Origin: Leucoraja ocellata
Lineage: Eukaryota
Length of the DNA: 64,000 nt
Direction of reading: 5' to 3'
Assembly: GCA_036785375.1 (NCBI GenBank)
Contig: JAWMAR010000001.1
Coordinates: 4,464,001 to 4,528,000 of the forward strand
Shown: positions 1 through 64,000 of the stretch, one piece after another
Numbering within the stretch: the stretch's first letter is position 1
How the letters are laid out: the number at the start of each line of letters is the position of its first letter
Position numbers and translations under genes: made by a program
Notes under the pieces: generated by a model
Told to the model about the DNA's origin: nothing
The model's database searches: none
The model's input: the letters and a program-made list of their open reading frames with translations, nothing else

Positions 1-1241
1 GGGGATTGGTATTAAATATTCCCCTCATAAGTTTGGTTACCAGGGGGTGAGACCCAACAGAGTGACCCTCTGATCCTTGCCACAAATATGCTGAAAGGGC
101 ACTCCTGGCGCAGTTTATGGCACTATAACTGAGCCCTTCATCATAGTAATAATAATAATACATTTTATTTATGGGCGCCTTTCAAGAGTCTCCTTACAAA
201 ATTTAGCAAATAGAGTAAAAACATGTAAGCGGAATGAAATAAATAGTAAAGACATCACCAGTACACAAATTAAAGACAGAATTCAATGCAAAGACAAAAA
301 TCAAAAACACAATATGAAGAGAGAGCAGCGGCAGCTAAAGCGCGCCAGCGTACACTCTCCCTTCCGGCAGCCATCTTTGACAGAGTAAAATAATCATTTA
401 CACACAAAAAAACATCCCCCCACAATGGTTACCACTGTGGGGGAAGGCACAATGTCCAGTCCCCATTCCCAGTTCTCCCATAGTCAGGCCTATTGAGGCC
501 TCCACAGTTGCCTCTACGGAGGCCCGATGTTCCTGGCCGTTCTCGTCGGGTGGTGTTGCTCCGGCGTCGGGAGAGTCCGTTCCAGCGGCTGGAACGGCCG
601 ATCCGTGGCATTCCGTTGGTGCTCCAAGGCTCCCGATGTTAAAGTCGGCGCCGCCGCCCGCAGCTGGCCGCTCCACAGTCCCGCAGCTCGACGGTGTTGA
701 TCACGGTGGTCTCAGCATACTGGAGCTCCAGCGTGGCGACCCAGGCAAGGCATCGCTCACCTCCGCTCCGCGATGGCGCTCCAGCGCTGTGCCGCCACCA
801 AAGCTGAAGGTGCTGGGCGGTCCCCGACAGGAAAAACGCCGCTCCGCTCCCGCTGGTAGGCCGCAAGGATGGGTCGACGGTGCAGCCCGGGGAAAAAGCT
901 GACTCACCGACCAGGTAGGGACCTAGAAAATAGTTTCCCCTTCCCCCCCCCCCCCACATAAAAAAAGTCAAATTCCCCAACAAACATAGGACAAAATTCA
1001 CTAAAAACTAATTAAAAAAGTTAATTGAATGGACAGCTGCTGGTTAGCAGCCATTCCCCAGGATGGCTCCTCCTCCAGGATGAAGGCTAGCCAGGAATTC
1101 CAGAACATACGTTACGTTCGCCGTACAGTACGTGATGTTGGTCCTAGAACAATATTTCTCCCACTTCCTGATGTATGCCAGATATTGTTGTTTAGTGGAC
1201 TGCCTGTGAGCCGCTGTGATCATATTCATAGTTCGGTCCAT
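1..1241 (-). pseudogene. DIRS tyrosine recombinase, N-terminal part, split by a 934-bp insertion
   Basis: 1241-1081 encodes ..STKQQYLAYIRKWEKYC..VLEFLASLH and 146-1 continues YDEGLSYSAINCARSALSAYLWQGSEGHSVGSHPLVTKLMRGIFNTNP, colinear with the intact YR at 62172-63125. Confidence 0.9.
147..1080 (-). mobile_element. Non-autonomous retroelement with an L2-type 3' tail and (ATT)n end, inserted in the DIRS YR gene
   Basis: Boundaries are defined by interruption of the YR reading frame. Its 3' ~150 bp closely match the L2 tail starting at 14321. GC-rich body with no recognisable coding signal. Confidence 0.8.
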
Positions 1242-1267
1242 CAGCCCCAGGTCCAGAAGTGGTCTTT

Positions 1268-3279
1268 TTAGATTCTACAAATCAACAGATTTGTCCTGTC
1301 ATGGCATGGGTGGCTTTCGCCCGTTACAGGATGAACCAACAGATCTGGCCGTTTCGGAATGGAGATAGATGGTTCCCAGACCATGTTGAGTATCACAGGG
1401 AACCATGGTTGAGTAGGCCAATCGGGCACTACCAAAATACCAGACGCCGAGTCTTGTTGTATTTTGCGTAAGACCCGACTGATGAGGCAGAAAGGAGGAA
1501 ATGCATAGAAAAACAATTTCCCCCAGTGCAGCGAGAATGCATCCATCGCTGCTGCCGCAGGGTCTGGTTCCCAAGAAACATAATTTGGCAACTGGCGATT
1601 AAGCCGAGATGCAAATAGATCGATATCTGGTGTTCTATATCGTGCTACAATATCAGCAAACACTTTGCGGTCCAACATCCATTCGATGGTGTCATTGAAT
1701 CTTCGTGACCTGGTGTCTGCCATTGTATTGAGTTTACCTGGTAGGTAACTAGCTGATATCCAAATATTTTTATGAATATACCATTGCCAGATTGTGTTAG
1801 CCAGATCATCACATGATATCGATTCGATTCCACCAATATGGTTAATATATGCCACCACGGTGGTGTTGTCAATTTGTAGGCGGACATGCAGGTGATGCAT
1901 TTCTGAACAGTATGCCTTTAGCCCATAGAACGCACCTAACATTTCTAAGTAGTTTATGCCAAGTGTCTGAAGTAAAGATGCCTCATGTGCCTCCCATCTA
2001 CCTCCATAACTGGAGATGGAATTAGTAGCACCCCAACCGTGAGCACTGGCATCAGTTTGTAGCACCACTGAAGGGTTGCTGACAATGATAGGGCTGGAAC
2101 AATGTCGAATATTTTGCCTCCACCGTTGTAATTCCGAAATTGCTTTGGTTGGTAGCTTCATTGGCTTATCGAAATGATCAGTATAGAATTTGAGTGCTTG
2201 CACCTTTGCCCTTTGTAAATTTTGGTAATGCTAAGGTCCAAACTGTGTGGCTGGAAAGGCAGCCACAATTTTGCCAATCACCCTTGCTACCTGTCAAATT
2301 GATGGTTCACTGATGACAATGAGGTTGTTGCAGGCCTCAGTTAAGTCTGCTGCCTTGCCCTTAGGTAAAGTCACCGACATGTGAACTGAATCAATGGTGA
2401 ACCCTAAGTAATCCATAGTAGTAGAAGGCGTCAGCTTAGATTTAACTGGATGGATGATGAACCCCAGTTTTTCAAACAATTGTTTGGTGGCTGATACAGC
2501 TGATTTTGCTAAATCCAGTTTTCCCCACAATTAATATGTCATCTAGGTAAGCCATGACCATGTGCTTCTGTAAGAAACGCTAGGGCTGGTTTCAGAATTT
2601 TGGTAAATAGTCTTGGGGCAGATGTTAAACCATTAGGCAGTGCTCTATACTGCCAGAGCTGCCCCATCCAGTTGAACTTTAAATATCGCTTTTGATCCTT
2701 CCGTATAGGCACCGAATAGTATGCATCTTTTAAATCAATGTAAGCCATGAAGTAGCCTTTGGAAATCAATTGTTTGGCAGTAACAAAGGTTTCCATTTTG
2801 AAATGAATATACTGCAAAAATGTATTCAGTTTGGTCAAATCTATAATGATGCGGCAACCACCATCTTTTTTATTTTTTGGAAAGATATTTGAATGAATTC
2901 CAGAGAGTCGTGTTGGGATCTCTCAATTACCCCCCTTAGCACATAGCCTCTTCAGCTCAGCATGTGCTCCCAGTTTTTCCTGTCGTGAAAGCACGAACGT
3001 TCGGTTCAGTGCATGCTGAACAGGAGGATGTTTTTTGTGCACAAATTCGATTGCATATCCCTGAATACTGTGCAGGATATAAGTGTCAGTAGTTATAGCA
3101 CTCCATGCCTCCCAAAAGAAGTGTAACCTACCACCAATTTGTGTATTAATTACACTTCCTGTTTTTTGGAAGGAACCAGACCCACCTACCTCCATAGTTA
3201 CCAGTGGAGTGTTTATTTCTTCTTCTTCTGTCGCCGTAGAGGTAGAGGCGCCGGAGTGTGGGGTTGGCGCATCTTCCAC
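1268..3279 (-). pseudogene. DIRS pol: reverse transcriptase - RNase H - methyltransferase-like domain, frameshifted
   Basis: Fragments: QIGGRLHFFWEAW..GYAIEF; HFKME..IDLKDAYYSVPI..ALPNGLTSAPRLFTK; MAYLDDILI near 2540; 1268-2203 RNase H plus DLFASRLN..DAFSLHW..YAFPPF. Confidence 0.92.
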
Positions 3280-4663
3280 GAAGGCCGGTCTGGTCCATGG
3301 CCTAAAAAAGACCTCTGTCCTGGTTGCCCGGCCTTTGAGCTTTCACCAGCGTCTGTGTATCTTGATCTGCTGATGGGTGCGTAGGGGTGCTGTCGCCGCA
3401 GGTGGGAGGCCTTGCCCGATGCAGCCTTCATGAGCACGACGGCTTTAGCCTCCTCGTCGAGGTCTTTGACCTGTTTAATAATAATAATAATACATTTTAT
3501 TTGCGGGCGCCTTTCAAAGTCTCAAGGATACCTTACAGAACATTAACAAGAGAGAAAAACCATATAGTCGGAGTAAAATAAATAATAAGGACATCACCAA
3601 TACACAAATTAAAGACGGAATTCGCTCCAAAGACAAAAAATCAAAAACATAATGTGAAGAGAGAGCAGCGGCAGCTAAAGCGCGCCAGCGTCCACTCTCC
3701 CTTCCGACAGCCATTTAGACAGGTTGCCCCCAAATAGCAATATTGGTGGCTTTGTATTACCAGGTTTGCACAGCCCTGCAAACTTGGGGTTTAACGCTGG
3801 GCAGATGGCGTTCTTCCTGAGACTGTTAATCTCAAACTGCGTATTGCAGAAGAGTGCCAGAGCGTCTTGCTGTAATTCTTGACATCTCCTTACCATCCAT
3901 TGACCGGGCAAATGCTGTAATTCCTGAAGTCATTAGCTTGAGGATTTTTTGTAGCTTGATCTCCTGGCTTCTGACGCCCGCACCAATGTACCCCCAGATG
4001 GAACTGTTCACCACGGGAACGTTGAGGGAGACACAATTTTCTGGTGCCACATATTTGGCAGTTGTGTCCAACACAGCCTGCTCTTGCAGCTTGTTAAACG
4101 AGAGGTAATCTATGCTTGCTGCTGGTTTGGGTTACAATGGCTGTCCTGTCTGCGCTGGCAATGCAAATTTGGACACCTTATCCAGCAGGTTTTCCTGTTC
4201 TTGCACCCCCAGCACACTTGTTGAGTCCTCAGCCAAACCCCTCTTCGGGATGGCTCCTAGTACTCCCCTCTGTCGAGGGAGGTGCACTATGCAGCCCTGA
4301 GAAAGGTGCTGCCATGGGCATATTAAAAGACCCATGGTGACTAGACTCCATCTCCCGGAGTCTGTCACGCTGGAGCATCTGCTCCATAGGCCGCTCCATG
4401 TGGCCTAAGCGATCACGGTCGCTAGCCACCCGCGGTGTCTCCTCACAGCCCGACTCGTCCGAGACAATGGGCCTATCCGCTTTTTGTTTGGCCTTCCCGC
4501 CCGGCCGTGGTGTTGATCTGGCCGGCGCAGGTGCCAAGTCGGGAACTGCTGATCGCTCGATTGCCGATTCCGGTGCAGTCGGCCGCTGCTGGCTGCCCGC
4601 AACTCCGTGGTCCTCCCCAGCCAGCCTAGACGCAGCCCTTGTGGACTTCTTAGTTTTGTCCAT
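3213..4663 (-). pseudogene. DIRS ORF1 (gag-like), frameshifted and interrupted
   Basis: ATG at 4663 (MDKTKK..). Fragments PENCVSLNVPVVNSSIW.., DALALFCNTQFEINSLRK..LLFGGNLSK resume after the 3477-3713 insertion as QVKDLDEEAK.. and end in a basic C-terminus. Lies 5' of pol. Confidence 0.75.
3477..3713 (-). mobile_element. Short (~237 bp) copy of the L2-tailed non-autonomous element inserted in DIRS gag
   Basis: Homologous to 147-375, with an (ATT)n tail. Interrupts the gag frame between LSK and QVK with a TTT(A) duplication or microhomology. Confidence 0.85.
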
Positions 4664-5994
4664 GGTTCTTCCTGTAAAGCAACACAGGAAGAACAAAACG
4701 ACCGCAGAGTAAAGCACTTACCTGCAGGTCTTGGTTTTTAACTTACCGCCGCGGGGGAACGCACCACCCCACCTGTTGTTTCGCAATGCGTGAGACGATA
4801 TGACACTCGTGCGTCCTGGCGGGTTCTTCACGTAGTCACTCACGTGACTCCGAAGTAAAATACCAGTTTAAACTCCAATTCAATAAACAATTGGTCATAA
4901 ATAAAGATGAGTCCTTTATTTGAGTTCCTCCATATACCTTTTAACTTTTCATGTATCAATCTGTTTTCTGAGTCAACTTAACAATGCTCCAGGTACCTAC
5001 GCATCAGGAATGAAAGGCGGAGCACACACTTGAATTATTCATTTCAAAGGTTAGATTTTAAATTGCTGTAGAATAGAAAAAGTTGAAACTGACTGAAATA
5101 AATTCTGTTTGCATTTTAGAGTAAATTTGAATGTGAATCACACTCGGTCCATCAACTAAATGCAACTGCGCTGTTTTCAAATTGAAATACATGTCTATTG
5201 CATTTTATTTTAGTTTCATGATGTATTACTTGATTCCAGGATGGAACTATTTTTCGGTATATTCCCCACTGGGTGGTACTTTCCTCTGGTTTGGGCCACT
5301 AGAAACTAAAGACAAAAGGAGGATGGATGGACTGCTTTACTCTTTGATTGTGACAGGTCAAATGTGTTGGGATACTCAGAGCATATCTCTGTTGAAACTA
5401 CATTTTATGTTTTCTAAGATAAATGATAAAAAGGAAATTAGTAGGAAAAGGCAAGTTGAACTTTCTTGTGGAGCCCTGCCTTATGGTTCAATATTAACAA
5501 CAGATTGTGGGGCGTAAGGGGATGCATTATGACCCTACGACTTGTGTTGTATCTCTTTTCTTATAAATAATAGTTTAATTTCCTGAACCTGAGTTCTCTT
5601 AGATATGGTCAGCTCTTCAGGGAAGACAAGGTTTAAATATCCGTGTGTCTCTATTCCAAAAAACAAGACTGGACAATACTCAATGCATTATTAGCAGAAA
5701 TGGGATTGCCATGAGTACTCAGATAAGATACAAATCTTGGTTTGCAAGATAGATCATAAAAGGAAAATGTATATTGTTTTGGCAGTGAGAATCACTGGCC
5801 ATGAAGTTGAACTTCCTTTTGCTATTATCATGTATTTCATTTGTTTCAAAAGGTCAAAAGTAAAACTCCTTTTGAAGAATGTCCTTATAAAATATATTTA
5901 ATGTGACTCCTGAAGCTACAGCGTTCACAAGTTGCTGGTTCTGTTTTCCATGATGCACATCTAACAATTAACAAAGCTGTGAAGGAATGATAGT

Positions 5995-6333
5995 ATAGAA
6001 ACATAGAAATTAGTTGCAGGAGTAGGCCATTCGTCCCTTCGAGCCTGCACCGCCATTCAATATGATCATGGCTGATCATCCAACTCAGTATCCCGTACCT
6101 GCCTTCTCTCCATACCCTCTGATCCCCTTAGCCACAAGGGCCACATCTAACTCCCTCTTAAATATAGCCAATGAACTGGCCTCAACTACCCTCTGTGGCA
6201 GAGAGTTCCAGAGATTCACCACTCTCTATGTGAAAAAAGTTTTTCTCATCTCGGTTTTAAAGGATTTCCCCCTTATCCTTAAGCTGTGACCCCTTGTCCT
6301 GGATATCCTTAAGCTGTGACCCCTTGTCCTGGA
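5995..6333 (-). mobile_element. CR1/HER1 LINE 3' fragment
   Basis: FFT.RVVNLWNSLP-type RT C-terminus and (TTTCTATG)n tail; near-identical to 24296-25110 and 42755-43173. Confidence 0.9.
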
Positions 6334-6611
6334 ATACCTAGTGTCACCCATTTTGAAGACCTTACTGCAGCATGCATTTACTATTTACTGATGTCCACAC
6401 TGAACTCCTGTGACCATACCCTGATCCTAAGGGCAAATACTGAAAGTCACTTCAGTGATAGGTAAAAACTTAAAAACTTGAATAGTTTGTAATAGATTAT
6501 ACACATTTTTTTTAATGTATGCAGTATTTTGCATGTGTTTAGCCATATGAACGTTTTCAGTAACCCTCTAGAAATAATATGCTTTTTGTTGTATCAATGG
6601 CATAAGCATTG

Positions 6612-7092
6612 TTTTTTTGTTTTTATTTTGTTATTTTATTAGAAGCAATTGTACAAGAATAAAGCAATCGGCATGAGAGTTATACAATTTTCGTACAGCT
6701 TCATTTTTAACATTTTATAAATTGATACATAAATCGAAAAAAGAGAAAAAAGGAAAGAATGATGAAAAAGAAGAAAGATGCAAAAAAGAGCGAAGAAAAG
6801 ACCCCTGAACTACCAAAGAAGCGCAAGAAGAAAAAAGAGAAAGAAGAAAAAAATAAACTGAGATGTCTTTGAAATATCGTTAACTTAGAACAGGCCTCTG
6901 ACATTCCTAAAATTATTAGTTTTGTATCTGATTCCAGTTTAATTTTAAGTGTTTTAGAGAAGGTATCGAATATTCCTATCCAGAAGTTTTGTATCTTTAT
7001 ACAGGATGCAAAGGATTGGGTTAAGGTAGCTTCTTGGAGGTGACATTTACCACAGATAGGGGAGACAGTTGGGAAGATCTTATCCAATTTAG
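6612..7092 (-). mobile_element. L1-clade LINE 3' fragment
   Basis: KIFPTVSPICGKCHLQEATLTQSFASCIKIQNFW (degenerate CCHC C-terminal domain), followed by a 3' UTR and A-rich tail; homologous to the other L1 copies. Confidence 0.8.
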
Positions 7093-8200
7093 GCATAAGC
7101 ATTGTTGATTAACTCGTTCATATGCAGACAAAAAAAATATGATTTATTTGTTTCTTAAAATGAAGAGTTACCAAAGAAGGAGGTTTTTTAATTATTAGAA
7201 GCTTAGCATAGACAACAAATAGAAATGAAAGAAAGATAATGGGAATGAAGCACACAGGATTTGTGGAATTCAATTATTTTTAACACATATTTAGTTTTCT
7301 GTTAGTATTTGTAGTTAAGATTATATAATAAAAATGTTCTTGAAAGGTTTGAAATTTTATTACTATAACATTAGTGCTCATTATGGAAAAAGGCACAATA
7401 GTATGCCAGTTAACACTCGAGTCTAATCCAACATTAATTATCACAGAAATCTGTCAATTTCTTAAAATTCTTAAAATGCTGTATTCAAGGGGTTGAGAAA
7501 TTCAGCCATCCTTTGTATATAGAATTATCTTTGAATGCCAATCCTGAAAGGCCAGAGTTTCATTTTTAGACCAACCTCACTTAGCAAAGGAAATCGTTTC
7601 TCTCTTCCCCATATTTCCTTCAATGTCTTGAAAACCTACATTGAAAATCCCTTAACTTTCTAAACTCTAGGAAATACAGCCCCGGTGTGTGTATTCCCTT
7701 TGTTTACTCTTTTTCTTGGAATTAGGGTGTCATTCAGCATTGGTCTATCTCTGTTACCAGTATATTCCTCTAAGAGTATGGTGCCCAGAACTGTCATTGA
7801 GTTCATTTGAATCTTACTCCAAGCAGAACTTTGCAGAGCAGTGAAGAAATGCTTAAACTATTATTTTTCAGTTCTACAGGGGTAAAATCCAGCATTTCAT
7901 TAATCTTTTTTTTCTGTATCTGACCATATTTTAATCTTTATAGATGAAGCATGTGTCTCTTTGGATCTTCCAGTAAAACAGCATTTAAATGGCATCATTA
8001 AAATCCATTAAATCTATTTAAACATTTTATCCACCAATCTACATGCCTATAATGCTACCTTTCTTTGTGTTATTAGAAATCTTAGACAATATTAATTTTG
8101 ATCTTACCTTAGTTGTTTGTAATAAGATGGATAATTATGACCCCAATATCCATTCTTGTGAAGTAGAATTGATTTCAAAATCATGGTGGAATAGGAGATA

Positions 8201-8471
8201 GACACAAAAAGCTGGAGTAACTCAGCAGGACAGGCAGCATCTCTGGAGAGAAGGAATGGGTGACGTTTCGGGTCAAAACCCTTTTTCAGGTGGAAATACT
8301 TGCCTGTTATACTTGTGTAGGAAATTACTGCAGATGCTAGTTTAAATTAAAGGTAGACACAAAATGCTGGAGTAACTCAGCAGGAAAGGCAGCATTTCTG
8401 GGGAACGTTGCCCATTCCTTCTTTCCAGAGATGCTGCCTGTCACGCTGAGTTACTCCAGCATTTTATGTCT
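8201..8471. repeat. Two copies of a Penelope-like short repeat (second copy is a fold-back, 8357-8471)
   Basis: GACACAAAATGCTGGAGTAACTCAGC..GCAGCATCTCTGGAG motif recurring at more than 10 sites; the first copy has a mutated hammerhead-like core. Confidence 0.7.
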
Positions 8472-8936
8472 GCCTGTTATACTCGCTTTGTCTCCTGAGA
8501 ATTCAAGTGATTTTGTTTTTGTAACCATTCATAGCATGATGCATTAGGAGAATAGCCAGCATTTCATAACTATTCCTAATCATCCTTGAGACCACAACAG
8601 TGAATCACATTGAATTGCTGTAGATCATATGTTTATGTGGGGATCTCCAGCATTTCGATCCAATGATAGAATGACAGAAAGAATGGCATATAATTTTCAG
8701 GTCAGGATATGTGACTGAGGTGGGGAGTTCGATCGGAAGATTTCTACCCTCACTGTAGACATGTGTCTTGTAGATGCCTGAGAGGTATTGGGAGAGCCAG
8801 AAGATAAATTACTGTAAGACACCACTCTGACCTGAAGAGTGACCATTATTTATACGACTGGTCCAGTAAAATTTCTGGTCAGTGCTGAACCTGAAGATAT
8901 CAGTGGAGGATTCAGCAATTCTATGGCAAGAATAAT

Positions 8937-10042
8937 AAGCGAGTTCGGTATTCCGAAAAAACGCAAGGATTCATGGGATTTATGAAAGGTCATTTACCAT
9001 AAAGAAAAAGCAAACGAAGCACTGACTGAAGAAACTTTGTATATATTCTTGTCTTTATTCATAATTTATGTGTAAAAATATATTTAATCTGAGGAACGGG
9101 TGTGCCGTGTGGTCACATTATAGGATGATTAATGTATTCCAGACAGTAACACAACGATGATAGTTTCTGAGTCGAAATTCACTATTCTGCTCATTTCAAG
9201 GCAATGGAATTCTTCAGCCTCATCTATGAATACGACTGAGCAATGAAATTCTTGATTCGAGAGAGGCTCCCATAAATAGTCAAATCCTCATCCCCCCAAA
9301 GGAACAGGTAGCGGGAGAGCGAGGTGTAACAGCGAGAAAGAGGGGGCAGTTGCGAGTGGGAGACGGGAGAGCGCGCACACAGACCCGCGCCTCATTCGCA
9401 GCCAGGATCAAACACGGGTCCCTGGAAGAAGCGTCAACCCCAGGTCAACTTCGCCTGTCCCGCAGGGCCAACCGACAACCCCGGACCAACGACAACAGCG
9501 GCCCCAGGCCCACAACTAGTGCGGAGAAGAAGCGCCAACCCCAGCTCAACTCCGCCTGACTGCCGAGCCAGCGCAGCCCCCCATGTCCATCCTCGCCGAT
9601 GAACGGTGCTCAGCCCTCGCCAGCACCGAGGGGGCCAACCGACAGCCACTGGACAAGGAGAGAGGCGCAGCCAGCGCCTCCTCCCCGCCCCAGGACAGGG
9701 GCGGGACACACGGGAGGGGATGTGGACGGCCCAGCAGCAACTCAAAAGCGCCTGCAGCACCGGAGACCTGGGCCCGACTCCGAACCACGGATGAGCACAA
9801 TCTCACTCACTCACCAAAGCATAAAGCAATAAAAACAACAAAAATAATCTTAGCTTTTAACAAAGGAACAATAAATACAACTAATTCATAGTTTGAATGT
9901 ATTTTCTTAACTAGAAGAATCAAAGCTGGAAAAAAAGGAAGAAATGAAGGTCTCTTTGTACACAGTACCACTGCTTTCCAGCAATGTTTATGCATAGTGA
10001 CCTTTGACCTGGGCATGCGCAGTCGGAATACCAAACTCACTT
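8937..10042. mobile_element. Putative non-autonomous DNA transposon (~1.1 kb) with ~20-bp TIRs and an AT target duplication
   Basis: AAGCGAGTTCGGTATTCCGA (8937-8956) versus TCGGAATACCAAACTCACTT (10023-10042): inverted, 2 mismatches, flanked by AT on both sides. CpG-rich interior at 9310-9800. Confidence 0.6.
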
Positions 10043-10818
10043 ATTGGTTAGACAGTCTTTAGCGACGGAAATATTTTTTGCTCTTTATATATTGTTGCCT
10101 AAAAAGATTATCAGGTCTTGTTGCATAATTATTGGCCACAGCAGCTCAGATCACCATTTTTGCATTTGTCAGAAGCTGTGAGTTTATTCATTTAGTATTG
10201 CATATTTCATTTGTTACACTAAGCTGAATGTTGCACAAATTTAAAAATGTGCAGTTATTATCAATCCTTTTGATATGGGATATTCAGATTAGAAAACACA
10301 TTAAAATGTTGGTGTAGTTCAGCTTTGTGAGTCAAACAACACAATAAATGTCAATTAATTCTTGGACTGTAAATTAAATCTCCTCAGGCTTGTTAGTTTG
10401 GATTTTTGAACTTTCATTAAGTATTCTCAGATAAAACATGTGTTTCTCAGTTCTTCAAGTTATTATTATATTCTTTATAAATATTTAAAGCTTACTTGTA
10501 CGCATTCAGTTAAAATATGTGAGTTGTCAGCTGGAACATCGGAATTATGATATACATTTTATGTTTCAGATTTACTTTAAGCTTGTACTGACTTAATAGC
10601 ACGCTTCGTTGATGAGTGATGTATATGATTATCAAACAAAACTGCAAGTTTATCGATAATTAATTTTTGAGTTGATCATATAGGAAAGAATCAGTCAATC
10701 CTGGGGGAAAAATAATGCTGTTTTATTCAAATCTGATACTTTCAAGAGGGATAAATATTGTGACAGAAAATAGGGTATGAAGCTAAAGTGTGACATCTCC
10801 ACTGCATATGTTTGACAG

Positions 10819-11088
10819 CTGATTCCAAAGCCTAGTGAACAACCCAGGCAGCATGAAAGTCACCCCGAAGAAACAGAAGAGGAGCTCAGAGAACATCAAG
10901 CCATGCCAGAAGAACAGTATTCTGACAGAGGTATGAACGAAAATGAGTCAGCAACTGTGACCAAAGTGGTACAGGTCAAACAAGAACCAATTGAAAGTGA
11001 TGAAGAAGATGATCAGCGAGAGCAACAGGAACTGGAGCTGGAACAAAGAAAGAGACAGGCTGAACAACAGGAGTTACTCTTCAGACAG
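10819..11088 (+). CDS. HDAC4: Histone deacetylase 4, internal coding exon (acidic linker)
   Basis: tttgacag|CTG..CAG|gtaatt, 270 nt, phase 0/0. Encodes [46 protein letters not shown], matching the recalled HDAC4 sequence ([36 protein letters not shown]). Confidence 0.95.
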
Positions 11089-11276
11089 GTAATTTAGTGT
11101 TTTGACCATCATAAAACATTTCTAGAGTTATTGTCAACTTTTTGTTCAAGTTCAGCTGAGTATAGCAAGTTGTGTGGAAATCAAAGATGAGGGTAATTAA
11201 AATATTTTCATGTTGTTGGTCAGTGGTGTGTGCATAATACTATTCATTTTAATTAACATTGGCTGTAGGCTTCTTA

Positions 11277-14128
11277 TAGACAATAGGTGCAGGAGTAGGC
11301 CATTCGGCCCTTCGAGCCAGTGATCTTGTGATCATGATCACTGTGATCATGGCTGATCATTCAAAATCAGTACCGCGATCTTGCCTTCTCCCTATATCCC
11401 TTGACTCTATCTTTATCTTACTCTATCTTTAACATCTCTCTAACTCTCTCTTGAAAGCATCCAGAGAATCGGCCTCCACTGCCTTCTGAGGCAGAGAATT
11501 CCACAGACTCACAACTCTCTGGGTGAAAAAAAAATTCTGCATCTCTGTTCTTAATGGCCTACCATTAGCAATAGCAAGAATGTCCTTCCTCAAATTTGGA
11601 GACCAAAACTGCACACAATACTCCAGGTGTGGTCACATCAGGGCCCTGTACAACTGCAGAAGGACCTATTTGCTCCTATACTCAACTCTTGTTTTTGACG
11701 GCCAACATGCTATTAGTTTTCTTCACTGCCTGCTGTACCTGCATGATTACTTTCAGTGACTGATGTACAAGGACACCCAGATCTCATTGTACTTCCACTT
11801 TTCTGATATTGTGTGTAAGAAAGAACTGCAGATGCTGGTTTAAATCAAAGGTTTTTCTCCAGCATTTTGTGTTTACCATTCAGATAATACCTTCCTGTTC
11901 TTGCCACCAAATTGGATAACCTCACATTTATCCACATTAAATTGCATCTGCCATGCATCTGCCCACTCACCCAACCTGTCCAAGCCACCCTGCATCCTCG
12001 TAGCATCCTCCACACAGTTCACACTGCCACCCAGCTTTGTGTCATTGCAAATTTGCTAATGTTACTTTTAATCCCTTCATCTAAATCATTAATGTATAGT
12101 GTAAATAGCTGCGGCATCGAGCCTTGTGGTACCCCACTAGTCACTGCCTGCCATTCTAAAAGGGACCCGTTAATACCTACTCTTTGTTTCCTGCCTGTCA
12201 CCCAATTTTCTATCCATGTCAGTACCCTACCTGCCAATACCATGTGCTCTAATTTTGCGCATTAATCTCCTATGTGGGACCTTATCAAAGGCTTTCTGAA
12301 AGTCCAGGTACACTACATCCACTGGCTCTCCCTTCTCCATTTTCCTGGTCACATCCTCAAAAAATTTCAGAAGATTAGTCAAGCATGATTTCCCCTTCGT
12401 AAATCCATGCTGACTTGAACCAATCCTGTTACTGCTATCCAGATGTGCCGGCATTTCACCTTTTATAATTGACTCCAGCATCTTCACCACCATCGATGTC
12501 AGGCTAACTGGTCTATAATTCCCTGTTTCCTCTCTCCCTAATTTTTTAAAAAGTGGGATAACATTAGCTACCCTCCAATCCACAGGAACTGATCCTGAAC
12601 CTATAGAACATTGGAAAATATTTACCAATGCGTCCACGATTTCTAGAGCCACCTCCCTGGGATACAGACCATCAGGCCCTGGGGATTTATCAACCTTCAG
12701 TCCCAACACCATTTCCTGCCTAATGTGAAATTCCTTCAGTTCCTCCGTGTCACCCTAGGTCCTCTGGCCACCAGTACATCTGGGAGATTGTTTGTGCCTT
12801 CCTTTGTGAAGACACATCCAAAGTACCTGTTCAAATCGTCTGTCATTTCCTTGTTCCCCATAATAAATTCACCAGTTTCTGTCTTCACGGGACCCACATT
12901 TGTCTTAACTAATTTTTTCCTCTTCACATACCTAAAGAAACTTTTACTATCCTCCTTTATATTTTTAGCAAGCTTACCTTCGAACCTCATCTTTTCTCCC
13001 CATATTGCCTTTTTAGTTATCCTCTGTTGCTCTTTAAACATTACCCAATCCTCTTGCTTCCCACTCATCTTTGCTACATTGTACTTCTCTTTTATTTTAT
13101 ACTGTCCCTGATGTTCCTTGTCAGCCACAATCGCCTCTTACTCCCCTTGGAATCTTTCTTCTTCTTTGAATGAACTGATCCTGCACCTTCTGTATTATTC
13201 CCAGAAATACCTGCCATTGTTGTTCCACTGTCATCCCCGCTAGGGTATTTTTCCAGTCAACTTTAGCCAGCTCCTCCCTCATGCCTCCATAGTCCCCTTT
13301 GCTCAACTGTAATACTGACACTTCCGATTTTCCCTTCTCCCTCTCAAATTGTAGATTACAACTTATCATATTATGGTCACTACCTCCTAATTGCTCCTTC
13401 ACCTGGAGTTCCCTTATCAAATCCAGTTAATTACACAACACTAAATCCAGAATTCTCTTCTCCCTGGTTGGCTCCAGTACAAGCTGCTCTAAGAATCCAT
13501 CTCGGAGGCACTCCACAAACTCACTTTCTTGGGGTCCAGCATCAACATGATTTTCGCAATCTACCTGCATGTTGAAATCTCCCATAACCTCTGTAGCATT
13601 ACCTTTTCTCCATGCCAATTTTAACTTGATTCAACTTGCACCCTGTATCCAGGCTACTGTTTGGGGGCCTGTAGGTAACTCCCATTAGGGTATTTTTACC
13701 CTTACATTTCTTTAGTTCTATCCTTACTGACTCTACATCTCCTGATTTTCTGTCATCCCTCGCAAGGGACTGAATTGCATTCCTTACCTACAGAGCGATC
13801 CCATCCCCTCTGCCCACCTGTCTCTCTTTTCGATAGGAATATTCAGTTCCCAGCCCCGGTCCTCTTGCAGCCGTGTCTCTGTAATTCCCACAACATCAAA
13901 CTTGCCAGTCTCTAACTGAGCCTCAAGCTCATCCACTTTATTTCTTATACTTCGCGCATTCATATACAACACTTTAACTTCAGTATTCACCTCCCCTCTC
14001 ACTATTGGCCCTGACCTTACTCTCTTATCCTTTCTCGAACTTTCCTTCCCATTAATTCGGGAGTCTTTTGTAACTTTTCCTGTACTCACTTACCCTTTAA
14101 CTCCATCCTTATACTCCCATTTTGTCAA
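11277..14128 (-). mobile_element. CR1/HER1 LINE, decayed ORF2 (APE endonuclease + RT) with internal deletions
   Basis: NARSIRNKVDEL..VGITET, GDFN, LDLVL, SDHN (endonuclease); KSPGPDG, NYRPVSLTS, QHGF, YLDFQKAFDKVPH, SGVPQGS (RT); FFTQRVVSLWNSLP C-terminus. A small Penelope-like repeat is inserted at ~11808-11878. Confidence 0.93.
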
Positions 14129-14134
14129 GACCAG

Positions 14135-15441
14135 TGTATTGTTTTATTGTCATATGTCCCAGATAGAACAATGAAATTCTTACCTGCTGCAGCACAACAG
14201 AATATGTAATCATAATAAAAAATATAACAAAAACTCAGAAAAACCCCCAAACAATAACAGTGCAATAATAATAATAATAATAATAATAGTCTATTGTAGT
14301 TCATAGCTTATGAGGTTGTAATAATAATAATAATACATTTTATTTATGGGCGCCTTTCAAGAGTCTCAAGGACACCTTACAAACATTTAGCAGGTAGAGG
14401 AAAAACATGTAAGGGGAATGAAATAAATAGTAGAGACATGACTAGTACACAAAGTAAAGACAGAATTCAATTCAAAACACAATATGAGGGAATTAATGCA
14501 CAGATGAAAAGGGAGGGGGACGTGGGGCTAAGGATAGACAGAGGTGAAGAGATGGGTCTTGAGGCGGGACTGGAAGATGGTGAGGGACATGGAATTGCGG
14601 ATCAGTTGGAGGAAGGAGTTCCAGAGCCTGGGAGCTGCCCTGGAGAAGGCTCTGTCCTCAAAACTGCGGAGGTTGGATTTGTGGATGGAGAGGAGACCGG
14701 CTGATGTGGATCTGAGGGACCGTGAGGGTTGGTAGGGGGAGAGGAGGTCAGTGAGATATGGGGGGGGCCAGATGGTGGAGGGCTTTGTAGGTGAGGATCA
14801 GGATTTTGTAGGTGATCCGGTGGTTGTAGTGTTTAATACAAAGAAGAAGCTGTTCCTGAACCTGGACATTACAGTTCTCAAGCTCCTGTACCTTCTTCTC
14901 GATGGCAGTGGTGAGATGAGTGTGTGGCCAGGATGGTGTGGGTCTTTAATGATGTTGGCTGCATTTTTGAGGCAGCGACCACGATAGATCCCTTCGATGG
15001 TGGGGAGGTCAGAGCCGGTGATGGCCTGGACAGTGCTTACAACTTTTTGCAGTCCTTTCGGCTCCTGGACGTTCAGGTCCAGTCAATATGCTCTCTGCTG
15101 TGCACCTGTAGAAGTTCAAGAGAATCCTCTTTGACATACCGAATCTCCGTGATCTTCTCAGGAAGTAGTGGCGCTGATGTGCTTTCTTTATGATTGCATC
15201 AGTGAGCTGGTCCAGGAAAGATCGTCGGAAATATGCACGCCCATAAATTTGAAATGTTTGAGTCTCTCCACCATTGTCCCATTGATGTAAACAGGATTGT
15301 GGGTCCTCAACCTTCCCCTTTTGCTGATATTGAGAGCCAGGTTGTTGTGCTGGCACCATATGGTCAGTCGGTCGATCTCACTTCTATACTCTGACTCATC
15401 ACCATCTGTAATTCGTCTCACAACTGTGGCATCGTCAGGCA
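14135..15441 (-). mobile_element. Rex1/Babar-clade LINE 3' fragment, interrupted by L2
   Basis: DDATVVRRITDGDESEYRSEIDRLTIWCQHNNLALN, KKAHQRHYFLRR..LLNFYRCTAESILT; homologous to 59200-60090. Confidence 0.88.
14321..14821 (-). mobile_element. L2-clade LINE, 5'-truncated, with 7-bp TSD
   Basis: Minus strand reads RITYKILILTYKALHHLAPPY..RSLRS..RAFSRAAPRLWNS..FQSRLKTHLF (L2 RT C-terminus). (ATT)n tail; GGTTGTA duplicated at 14314-14320 and 14822-14828. Confidence 0.9.
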
Positions 15442-16067
15442 ATGTAGTGTTTAGGGGCTTTGTCGAAACTGCCTGCTGCACTAAAGGTGGCCTTGGCGGC
15501 CTGCTATGTTCCCAGGCTCACTTAGTGTCAGAGATGTCACCATTATCAAATGCCTTTCAAATAGTCAAAATCAGGCGTTTTTTCTAAAAGTGGAAATAAA
15601 TGTAAAAGGTTTTTAACTTTTATTTAAGCAAATAAATCAAACACTATTTAACAAAAGTGAAAAGGGCTGCACGTTCTCTTGGTAACTAATATCTCGCAAT
15701 TATTTGTGTACCTGCGCAGGATATAACTTGGTGTAGGCTCACAATATGGGAAGTCTGCAGCAGCTGTCCAGATGGTTTTATTTAGAGGAAACTACCAGCA
15801 CATCATGCAGACAGTAGGTAGATGACAAGGTAGAAGCAATGGCTGTGGGCTTAAGCACATGTCAGAGGTAGACACAGGGACCTCCTGAGAAATTTGAGAA
15901 AGTCCTTATAGCATCTAGACCGAATATTTATCCCAAAGAGTTAACGCCCAAAAATTCAGTGACGTAAGTGGATAAATATTAAATTTTCTGGCAAATGTAG
16001 TGACTAAGCGTCACATCTTGCAGTCTTCATCTGTTAAAATGCAAAATCTTTCAGTAATATATATGTA

Positions 16068-19000
16068 CTGGACCAGGTGCGGACCCGTTGGGCGCAGTCG
16101 CCCAACTCAATATTCCACCACTCACCCATAGCCCCCAACTGCGTAAGCACGGCTGACGTGTTCCCGTTGTGACGCTAGCGATCCCCATTGTGACATGAGT
16201 CACGGCAACCCTCCTCCAACTGCGCCTCGCCATCCCTCTTCCTACCTTTATCCTCCTCCATTCCACCACTCCCTCTCCCTCCTCTTCACCTTCCCTCTTC
16301 TTTCCCCTCTCCTCCACCCCTCCCCACTCCCTCCCTCACCTATCCCTCCCTCCCATCCCCTACCGTCAGTCACTCCATCCCACCCTCCATTACCCCACTG
16401 CCCTCTCTACCCCCCTCCTATCCCTCTATCCCCCACCTCCCCCACTCCTCACCTCCCCATCCCACCCCCCCACTCTCCCTCCTCGCCTCCCCCACTGCCC
16501 TTCTCTATCCCCCACTACCTACCTCCCCCTGCTCTCCCTCTATCCCCCTGCCTCCCCCACACTCCCTTCACACCTCCATCACTTTTCCCTCCCTCTCCCT
16601 CCCTACCCCCTCTCTCACTCATTCCCCCCACTCTTCCTCCTCACCTCCCCAGGATCTCATGGGTCCCGCTCTTATCCTTCCACGCGGGCCAGGAGCAGCA
16701 GCGCCGCTGCCCCTAGCCCCAGGGTCAGTGTCCAGGCCCCGGATCCCCCGCGCGGTCTCTCCTCGCAGCGCGAGCTCGGGGCAACAACAGCGCCGCCGCC
16801 CCCAGACCCAGCATCAGCGCCTAGGCCCCGGATTCCAGGCGCAGCTCTCCCCGCCCTTCCCTCCCTACCCATCTCCTCTCCCTCTATCTCCCTGCTCCCC
16901 CACTCCTCATCTCCCTCATCCCACTCTCCCTCCTCACCTCCCCCACTGCCCTCCTCTCCCTCTATCCCCCACTCCCTACTTCTCCCACTCCCCCGTACTC
17001 TCCCTCTATCCCCCCCTCCTACCCCACGCTCCCTCAACACCTCCCTCACGTTCCCCTCCCTACCCCCTTCCTCTCCCTCTATCCTTCAGCTCCACCACTC
17101 CTCATCTCCCCCCTATCCCACCCCCCCCCTCCCCCCACAATGAAAATCGTGATGTTTTTTATTTTTAATGTAATCTCCCCCCAAGAAATTGATGAAAACT
17201 TTTTTTGAAAATCACGTTTTTTTGTCATGTAAATGAGATTCGGGATCCCTTTGTGACGTCATAAGCGGCTAACTGGCAGGGCGTGGAGAAGTGATTTGTG
17301 TAAAAGTGTTTTTTGTAAAGTTTAAAATGGGAATAACTTGTAACATCAATCAGAACGAAACATGCCACAGCGCACGCCAGGACAATGGTAAGGTGGGCCA
17401 AAAATTGTAGCGCTATCGTGTACCGTTTTGGCGTAGTTTTGGGATCACCCTCATACGCACGCACGCACGCATACAAATAAGATGAGAGTTTTAATAATAT
17501 ACTAGACCAAGTGGGACCCATTGGGTTCGTATCACACGGGAGGCCTGGTTCCCCAACACAATATTCCACCACTCACCCATAGCCCCCAAGGGAGGCCTGG
17601 TCCCCCAACGGTACCCGTTCCCCAAAGCAATATTCCTCCTCCCCTCCCCACTACCTCCCTCACCTCTCCCAGCCTCTCCTTTCCCCTATCCTCAGTCACT
17701 CCCTCCCTCCCTCCATAACCCCTCTCCCCTCCCTACCCCCCTCCTATCCCTCTATCCCCCACCTCCCTTCTCACCTCGCCCACTGCCCTCCTCTTCCCCA
17801 ATCGCCCCACTCTCCCTCCTCAACTCCTCAGGATCACGAAGGTCCGGCTCCTCTCCCTCCTTGTGGGCCCGGAGCAGCAGCGCCGCCGACCCCCAGAGCC
17901 AGCCTCAGCGCCCGAGTCCCGGATCCTCGACACGGCCTCTCCCCGCCCCCAGACCTGGAACAGCAGCAGTGCCGCAGACCCAACTGCTGCTCCAGGCTCG
18001 CAGGCCCTGGATCCCTGCGAGCCTGGAGCAGCAGTAAAATTAAAGGAAACTTACCCATGGAGCCTGAGCGCCAAGGCCCTGGATCCCTGCGAGCCTGGAG
18101 CAGCAGTAAAATTAAAGGAAACTTACCCATGGAGCCGTTGTGTCCATGAGGCGAGGAAAAAAAGATGGTGGTCTGAAATTGTGCAAAGGCAACGCTGAGG
18201 ACCCGTGGGGTGTCCTTTTTGATACCAGTCAAGTAAAGGGGGCAAGTGGGGGCGGGGCAAGTGGTGAGGGCGCTGTTTAAATGTTAAGTTAAAAATGGGA
18301 ATAACTTGTAAAATATAAGATCTTCCCAAATGTCTCCCCTACTTGTGATAAATGTCTCCTTCAGGAAGAAACCATAATTCATTCTTTTGCCTTCTGTATA
18401 AAGCTACATAATTTCTGGAGGGGAATTTTTGACATTTTTTCTAAAATACTTTAAATAAAATTGAACCCCGACACAGAATTGATTACTATAGGTACGTCAG
18501 AAACCTGTTCTGAGCTAACACTATTTCAAAGACGTTTCCTTAATTATGGCCTGATAACGGCGAAAAAATTAATACTTAAATTTTGGAAACACACATCAGC
18601 CCCTACAGTAAAAATGTGGATTACAAACATGTCCGAGACACTACATTTGGAAAATATTAGGCTTGTATTGGCAGAAAAACCAGATCAATGTTTCAAGACA
18701 TGGACACCCTTTACCGAATTCTTACAAAAATAGTATGGCGCAACACAAATTTGGATTTAAATCCAACTATGGGGGGGGGGGGGGGGGGGGACGAGGGGCA
18801 GGTATATCTCCACTTTTTTCTTTTTTACTTTTTTTTTCTTTTTTGCTTTTCCTCTCATACCTTTACTCACTCTTTGGCCACATTACTTTGGTAGTCAAGG
18901 GGTCCTATCTTTTCATTTTTCACCTTTTCCTTCTCTTGTTCTTTCTCTCTTGTTTTCTCTAATTTTCAGGTTAAAATGTCCAAATTGAAGTAGTACAATA

Positions 19001-20975
19001 ATTGTATAATTTTACATGCCGAATGTTTTATTCTTGCACAATTTTTTTAAACTTGTAAAATATAACATCAATCTAAATGAAACTTGCCACAGCATACCCC
19101 AGGACAATGGTGAGTAAGATGGGCCAAAATGTTTAGCGCTATCGTGTACTGTTTTGGCGTAGATTCGGGATCACACTCACATGCACGCATACAAATAAAC
19201 ATGATGAGAGTTTTAGTAATATATACTAGACTGTGCAGACCCGTTGGGCCTGCTCCCCCAACGCAATATTCAACCACTCAACCGTTCCCCCAACGCAACC
19301 CGTTCCCCCACGCAATATTCCACCACTCACGCATAGCCCCCAACTGCGCAGGCGCGGTTCATCTCCCCTCATCCCCAGCACTCCCTCCCCCTCCTCTTCA
19401 CCCTCCCTCTTCTTTCCCCTCTCCTCCCCTCCCCAATCCCTCCATCATCTCTCCCTCCCTCTCCTTTCCCCTAACCTCAATCACCCTCCCTCTCTCCACT
19501 CCCTACCCCCCTCCTACCCCTCTATCCCCCACTCCTCACCTCCGCCTATCTCCCCCCCCCCACTAGCCCACCTGACCCACCCCCCACTCCACTCCTCTCC
19601 CTCTATTCCCCACTCCCTACCTCCCCCACTCCCCCCTCCTCCCATACTCTTCCTCCTCACCTCCCCACTTCCCCCTCTCCCTCCCTACCTCCCCCACTTC
19701 CCCCCTCTCCCTCCCTACCCTCTCCTCTCCTTCAATCCCCCATTCTCCCTCTTCACCTCACCAGGATCTTTCCCCTCTCCTCCTCCTCTCCCCAATCCCT
19801 CCCTCACGTCTCCCTCCCTCCATAAAAAGCAGCATCTGCAGTTCCTTCCTCCACAGGTCATTCATTGTTAGCTGTGGTTTAGATCCCGTTGACTTGACGA
19901 TTGGACCAGTTTGCATCGTGTGTGTGAGTGTGTGTGTTACTCAAACTGCGCGCACAATGAAAATTGCGATGTTTTTTATTATTAAAAAACTCAGCCGCCG
20001 CTCGGCCCGTCCTGCCCGACCGCCGCTGCTGCCGCTCACATGTGCCTTACCTGCCCTGCCTGCTCGCTGCCACCTCCAGGCCTTGCCAAGGGGGGGGGGG
20101 GGGGGGGGGGGCGGAGTGGTGGAGTCGGTGTTCGGCACGGTGAGCCCCACGAATTTCGACGAGCTGGTGGAGATCTCATCCAAGAGGGCCATGAGGGTGA
20201 GTTACAGTAGCGGCAGCGGAGGAGGGATGGTCGCCGCCATTCACCCTGGGGGGCGGGTAGACGGGACCACCATTGCCGCAGATAGATAGATAGAAGATAG
20301 AAAGATAGACCAGGTGGAATATTGCCCCATCCCCCGAGGCAATATTCCACCACTGACCCATAGCCCCCAACTGCGCAAACTGCTCCCTACTCACCTCCCA
20401 CCAACCCCACCCCCCACAATAAAAATCGCTGTTTGTTTTTAAATGAAACCTCCCCACAAGAATTTGATTAAAACTGAGTCTTTTTTAAATCGTAATTTTT
20501 TTATGTAAATGAGATTCGTGACCTCATTGTGACGTCATTGTGAATGAAAACGGAAGAATTTGATTGAAACGGATTTTTTTGAAAATCATTATTTTTAATG
20601 TAAATTAGATTCGGGATCCCACTGTGACGGCTAACGGGCAGGGCGTGGACAAGCAATTTGTGTAAAAGTGGTTTTTGTAAAGTTTAAAATGGTAATAACT
20701 TGTAAAATATAACATCAATCAGAACGAAACATGCCACAGCACACGCCTGGACAATGGTAAGGTGGGCCAAAAATTGTAGTGCTATCGTGTACCTTTTTTG
20801 GCATCGATTTGGGATCACCCTCACACACATGCACGCATACAAATAAGATAAGAGTTTTAGTAATATGCTAGACCAAGTGGGACCCATTGGGTCCCTGTCA
20901 CACGGGAGGAACCCAACGCAATATTCCACCACTCACCCATAGCCCCTACGGGAGCCCTGGTCCCCCAACGGAACT
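16068..20975 (-). mobile_element. Head-to-tail array of non-autonomous Helitron-like units
   Basis: Minus-strand unit ends GGGACCC-AAT-GGGTCCC hairpin + ACTTGGT + CTAG are joined directly to a TATATTAYTAAAACTCT-like 5' end at junctions 17501/17502, 19225/19226 and 20867/20868; degenerate ends at 16068 and ~20306. Units share a ~250-bp 5' block and have C/T-rich low-complexity interiors. Confidence 0.75.
18319..19049 (+). mobile_element. L1-clade LINE 3' fragment nested in a Helitron-like unit
   Basis: IFPNVSPTCDKCLLQEETIIHSFAFCIK.. and KKLILKFWK..; 16-bp TSD AACTTGTAAAATATAA at 18303-18318 and 19050-19065. Confidence 0.9.
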
Positions 20976-22560
20976 CTCCCGTTGAGTTTTTCCAGCATCT
21001 GCCTCACCCGTTGAGTTTTTCCAACATCTGCAGTTCTTTCGTAAACACCCCCAATTACTTTAAGTCATCCTGCAAGCCTTTTTCTACACATCACCAATAC
21101 CAATGTGAAGATTGCCTCTGGTTGTTCACTCTTCTACAAATTATCCTGCAGCTGCTCAGTGATATCTTTCATTCTGTCACCAAGGCAGGTGACATACTAT
21201 TCTGAAATCTTACCTGTGACCTTAGAAACATCTCTGCTGCCTCTAATGACTTTCCTTCTCCCTCTTTATATACTTGATCCACTTGCAGTGCTGTAGTTTT
21301 GATCTGGCTGCACTCCCTAGGGAGTGAGTACTGGCAAAGGAACAAGTTGATCACCAAAATATCCGTTTGGTCTTTTATACACTGGTTGGAAGTTGTCCAG
21401 TTTCTCAGTCTATACTTCCTTGAGCCTGTCAGCCTCATGAGTAGACCACAGTACCAACAGATCTTGCTCGACCTTAACAACCTAGACTTTAAATTGTTTC
21501 ATCTGATGACACTCTGTACGTGGCTTTCCGGGACACTGGAAACACCCAAGAGTTTTTGCTTGGTGCAGGATGTACATTTCATGGGTGTGAGCTACTCTTC
21601 CTGATTGTTGTACATATGCACTGTTGTTGTTGATTATTCTTCAATGATGGTGAGCACAGTGATCCTTATCATCCCTCCAACTACTGTAGTTCCACCCCAA
21701 ATGTTGTCTGTCTATTCCCTCCACAGATGCTGCCTGCCCCGCTGTATTCCTCCAGCTGTTTGATTTTTGCTCAAGATTCTAGCATCTGCTGCTGCTTGTC
21801 TTCAGATGATCACACATTATTAACTGTCAGATCCATAACTTTTCCAGTTAGGGATGTTGTGCTTTCATCCATTTGTGGCTGTGAGTTAAAATTGCTCCTT
21901 TAATTTTAATTGGTAATTCATAGTTTTAACACACATGCAAAAATGCAAACAACAAATCCCATTTTAGCAATGAACCTGTCTGGTTTATTTCACTGCTGCC
22001 TGCTGTACTTTTCTAATTGTGAATCGCACTATAGAAGTTCCTTGAGTGCAATCAGCTGTGAAATATATTTTGCACGTATTCAAAAGAATAAATAGACACT
22101 CTGGATCATGAATTGTGTGTGGTCTGTGCCAAAGATAAACACATCTTGGCTTCATGTGTTTATTCAATTCAGCTGGCTTTGTGGATTGGCTGTGATCCAC
22201 ATAAACAGAACTCTAGCGATGGAAGGATTGGACCCAGGTTCATTGAATACTGACCAAAATCTACAAGTATCCTAGGCAGGTTGATATATAGCAATCTAGT
22301 TCTGTGGAGCACAGGTAAGATGGTTGAGGTTGTGATGAAAATATTTGTGGCAAGATATCCTCAGTCCAAATAGTGATCATCTGTTCCTATCATATTTTGA
22401 CTATTCTTGCATAACAAAAAGCATATATACAATTTATTGGGTGCAAATGGCTTTAAACAACAAATCTTACCCTTTTTATAGGCCCTCTGCACATTTGCTT
22501 GAGGCTTTGCATTTTGAATGATTTCTGTTACTTTGCAGCTCCTAGCTCTGAATCTGACAA

Positions 22561-22785
22561 TGGCACAGCAGGTTGCACTACTGCCTCATCAATGTTACAA
22601 CCAGAGTTTGATCCTGAATCCTGGTAATGAGGTCGTAGAGTTTGCACGCTCTCCCTGAAGCCATGTGGGATTCTTGTAAGAGCTCCAGTTTCCTCCCACT
22701 TCCCAAACTCATGCTGGGTGGATACTGTAAATTATCCCTTACCCTTGGGTAGGGGACCGGAGAATTGGTAGAGAGTTGATGAATA
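22561..22785 (+). mobile_element. Old tRNA-derived V-SINE
   Basis: Degenerate A/B boxes and the V-domain GAGTTTGCACGCTCTCCCTG..CTCCAGTTTCCTCCCACTTCCCAAA; similar to 56282-56595. Confidence 0.65.
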
Positions 22786-22789
22786 TAGA

Positions 22790-23235
22790 ATCATGGAACT
22801 ATACAAAATGCAAACGGGCCCTTCAGCCCAGCACATCCAAGCTGATAATGTTGCCTAAACGAGCTTATCCCACCTGCCTGCACCTGGTTAACATCCCTCC
22901 AAATCTTGCCTATCCAAGTTATTAGACCACCTCTACCACTTCCACTGGTAGCTCATTCCACATATGCACCATTCTCTGAATGAAAACAATGCCCCTCAGA
23001 TTCCATTTAAATCTGTCCCCTCTTTAAACTCTCCTACTCTTGAGAAAAGACTGTGAACATTCATCTTATCTGTGCTGCATATGATTTTATAAGCCTCTAT
23101 CTGTTCACGCCTTGGCCTCCCACACTTCAGTGGGGAAAGAGACCTAGCCTATCCAATCTCTCCTTAAAACACAAGCCCTCTCGACCCTTAATATCCTCAT
23201 GAGTCTTGTTTGCCCCCTTTCCAGCCTTATCATTG
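22790..23235 (-). mobile_element. Old CR1 3' fragment
   Basis: Diverged reverse-complement similarity to the CR1 at 28515-29138. Confidence 0.55.
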
Positions 23236-24295
23236 TGTAAAGGGCAATTGACCTAATGGCCTCTAAAACAACAAATCTACGAACTATTGTAGTTTTGCTT
23301 ATATTGCACGTATTGGTTAAATAATGAAATTCATTAATTTGATATTTAAAAATAGTGTCATGTGCAAAGCCATGCATCAGGGAGGAAAGCTGTATATCCC
23401 ATGTACATGGCCTTCCCTGAATACCTACCAGCCCCATGCATAATATTTACTGGTCTCTGCGTAACCCAGAGTCTGTCTTCAATAGCCAGTATCAGTGTTG
23501 GTATAATTAAGGACTGTGATGTTATTGTAGTATGTTGAGACCACCAGAAATCGTTCATCATGCAGAACTGCATGGAGTGTTCTTCGTTCTGAGTTCCTGC
23601 TCCCAGTTTTGTGTTGCCACATTCCTTGCTTCGATCCAGGCTCTTCACTGAATTCATAAGGATAGCGTAATAGCAGCAGGGTCAGGCCTTTTGGTAAATT
23701 AATGGCTGATCTATCTTCGTGTCATTTTCCAGCAATGTCCCCACAACCTTTGGTTTCTTCGTGGCCCAAAAATCTGACTATCTGTACTGAGTCTACACAG
23801 AGACTGCACTTCGATGGCCTCTGGAGTAGACAATTCCACGGATTTGCCACATTTTCTGATACAGTGCCTCTAATTCGAGACCGCTCAGCAAGTGGAAACA
23901 TTTACCCCATATTTAATGTGTGGCGCCCTTTAAGAATTTTGTATGTGCCAATGTGATCTCTTAATCTTCCAGCCTCTGGAGAATACAGCCGCAGTCTACT
24001 CAGTCTCTCCTTGAATGGCAAATCTGTCACCTGTGAAAGTTGTGTTATGAAAGAAAAAGATTTGTCACCAACATCTTTATTAGATTATGTCTTATTCTTT
24101 ATTCCTTAATGCTAGATTCTCCCACCAGAGGGAATTTCCTCGCCACATTCATCCAACCAGATGAAATATACAACCCCTCAAGCACTTATATATTTCAGTT
24201 GTTGTATCCTACTCTATTAACATCAGCAGAAACAAGCCTAACCTCATAAGACAACCTGCCTTTTATCGGCTGGCAGTAATATCATTTATTGCAGT

Positions 24296-25110
24296 ATAAT
24301 GTGGATAAATGTGAGGTTATCCATTTTGGTGTCAAAAACAGGAAAGCAGACTATTATCTAAATGGTGGCCGATTGGGAAAGGGGGAGATGCAGCGAGACC
24401 TGGGTGTCATGTACACCAGTCATTGAAGGTAGGCATGCAGGTGCAGCAGGCAGTAAAGAAAGCGAATGGTATGTTAGCTTTCATTGCAAAAGGATTTGAG
24501 TATAGGAGCAGAGAGGTTCTACTGCAGTTGTACAGGGTCTTGGTGAGACCACACCTGGAGTATTGCGTACAGTTTTGGTCTCCAAATCTGAGGGAAGGAC
24601 ATTATTGCCATAGAGGGAGTGCAGAGACGGTTCACCAGACTGATTCCTGGGATGTCAGGACTGTCTTATGAAGAAAGACTGGATAGACTTGGTTTATACT
24701 CTCTAGAATTTAGAAGATTGAGAGGGGATCTTATAGAAACTTACAAAATTCTTAAGGGGTTGGACAGGCTAGATGCAGGAAGATTGTTCCCGATGTTGGG
24801 GAAGTCCAGGACCAGGGGTCACAGCTTAAGGATAAAGGGGAAATCCTTTAAAACTGAGATGAGAAGAACTTTTTTCACACAGAGAGTGGTGAATCTCTGG
24901 AACTCTCTGCCACAGAGGGTAGTTGAGGCCAGTTCATTGGCTATATTTAAGAGGGAGTTAGATCTGGTCCTTGTGGCTAAGGGGATCAGGAGGTATGGAG
25001 AGAAGGCAGGTACGGGATACTGAGTTGGATGATCAGCCATGATCATATTGAATGGCGGTGCAGGCTCGAAGGGCCGAATGGCCTACTCCTGCACCTAATT
25101 TCTATGTTTA
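24296..25110 (+). mobile_element. Young CR1/HER1 LINE, 5'-truncated
   Basis: KKANGMLAFI..LVRPHLEYCVQFWSP..QRRFTRLIPG..RGDLIETYKIL..FFTQRVVNLWNSLP, plus 3' UTR and tail. Confidence 0.95.
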
Positions 25111-26204
25111 TTCTGCACATTGTTAAATAATGTCCTCCACAACTAAAGCATAACCATCAGCAGCATAACAGTGTTACAGGCTTGTTAGCAAGTACAAATT
25201 CCATTGTTCTGTTTTCAGTACAATTAAACACTCTTGACTCTCTTGACTATTTTACATTCAGTTCTCCTCATAAATAAACAATAGCATTCTGTTAACTTTC
25301 CTAATTACTGCATACTAGGATATTGTAAGTCAAACACACCCAGATTACTCTAGATCTTAGAATTTTGCAATTTCTCACCATTCAAATAATTTTTTTTTAT
25401 TTTCCCAGCCAATCTCACAGTTTCCCAACCAGTCTCACAGTTTTTTTTCCCCACTCCATTGACCTAACTTTGTACCTTCCTTATGGCCTTTTCATAATTT
25501 ATTTCTCCTAAGTGGATCGCCTCACATTTTCCTGAATCTTAGTGCCCTATTACAATTATCTCAATAGATTCCCGTATTTCTCTTCTTACTGATGATAGAT
25601 CAACTGGTCTATTAATTCTGTATTATCTCTCTCCCTTTCCTTCGTTCCTAAATTGGGTTAACATTTACTAAAATCCATCTGAGAGAACCACTCTAGTATT
25701 GATGGAATTTTAGGAGATGATCCACAATTTTTATTGTCAACTCCTTTAGTATCCTAAGATTTGGGTCATCAAGTCTTGTAGATTTATGGCCTTTCATTCC
25801 CACCTCTCCAATAAAAAATGTTCACCTACATTGGTTTCTTTCAGCTACCCATTCATTGTAATGCTCTGTTTCCTTGACATTCTCAGTGGCTTCTGCCATA
25901 AAGATGGATGTAAATATATTGATTTAATTTATCTGCCATTTCTTTTGTCTCGGTCTGTAAGGAATACACATTAACTTAAGCCGATCTTTTCCTTTGTATA
26001 TACCTTACGGAGGATTCTATAGCCTGCTCTTGTTTCTTGATGGACTACTTTAATATTCTCCTTCCCCCTTCCTCATTAATTCCTTGATTCTTTGCTGAAT
26101 TCTGAAATCTTCCCCAAGCCTCACTTTTTTAGGACAGTTGTTGGACTTTTCCTTTAATCTAATGCTATTTTTAACTTGACAACTTAGTTAGAACACTCAT
26201 TTAA

Positions 26205-26330
26205 AAAAGAACTGCAGATGCTGGAAAAATCAAAGGTAGACAAAAATGCTGGATAAACTCAGCAGGTGAGGCAGCATTTTTGGAGAGGAGGGATAGGCGA
26301 CGTTTCGGGTCGAGACCCTTCTTCAGACTG
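26205..26330 (-). repeat. Penelope-like short repeat with an intact minimal hammerhead-like core (26299-26326)
   Basis: Minus strand CTGAAGA-A-GGGTC-TC-GACCC-GAAACGTC. Confidence 0.7.
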
Positions 26331-26917
26331 ATCTTTCTGTTTCTGTTTGTCTTGTGCCTTTAAGGGGTATCTGTTACTTGTGAACCCTATTTTTTAGAAT
26401 TGCTTGTTGATTGTGTTTTTAATGTAGTTTCCCAATTCATCATAGCCATCATGCCTTTATTATGTGCTTTATTCAGATTTGGGGGCTTATCCCCAACACT
26501 ATTTCTGTGTTTGATGGTGAAGTTTAGTTGAACCAGCATTTGGTGAATTATGCCAGGTTTTAAGTGTAACAATCAAACCTTGTGTATTTAGTGATCTTTA
26601 GTTTTGAACATTTACTCACATGGGCTATGTGTTCTTCACATAAACTTTACTTGGCACCTTAAGGCAGTTGTGCTGCAAATTATTCTAGCAAGATTTTATG
26701 CACTGGTTTTGTCAGGGTTTTCCAGTTAAGTCTTCAATTTATCTTTGTTTTCCTTTGATATTAGGTTGCTTGCTACACTCAATTTTATGTTGCATTCCCC
26801 TGCAAGACAGCTCAATGGTGACCCCTGTCTGCAAGAAGATACATAGGAACATTCCATTCCATATGTTATTTTTGGCATGAAAACCTTGTGTACTTTCTTC
26901 ACTGGTTGCACACTTAA

Positions 26918-27192
26918 GGGCCTGTCCCACTATACGAGTTTACCCAAAAGCTCTCCCGAGTTTAAAAAAAAATTAATCTCATGGTAAGTACGTAGCGGGT
27001 ACGTCGGAGCTCGGGACGTCTCTTAGCTGCTCGTAACGTTTGCGGCGGGTACTCGGGAAACGTGATAACCTCGTGAAGTTTTTTCAACATGTTGAAAAAT
27101 GTCCACGAGAGCCCCGAGTCCTTACGAGTGGCTATTACGAGTTCGAATCAGGGGAAACTCGGGAGAATTACCTCGTACAGTGGGACACGCCC
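26918..27192. mobile_element. MITE, probably PIF/Harbinger-type
   Basis: TIRs GGGCCTGTCCCACT / AGTGGGACACGCCC preceded by TAA; central palindrome TTTTTCAACATGTTGAAAAA. Confidence 0.7.
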
Positions 27193-27945
27193 GCTTTAAA
27201 ATCCCATGAGAGATAAATGCACTTAAAATATACAATAGACAATAGGTGCAGGAGTAGGCCATTTGGCCCACTGACACAACTTTTCACCCCCATTCAATGT
27301 GATCATGGCTGATCATCCCCCCGTTCCTGCCTTCTCCCCATATCCCCTGACTCCGCTATTTTAAAGAGCCCTATCTAGCTCTCTCTTGAAAGCATCCAGT
27401 GAACCTGCCTCCATCTAAGGCAGAAAATATGCAGGTTCTTGGAATTTCAACTGTATGAAGAGATTTGGGATACATAGCAACTGTACAGTGTGATTCACAT
27501 TTAACTGAGAGGACTCCAGTTGAGTACATAGAGAACGGTGTGGTTACAATGACCAATGAAGAACATTAGTGTATTCAAAGCAATTCAAAACAAATATGTT
27601 TGACAATTGACACAGTTTATATAGATGAAAGAGGTAAAGTTAACTTTTTTAAACTAAAATAATGCAGTGGTTGTAACATTGAGAACTCACCTAAACGGTG
27701 TAGAGATGAGAATAACTCTTGGCTGCTGTGTGGGCGATGTCATTACTTTGCATAGAAAATAAAAAAGTTTTATTGTCTGGGCGTTGCATCTAACTGGAAG
27801 ATCATCTCTCCACATCAGGCCTTTGTGAATTTGGGCAGGTGGGAGTGATGGGCAGCTGGATCCAGGAAGATCCAGCCGATTGTAGGGTTTTCAGACAAGA
27901 ACGTGTATGAAGAGGGGAAAGAAAAAACCTTAGGTGCCAAATAAA

Positions 27946-28437
27946 GGGGCTGTCCCACTGCGGCGACCTAATCTGCGAGTTTAGAAGAGTTTGTCCTCGA
28001 CTCAAACTCGCAGCATGGTCGACACGTGGTCCTAAGAGGTCCTATGAGGTCACTGGAACTCTCCTTGCTCGAGGGAGGTTCCCGCATACTCGTGACCTCA
28101 GTTTGGTGAAGGAAAATTTTCAGCATGATGAAAAGTTTTCCGCAAGTAAAAATTGGTCGGCATGGTTCTTTTGAACTCGTAGTGCAGTGAAGTGGGGTCG
28201 CTATGTTGTTACAGGCAGTCGAGGGCAGCCGTAGGCAATCTCCTTCGCTGACCGGGCATTTTAATTGGCTCATTGGAGTTTCCAGGACCAATGAAACCGA
28301 CCGGTAATGTAAAATTCCTGCTAAACTTTATTATAAGTTGTCTGGCTTCTTAAAAGTGTCTCCACCCCTTCTCCTCTCCTTCTCCTCTCCTTCTCCTCCC
28401 CTTCTCCTCCCCTTCTCTCTCCCCTTCTCTCTCTTTA
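27946..28437. mobile_element. One-ended fragment of a longer member of the same GGGC(C)TGTCCCACT transposon family
   Basis: TIR at 27946; interior colinear with the reverse complement of 53650-54087. Confidence 0.6.
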
Positions 28438-28514
28438 ATGTCTTACAACTAGCTTTGACAATTTATTGAGAGGTTTAGATGTCTATAAATGCAGGTTTTC
28501 TGATAATATTCAGG

Positions 28515-29138
28515 TAGATAAGGTGGTCAAAAAGGCTTTTGGCACATTGGCCTTCATCAGTCAGAGTATTGAGTATAGAAGTTGGGAGATCATGTTGTAG
28601 TTGTATAAGATGTTGGTGAGCGCATTTAGAATATTGTGTTCAATTCTGGGCACCATGTTACAGGAAAGATATTGTCAAGCTTGAAAGTGTTCAGAAAAGA
28701 TTTATGGGGATGTTGCCAGGACTAGAGGGTGTGAGCTATTGGGAGAGGTTGTGTCTCTCCCTATTCCTTGGAGCGCAGGGGGATGAGTTGTGTACAAAAT
28801 CATGAGAGTAATAGATCGGGTAGATGCACAGAGTCTCTTATCCAGAGAAGGGGAATAGAGGACCAGAGGACATAGGTTCAAGGTGAAGGGGAAAAGATTT
28901 AATAGGAATCCGAGGAGTAAGTTTGTCATACAAACGGTAGCAGGTGTATGGGACAAGCTGCCAGAGGTGGTATTTGAGGCTGGGATTATCACAACATTTA
29001 AGAAACAGTTAGACAGGTACATGGATAGAACAGGTTTGGAGGGATATGGACCAAGCGCAGGCAGGTGGGACTAGTGTAGCTGGGACATGTTGGCAAGTTG
29101 GGCCGCAGAGCCTGTTTCCACACTGCAATACTCTATGA
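28515..29138 (+). mobile_element. CR1 LINE 3' fragment (second subfamily)
   Basis: LEYCVQFWAP-like segment, TRGHRFKVKGKRF, VWDKLPEVVFEA..FKKQLDRYM. Confidence 0.88.
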
Positions 29139-29852
29139 CCCAGAGAACTACATCCTGTCTACCACTATATTGACTGAACAATTTGCTACCTTTTCATCCT
29201 CTCTCATGACATTAATCCACAGAGCAGGAATCACAGATAATATAGTATACTCCAGGGGGCTGAGAAAAGGAACGAGTTCTTGATGAGAAATTACGGTAGT
29301 GAATGAATATGTACCTTTTCCTTAAGAAGCTAGAGTTTTGATAATTAGAAACCCAGCAAAAGTGTCTCTAATGTAAACCTTCCTACAATTTAAACAGAAA
29401 GGCCAATTTTGTAGTTCTAGGTTATTTTTTAATATAAAAAAACATGCTGTTTAAATATTTCTAAGTCTCATTTAAATCACATTCCTTTTTAAATAGGAAC
29501 AAGCTAATGAAACATATATTTCAACTCTGGAAAGGGTCTGTTTCATCTCTAATGAGCAGCACTGTTCAGCTTGATTACAAATTACTCTGTATGGAATTCA
29601 AAGCATGCAGGAGTCGGCTATTAATCTGCCCACTTCAAAGCCTCAGCAGGTGCTTTCCTTAGTTTCTCAGCCCCGATCAACAATGTAACCACGGGCTATG
29701 CTCTAAATGTTTACAGCAAAAACAAAATTTTAAATAAAATGCATTTCCACTGTAGAGTGGGGAGAAAGGACAGATGTTGGTGTTTGCACACAAGCTATTT
29801 CAGTTAGCATGCTTTAGAAATATGGATTACTTGGCTGTGCCTGTAATGAAAA

Positions 29853-29947
29853 GGTAGACAAAATTGATGGAGAAACTCAGCGGGTGAGGCAGCATCTATG
29901 GAGCGAAGGAATGGGCGACGTTTCGGGTTGAGACCCTTCTTCAGACA
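29853..29947 (-). repeat. Penelope-like short repeat with a hammerhead-like core (29917-29944)
   Basis: Minus strand CTGAAGAAGGGTCTCAACCCGAAACGTC. Confidence 0.7.
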
Positions 29948-30499
29948 GATGGACTGTAATGATAGATCATTACAGACTGCAATGATAGATCATTCTAGGA
30001 AATGTATTCAAAATTAACATTTTTTTTCAAACATTTCCTTATTTACCAGCTCCCAAAGTAACTAAAAATGGGTTCCCTCTGTTCCAAAGTTCTATAATAA
30101 TTGCTGTATTTAAATAAAACCAACAAAGTGACCCAATAATCTCTTTCTGATACTGTACCTACAGCATCAGATATAAATTTATTTGGGTCATTTGTGTCGC
30201 CTACTCTTCAATCTTTTCTGTTCAACCTTTCTTTTCTGCTTGGAGTTGCTTTCACTTTCCAGCATCTACAATTATATTTGTCATAGTTAAGAAGGTAAAT
30301 TAATTTAGAGTTGCATTGTCTCAATGTTGCCCCCTAAAGGACGACTGAATAATGTTGGTGGGGTATTTCATCCTCTTCCACACATGGAGCAATATTAACA
30401 ACACCCAGTACAATCTTGACACAATACAGAAAAAAGTGTAATTTCACAAAAATATTTTATTCAGTAAATTAATGGGAAATCAGCTAATATAAAGTAATA

Positions 30500-30681
30500 A
30501 AAAAGAACTGCAGATGCTGATTTATACCAAAGGTGGACACAAAATGCTGGAGTAACTCAGCAGATCAGGCAGCATCTCTGGAGAACATGGATTGGTGATG
30601 TTTTTGGAGCCGAAATGTCACCTTTCCATATTCTCCAGAGATGCTGCCTGACCCACTAAGTTACTCCAGCATTTTGTGTCT
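30500..30681. repeat. Fold-back (inverted dimer) copy of the Penelope-like repeat
   Basis: GACACAAAATGCTGGAGTAACT..GCAGCATCTCTGGAGAA arm and its reverse complement ending AGTTACTCCAGCATTTTGTGTC. Confidence 0.75.
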
Positions 30682-30917
30682 ATCTCAGCTAATATCAAGG
30701 TTTATATCAGACAAAATGCATGCAAAACATACACTTGCAAGTTTTCTCACTTGCAGAACACCACCATAAACAGATGCTTGATACATGGGACCATTTTTTT
30801 AATGAAATTCCCAAGTCTATTACGCAAAATAAACATTTTGTGTTGTAGGCCAGTTCCAATTTCATCCTTCGTCTTTCCTGCCCTATTATCATTAAGTGAG
30901 AATCCTAAATTTGCAGG

Positions 30918-31310
30918 TTAAGGGGGGACCTGATAGAGGTCTTTAAAATGATGAGAGGGATAGACAGAGTTGATGTGGACAAGCTTTTCCCTTTGAGAAT
31001 AGGGAAGATTCAAACAAGAGGACATGACTTCAGAATTAAGGGACAGAAGTTTAGGGGTAATATGAGGGGGAACTTCTTTACGCAGAGAGTGGTGGCGGTG
31101 TGGAATGAACTCCCAGTGGAAGTGGTGGAGGCATGTTCATTGGTATCATTTAAAAATAAATTGGATAGGCATATGGATGAGAAGGGAATGGAGGGTTATG
31201 GTATGAGTGCAGGCAGGTGGGACTAAGGGGGAAAAAAAATGTGTTCGGCATGGACTTGTAGGGCCGAGATGGCCTGTTTCCGTGCTGTAATTGTTATATG
31301 GTTATATGGT
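30918..31310 (+). mobile_element. CR1 LINE 3' fragment (third subfamily)
   Basis: RGDLIEVFKMMRGIDRVD..TRGH..FFTQRVVAVWNELP..FKNKLD; (TATATGGT)n tail. Confidence 0.92.
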
Positions 31311-32321
31311 TGTAGGAAGTGGTGTGGGGAATGTAATTCTGTGTACACAGAGCTTTGTACAATGTAATGTCATTTCAGTGTTGGCGATGGAAAAGGGTGG
31401 CAGGTTAATGAGGAGAAGAGTAGTGGGACCAATTAAATTCCTCGAATGGGAGTTACATGAACCTAATGCGCTGCACTGAATGGACTCCTGTGTGTTTATA
31501 AGTATAGGATGATATAAGCCTGGTCCACAAAATATCAAGAAGTTGTTCAAATTACATCCTCTCCATTCATCTACCCTCCCCCTCCCCCCTCCAAACACAC
31601 CCCCGCCACAAATCTCTAACCTGCTTAGCTGGCTACAGAGACATTAATAGATGCTCATTATGTTGAATTTCATTAAGAATATCTTCAAAACAAAAACAAA
31701 GGCAAAAGGGTAGATTAATCATTTTAAAACTGCTGGCTACACATAGCCTCTCTGAGCCTTTCCCTCCATTGAAACGAGTAGAGATACTATTCCTATAAAG
31801 AGGTTAGTTCTAGTGCAGTGATATTAGTGGTAATTGCCCACATTTTACAAAATGATCTCTTATGAGAAGCACAGTCACCATCACCAAAACAGCTGACTGC
31901 TACTTTGTGTTTAGGAGGTAATCCTATAATGGCTGATTGCAAGCATTGGCAATAGTCCCCACAGAATGTGGGCCTTTATTCCACCAATACCAGCAGTTTT
32001 TCTGGCTTTTCTCTTGGGGGTTGTGGACTCAAATTCTAACAAATTATTTACTGTGTTTAAGACCAGGGGGGTGAATAACAAAGATGAAACAAAATTAGAT
32101 TGATCCTGTATCTAACCTGTTTTCATCCAATTTGCAAAAATACCCCTTTTTAAACTAAATTAACTAGAAAATGATCAGCAATGGAAATCTTGGCACTTTC
32201 CTCAACAAGCTAATACTGGACATTATTGTCCAGTTAATGTCAGTAGATTGATCCCAAAGTTTATTCCATGTGATTCACTGTAAGAAAGTTTAATCCAGAT
32301 CCAAACATTCAAGGCTATGAT

Positions 32322-34333
32322 TCTAAATACTCCAATAACAAAATATCATTATATGCAGATGATGTATTATTATATATCACCAATTCTCAAGTTAGTATTC
32401 CAAGTATTAAATATTATAGAGGAATTCGACTTCTTTTCAGGATATAGAATAAACTGGAACAAAAGTGAAATTATATCATTAAAACCTGAAGAGTCTACAC
32501 ATCTTCTAAAATTCCCTTTCAGAATTGCTACGGAAAAATTCAAATATCTGGGTGTTCAGGTAACCAGAAAATATACCTCTCTATTCAATGCAAACTTCCC
32601 GCCTTTAGTTACTAAATTAAACGCTCTTATTCAATTTTGGAAAACACTCCCATTGTTTCCAATAGGCAGAATAAATGCTATAAAGATGATCTTCCTCCCA
32701 CAAATTCTGTATTTATTTCAATCAATACCGATGTATCTTCCTAAAATGTTTTAAAAAATCTTGATTCTCTGATTACAAACTTTATCTGGGATTATAAAAC
32801 ACATAGAATTCATAAACTATGTAAACCCAAAGAAACAGGCGGATTGGCTCTCCCCAACTTTTTATACTATTACTGGGCAACGAATATTAAAAATGTAATT
32901 TACTGGCTGGACAACTCATGCCAACAGGTAGACTGGTTAATAATGGAGGGACAGGATTGCTCGCCTTTTAATATAGGCACGATTCTTCTCTCCCCATCAA
33001 ATTTGAAGAACACACTATATGATAAAAATCCGATTATTCACAGCACTCTACGACTCTGGAGACAAGTAAAATCAATTTTTAAACTAAGAAATTTATCTCT
33101 TCTTTCACCAATAGCCACTAACCCTTTGTTCAAGCCATCTATTATAGATAAAACATTTACATATTGGGAAAGATAGGAATCAAAAAACTTGGAGATCTCT
33201 ACGAGATGGGAATTCTTCTCTCATTTCAGGAATTATAGTCGAAATATCACCTGAAAGGTAATCAATATTTCAGATATTTCAGAAAACATATACCCAAGAC
33301 TGCCAAACTTTGCTGCCAGATATACTAGACAAATGTATGAATAAAAATTCAGAGTCAAACAACTTAACATTATATTTGTATAATACCCTTCTAAATATAG
33401 AAATCCCTTTGTCAGAAGTAATTAGAAGAGACTGGGAAGAGGAACTAGGCCTAAAAATTCTAAAAGACAGATGGGAAGAAAACCTTTTATATATACACAA
33501 TTGTTCGATTAACGTTAGACATACGTTAATTCAATTAAAAATACTGCATAGACTCTACTATTCAAAGTCTAAACTGAATAAGATCTTTCCAAATGTATCT
33601 CCTATTTGTGACAAATGTCTCCTTCAAGAAGCAATTATAACACATTCCTTCGCCTCTTGCATAAAATTACATAACTTTTGGAGAGAAATTTTTGAAATTC
33701 TCTCAAAAATATTAAAAACAAAATTGGACCCCGACATGGAACTGATTATTCTAGGAACGTCAGAAGCCTGCTCTGAGTTATGAATATTTCAAAGACGTTT
33801 CCTCAATTATGGTGAAAAAACTAATACTCAAATTTTGGAAACATACATCTGCCCCTACTCTTAAAATGTGGATTACAAACATGTCTGAGACACTACATCT
33901 TAAAAATATAGACTTGTCTTAGCAGAAAAACCAGAACATTTTTCGAAGACATGGCCACCATTCATTGATATATTACAAGGATAGTATGGTGCAACACAAT
34001 TTTGGAGTTAAATCTAATTACGTGATGGGTGGGGAGGGGTACGAGGCATGTATATCATCACCTTTTGTTTTTCTTTCTGTTTTTGTCTTTTTATTTCTCT
34101 ACGTCTTTCTTATTTATTTTACTTACACACTCTTTGGCTACACCAATTTGGTAGTCTAGGGGTTCTATTCTTGCACATCCACCTTTTCTCTCTCTTGCCT
34201 TTTCTCTCTTCTTTTCTAAAAACTTTAGCTAAAAATTAAAATTGAAGCTGTACAATAACTGTATTTTGCCATATGCCGCTGCTTATATTTTTGTATACTG
34301 CTTCTAATAAATAAAAATAAATTTAAAAAAAAA
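32322..34333 (+). mobile_element. L1-clade LINE, 5'-truncated, decayed ORF2 with poly(A) tail
   Basis: Begins near the SLYADD motif; FSGYRINWNKSE, KYLG, GRINAIKM, GGLALPN, CDKC..H..C; AATAAA and A-tail at 34306-34333. Confidence 0.9.
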
Positions 34334-34498
34334 ATAACATTTAGTCCATATGGTCCATCAGTAAGACAACATGAGATCTGCTTAAAATATATATTTTGTT
34401 TTCCCTTTATTTTCAAATATTTCAAGGAACCCGAACATGAATACTCTTTAAAATATCCTTTTTCCATTTATAATTGACATTTTTATCTCAAATATATA

Positions 34499-36276
34499 CA
34501 GTGCCCTCCATAATGTTTGGGACAAACACCCATCATTTATTTATTTGCCTCTGTACTCCACAATATGAGAGTTGTAATAGAAAAAAATCACATGTCAGAT
34601 TTATTTAAAGGGTGTTTTTTATACTTTTGTTTCACCATGTAGAAATTACAGCTGTGTATACATCGTCCCCCCTTTCAGGGGCACCATAATGTTGGGGACA
34701 CAGGGCTTCACAGGTGTTTCTAATTGTTCTGGCGAGTTTAAATGCCTCCTTAATGCAGGTGCAAGTGAACTCACAGCACCTAGTCTTTCCTACAGTCTTT
34801 CCATCACCTTTGGAAACTTTTAATGCTATTTATCAACATGAGGACCAAAGTTGTGCCAATGAAAGTTAAATAAGCCATTATGAGTGAGAAACAAGAATAA
34901 AACTGTTAGAGATACCAGCCAAACCTTGCGCTTACCCAAATCAACTGTTTGGAACATCATTAAGAAGAAAGAGAGCACTGGTGAGCTTACTAATCGCAAA
35001 GGGACTGGCAGGCCAAGAAAGACCACAGCTGATGACAGAGAATTCTTTCTATAATAAAGAAAAATCCTCAAATACCTGTCCGACAAATCAGAAACACTAT
35101 TCAGAAGTCAGGTATGGATTTGTCGATGACCACTGTCCGCAGAAGACTTCATGAACAGAAATACAGAGGCTACACTGCAAGATGCAAACCCCTGGTTAGC
35201 CACAAAAATAGGATGGCCGGGTTACAGTTTGCCAAGAAGTACTTAAAAAATGTTCTGGAAAAAAGGACGTGGACGGATGAGACGGAGATTAACATATCAG
35301 AGTGATGGCAAGAGCAAAGTGTGGAGGAGAGAAAGAACTGCCCAAGATCCAAAGCATACCACCTCATCTGTGAAACACGGTGGTGGAGGTGTTATGGCCT
35401 GGGCATGTATGGCTGCTGAAGGTCCTGGCTCAAACAAATGCCTCAAAACTCATTGGCTGGCAGTTAATTCTGCAGCTAGACAATGATCCCAAACATACTG
35501 CTAAAGCAACAAAGGAGTTTTTAAAGCTAAAAAATAGTAAATTATTTTTAGGGGCGAGACAAACTAAGGGACTGTGGTACACTGTGAAATCGACAGAAGG
35601 ATGGAGGGCTGGGTGTTTATGCGTGCTATTTTCGTGATATTTATTTAGTTGTTTATCATTTAATATTTTACCTGGTATGTATCGTTAGCTTTTAGAAATG
35701 TTTGAATGGTGCACTGACTGGCTGACATTTTTAAATTTTGTTGTACATGGCTCATGTTACAATGACAATAAAGAAACTATTCTATTGAGTGGTGAAATCA
35801 ATCACCTGATCTGAACTTAATTGCGCATGCCTTTTATATGCTGAGCAGAAAACTGAAGGGGACTAGCCCCCAAACCAAGCATAAGTTAAAGGTAGCTGCA
35901 ATACTGGCCTGGCAAAGCATCACCAGAGAAGACACCCAGCAACTAGTGTTGTCCATGAATCACAGACTTCAAGCCGTCATTGCATGCAAAAGATATGCAA
36001 CAATATCCTTGCATAACTAAACATAACTACTTTCATTTACATGACATTGCTGTGTCCCAAACATTATGGTGCCCTGAAATGGGGGGACTATGTATAAACA
36101 CTGCTGTAATTTCTACATGATGAAGCCAAAATGTATAAAAATATCCTTTATTAAAAATCTGGCAATGTGCACTTTAACCACATGTGATTTTTTTTTATTA
36201 CAAATCTCAAATGGTGGAGTACAGAGGCAAATAAATAAATGATGGGTCTTTGTCCCATACATTATGGGGGGCACTG
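34499..36276 (+). mobile_element. Tc1-family DNA transposon with IR/DR termini, defective transposase
   Basis: TA|CAGTGCCCTCCATAATGTTTGGGACA ... TGTCCCATACATTATGGGGGGCACTG|TA, with inner direct repeats at ~34681-34703 and ~36050-36074. Transposase remnants GRPRKT, TVRRRL, WTDET, VKHGGGGVMAWAC, DNDPKHT, QSPDLN, with stops, frameshifts and a deletion. Confidence 0.95.
35545..35786 (+). mobile_element. Short retroposed 3'-tail fragment inserted in the Tc1 transposase
   Basis: Interrupts the transposase between the KAK and QSPDLN segments; ends in CAATGACAATAAAG plus (CTATT)2. Confidence 0.6.
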
Positions 36277-36599
36277 TATAATACAAATGAATTACAAGGT
36301 GAAAGAAGAGCTGCCAGTTCAAAGTACAAAGTTATACTTTGAACTGACAGATAGATTTCACTGAAATAGTTGTGCCCTTTATACGAGTGCTGTTAAATTT
36401 GAATATCCCACAATGTGTGCATGCACACACACAATGGCACTTAACACGTTTATGTAACTATAGAGTATTGCATACTCAATTTTATTTGTAATACTTGAGT
36501 AACAAACCTTCTGATGGGACTTGGAGACTATTGTTGTCCCTTGTGAAAAGTTCCCTTGATTGTTATTTTCGTAGTGTCAATTACAAATGTGTTTTCATT

Positions 36600-38548
36600 A
36601 TTATTTGGCATCTAAAATTATACAATTATTGTTCAGCTTCAATTTTAACCTTTTAACTTGAAAATGAGAGAAAAGAAGAGAGAAAGAACAAGAGAGGGAA
36701 AAAGTGAGAAGTGAAAAGATAGCTCGATAAAGTACATAGAAAAGATCCCTAGACTGTCAAAGTAGTGTGGCCAAAAAGTGAATAAAGATATAAGAGGAAA
36801 AAAGAAAGTGGAGATAAACCTGCACCTCGTCCCCCACCCCCCCCCCCCCCCCCCCCCCTCCACCCTCCTCACCCAACCCAGAATCGGATTTAAATCTAAA
36901 TTTGTGTTGCGCCATACTTTCCTTGTAAGAATTCGGTGAAAGGTGTCCATGTCTTAAAAAATTGATCTGGTTTTTCTGCCAAGACAAGCCTAATATTTTC
37001 CAAATGTAGTGTCTCGGACATGTTTGTAATCCACATCTTCATAGTAGGGACTGATGTGCTTTTCCAAAATTTAAGTATTAGTTTTTTCGCCGTTATCAGG
37101 CCACAGTTCAGGAAACGTCTTTGAAATAATGTTAGCACAGAAAAGGCTTCTGATGTACCTAGTGTGATCAATTCTGTGTCGGGGTCCAAATTTATTGTAA
37201 GTATTTTAGGAAAAATTTCAAATATTCCCCTCCAAAAATTGTGTAACTTTATACAGGAGGCAAAAGAGTGGGTTATGGTTGCTTCCTGAAGGAGGCATTT
37301 ATCACAAATAAGGGAGACATTTGGGAAGATCTTATTCAGTTTAGACTTTGAATAATAAAGTCTATGCAGTATTTTAAATTGTATTAGTGAGTGCCTAACA
37401 TTAAGAGAACAGTTGTGTATATATAGAAGGCTTTCCTCCCAACTATCTTTTAAAATTGTTAGGCCCAGTTCATCTTCCTAAGCTCGCCTAATTATTTCCG
37501 ACGATGGGGTTTGTCTATTTAAAAGGGTATTGTAAAGGTACGGTATTAACTTATTTGAATCCGACTTACTATTCATGCATTCGTCTATGTCTGGAACCAT
37601 ATATTGACAGCCTTGGGTATGTGGTTTCAGATAGTCTCGTATTTGAAAACATCTAAAGTATTGGTTACCTTTCAGATGATATTTCGACTGTAATTCTTGA
37701 AATGAGAGGAGATTCCCCATCTCATAAAGGTCTCCCAGCTTTTTAATTCCTAAGCTTTCCCATTGTATAAACGCCTTGTCTAAAGTAGATGGCTTAAATG
37801 AGGGATTGTTGGTGATTGGTAAGAGAAGAGATACATTTCTCAATTTAAGGGTTGACCACTTGTTTCAAGATTTGTAAGGTGCTATGGATTATCGTATTTT
37901 TCTCATATGCTGATTTTTTCCTATTTATTGGAGAGAGAAGAATCGCGCCTATATTAAAAGGAAAACAATCTTCTCTCTCCATTATTAGCCAGTTTACCTG
38001 TTGGCATGTATCGTCCATCCAATAGATTATATTTTTAATATTCGTTGCCCAGTAATAGTAAAAAAAATTAGAGAGAGCCAGTTGCCAATTTCTTTGGGTT
38101 TACATAAATGTCGTTTATGGATTCTGTGAGTTTTGCAATCCCAAATAAAGTTTGTGATCACAGAATCGAGTTTAAAAAAAACATTTTTAGGGAGATAAAT
38201 CGGTATTGATTGAAATAGGTACAGGATTTGTGGAAGGAAGATCATCTTTATGGCATTTATTCTACCTATGAGGAAGATCGGAAGCGTTTTCCAAAATTGA
38301 ATAAGGACATTTAGTTTGATTATTAATGGTGGAAAATTTGCTTGAAATAAAGAAGGATATTTTCTAATTGCGTAAACTCCAAGATATTTACATTTTTCTG
38401 TAGCAATTCTAAAAGGAAATTTTAGAAGTTGTGTCGAATCTTGAGGTTTTATTGACATAATTTCACTTTTGTTCCAGTTTATTCCATATCCTGAAAAGGA
38501 ACCAAATTATTCTATAAGATTTAGTATGTTTGAAATACTAACTTGGGA
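36600..38548 (-). mobile_element. L1-clade LINE, 5'-truncated, decayed
   Basis: Colinear with 32322-34333 in opposite orientation (KFPFRIATEK, GRINAIKMIFLPQILYLFQSIP, ICDKC). Confidence 0.9.
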
Positions 38549-39888
38549 GATGTTGGCCCTTTCTTTGTATTACTCAATAACAAGTTGTGGAGCAAGTTCC
38601 TGCATTTTCAAATCTGTAGACACTTTATTTATTTTTCTTTTAATTTCTCTCCAAAGCATTAGAACTTATCGGGAAATAAATCATTTAATTACATTGCTGT
38701 GTCAATAACAAATGACACCACAACACAATATGCTGTTACTATTTTACAAGTACAACTGGTAATCGTTCATTTAATTTTTTGTTGACATGAGCATGTCATC
38801 GATGGGCATTCATACTATTTTTCTCTTAGTGCGTCAGGCCTGGCAGTTATTTTCATCATAATAGTGCTTGGCTTAAGTAACATTATTATATTTGGTCAAA
38901 ATTTCATTCTCAGGATCAATTATGTACCATTTTGTCAATTAATTGTATCCAGATGTCACAAAACGGAAGGCTGGTGTTTTCTACTTCTGTTCTTGTACAG
39001 GTCACTCATCTCTCCATCTTAAAAGTCAGTGGATGAAATGGCAAGCGGAAATGCAGAAAGCTTTAACCAGTAGGATGGAAGTTACGCACAGTTAAATTCC
39101 ATATCCCCTCCCAACAAAATAAAGCTCAGATTAGTGGTTTGTCAACCTCCAAAGTTATAGGTTTGAATGGGTAACCAAGCCATGTAAACCAAGAAGATCT
39201 GAAGGGTCCTGACCCAAAACGTCACCTATCCTTTATGTCCAAAAATGCTGCCTGACCTGCTGAGTTACTCCAGCATTTTGTGTCTCTTTGGTAAAACGAG
39301 CATCTGCAGTTCCTTTTTAATACAAGTAACCCAAGTAAGCATAGCTATATGGCATTACATATATTGTTCATTGTGAAATTAGTTGTTTTAAATTTAGGTG
39401 CAGTAACTGCTGTTAACCGAGGTTTTAAATTAATCAAATGCTTGAAATGGGTATTTAGATTTGAACTTTTACAGTACACCTCTAACTCCCACTGCAATTG
39501 AAAGTGTTAAAATAAGTATTAATATTTACACAAAGATTAATTCACAAGAAAAAATTAGCATAAGGATTGTGTGCATTGATTTCTTTTTGAGAAACTGACC
39601 AGGCAGTTTAATTCTACTGTAAATGTGTCTGAGTAAATATATCAAACCACTCATTTGTTTATTCTTTAAATAAGTTCTTAATCAAAATGTGATACGAGGT
39701 CTCCTGTAATCCTCCTGCCCCTTCTCAATGATAGAAAAAAAGCTATATGTCATTTAAATCTCACCCGGGACTGGTGAAAATACTGCTGTGATCAGAAAAA
39801 GATGTGGCTCACCCCGGGGAGTAATCAAAAATAAAACTGAGTAAATAAAGTAAACTTTCTGCTTAATTTGAGGATTACTTTAACTTGA

Positions 39889-40233
<345 letters not shown>

Positions 40234-41559
40234 TGAAAAATATTGTACAACTTACGCCCACATTTTAGATAATTAAGTTATTATCCCAAGTTTGAGGTCA
40301 CTGACTAAACCAATCTCTCTTCGCTATCTCCATGTCTTCAGATTGTTTGTTGGACATCTGTCCATGGAAACGCATCCAGTTTCTCCAGTTAAACTCCAAA
40401 AGCTAAAGCCTTTGTTTTCAGCTCTTGGCAGAAACTCCAGATCTCTCTCACAAAGAAGCAGTCAGAGGATCAGGCAGTATCTGCGAAAGGAGAAAATCAG
40501 CTCTGAAATGTTCAGTTTCTCCTTCCGGTCTAATCTGAGGTCCTTATTTTGTGGCCAGATAAATCCAGGGGTCTTGATTGATCCCAAGGTCTTCTGGGTT
40601 ATGCCTTGTGTGTACCCTTTAAAAAACATTATCTATGTATTTGAATTCTCAGGAAAATATATTCCATAGAGTTGATTGCTCTTCAGAAATTAAATTTATT
40701 ATGATTGAGCTCAAAATATTGCACAAGATTGGGTAAAGAAGGCACTTTTGATCATTGAGAGGACACTGATTCCAACATCAAATTAAATTAAATATCATGC
40801 ACTAATCAATCTATGTTTCTAAGTGGTGGCTGTAGAAAAATTCCCTGACCACTAATTGGAACCTTTGCATGCACTGGAAATTGTCGCTATTTCCAAACCT
40901 AACTGAGTATTATCATGGAGACACAAAAACTGCACATGCTGGAATATTGAGCAAAAAAACATATTGCTGGAGGAACACATATGTACAATCTGAATAAAGG
41001 TCTCCACCCAAAATGTCATCTATCCATTCCCTCCACAGATGTTGCCTGGCCTGCTGAGTTCCTCCAGCACTTTGTTTTTTGAGTACGATGAATATTTGTC
41101 GAAAAATTAAATACGCATGCCAAGACGAGATTGGAGAAATATGGTTACAATCAGATGTTGTTAATGGTGGAGTGACTTGAATGGTCTTCTCATGTTTTGA
41201 TATGTTTACTTGTATTGGAACAAGTGTCCCGATACTGATTGCTGCAGAAAAAGCCCATCCTCATAATGAGAACTCTAAATTGTCCACTGGTATGTGAGTA
41301 AAATTGGCTTCCTTGTTCTCATTGCTATTCTGTTAGGCTAATTTTTCCTTAATTAATAACAATGATTTTTTTGAAAAGAATTACGGTGCAATAGGTTGAC
41401 AATCAAAAGGCAACAAATCAGATTCTTGAGTAAACAAATGTTTAATGCTTGTTATAGTTATCAATTCCAATGAAGTGTTACTTTTTTTTGTATGTTTCAC
41501 TTTTTTTAATGTATTTATGGTGAATTGTTTATTGACCTTTTTTTTCATTCCTCTGATAG

Positions 41560-41693
41560 GTCTTGTTTATGATACTCTGATGTTGAAGCACCATTGCACT
41601 TGTGGCAATACAAATAGCCACCCTGAACATGCTGGGAGAATCCAGAGTATCTGGTCTCGACTGCAAGAGACAGGCCTACGCAGCAAATGTGAG
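41560..41693 (+). CDS. HDAC4: Histone deacetylase 4 exon, start of the deacetylase domain with class IIa structural zinc ligands
   Basis: ctgatag|GT..GAG|gtaatt, 134 nt, phase 1/0. Encodes (G)[44 protein letters not shown]. Confidence 0.97.
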
Positions 41694-42754
41694 GTAATTT
41701 CCAAACACAGTCAAGAGCTTCTTGATTCAAGTCTAAATGTAAAACAAACTGTTGCCGCCACTGTTGAATGGTTTAGAATAGTCTTTTGCAAAATTGAAAT
41801 ACAAACTTGAGTAGCTTCATGAGCAGAATTTAAATCTTAAATTACTAATTTACTCTGATCAAGTTACCTCTGAATTGTGTTAAAGCCATTTGAAATCTGC
41901 ACAGACAGTACCTGTGTTAATTTATTAGCATAACAAATGATGGTCATTAAATCTGACGTGAGAACTTGATATAAATCATTTGAACATAGTCCTGGCTTCA
42001 TGGATTTGGATGTATTACAGGCAATCTAAACGCTCCAGTCTGCAGCAGTGCTTTTACAATTCATCATGCAAAACAAAATGAAACGGGCTCGATAGTTAAG
42101 GAACGGTATTCTCATAACTTTATTTTTTTCTTGTTTCATTTTGTAAATGGAGGAGACTGGGACTATGCTCTCTGAAGTTAGAAAAATGGGAAGTTATCTA
42201 TGAAACATAGAAAGTTCCTAAACCCTTACAAGTGTATGGAGTTGATGTTTTGCTTGGTGGTGTGTCTAAGCCTGGAGTTGCACTGTCAGAATAAGAGGTC
42301 AGCCATTCAGGATGCAGATAAGAAGACATTTCTTTGCCCAGAGGTTAGGGTGTCTGGAATTCTCCATGAGGGTCAGTTGCTGAGTAAATCAAGACAGTGA
42401 TTGATAGATTATGGTTATTAAGGAAAAACAAAAATCAGCCATGATTTGATTGAATGGCAGAGCAGTCGCATCTATATCTTGTGTTTTTTCTATTTCGAAT
42501 AAGGGATAGAGGACATTGGAAGCAATGTTCCTATAAGAGGGAAGAGACCAGTGAAAAATTATGCAAATATACAAAAAAAGCTGGAAGTGTTGTTGCAGAT
42601 TATTATGTTTAATTACTTAAAATAAATATATGCATGGTAGATGAAAGTACCATATTTCCTGGCAATGGAGACACACCTGCGTCGAAGACGCACCCCTATT
42701 TTGAGTTGCTAAATTTTGAAAAAAGGCTGACTGGACAGGATCAAGGGTTTGGTT

Positions 42755-43173
42755 TAGAAACATAGAAACATAGAAATTAGGTGCAGGAGTAGGCCATTCA
42801 GCCCTTCGAGCCTGCACCGCCATTCAATATGATCATGGCTGATCATCCAACTCAGTATCCCGTACCTGCCTTCTCTCCCTACCCCTTGATCCCCTTAGCC
42901 ACAAGGGCCACATCTAACTCCCTCTTAAATATAGCCAATGAACTGGCCTCAACTACCCTCTGTGGCAGGGAGTTCCAGAGATTCACCACTCTCTGTGTGA
43001 AAAAAGTTCTTCTCATCTCGGTTTTAAAGGATTTCCCCCTTATCCTTAAGCTGTGACCCCTTGTCCTGAACTTCCCTAACATCGGGAACAATCTTCCTGC
43101 ATCTAGCCTGTCCAACCCCTTAAGAATTTTGTAAGTTTCTATAAGATCCCCTCTCAATCTTCTAAATTCTAGA
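42755..43173 (-). mobile_element. Young CR1/HER1 LINE 3' fragment
   Basis: Near-identical to 24700-25110; (TTTCTATG)n tail. Confidence 0.93.
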
Positions 43174-43181
43174 GTCTAGTC

Positions 43182-44311
43182 TAGGGGTCGGCAACCTTTT
43201 TTACATAGGGGCCAGGACCCATGTTTGTGAGCAGATGGCGGGCTACATCCATCTCCATAGTTGATAAATGGAGGTAATAATACATACTAACTAAATTAGT
43301 AATAATACATACTAATAATACATAAATTAGTAATAATATACTAATAATACATAGTTTTCACATTTTTCAATTAGTTTTCTGCAGTTTCCAGAATGCCTGC
43401 GTGCCCCGGGACTGGTTGCAGTTCCCAGATCCCTTGTGTCCCCGGGACTAGCTGTAGCGCCCAGGCCGCCTGCCCCGGGACAGGCTATAGCGCACAGGTC
43501 GCCTGTGAGCCCCAGGTCTAGCTGTCTGGTCTCGGCAGCCGGTCGCAGCCACCCGAGCTACTGAGTGAGTTGCTGGCATGATCCCCGACCCCCTCCTTCT
43601 CAACGCTCCTGTCCTCCCCGCAACTTTAGCCCTGGCGGCCCAGCCGTGCTGACCCGGGCCAGACTCCCCACATGCTGTGGAAGGAACTCTTTCTCCCCCC
43701 CCCCCCCCCAGCGGTGCTGTCCACAAAGTTCCCAGATCCTTCGCGTCCCCGGGACTAGCTGTAATGCTCAGGTAGTCTGACCCGGGACTGGCTGTAGCGC
43801 CCAGGTCGCTTGCGAGCCCCGGGACTAGCTGGAGTTCCCAGGTCGCCTGCCCTGGGACTGGCTGTAGCACCCAAGTCGCCTGCGAGCCCCAGGACTAGCT
43901 GCAGCTCCCAAGTCGCCTGCGAGCCCCGGAACTAGCTGCAGTTCCCAGGTTGCCTTCGAGCCCCCAGGTCTAGCTGCAGTTCCGCTGTTCGGTCCCGGCG
44001 GCAGCTCGCAGCCACCCGAGCTACTGAGTAAGTTGCTGGTATGATCCCCGACCCCCTCCTTCTCAATGCTCCTGCCCTCCACGCAACTTTACCTCTGGCG
44101 ACCCAGCCGTGCTGACCCGGGCTCCCCACATGCTGTGGAAGGAACACTCCCCCCACAACGGTGCTGTCCTTTTACAGCCGGTGTACTGACGGATAGCCAA
44201 GACTATCTTTCTTGGCTAACAATCTAACCTTCGGCCTCCAAGACACAGGTACATTTTCGGGCCTTATTTTAGGGTAAAAAATAGTGTATTCATTGCTGGG
44301 AAATACGGGTA
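43182..44311. repeat. Composite DNA-transposon remnant with a GC-rich ~33-36-bp minisatellite and an internal ~200-bp duplication
   Basis: Left end TAGGGGTCGGCAACC resembles a hAT-type TIR. Units CCCGGGACTRGCTGYAGYKCCCAGGTCGCCTG repeat across 43400-43980; 43515-43720 is repeated at 43965-44170. Right end ..GGAAATACGG. Confidence 0.55.
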
Positions 44312-45261
44312 ATTGGGATCCATTATCTTTGGTTTCTGATTTGACACTTCACTCTATACTTCAGTACATGTGTTGATTTCTAATGCACCACAGATTGCAA
44401 ATACTCAATATCAAACAACAAGATCTTTTTTTTTTAAGGAAGCATTAGCCTGAAATAGGTCAGTGTTTCCCAGCAGACAATTGTTAATGTCAGGGATAGT
44501 CGATTCCTTTACCTGTACAATATATGCATTTATGTTATGCTCACAATTGAATGAACAATTTCCATCAGGAATCAGTGACCTTTACATAAGCTCATGCTTT
44601 CTGTAGGCCTTTTATCCAGCTTGACTGGACCCACTGACATGTTTGGAGTAAACCTTATGTTCCCATATTTACTAAAACCAATGACTAGGGGTAATGTCTT
44701 CAGTTTCACTTTACAACATTTACTTACTGAATTAATGTCATTTTCTTGTAACATAATCTGTCATTACTTTCAATATGATTTGAATCACTCATTCACTAAG
44801 CAAGGATTTCCCAAGCTACCTATTTAAAAGCCTGCTCATTTTAGTCATCTATACGTTATTTTAAAATAAATAACAGAAATAGCCAATACCAAATATGATC
44901 TGAAGTAGATAGTTCAGGTGCCTTGAAAGGCAATGTTAAACAATTTTAATTTAAATAATGATTTACAGAAAACAAAATCACCTAAATGGACTCAAATAGC
45001 CTTTGGTGTTGAAGTAAAATTTGATTTAATATAATTTATTTTGTTTTACCAAGTATTCCCCTCCATCCCTTGTTTTGTACATTACATGATCTTTCATCGG
45101 ATCTTTACCTGAAGCATTAAGTTTTTCTTTTTTCATGCACGAAGTCTGACTTGCTGAGTCTTTTCCACATTCTTACATTTTAGTTCATATTCCTGTTTTT
45201 GTTTTGACTCTTCTGTGCCATCAAGTCCAGTTTCACCAGACATTGTTCATATTTGGAAGTA

Positions 45262-46947
45262 CAGGTGCACAACCTTATATCCGAAAGCCTTGGGACCAGA
45301 CACTTTTCGTAATTCAGAATTTTTCGGCTTTCGGAATGGAAGATTTTTAGCGTAGATTTTAACGGCTGGCTCAGTGGTAGAGTGCTCGGCTCATATCCGC
45401 AAGGTCGCGAGTTTGCGTCTCGATCCCGGCAGTTACTCGATCGCGAGTTTGAGTCTTCAATGTAGTTTTTTCTTGCAGAATAGGAGAGAATAGGGAGGGT
45501 TAGGCTGGGATCATTCTCTGCGAGATGATCTTAGTGCGGGAGACAAGTGTAGGAGAGGTGTACTGACTGTGTGGGCAGAACTTTGGAAGTGATTGCCCAC
45601 CATTCTCAAAAGCCGCTGTGTCTCCCTGTCCCTCCAACTCCAGAGGAATCCGCTCCCCGATGCGCCGCTACGGCGACAAGTGGCAGTTCGCCCACAGCCC
45701 GAGCTGCGCCCCCTCATCCGCAACCCGGGTTCCTCTGGAGTTGGAGCGGGGCTGGGCTAGAGTTGTTGCTGGCTGTGAGTCTCTGGGATCTCCGTGCTTG
45801 CAGTGGGCCTGGGGGTCGGTGTCCCGATGAGGGGGCGCAGCTCGGGCTGTGGGCAAACTGCCACTTGTCGCTGTAGCGGCCCATCGGGGAGCGGCTTCTG
45901 GTGGTCCTGACGTCTCTCAGCTCCTGTCCAGGGGATGGCCGGAGACGTCAGGACCAACAAGAACCCACTCCCCCATGCGCCGCTACAGCGACAAGTGGCA
46001 GTTCGCCCACAACTCGAGCTGCGCCCCCTCATCCGCAACCCGGGTTCCTCTGGAGTTGGAGCGGGGCTGGGCTAGAGTTGCTGCTGGCTGTGAGTCTCTG
46101 GGATCTCCATGCTTGCAGTCGGTGTCCCGTTGGTCCTGACGTCTCCGGTCACCCCTCTGGACTGGAGCTGAGACTGGGAACTTTACCGCCCTTGCCCCCT
46201 CCCTCTGCAACTGCAAACAACCCCACAGTTCCCAGTCTCAGCTCCTGTACAGGGGGGTGGCCGGAGACGTCACAGCCCGAGCTGCGCCCCCTCATCCGCA
46301 ACCTCAAGACCAAGACGCACCTTGCACACCATCAGCTTCGGTCCCTACGGGGAGCGTGTTCCTCTGGAATTGGAACGTGGCTGGGCTGCTGCTGGCTGTG
46401 GGTCTCTGGGATCTCCATGCTTGCAGTGGGCCTGGGGGCCGGTGTCCCGTTGGTCCTGACGTCTCCGGTGATTGGCACTGGCTCCGACGTGAAGACAGTG
46501 CAAAACCCCCGCGCCGGTGCAATGGGCGGGGAGCTGGAGAGGGGAGGGAAGGGATCACACACATGGCCGGGAAGCAGAGGGGTGTAGGTGGGGTGAAACT
46601 TAAGGGAGCGACAATTTGCTGCTGCCTGCCCGCTGAGTTAAAAAGTTCTCATGCAAGACTCACGATACACTGTGTATCGTGAGTCTACCGTGGGAACTTT
46701 TAAACTCAGCGGGCAGGCAGCAGCAGATTGTCAATTATTAACCCTCCCGCGCAATATACCCTCACCTTCTCTTTTATGAATGGGGATTTAGTTCCCCTTT
46801 CTTCGAGGACCGACCGGAGGTTCCGCTGTCACCTCTGCGGGCCGCCCTCGGTGAACGTTTTCAAGGACCTTTCTTCAAGGACTGAAAAAATGTCGCTATT
46901 CGGAGGTTTTCGTTATTTGGATCGTCGGATAAAAGGTTGTGCACCTG
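45262..46947. mobile_element. Non-autonomous Tc1/mariner (pogo/Tigger-like) DNA transposon, 1686 bp
   Basis: TA|CAGGTGCACAACCTTATATCCGA ... TCGGATAAAAGGTTGTGCACCTG|TA: 23-bp TIR with 1 mismatch and a TA TSD. No transposase; GC-rich internally repeated cargo. Confidence 0.88.
45361..45431 (+). pseudogene. tRNA-like (Met, CAT) pseudogene or SINE head inside the DNA transposon
   Basis: A-box TGGCTCAGTGG, anticodon arm CGG-CTCATAT-CCG, AGGTC variable loop, T-arm CGAG-TTTGCGT-CTCG. The B-box and acceptor stem are degenerate. Confidence 0.55.
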
Positions 46948-48964
46948 TACTCAATTATTTCATTCTCAGCTTTTCCATCGTGTTTTACTGTATATGTGTT
47001 CCTTGATGAAATGTTGGCTAACACACTTTATTTAAAAAGAAAGGTAACTGTTAGTAGACGAGGCCCACAATTATTTTTCGCCACATAGTGTTTTATGAGG
47101 ATTTTAAGAGATTTTACTTCTAAATTAAATTCTTCCCATTTACAATTTGGTAAATACTAATATAGTTGTATAGCAAAATATATGTACATTGGACCTCTGT
47201 GAAATTCATTAACCATTACTTGTCATTTTATAAACTATATTACCCCCCTTTTTAACAAGAGAGTTCAGATTTATATTTGCGTATGCACTCGCATTCTATT
47301 CCTATGCCTTTGTGGCAGGAGAAAATTAATTTATATGGTGAGCTGCATATCTTTTTAATTATGTTAGTGCATACATTCTAAAGTAAATAAAATCTCAAAA
47401 ATATTTCAGTTGATTATGTTTATGAAACAATAGGCCTTCATGTAGTGCAACAGACAATATTCATCGGGTGAGGCCATTCTTGGTTTGCTTAAAACTAAAC
47501 CTGGTATCACTAAGTACAAACATATTTTTATTGTAATTTCAAAGACATGCAGCTCAGCACAATGATGGCACCAATCCATTTGAACTTTTACCTACAAAAG
47601 AAGTATACTGGTGCATGACTGTTTTGAACAGTATGACATATGGAGGAAGTATAAATAGAAAGAAACTGAAGTATACATTTGGATTAGATTGTTTCCATGT
47701 GCCATTGAATTTTATAAAAGGCCTATATGATTATCGCCTATCTAGAGATGTGCCTTTGTAGTCACACACACAGTTGTACATATTGTTATATCTGTCAGTT
47801 GTCAGACGTTAAATTAAATATGCCCCTTGCTTGCATGAGATGTAATTATTTTGGAAAGTGTTTTTACTTTTGAATAGGTATTTCATGACAAGGGTAAATA
47901 ATTTATCAATATTTGAACAAGCCTTTTAATGTTTTGTAGTCTTCTTTAGTACATAGGAAAGCATATAAATTATGTGAGTTTTGGTAATGTCAGCAGTGTA
48001 TCCTTCATTGACCTTTTAAGCATTATTATCGATATTGACATCTAAATATATTGTGTTCTTTGTAAAAGCTTCCAACTGTAAAAAAAAAAACAAGACCCCA
48101 AAATAAGTTCATAGTTCATAAGTGATAGGAGCAGAATTAGGCTTTCGCCCCATCAAGTCTACTCCACCATCCAATCCTGGCTGATCTATCTCCCCCTCCT
48201 CACCCCATTCTCCTGCCTTCTCCCCATAACCCCTGACACCCATACTAATCAAGAATCTATCTATCTCTGCCTTAAAAATATCCATTGAATAAAATCTTTA
48301 AGTTCAAATGGGTTAACCATTCTTCTCCCATGCCACGTACTTTGTGTAGCAAGAATATAGATCTTTAAGATACTGACCATGGGAACATTGATATTTACCC
48401 AAGCACATTGCACCAAAGATCCTTTGCACTAGCAATTGTTCCAGGGCGAAATTGAAACATTCATAAAATTAGACTAAGTACTTAAATTTCATTATACCTG
48501 GCATAAGCTAATGGACATTTCTGTCTGTATCAATGTAAATTGGAGCTCAAATCTTCACACTGAATCACAGAATAGGCAACGCGGAGCTAAACTAGATTGT
48601 GCTTGGTTTTTTTTCCTGTAATTTAAAGGAAAACACTGCTGACATTGGGAGTGTGGGCTGGGCAGCAGAGCTGATTTCAGACTGCTCAGACATCTTCCAA
48701 AGTCTGCAAAATGTACTTCAATTAATAGGAAGTGTTTTCTCTAGAGCTGGGATATCATTCCAAGGGACATGTTAGAGAGAATAGGTTACAGGGAAAATAA
48801 GTGGGGGAATTGGATTGATGCAATTGTCTGATACCTGACCTAGACTCCTTCTGTATCATAAGGGAAATTAAATTTGAGTGTCTCAGTAACAACATCACTA
48901 ACTGGAGGAGTTAAAGGAGTGTCTTTTAGCCATGGCAGACTACTTGGAACAGAAGACAAAGACA

Positions 48965-49148
48965 AGGTACACAAAATTGTTGGAGAAACTCAGCGGGTGC
49001 AGCAGCATCTATGGAGCGAAGGAACTAGGCAACGTTTCGGGCCAAAACCCTTCTTCAGACTGATGGGGGGTGGGGGGGGGAAGAAGGGAGGAAAAGGGGA
49101 GGAGGAGGAGCCCGAGGGCGGGCGGATAGGAGGGTGGGAGGAGACAGC
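48965..49148 (-). repeat. Penelope-like repeat with a hammerhead-like core (49031-49058) and an extended flank
   Basis: Minus strand CTGAAGAAGGGTTTTGGCCCGAAACGTT, preceded on that strand by a pyrimidine-rich extension. Confidence 0.65.
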
Positions 49149-51939
49149 TCAACACAAAGACATGCCCTTCAGTGAAGTTTGCACTGCCAGATGGCATTCA
49201 GAGCCATTGCAACCTACCTGGGCTTCTTAAATGATCCATGCATCCATGCGCTTTGGCTTTCCAAAGCTTTCTTCAGTGAGATACGTAATACGTAAGATTC
49301 GAGAGACGTAAAGCCGCATACTCGTGCCTTGAGTCATGTTGACTCATCTGCCTCACTGCACGTTCTTTCCGATCTCCACCGTTCATTATGCTGCTCACTC
49401 TAGCATCATAGAAATCACCCCAGGAACTGAATTTGCAAAATTTATTTAATCTACATTGTTTTCAATGAGGACCATATGTAATCTTGGGCATTGGAATTTG
49501 CCAGCATTTGATTGCACAGGAGAGAATAACGGATCTTATTAGGAACCTGCATATTTTCATGTCCATGAAACATTTTCATTTTGTAGCCATTTCCAGCCTC
49601 TTGAAGATCATGCGACAAATTTCTTCATACGGCAGGCATAATGCATAAATAGTTCACACTCAGAGAGACTGCATTGCTGGGCATTTTGAGCATTAGGCAT
49701 ATTCAGAGGTGCACAGCCATCTACTTGCACACCTACAGCTGCCTTTTTCACCTTTTGATTCATGGGGTTTGGTTAATGATTGTCAGAGTCAGACTTGGTT
49801 CAGGCATTGTCTGTCAGCTTTTGGTACATGTATAATGGTTGATTAATTGCCTTGACAGACTTGATTTGTGAGTTGTCTATCCTACTTTTGGTTCATGAAT
49901 CTACTTCCATAGCTACACCCACCAGTGCAGCTACCGAGAGCAGGTGTAAGAACCAGGATAGTGTTGGAAAACGCCATTGGAAGTGTCATTCATAGAACAT
50001 ATGTAAACTTCTGGTTGAAGTTTCATTTCCTGCATCAGTCTGCATCATGTGTTGCAAACAGCGCCATCTTTTAAATCAGAAGCTGTATTCAGGAATGATG
50101 AGCAAATTGCAAGGAGCACCCGAGCCTGAAAAACAACAGGACCAGGAGGTTTCCCTGCTCAGACTCCAGTTTTATCATCCAGCTGAGCAGAACAGGGAAG
50201 CATTGTCAACCTGGGGTTTAAGGAACTGCCCGATGAGAGAGGCTTCTTCAAACCACACCCCGAAAATCATTGGCCCAATGCAACCCAAGTGACCTTCATA
50301 GCATGTCAACGATCATTATCACAAACATAGCACACCGTAGGGTAACCCAGGTCTCATTCACTCTCTCGCTCTTTCACGCACGCACTCTTCACGTCCCACT
50401 CTGCAGGTCCAGCTGTGCAAATGATTCCGTGATACAGTTACTGAAATGACTTCTGACAACATCTGTTCCTTGGTGGGAGTGGTGCCTTGCTCTGAGATCT
50501 TAGACCTTGGCATTAAATACATATTCATATGAATAACAACACATTTCTGGAATAAACAATGGACTGTTCATCACTCCGAAGAAATTAAGCTTTTTTTCCA
50601 CATTTCTCCATTATTTAGGGCCTTCTGGAAAATACCACTAGTGCCACTTCTTGCCAGGCTGTTCTTACAGTGAGCCTTGTGGGTGTCTTGTCCATCTGAT
50701 GTGCAGAATCTTACTCCCAGTGTGCATTTCATAGACTGGGACTTGCAGGATAAGGATCCATCCCTACCCGCAGTGTTGGTCACTGAAAATGACAATGGTA
50801 CAAAGTCTTTTGAGTTGAAAAATATTAAGCACATCCTGGAAATACGGCATTAACCCGGAATGGGAGATGGCAACCGTAATGTGTGTTGCTTCTCTTTGCC
50901 ATGAGCTTCCCATTGATTGCTATGTAACAAAATGTCAGGAGGTGCACTGAATTGAATGTTGTCAACTGGAATCAGCAAGTACCACTTTAGTGCTTCTTTT
51001 GAGTCATGAACCATCCTAAGACTGTTTTACATTGAAATTTGATCAATTTTGCAACTTTTGTTGCAGAGAACCTAATTTAGAATTGGTGTTGAACACTATA
51101 ATGCTGAGATACACTGAAAATATCCAGGAAGTAGTACCTCTAGAAGTTTCTTTAATGTTGCTTTTACTTCTCTCTCTCTCTCTTCCCCCTAACTTTTTTC
51201 CTTTTTTCTTACGTGGAATCATTCTCCTCATTCATAGAACATATGTAAACATAGAACATGGAACAACAGATAATCATATAGTGATGTTTTGATGATGTTT
51301 CCTCACTTGCATACGTGCAATTCTCATTTAGAACATGATAGAAAATGTTTATTTCCTGATCCAAAACTATTTGAAGAATATTTACCATTTCGAGATTGCT
51401 AGAAAAGTTTAAAAGCAACAGTACAACTGGTACAATACAAAAGATTAAATTATAACCATTTATGGTTAAATGGGTTTTTGGGTGTTCTATAAAAGCATGG
51501 AAGAGAAATGTGGAGATCCTACAATGAACCTCCCCAGAGACAGCAGTTAAGACCATAGCATTAGCGATTATTGGCACAGAAGCCTGGAAGAGGGGAAAAT
51601 AAAAATAACAAAACGTTAAGGGAAAATATTTGTGTATTTAAAAAAAGATTGCTGGTATGGCCAAATAACCCAATTAATTGTAAATGGGCAGGAGGCATAG
51701 CTTGAAAGTCTTTGAAAGCAGCCCAACTGGGAACCAAGGGCTATTCCAGCGATAAACTAGAAAGATTAGGAAAATTATCTTCCTGCATAGAATTAGGGTA
51801 AAATGAAATTTAAATATGGAAAGATGCAACATTTGGCATTTACAGGACACTTCACATCCTTACAGGATTTTTTTAAGTACTGGAATTTTTTGTAACAAAC
51901 ACAATGACCAATTTCTGAGCCAAGCTGCCACAAATAATG

Positions 51940-52197
51940 TACATGGTTTTCTTTCCATAATGACAAGTAACGGATCAATATTGGTCAGGTCACTTGGATG
52001 TTCCTTTGCTTTTCAAAATATTACCAAATTATTTTGATATTTTGTTGTCCTCAAGAAAACAGTGTGAGCTTTGGCTTAATCTCGCCTCTGACAGACATCA
52101 CCTCAGCAGCTCCACTAAAGTGTCACTTAAGTTTTTGTACAAATCTATCGAGTGAAGCATCTGAGTGAAGCTCAAGAGTGCTTTTGTACTGAACCAT
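51940..52197 (-). mobile_element. Ancient SINE remnant, Deu-domain (SacSINE1/AmnSINE-like)
   Basis: Diverged resemblance to the recalled consensus (..GACAGACATCACCTC..CACTAAAGTGTCA..TTTTTGTACAAATCT..AGAGTGCT..ACTGAACCA); by eye only. Confidence 0.4.
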
Positions 52198-53389
52198 TCT
52201 ATTGTATAAACACGTCAGGTAGGACTAATCACTGAACTAGAGTCTGAGAATCTGCACTGATTCATCTGTCTGGAACCTCACCACAAGTTCATTGTCACGG
52301 TGCGGTTGAGAGTGAACGATGTAGCTTAGCAAGTCACAAAACTTATTTCACAACATGAAGACAAATGTATATTTTCAGCTGGCTGTGCTCATGTCGCCTG
52401 GTGTGAAACAGTCGGAGCATATGCCTGAGAGAAGCCTCCAGATCAGCAGCGGGATCAGCCTGAAACAGCAAGGAACTGGCAGTCTGAATTTGGACATAAT
52501 CCACAATGGGTCGACACTGGTGCAGAAGGAGAATGATTAAAAATCTATGTTGAAGGAAGTATTTTCATACATTAAATCATTAATAATTTCAGAGGTGAAA
52601 GTTAGGTATAGAGCATTCGGGAAAGTAGGCAAATGGAAAATCAAGTTACTGTTGGAGGTCTCACAGAATGTAGTGAATTTTTTTAACATCTGCAAAATGA
52701 AGGTTCAACTTTTTTATGGTACAATTTTTAAAATAAAAACGTGAGCAAAGTTGGCCACATCTAAACACCGTAGATAAATCGGTGATATTCGAAGTTTATC
52801 CTTCCTTGAACATTGAAGATTTGCATTACCAGTTACAGGTGCGAATGGTGACATGATGTGCACCAGGGAATGTTTCATGAAAGCTTTTAATAACTTAAGT
52901 CACATGAATGAATTAAATATTTTTACATATTTAACATGCTTAAGTCCCATTCTGTTAAATAATTCTCACCTTCAGAACATATTGCTATAGAAACATAAAT
53001 ATGGTATTGCTCAGGGAAAATTAGACAAGGAAGTCAGGCATGTTTTACCACTTAATGCATAATGAATTATCCTTCTGTTGTGATGGAACAATATTCTTTA
53101 AGTTCAGTGACATTTATTGCTCTTCTGACTGCAGGTGAAAAGCAGGGTAATATGTCTGGTTTTCATCTTGTGTTGGAGGTATTTTTGCAAATCTGACATT
53201 TTCCTACTGGTGGAAGAGTTTCTGCTTCCTTTCAATTTTTAACAGGAGGAGGAACATCGTCTGATTCCACCTTTGCCTCACCTCAAATGCTACTGGATGC
53301 TTTAGCTGTTTTGTTGGCTTTAGACATGACTACCAACCCTAGATGCTATCCTATACATTCTCTCCCAAATTATTTAAAAGTCATGAGAG

Positions 53390-53596
53390 TGTTTAAATCT
53401 CCTTCCAAAACCTGTCTCCCTTTGTCTCTCTCTTTCTTCTCATTAGAGTGGAGTGCATACTGTTGTTGTGTCCTTGTGGCAAGACACTTCACCCACCTTT
53501 GCCTGTGTGTAAATGTAATGTAATTATGTGAAGCACTTTGGGGTCAATGCAAGTTGACTAAAAATGTGCTATATAAATAAGATAAAAAAAAAAAAA
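53390..53596 (+). mobile_element. L2-type LINE 3' UTR/tail fragment
   Basis: TTTAAATCT..AAAACC remnant followed by TGTGAAGCACTTTGGG..GTGCTATATAAATAA and an A-run. Confidence 0.45.
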
Positions 53597-54087
53597 GGTC
53601 ATACAGACACACCGCGATGAACAGGCGGCTAGCACAGTGTATGGTAAGTCCTTTAAAGGGGGGGGGGGAGAATGAGGGACAAGGAGTGGAGACACTTTTA
53701 AGACACGGCTGTGAAGATTGGCGGGCATTTAACATTACTGGTCGGTTATCCTTGGTTCTGAAAACTCGTGCTTACGTTTTTTTTCCCTAATGAGCCAATA
53801 AAAATGACCGGTCAGCAAAGGTGATTAACTAAAACTACCTACAACTACCTCGACTACCCATAACTACATGGCGACCCCACTACAACTGCACCTACGACTA
53901 CAGGATTATCGATTTTTGGGCCCAGAAAAATTTTCAACATATTGAAAAATTTGCGGCGACCTAGTTCCCAGAATGTGGGAACTACTCGCGACCATGAAGG
54001 AGACTCACCAGAGACCACCAGCGAACATGTGGCGAGCTTAGAGTCTCATCCACTCGCCTAAAAAAGTCGCCTAAGTGGGACAGGCCC
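53597..54087. mobile_element. One-ended PIF/Harbinger-like non-autonomous transposon fragment
   Basis: Ends AGTGGGACAGGCCC|TTA; interior related to 27946-28437 and 26918-27192. Confidence 0.6.
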
Positions 54088-55410
54088 TTAACTCAGCGGG
54101 ATAGGCAGCATTTCTGGAGAGAAGGAATGGGTGACATTTCGGCTCGGAGAATTATCCAAGCAGAATCCTTTTTGGGCAACTAGATTATGATTTGTTAGAA
54201 TTATACTGTTGCAGTAAAATTTTTGTAGGTGCACTATATAAAGATAAACTTCAATGATGTTTATCGTAAGCTAATTTACTAAAAATTACTGAGAAGTTTG
54301 CATTTAAATTTTTGTCAATTGAATATTAAAGTGGAATCCCAGCCAAATTGTATCACTGAAAACCAAGCGTATGTCTTGCTGATGGAAAGACCTAGTCCTG
54401 CAGATTGTGGATTAATTAGTTCATGTAATTTTCAAAACTTAACATAACACAAACCACCAACATTAAATTTGTTTGGGGTATGCAGTAAGTGAACAGCTTT
54501 AATAAAATTATCTATGCTAGTTTATGCAATTAGGAGTTTTAAGAATTTTATATGCCATGACATATGGTGACAAAGGTATTTAGTAATCACTTATTTATCC
54601 ATTATGTCCCAAACAAGTATTGTTTTATATTTAAGCAGAACTAAGTAAACCCCCTGCTGTTAACAAAGACATTTGTTTCACAGCCTGCAGGGAATATTGA
54701 AACAGTAGGGGGCAGCAGGATTATGAATGACAAAATAACACTTCTACCAACATTGATTTGTTTTTCTCTATGGGCCTCTATTTCTGCTCTTGAATTCCTA
54801 CAATGAATTTACTCTATTTAAAAAGTACTTTAAATTTGTGATTTTCATTTGTTTGTAAATAAGAAGTCTGGTGTTTAAAAGTAATATCTGAGATGACATT
54901 GAAACAAAGTGCTGGAGGAACTCAGTGGGTAGGACAGCATCTGTGCCTGATTGTACAGACAACCAGCAAAATGACAAGCCACCAGACCCTTACCTATAGA
55001 TGCTGCCTGACCCACTTATTTCCTTCAGCACTGTTTTTTGCTCTAGATTCCAGCATCTACAGTTTTGCCCGAGATGACATTCTTGGTTATGCACTTCTAT
55101 CAAAACAATAATGACATTTGTCAACAAATCAAGCTATTGCTTTATAGTATGACAAATTTGAAACCACTTAATCTAATGGTATGTTTGCTCACGATAGTTG
55201 CATATTCTTTTGATTCACTTTTTTCTTTTATTATCTTTCCTCTCAATATATCTCTGAACTCTTTCACTCCATAGATAATATTGACAGTAGTTACAGGATG
55301 ATAGATTGCATTGTTAGAAATATCACTGAAAATCTCGTGAAATAATCTTTGAGGATGTTTTGTTAATTTGTATGATATAGACGTACTTACATTTGTCTTT
55401 ATTTCTGCAG

Positions 55411-55531
55411 TGCATCAGAGGAAGAAAAGCATCGTTGGAGGAACTGCAAACTGTTCATTCGGAGCAGCACGCATTATTGTATGGCACTAATCCATTGAAC
55501 AGACAGAAGCTAGACAGTAAGAAGCTACTAG
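55411..55531 (+). CDS. HDAC4: Histone deacetylase 4 exon (deacetylase domain)
   Basis: ttctgcag|TGC..CTAG|gtaatg, 121 nt, phase 0/1. Encodes [40 protein letters not shown](G). Not in the ORF track because it is short. Confidence 0.97.
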
Positions 55532-56281
55532 GTAATGTATAGTTCAGTCCTCTTTACGTTTTGATGTCGTTCCAGAAATAGCTATTGTTTCTATCCATGG
55601 GAATGATGTTAGCTTAGTATGCACTGAAATAAGTGATGAATTCCAAGCACTTTATCTTTCTTTTACAGTGAGTTTACAGGGATTAACAATATTTTTATAT
55701 TTAATAAGTTTTATACTTCCCCTGTTTTGTTTTAAAGTTAGAGTTACTTACAGAAAATGGGGGTACATTTTATGCATGTTGTATTGTCTGTATTTATTTT
55801 AAATGTAATTCAGCTGGAATTTAATCCTTGTTCTTTAACATGCCAGTAAATCCAGAACCTAACTCTCTCAGGCTATGGGCAAGTTTCAGTTGAAATATAT
55901 GCAAATATTATTGAAAATAATGCTTATATGTTAGAGCTCATAATTTATTTGAAAATGTTTTAGATTTTTAAATTTAGATTCTAAATATTACTTTCCCATT
56001 TTTTCCAGTCTTTTCTTTTCATTATAATTTTCTTACTGGATCATGCTCTTACTATTTCAACTTTGATTTTACGTTCTTATTTCTTTAAAAAGTTAAGAAC
56101 ACTTCTTCCATTTTCGTAATAGATCAAATGAAAAAGATAGTTTTATTGATTTGCTAAAACAAATTGACTTCTTAATCAACCAAAAACCAATGGGAAATAA
56201 AGATTGATCTGGCTGCAGGGTTGGCAACATATCAGTAAAGATGTCTTTGATTCTGGAATGACACAGCCAAATGTTACTTTA

Positions 56282-56595
56282 CTTTAGACTTTAGAGATAC
56301 ATTGCGGAAACAGGCCCTTCAGCCCACTGAGTCTGCGCCGAACAACGATCGACCTGTACACTAGCACTATCCTACACACTAGTGACAATTTTATAAGCTT
56401 ACCAAAGTCAATTAACCTACCTATCTGTATGTCTTTGTAGTGTGGGAGAAAACTGGAGAAACCAGAGAAACCCCACATGATTACAGGGAGAACGAGCAAA
56501 CTCCGTACAGACAGCACCCGTGGTCAGGGTCTATCCGGGGTCTCAGGTGCTATAAGGCATGTCAGGGTCTCAGGCGCTATAAGACTGTGCCGCCC
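56282..56595 (-). mobile_element. tRNA-derived V-SINE of HE1 type with a CR1-like tail
   Basis: 5' GGGCGGCACAGT with a rearranged tRNA head; V-domain TGTACGGAGTTTGCTCGTTCTCCCTG..CTCCCACACTACAAAGACAT; tail GGGCTGAAGGGCCTGTTTCCG..(TCTAAAG)n. Confidence 0.85.
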
Positions 56596-56778
56596 TATAA
56601 ATACACTGTAGGACGCAAACCCTCAGTCATTTTCTTAAATTCCATGTGCTGAATTTATTGGCTTTGTCAACACATGATTATTTTAACCCATACATAAGCT
56701 GTTTCAATAAATAAACGCTCCTTGATGGACTCTTCTATTATTTCATTTGAGGCAGAGGTTGTTATAAAGATCAGATAT

Positions 56779-59700
56779 AAGATGGCGCCTACCTGCGGCG
56801 ACAATTTGCGAACAGCACAAAGATAAACAGTAAGATACAGCATTTATGAACTCACCTGCATCAGGAAATCCACTAGAATCAACGCCGTAAGTAGCGAGCT
56901 GCTAATGCATTTAAATGCATTAGCACTAGTGAGAACTGCCGATGTTAGCGCCGGTAAGGAAATCCCCGGTCAGTGGGGATTCCCCAACCTCGCGGAGGAG
57001 CGCAGGCACAGCAAGAACCTTACCTGCAAACATCCGGGAGGCCTTCAGGGAGTCCGGAATCGAAGCCGTCGGGCAGGATCCCCCAGCAGCAACGGAGCTG
57101 GAGGTGCCGACTGTATGGGAATTTGCGATCTCGGGATTCCCCGACCTCGCGGAGACCCGTAAGTACTGTACCTGTAAACAGCGAGGAGGGCTCCATGCAG
57201 TAAGGAAACATGGAGCCCTCCTCGCTGTTTACAGGTACAGTACTTACGGGTCTCCGTCGGGCAGGGCTCCACGTCAGACTGAAGCGGAGGGGACTTCCGC
57301 CCCCTCTCCCTACTATCCTGCTGGCCAACGTACAGTCACTAGAAAATAAAGTGGAGGACTTAAGGGCAAGGCTGCTTTATCAAAGGGAGCTGAGGGAATG
57401 CTCTGTGTTCTGTTTCACAGAGACATGGCTCACCCCCAGCCCCCCAGACTCAGCGGTCCAGCCTGAAGGGTTCTCCATCCACCGTATGGACCGTACACAG
57501 GCATCTGGGAAAGGGAGAGGAAGGGGCGTCTGCCTCATGGTCAATTCTGCGTGGTGCTCAGACGTGGCAGTCCTGTCCAACTCCTGCTCTCCACACCTTG
57601 AACATCTGGCGGTGAAGTGCTGCCTCTTCTACCTTCCAAGGGAATTCACCTCCATAATCCTGACTGCGGTCTACATCCCACCCCAGGCAGATGTCCGCCT
57701 GGCACTGGAGGAGCTGCACGCCGTGGTCAATAAACACCCCGAGGCATTTACCATCATAGCCGGGGACTTCAATAAAGCAAACCTCAAGAAATCGCTCCCT
57801 AACTTCCACCAACATGTCTCCTGCTGCACCAGAGGATCAAACACCCTCGACCACTGCTACACCACCATCAAGGATGCCTATCGCTCTATCCCTCGCCCTC
57901 ACTTCGGTAAATCCGACCATACAGCGGTGCTGCTTCTTCCTGCCTACAGGCAGCAATTAAAGAGCGCACCCCCAGAGGTGAGGACTGTAAAGAGCTGGTC
58001 GAGGGGGGTGCAGAGGAACAACTGCAGGACTGTTTGGAGTCTGTAGACTGGGCAATTTTCAGGGACTCGGCAACAGACCTGAACGAATATGCCACAGTCG
58101 TTACAGACTTCATAAAGATATGTGTGGAGGACTGCATCCCTACAAAAACCATCCGAGTGTTTCCCAATCAGAAGCCTTGGATTAACTCTGAGATCCGCAC
58201 TCTTCTGAAGACCAGACACCGGGCATTCATGTCTGATGATATAGTGGTCTACAAGAAGTCCAGATACGACCTCGGGAAGGCCATCAAAAAGGCCAAAAGG
58301 GACTTCTGCTCCAACCTGGATGATGAGACAGATGTTCGGCAGCTGTGGCGGGGCCTGAATGCAATCACTTCCTACAAGGCAAAATCAGGAGGTAGCTCGA
58401 ATGTCGGCGAAACATCACTCCCTGACGAGCTCAATGCATTTTATGCACGGTTTGATAGGGTGCCTTCCCTATTGATGTGCCTTCCCGAGCCCTCATTCGC
58501 TCTGATGGTATTTCAGTCTCAGTCACAGAGGCCGACGTCAAAAAATCCTTCAGAGGGGTGAACCCACGAAAAAATGCCTGGACCTGATGGTATACCCGGT
58601 CGTGTTCTAAAAACCTGTGCGGACCAACTGGCTGGAGTTTTTACGGACATTTTCAACCTCTCACTTCTGAGGTCTGAGGTTCCCACCTGCTTTAAAAGGG
58701 CATCAATTATACCGGTGCCCAAGAAGAACAAGGTGACGTGCCTCAACGACTATTGACCAGTGGCACTAACGTCGGTGATGATGATGTGCTTTGAGAGGTT
58801 GATCATGGCGCAAATCAACTCCTACCTCGACAAAAACCTGGACCCACTGCAGTTCACTTACCGCCAGAACAGATCAACGGTGAATGCGATCTCGTTGGCT
58901 CTCCGCTCTGCTCTGGACCACTTGTATAACAAAAACTCATATGTCAGGCTGTTATTCATTGAATAAAGCTTGGCATTTAATACAATCATCCTCTCCAAGC
59001 TGGTTACCTATCTCTCAGATCTGGGTCTCTGTGCATCCCTCTGCAATTGGATCCTCGACTTTCTCATTCACAGACCACAGACTGTTCGTATTGGTGGAAA
59101 TGTGTCAGCCTCGATAACAATCAGCACGGGAGCACCTCAAGGCTGTGTGCTCAGCCCCCTGCTGTACTCACTCTATACTCATGACTACGTAGCCGGTCAT
59201 AGTGCGAACTTCATCATCAAATTCGCTGACAACACCACTGTTGTGGGACGTATCACTGATGGGGATGAGTCAGAGGATAGAAGAGAGATCGATCGACTGA
59301 CCAAATGGTGCCAGCGCAATAACCTGGCCCTCAACACCAGCAAAACCAAGGAACTGATTGTGGACTTTGGAAGGGGTAGGATGGGGACCCACAGTCCCGT
59401 TTATATCAACGGGTCGATGGTGGAGAGGGTCAAGAGCTTCAAATTCCTGGGCGTGCATATTTCTGAAGATCTCTCCTGGTCCGAAAACACTGATGCAATT
59501 ATAATGAAAGCACATCAGCGCCTCTACTTCCTGAGACGATTACGGAGAGTCGGTATGTCTAGGGTCTAGGAGAACTCTCTCTAACTTCTACAGGTGCACA
59601 TAGAGAGCATGCTGACCAGTTGCATCGTGGCTTGGTTCGGCAACTCGAGCGCCCAGGAGCGGAAAAGACTACAAAAAGTAGTAAACACTGCCCAGTCCAT

Positions 59701-60093
59701 CATCGGCTCTGACCTCTCTACCATCAAGGGGATCTATCACAGTCGCTGCCTCAAAAAGGCTGGCAGCATCATCAAGGACCCATACCACCCTGGCCACACA
59801 CTCGTCTCCCTGTTACCTTCAGGTAGAAGGTACATGAGCTTGAGGACTGCAACGTCCAGGTTCAGGAATAGGTCTTCCCCACAGTCATCAGGCTATTCAA
59901 CTCAACTGAAACAAAACTCTGAACATTAATAGTCCATTATCTGTTTATTTGCACTTAATCTGTTTTATTTATTCATGTGTATATATATTTATATAATGGT
60001 ATATGGACACACTGATCTGTTCTGTATTCATGCCTACTATATTATGTTGTGCTGAAGCAAAGCAAGAATGTCATTGTCCCTTGAATCTTGAAT
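56779..60093 (+). mobile_element. Near full-length Rex1/Babar-clade LINE (endonuclease + RT), with a few frameshifts and stops
   Basis: 5' AAGATGGCG; LANVQSLENK, FTETWL, AVYIPP, AGDFN, LDHCY, GKSDH (endonuclease); GPDGIPG, LDPLQF, AFNTI, TGAPQGCVLSPLLYSLYTHD, KFADNTT (RT, DD changed to DN); (CTTGAAT)2 tail. Confidence 0.93.
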
Positions 60094-60113
60094 ATTGGGC
60101 ACAAAATATGTGG

Positions 60114-60206
60114 TAGACAAAAATGCTGGAGAAACTCAGCGGGTGAGGCAGCATCTAAGGAGCGAAGGAAATAGGCAACGTTTCGGATCGAAACCTTTCT
60201 TCAGAC
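60114..60206 (-). repeat. Penelope-like short repeat with a weakened hammerhead-like core (60177-60204)
   Basis: Minus strand CTGAAGAAAGGTTTCGATCCGAAACGTT. Confidence 0.65.
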
Positions 60207-61672
60207 ACAAAATATGTGTTGTCCTGTCTATATGTTGGCCTCGTGCTATCACTTTGCACCCATTCTCTGTGAGCAATGTACAATTGTAAGGACCCATGCT
60301 GGTTGAGCTTATGCCTGCATCTTTAGTTAGACTTTGTCATTGTTACTAAATCAGTTGCTGTAATTCCAATCTTTTAGATGTTTTTAATGATGGAAAAATA
60401 GTTTATTTCAAAAATGTTGCTGCTTCCAAAATTGACATTTCCCCAGGAAGGGGGAAGCATTTGAAGGGAAAATATTTAGGATTAAACAGGGGTCAAATTC
60501 AAGTTATTATTTATAAAATATTTAATGTGATTAGGAAGTGAGGATAGAAATAAAGATTGGTGTTATTTTATAGTTTGTTTTTATGAAATATATAGTTTAT
60601 TTCCATTTTAGTTATTCCTAATATTTAAATACCTGTACTTGTATATCAATTTCACATCATGCCAGCTGAATATAGTTTGGGATTTTTGCTTCGGAGTGAT
60701 TCACCGAATCAGAGTTCTCAAAAAAGTATTTTCTAAATCATATTTGTATTAGCTTGATAAAGCATTTTAAATGTCAAAAGTTGTTAATGGCAAAAAAGGG
60801 GTGCATTTTATTTTCGAGATTAGCTGGTATTTAAGCTTCATTTCACTCAAGCAAAGTGTAATGTGGGAATGTGAGCATTTTAGCTTGTTCAGCATGATAG
60901 ATTTCTGCTCTCATTCTTGGACTGATCAATTTTGTGTTTATTTATTGCATTTGCTTTTCTTTTGTTTAAGTAGTGTCATAACTGTGATTGTCAACTTTTT
61001 TTTAAACCATCAAACTTCTTTCATTTTGCTTGTTTTTATTAAACTCTGAAATCTGTTTTAAAACAGCCGTCTCCTTACCTTAATTTCCTCTATCTAGTTC
61101 CTTCTCTTTGCTGATCACTATCTCCTTTTCCCCTTTGTCGTCGATGTGAATTAGAAGTAAGCCACTGTATGATTGCATTCCCCAAACATTTGCTTCCAAT
61201 AAGACTCTATTTTTAGTGGGTAGAAATCACAAACAGTTGTCTGGCCTGAAAACAATGTTTGCTAGTTTAAAATAAAATGCTGCCTGCATTCACATGCACA
61301 TTGTGGTGCAATGTTTGTATTCAGAAATGTGTGTCAGGATATGTTTGCAAGGAAATGAGTGGGATGGAAACCAAGGAACTGTTTTCACAAATTTGCCTAT
61401 ATTACTTACGGGTTGAACAGAGAAGGAGGAAAACCAAGTGGAGTCATCAATATGTTTAAAATAGAGGCAGGCTTGGAATTGGGATGCACTTTCAAAATTC
61501 CGAAGTTTATTTTATTTTTGTGTTTTTTTTATCTCATCGGCTACCCAAAGTGATTTTCTTAAAAGTATGGCAATGTTATATTGTTCACTCATTCCCACTG
61601 GAGACTGATGAGACTGATAAGCCAAGTTTCTTTCTGTTTGGATGTTCACAGTTGCTACAATTAGATGGGTTT

Positions 61673-62009
61673 AATAGTGAGATTAAACGAGTACTTACCA
61701 GTACGAAGTTTGATCTGTATTTTATGAGGAGTTACGATGAGGGATTACGTGAAGAACCCACCCAGTGCGCAGGCGCGGCATACTTCCAAGCAGCGGTGTG
61801 GAATCACAGGTAGACACAATATTGAAGTAAAGATAGTAAAGATTAATGAGACATCAGCTCGAGTTTGATCTATACAACGAGGGTGGGAGCGGAGGGCACG
61901 TAATCCCTCATCGTAACTCCTCATAAAATACAGATCAAACTTCGTACTGGTAAGTACTCGTTTAATCTCACTATTTTACTTCAGAGTCACGTGAGTGACT
62001 ACGTGAAGA
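61673..62009. repeat. DIRS right terminus and internal complementary region (ICR)
   Basis: Perfect 79-bp inverted repeat, 61673-61751 versus 61897-61975, fused through a TTTT overlap to a copy of the left-end sequence (61974-62009). Confidence 0.92.
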
Positions 62010-62171
62010 CTTCAAAGGTCTGTGATTTCAAACCGTGTAACAGCTATATCACTCACTGCCGAAAGTTCATCGAGGGAGGAAGTGGTATCTAAAGACCAAC
62101 GAATTTGTTAGTTTTTTGAAAGAAAATTGTTTATTTAACAATAACAAAAATTAGCTCCCCTGGGCTTTAAA

Positions 62172-63125
62172 TTATAAGTTTGCAGATTCTAAAATTTTGT
62201 CCGCAAACAAGTCCTTCTCCATCAGCGGTTTGTGGTAGAATTTTCGGAACGTTGATTCCCTTGACCATCCCGCTGTACTAAGGATGTGGTCTATGGGAAC
62301 CTGCATCCGTTCCGCCGCTGACGTGGACGCTGCCCTGGTAGAATGGGATTTAAAAACATCCGTGTTAATCCCCGCGGCTTTTAAGACCTGTTTCAACCAC
62401 CTAGATATTGTCTGGCTGGTAACCCGTCCAAAAGGCTTTTTGTGGCTGACCCATAAGGCTTTTTCACTCCCTCTAAGCGTTTGGGTTGTGTCTACGTAGT
62501 TGTATAGATGGGTCACTACACACAGCCTAGGTTCTGGAGGATAGGCCCGGAAGATTAACGGAGAGTTGGGCATACCTGGCCTGCTTTGTTTTACCAACCC
62601 CGGCATGGTAAATGTAATGGAATCTGGGGTGGTTACCATGTTGTCCAGTCTTAGTTGATGCAGCGACTGAACCCTTTGTGCAGAGACGAGCGCCATGAGC
62701 ATGAGGGTCTTGATAGTGGACTGCTCCAGACTCAAGGATCCCACCGGAGGCCAACCTCTAAGGTGTGACAAAACTACACTTAAATCCCATACATGGGTGT
62801 ATCTGGGTGTAGGGGGTTTAGTATTATAAATCCCTTTGAGGAGTTTTATAACCAGAGGGTGGGATCCAATGCTGTGATGTCCTGTAGGCATAAGGTAAGC
62901 GGACAGGGCGCTCCGTGCTGCATTGATGGCACTGTAGCTCATCTTTTGGTCATGGTGCAAGTGGGCCAGGAATTCCAGCACGTCCGTGATCGAGGCTGTC
63001 TTGTATGATGTCCCTGCACCCAAGCAGTACTGCTCCCATTTCTTGATGTAGGTCAAGTACTGTTTCTTGGTAGAGACTCGCAGGGACGCCGACATGGTGG
63101 TGATTGTTCGTTCCGATAACCCCAA
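62172..63125 (-). CDS. DIRS tyrosine recombinase (intact ORF; first ATG at 63095)
   Basis: 317 codons without a stop; catalytic signature SAQR, K (VKQ), HSTR, AGW, FRKFY. Confidence 0.92.
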   Translation of the reverse strand: MGLSERTITTMSASLRVSTKKQYLTYIKKWEQYCLGAGTSYKTASITDVLEFLAHLHHDQKMSYSAINAARSALSAYLMPTGHHSIGSHPLVIKLLKGIYNTKPPTPRYTHVWDLSVVLSHLRGWPPVGSLSLEQSTIKTLMLMALVSAQRVQSLHQLRLDNMVTTPDSITFTMPGLVKQSRPGMPNSPLIFRAYPPEPRLCVVTHLYNYVDTTQTLRGSEKALWVSHKKPFGRVTSQTISRWLKQVLKAAGINTDVFKSHSTRAASTSAAERMQVPIDHILSTAGWSRESTFRKFYHKPLMEKDLFADKILESANL

Positions 63126-63142
63126 TCCCTGGTAAGGCCTGT

Positions 63143-64000
63143 TCAGAACCTACAAACCAGGAGTTTCAATTTTTGATGGCATGGATGGCTTATGCCGGAT
63201 ACCGGATGAGTCAATAGTTGTGGGTGGCTGTGAAAAACCATAGGTGACTCTACCACCATGTCGTGGAAAACTGGGAACCATGGTTGGGTAGGCCAGTCGG
63301 GTACGACCAGAATACCTGAAGCCGAGTCTGCTTGTATTTTCTGGAGTACCCGGCTGATGAGGCAGAAGGGAGGGAAAGCATAGAAGAAGAAATTTCCCCA
63401 ATCCAGCGTGAAGGCATCTACCGCTGCTGCCTCTGGGTCTGGTTCCCAAGCCACATACATGGGTAGCTGGTGATTTAATCTAGACGCGAACAAATCTATA
63501 TCTGGCGTACCATATTGCTTAACAATTCTAGCAAATATTTTTGGGTCTAACATCCATTCGATGTTGTCATTGAATTTTCGTGACCTGGTGTCCGCCACTG
63601 TGTTTAGCTTGCCTGGTAAATAGGCAGCTGATAGCCAAATATGTCTCTCGACACACCATTGCCAGATTATAGTAGTCAATTTGTCGCATGATACTGATTT
63701 TATGCCACCCATGTGCCGGATGTAAGACACCGCCGTCGTGTTATCAATCATTAACCTGACATGCACGTGCCTCATATCGGATGCATATGCTTTTAGCCCA
63801 TAAAAGGCGGCTAGCATCTCCAAATAATTTATGCCAAGTGATTGTAGTAGCGATGCCCCTGAATTAGTCCATCTGCCACCTGTGCTGGATATAGAGTTAG
63901 TAGCTCCCCAGCCTAAAGCACTGGCATCCGTTGTAATGGCTATGTTAGGATTGGTGACGGCGATAGGACTGTAACTGTGCCAAATGTTATCCACCCACCA
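63143..64000 (-). CDS. DIRS pol C-terminal part: RNase H + DNA adenine methyltransferase-like domain (5' end outside the window)
   Basis: TTDASALGWG, INYLEMLAA, DNTT, YLPGKLNTVAD, DLFASRLN, DAFTLDW, YAFPPF, PDWPTQPWF. Confidence 0.93.
   Translation of the reverse strand, partial: WWVDNIWHSYSPIAVTNPNIAITTDASALGWGATNSISSTGGRWTNSGASLLQSLGINYLEMLAAFYGLKAYASDMRHVHVRLMIDNTTAVSYIRHMGGIKSVSCDKLTTIIWQWCVERHIWLSAAYLPGKLNTVADTRSRKFNDNIEWMLDPKIFARIVKQYGTPDIDLFASRLNHQLPMYVAWEPDPEAAAVDAFTLDWGNFFFYAFPPFCLISRVLQKIQADSASGILVVPDWPTQPWFPVFHDMVVESPMVFHSHPQLLTHPVSGISHPCHQKLKLLVCRF

Follow-up and report, generated by a model that had tools for sequence, protein, structure and literature searches.

The window analysed here, a 64,000-nucleotide stretch of Leucoraja ocellata DNA, lies wholly within the HDAC4 gene, which is on the plus strand as the original prediction held and whose exons span window coordinates -146,894 to +102,900 with mostly 80-100% identity to skate HDAC4. 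One of its introns carries, on the minus strand, a 28-mer with the core of a minimal type I hammerhead ribozyme (min-HHR), present exactly as had been claimed at 26299-26326, together with dispersed relatives (Table 1). Pieces of other elements share the window: an RNase H-like frame beside an RT (RVT_1, E 6.6e-8) at 1268-3342 (minus strand) and a 325-aa tyrosine recombinase ORF (Phage_integrase, E 1.2e-8) at 62172-63149 (minus), both of which we take to be likely DIRS-type retrotransposon pieces; a LINE remnant with AP endonuclease and RT at 57204-59569 (plus); and LINE remnants at 32284-33783 (plus), 36896-38506 (minus), 12227-13137 (minus) and 24592-25023 (plus) with L1/Tx1-like and CR1-like frames, labelled by eye.

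Table 1. HDAC4 exons and copies of the hammerhead repeat in the window
Feature	Position	Strand	Remarks
Stub with G8 changed to A	8196..8290	-	
Core-less pLTR pieces as a head-to-head inverted pair, one of them tailed	8310..8478	.	13-bp direct repeat at borders, read by eye
HDAC4 coding exon	10807..11088	+	96% to P0011; focal copy in next intron
Focal stub	26200..26333	-	begins a few nt ahead of core; ~90 nt of pLTR plus optional tail
Tail of focal stub	about 26200-26235	-	~35-40 nt
Minimal type I hammerhead core (focal)	26299..26326	-	sequence match and min-HHR features in the available text of PMC4209133; 5' to 3': C3-A9 box, extra A, 4-bp stem II, CUCG loop, G12-A15.1, palindromic 15.1-16.1 half of intermolecular stem III, GUC triplet
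Stem II of focal core	26318-26315 with 26310-26307	-	
Predicted cut of focal core	between 26299 and 26298	-	
Tail-less stub	29850..29953	-	intact core 29917-29944
Direct repeat flanking this stub	29954-29962 and 29841-29849		9 bp
Head-to-head inverted pair with truncated cores	30498..30686	.	11-bp direct repeat at borders, read by eye
Sense stub with tail	39198..39320	+	deletion in CUGANGA box, G12 changed
HDAC4 coding exon	39895..40128	+	approximate bounds
Old sense stub, decayed core	40986..41075	+	
HDAC4 coding exon, start of deacetylase domain	41559..41699	+	
Longer stub	48964..49133	-	intact core 49031-49058, UUCG-type subfamily, GUU
Stub cut off inside stem II	54089..54146	-	
HDAC4 coding exon	55408..55566	+	approximate bounds
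93-bp stub	60113..60205	-	begins 1 nt ahead of core; first stem II pair broken
Target-site duplication of this stub	60206-60218 and 60100-60112		13 bp
Core-less fragments	about 8.3-8.5, 11.8, 21.0, 21.7, 30.5-30.7 and 54.9-55.0 kb		

All seven further copies that had been listed for the window (8263, 29917, 39199, 40990, 49031, 54133 and 60177) are there. The window stubs are ~95-170 bp long, and target-site duplications (TSDs) occur at two core copies, those at 29917 and 60177; none was found around the focal stub. The copy at 60177-60204 has intact boxes and the GUU triplet ascribed to it, but its G10.1 is changed to A so that the first stem II pair is lost. No Penelope-like ORF lies inside the 64-kb window, and the in-window link to a coding element is the longer stub, which retains, ahead of its core, ~75 nt from the pyrimidine-rich 3' UTR of the element and is 83% identical over 49133-49013 to the element locus L131.

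A single fold fits the 215 copies sampled in contiguous sequence totalling ~1.26 Mb: C3-A9, one extra A, a stem II of 4 bp that starts from G10.1-C11.1 and carries a tetraloop, G12-A15.1 and then C-G-U-H, with loop III absent. The repeat thus has the C3-A9 and G12-A15.1 boxes, the NUH triplet, the extra nucleotide after A9, G10.1-C11.1 and the palindromic 15.2-16.2 that mark a min-HHR; the min-HHRs described in the available text of PMC4209133 likewise combine conserved boxes, the extra nucleotide, G10.1-C11.1 and the 15.2-16.2 palindrome with an absent loop III, and like the repeat they reside in pLTRs, mostly as dispersed single motifs with some nearby inverted pairs. Stem II is present as originally drawn, but 4 bp closing a YUCG-type tetraloop fit better than the proposed 5 bp with a 2-nt loop, the fifth "pair" being C-G in only 112 of the 215 copies and U-G in one subfamily. 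The doubt expressed about stem I was justified: it has 2 bp only in these copies (2.1-1.1 and 2.2-1.2, with 2.3-1.3 an A-C in 139/215), short of the helix I of at least 4-5 bp of a minimal type I hammerhead. On the part of PMC4209133 available, stem I has 4-5 bp in Schistosoma families and 2 bp in a D. virilis variant, which places the repeat among short-helix-I variants.

Variation among the copies is compatible with this fold. Subfamilies differ in loop II, at U10.4-A/G11.4 and U2.1-A/G1.1 and at C/U17 (GUC or GUU), and no common subfamily variant falls at a non-CpG catalytic position in the 215 copies; core losses are mostly CpG decay, the two CpGs being where the majority of damaged cores have their defect. 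No double compensatory change in stem II was found in these copies, only one-sided U-A/U-G swaps between subfamilies, so structural support comes from one-sided changes only. A folding model gives the monomer a stem II probability of at most 0.002, and the hammerhead dimer -6.7 kcal/mol as against -28.3 kcal/mol for the best co-fold. The active hammerhead fold is predicted from this model to be disfavoured, and single intronic copies would be expected to cleave poorly, if at all. No Rfam hammerhead match reached the gathering score in the whole window, nor E<=10 in 26200-26400. Weak activity is familiar in such motifs: for the min-HHRs of pLTRs, Cervera and De la Pena (2014) report no monomer cleavage and low dimer activity (PMC4209133, available text), and min-HHRs are known in the pLTRs of fish and other metazoan Penelope-like elements, dispersed singly and with weak dimer-only activity (PMC4209133 and the review PMC6765202, both in the text available).

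The repeat is very abundant. In the 3.44-Gb assembly the exact 28-mer has 21,383 matches versus 0 for a reversed control, and a catalytic-box pattern whose fixed positions are limited to the boxes themselves, G10.1/C11.1 and the palindrome has 124,731 versus 16, counts that are inflated by duplicated haplotype segments in the assembly, the true numbers being lower. A class IIa HDAC paralogue is seen twice on contig C9 (3.38-3.71 Mb), and DCC exons appear twice on different contigs (C1744 and C110), both cases being duplicated haplotype segments. The ~1.2e5 box-intact matches compare with ~4,000-9,000 in coelacanth and Xenopus in the available text of PMC4209133, although the descriptors differ and the figures are not strictly comparable.

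The Penelope origin and min-HHR identity proposed for the repeat are supported by ORF linkage in related loci of the same genome, where the sought connection to the pLTRs of RT + GIY-YIG elements was found. Among 30 exact-match loci, nine translated ones carry, on the same strand, upstream remnants of RT and/or GIY-YIG (duplicate pairs occur among the nine), and an inverted partner is present in seven of the 30. A search of the assembly with an RT fragment gave 150 scored matches among 72,176 candidates; 50 loci were examined, and in 32 of the 35 that reach the C-terminus of EN, the GIY-YIG endonuclease, a sense core lies 67-193 nt behind the EN end. When the 5' end of the ORF was used for the search, a core stood 135-136 nt ahead of the first plausible ATG in 16/30 loci, these upstream cores usually being preceded by a 3' fragment of EN or by its UTR. 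The repeat is found both behind the ORF end and ahead of the ORF start, a partial tandem that makes a pLTR. Locus L093 matches RVT_1 (E 1.8e-5) and GIY-YIG (E 1.4e-3), both below Pfam cut-offs, and in a whale-shark homologue (P0002) GIY-YIG is above the cut-off. No intact full-length ORF occurs among the loci read.

The translated loci have a C-x4-C-xx-C linker ahead of EN, which conforms to CX2-5CxxC, and the parent element is likely of the Neptune clade, an assignment from sequence that rests on this linker motif, which is shared with Nematis. The copies also show an optional 30-40-bp tail, an inverted 5'-truncated partner and short TSDs, traits of Penelope-like elements, and for 179 of 429 copies another copy lies on the opposite strand no more than 300 bp away. 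The EN+ Neptune elements described in the available text of PMC8557442 and PMC3846280 share with it the C-terminal GIY-YIG, the CX2-5CxxC linker and partial-tandem pLTRs, as well as the inverted 5'-truncated copy, the optional 30-40-bp tail and the short TSDs; the element differs from those descriptions in that RT is preceded, in the copies read, by a further reading frame and by a long stretch rich in proline. Many of the ORF-bearing copies L091-L110 shift frame at one C-rich spot between the RT thumb and the zinc-finger linker, through recurrent slippage or assembly error. A single TGA that recurs in RT matches raised the idea of a selenoprotein, which was rejected since the TGA sits in a shifted frame and not in that of RT. 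Two public protein models, P0001 (a DIPK1C isoform of Hypanus) and P0004 (a DCC isoform of Amblyraja), contain RT/EN sequence of the element, as annotation chimeras or by exonisation.

The repeat is, then, a known arrangement in one more genome. A literature search found no paper that deals specifically with this family in elasmobranchs or that tests the hammerheads of pLTRs for strand bias, and the supplements of PMC4209133 and of the retrozyme preprint (10.64898/2026.07.22.740005) may list cartilaginous-fish motifs. With high confidence the repeat is taken to be the hammerhead pLTR of a very abundant RT + GIY-YIG Penelope-like element, likely Neptune, and the window copies to be its insertion stubs, likely in neutral decay and predicted to have little or no single-copy cleavage.

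The ends of young copies bear on how such stubs arise. The 3' ends of 53 young copies form two clusters ~40 nt apart, 36 at +84..+103 and 15 at +116..+135, with two shorter, and TSDs of at least 8 bp (9-14 bp) are present around 8 of 36 solo copies of the short kind versus 2 of 696 flank-swapped controls. At the 5' side, 33 of 55 young solo core-bearing copies start 0-9 nt before C3, three start 11-19 nt before it and 19 run into the UTR, while only 2/136 young solo copies start at the cleavage site. The element's letters are kept upstream of the core in 94 short solo copies at position -1 in 74, at -2 in 73, at -3 in 59 and at -4 in 32, and position -4 has the element letter in 45/51 UTR-bearing copies. 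Since the first nucleotide of a stub is found 2-5 nt ahead of the core rather than at the point of cleavage, the templates appear to have been uncut RNA, as for the Poseidon element PAc of Anolis in vitro.

A plausible course is that the element's endonuclease nicks the target and that RT then begins synthesis within the RNA, at either of the two tail sites, for which the anole PAc offers an in vitro precedent, copies back ~95-135 nt of what would be uncut RNA and halts immediately 5' of the core, probably where the RNA itself begins; we infer that this stop is run-off at the RNA 5' end. A role of the ribozyme, if any, would lie in the RNA of the parent element, where two ribozymes would pair by way of the ACGU palindrome, probably helped by the element's protein. 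PAc (Frangieh et al. 2024, PMC11167929, in the text available) has in common with the element a hammerhead at the pLTR-ORF junction, two 3' ends that define a tail and insertions from uncut RNA. Its tail is given by internal RT start sites, its hammerhead cleaves only with protein, and unprocessed RNA is its main insertion substrate (PMC11167929, same text). The ORF of PAc starts within the hammerhead in that account, whereas here the first plausible ATG is ~136 nt behind the cleavage site with the tail before the ATG.

Other observations on the RNA start and on junctions can be set beside this. The letters around -3 resemble an initiator. An Inr-like motif is described in a rotifer pLTR (PMC3846280), and an internal promoter with a pLTR intron in the Penelope of D. 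virilis (PMC2377424), each in the available text. Among non-C bases ahead of the AG(T/A) edge, as a possible trace of a cap G, G was found in 12/25 locally and genome-wide in 1235 (A 1243, T 820), 37% versus the ~27% expected from base composition, a modest enrichment whose reading is limited by A being equally common and by fold-back junctions that can add G. RNA reads from a related organism give deep coverage of the repeat but no accumulation of starts at the 5' edge. Ends do not accumulate at the cleavage site either, though libraries of this type, fragmented or oligo-dT, would scarcely show it; the strand ratio in two single-cell runs varies along the stretch and was left out of account, and the few "goes back" joints, such as a circular RNA would give, are also expected from rearranged genomic copies. 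In head-to-head pairs (L003, L023, L026, L116, L127) the junction often lies at a near-palindrome that spans the 5' edge of the core, which suggests fold-back priming there.

Two other accounts of the short copies have to be weighed against a parent with its insertion stubs. The sharp 5' and 3' edges and TSDs of the short copies, their far greater number than that of ORF-linked copies, and the reported derivation of retrozymes from pLTRs (10.64898/2026.07.22.740005, in the text available) would agree with a self-propagating non-autonomous family, retrozyme or SINE-like, transcribed and mobilised as its own short unit, and non-LTR retrozymes as described there share with the repeat a type I hammerhead, a relation to pLTRs and the lack of coding sequence. 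Retrozymes, which that text describes as depleted from introns in Xenopus, are however defined there by tandem hammerhead units, while the copies here are solo stubs or head-to-head inverted pairs with TSDs, dispersed alongside a coding parent, so that the alternative first offered, a retrozyme-like family, is not supported: no head-to-tail array of the short unit was found in 60 pattern loci or in 464 kb around the window, apart from one two-unit case (L038/L039). Core subfamilies are moreover common to short and ORF-linked copies, the upstream flanks of short copies are mutually unrelated, and the stub edges are accounted for by the parent's RT start sites; a separate short unit is accordingly rated very unlikely. 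The UTR of the element, a pyrimidine tract that ends in CAG one base before the core, recalls the splice-site precedent of the D. virilis Penelope (PMC4209133 and PMC2377424, in their available parts), and this CAG could be a 3' splice site at which splicing builds a stronger stem I and activates the ribozyme. But the variant preceded by GGGU (648 copies), with which stem I would be longer, shows no upstream exon common to its copies, the 30 loci of this variant being in many cases inversion junctions and for the rest possessing unrelated flanks; short copies are without common upstream sequence, and no GT-AG joint at the CAG is among the joints listed for four RNA runs. Activation by splicing is thus the least probable of the readings considered.

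A further rival concerns cleavage within host introns. The origin may be as preferred here and intact sense copies may nevertheless cut host pre-mRNA, be selected against and so be under-represented on the coding strand of introns. The original prediction saw a possible sign of this in the window, where the intact cores were all antisense; a perfect copy in sense orientation exists, however, 9 kb past the window, inside one of the introns of HDAC4 (window coordinate 73,224). A wider sample was taken from the introns of HDAC4 (250 kb), DCC (800 kb) and a class IIa HDAC paralogue on C74 (200 of 276 kb), 426 hits with 4 local duplicates dropped, and its power is low because only ~1.25 Mb was covered. 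Strictly intact cores in the three genes number 7 sense and 18 antisense (p=0.043), or 7 and 15 without the window copies (p=0.13), with the lean in the same direction in each gene and with a downstream control word of similar length near even (21-22 sense, 18-19 antisense). The intact fraction is also lower in sense, at 7/133 versus 15/110 without the window (Fisher p=0.026 versus non-intact) and at 3/30 versus 10/27 among young copies (p=0.025), and pure neutrality does not predict such a lean.

Against selection stands the fact that selection is not established by the copies as a whole: all copies divide into 218 sense and 204 antisense, core-covering ones into 134 and 115 and young ones into 31 and 31. 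Since copies are born intact, selection should thin all core-bearing sense copies, and as this is not seen a low rating is given to it. All 11 catalytic nucleotides are kept equally on the two strands (46/134 sense, 39/115 antisense), and the lean traces mainly to CpG C-to-T change at C11.1, which is found in 38/134 sense versus 13/115 antisense copies (~2.5x; p=0.0009 uncorrected and picked from 28 positions), and at C15.2, where the sense excess is smaller. A general transcription-linked CpG asymmetry was rejected as the cause of the C11.1 excess, being absent at the loop and downstream CpG. With stratification by subfamily and age, 7 of 19 are sense where 10.0 are expected (one-sided p=0.094), and with a G-U closing pair allowed p is 0.27, several definitions having been tried. 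Together with the perfect sense copy in HDAC4 and the predicted disfavour of the active fold, these results make selection against sense copies unlikely, and the antisense lean of intact cores is at most a weak, unconfirmed trend. A bolder extension appears somewhat less likely still: that the RNA starts three bases before the core, that the ribozyme is a protein-gated decapping switch and the stubs strong-stop-like run-offs, and that the ~100,000 box-intact copies could be cleaved in host pre-mRNA upon expression of the element's protein, leaving intact sense copies measurably depleted in introns.

The preferred reading is that of a Neptune-like parent and its insertion stubs; both the sharpness of the stub ends and the weak lean to antisense count as leads that can be tested and not as findings. 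The abundant sharp-ended stubs record Penelope-like insertion, with RT starting at two sites and stopping immediately 5' of the core, and with cleavage leaving no footprint. The ~1e5 box-intact copies are numerous enough for asking, across the whole genome, if the hammerheads of pLTRs ever cleave in vivo, and a sense-strand deficit, if confirmed, would be population-level evidence of such cutting.
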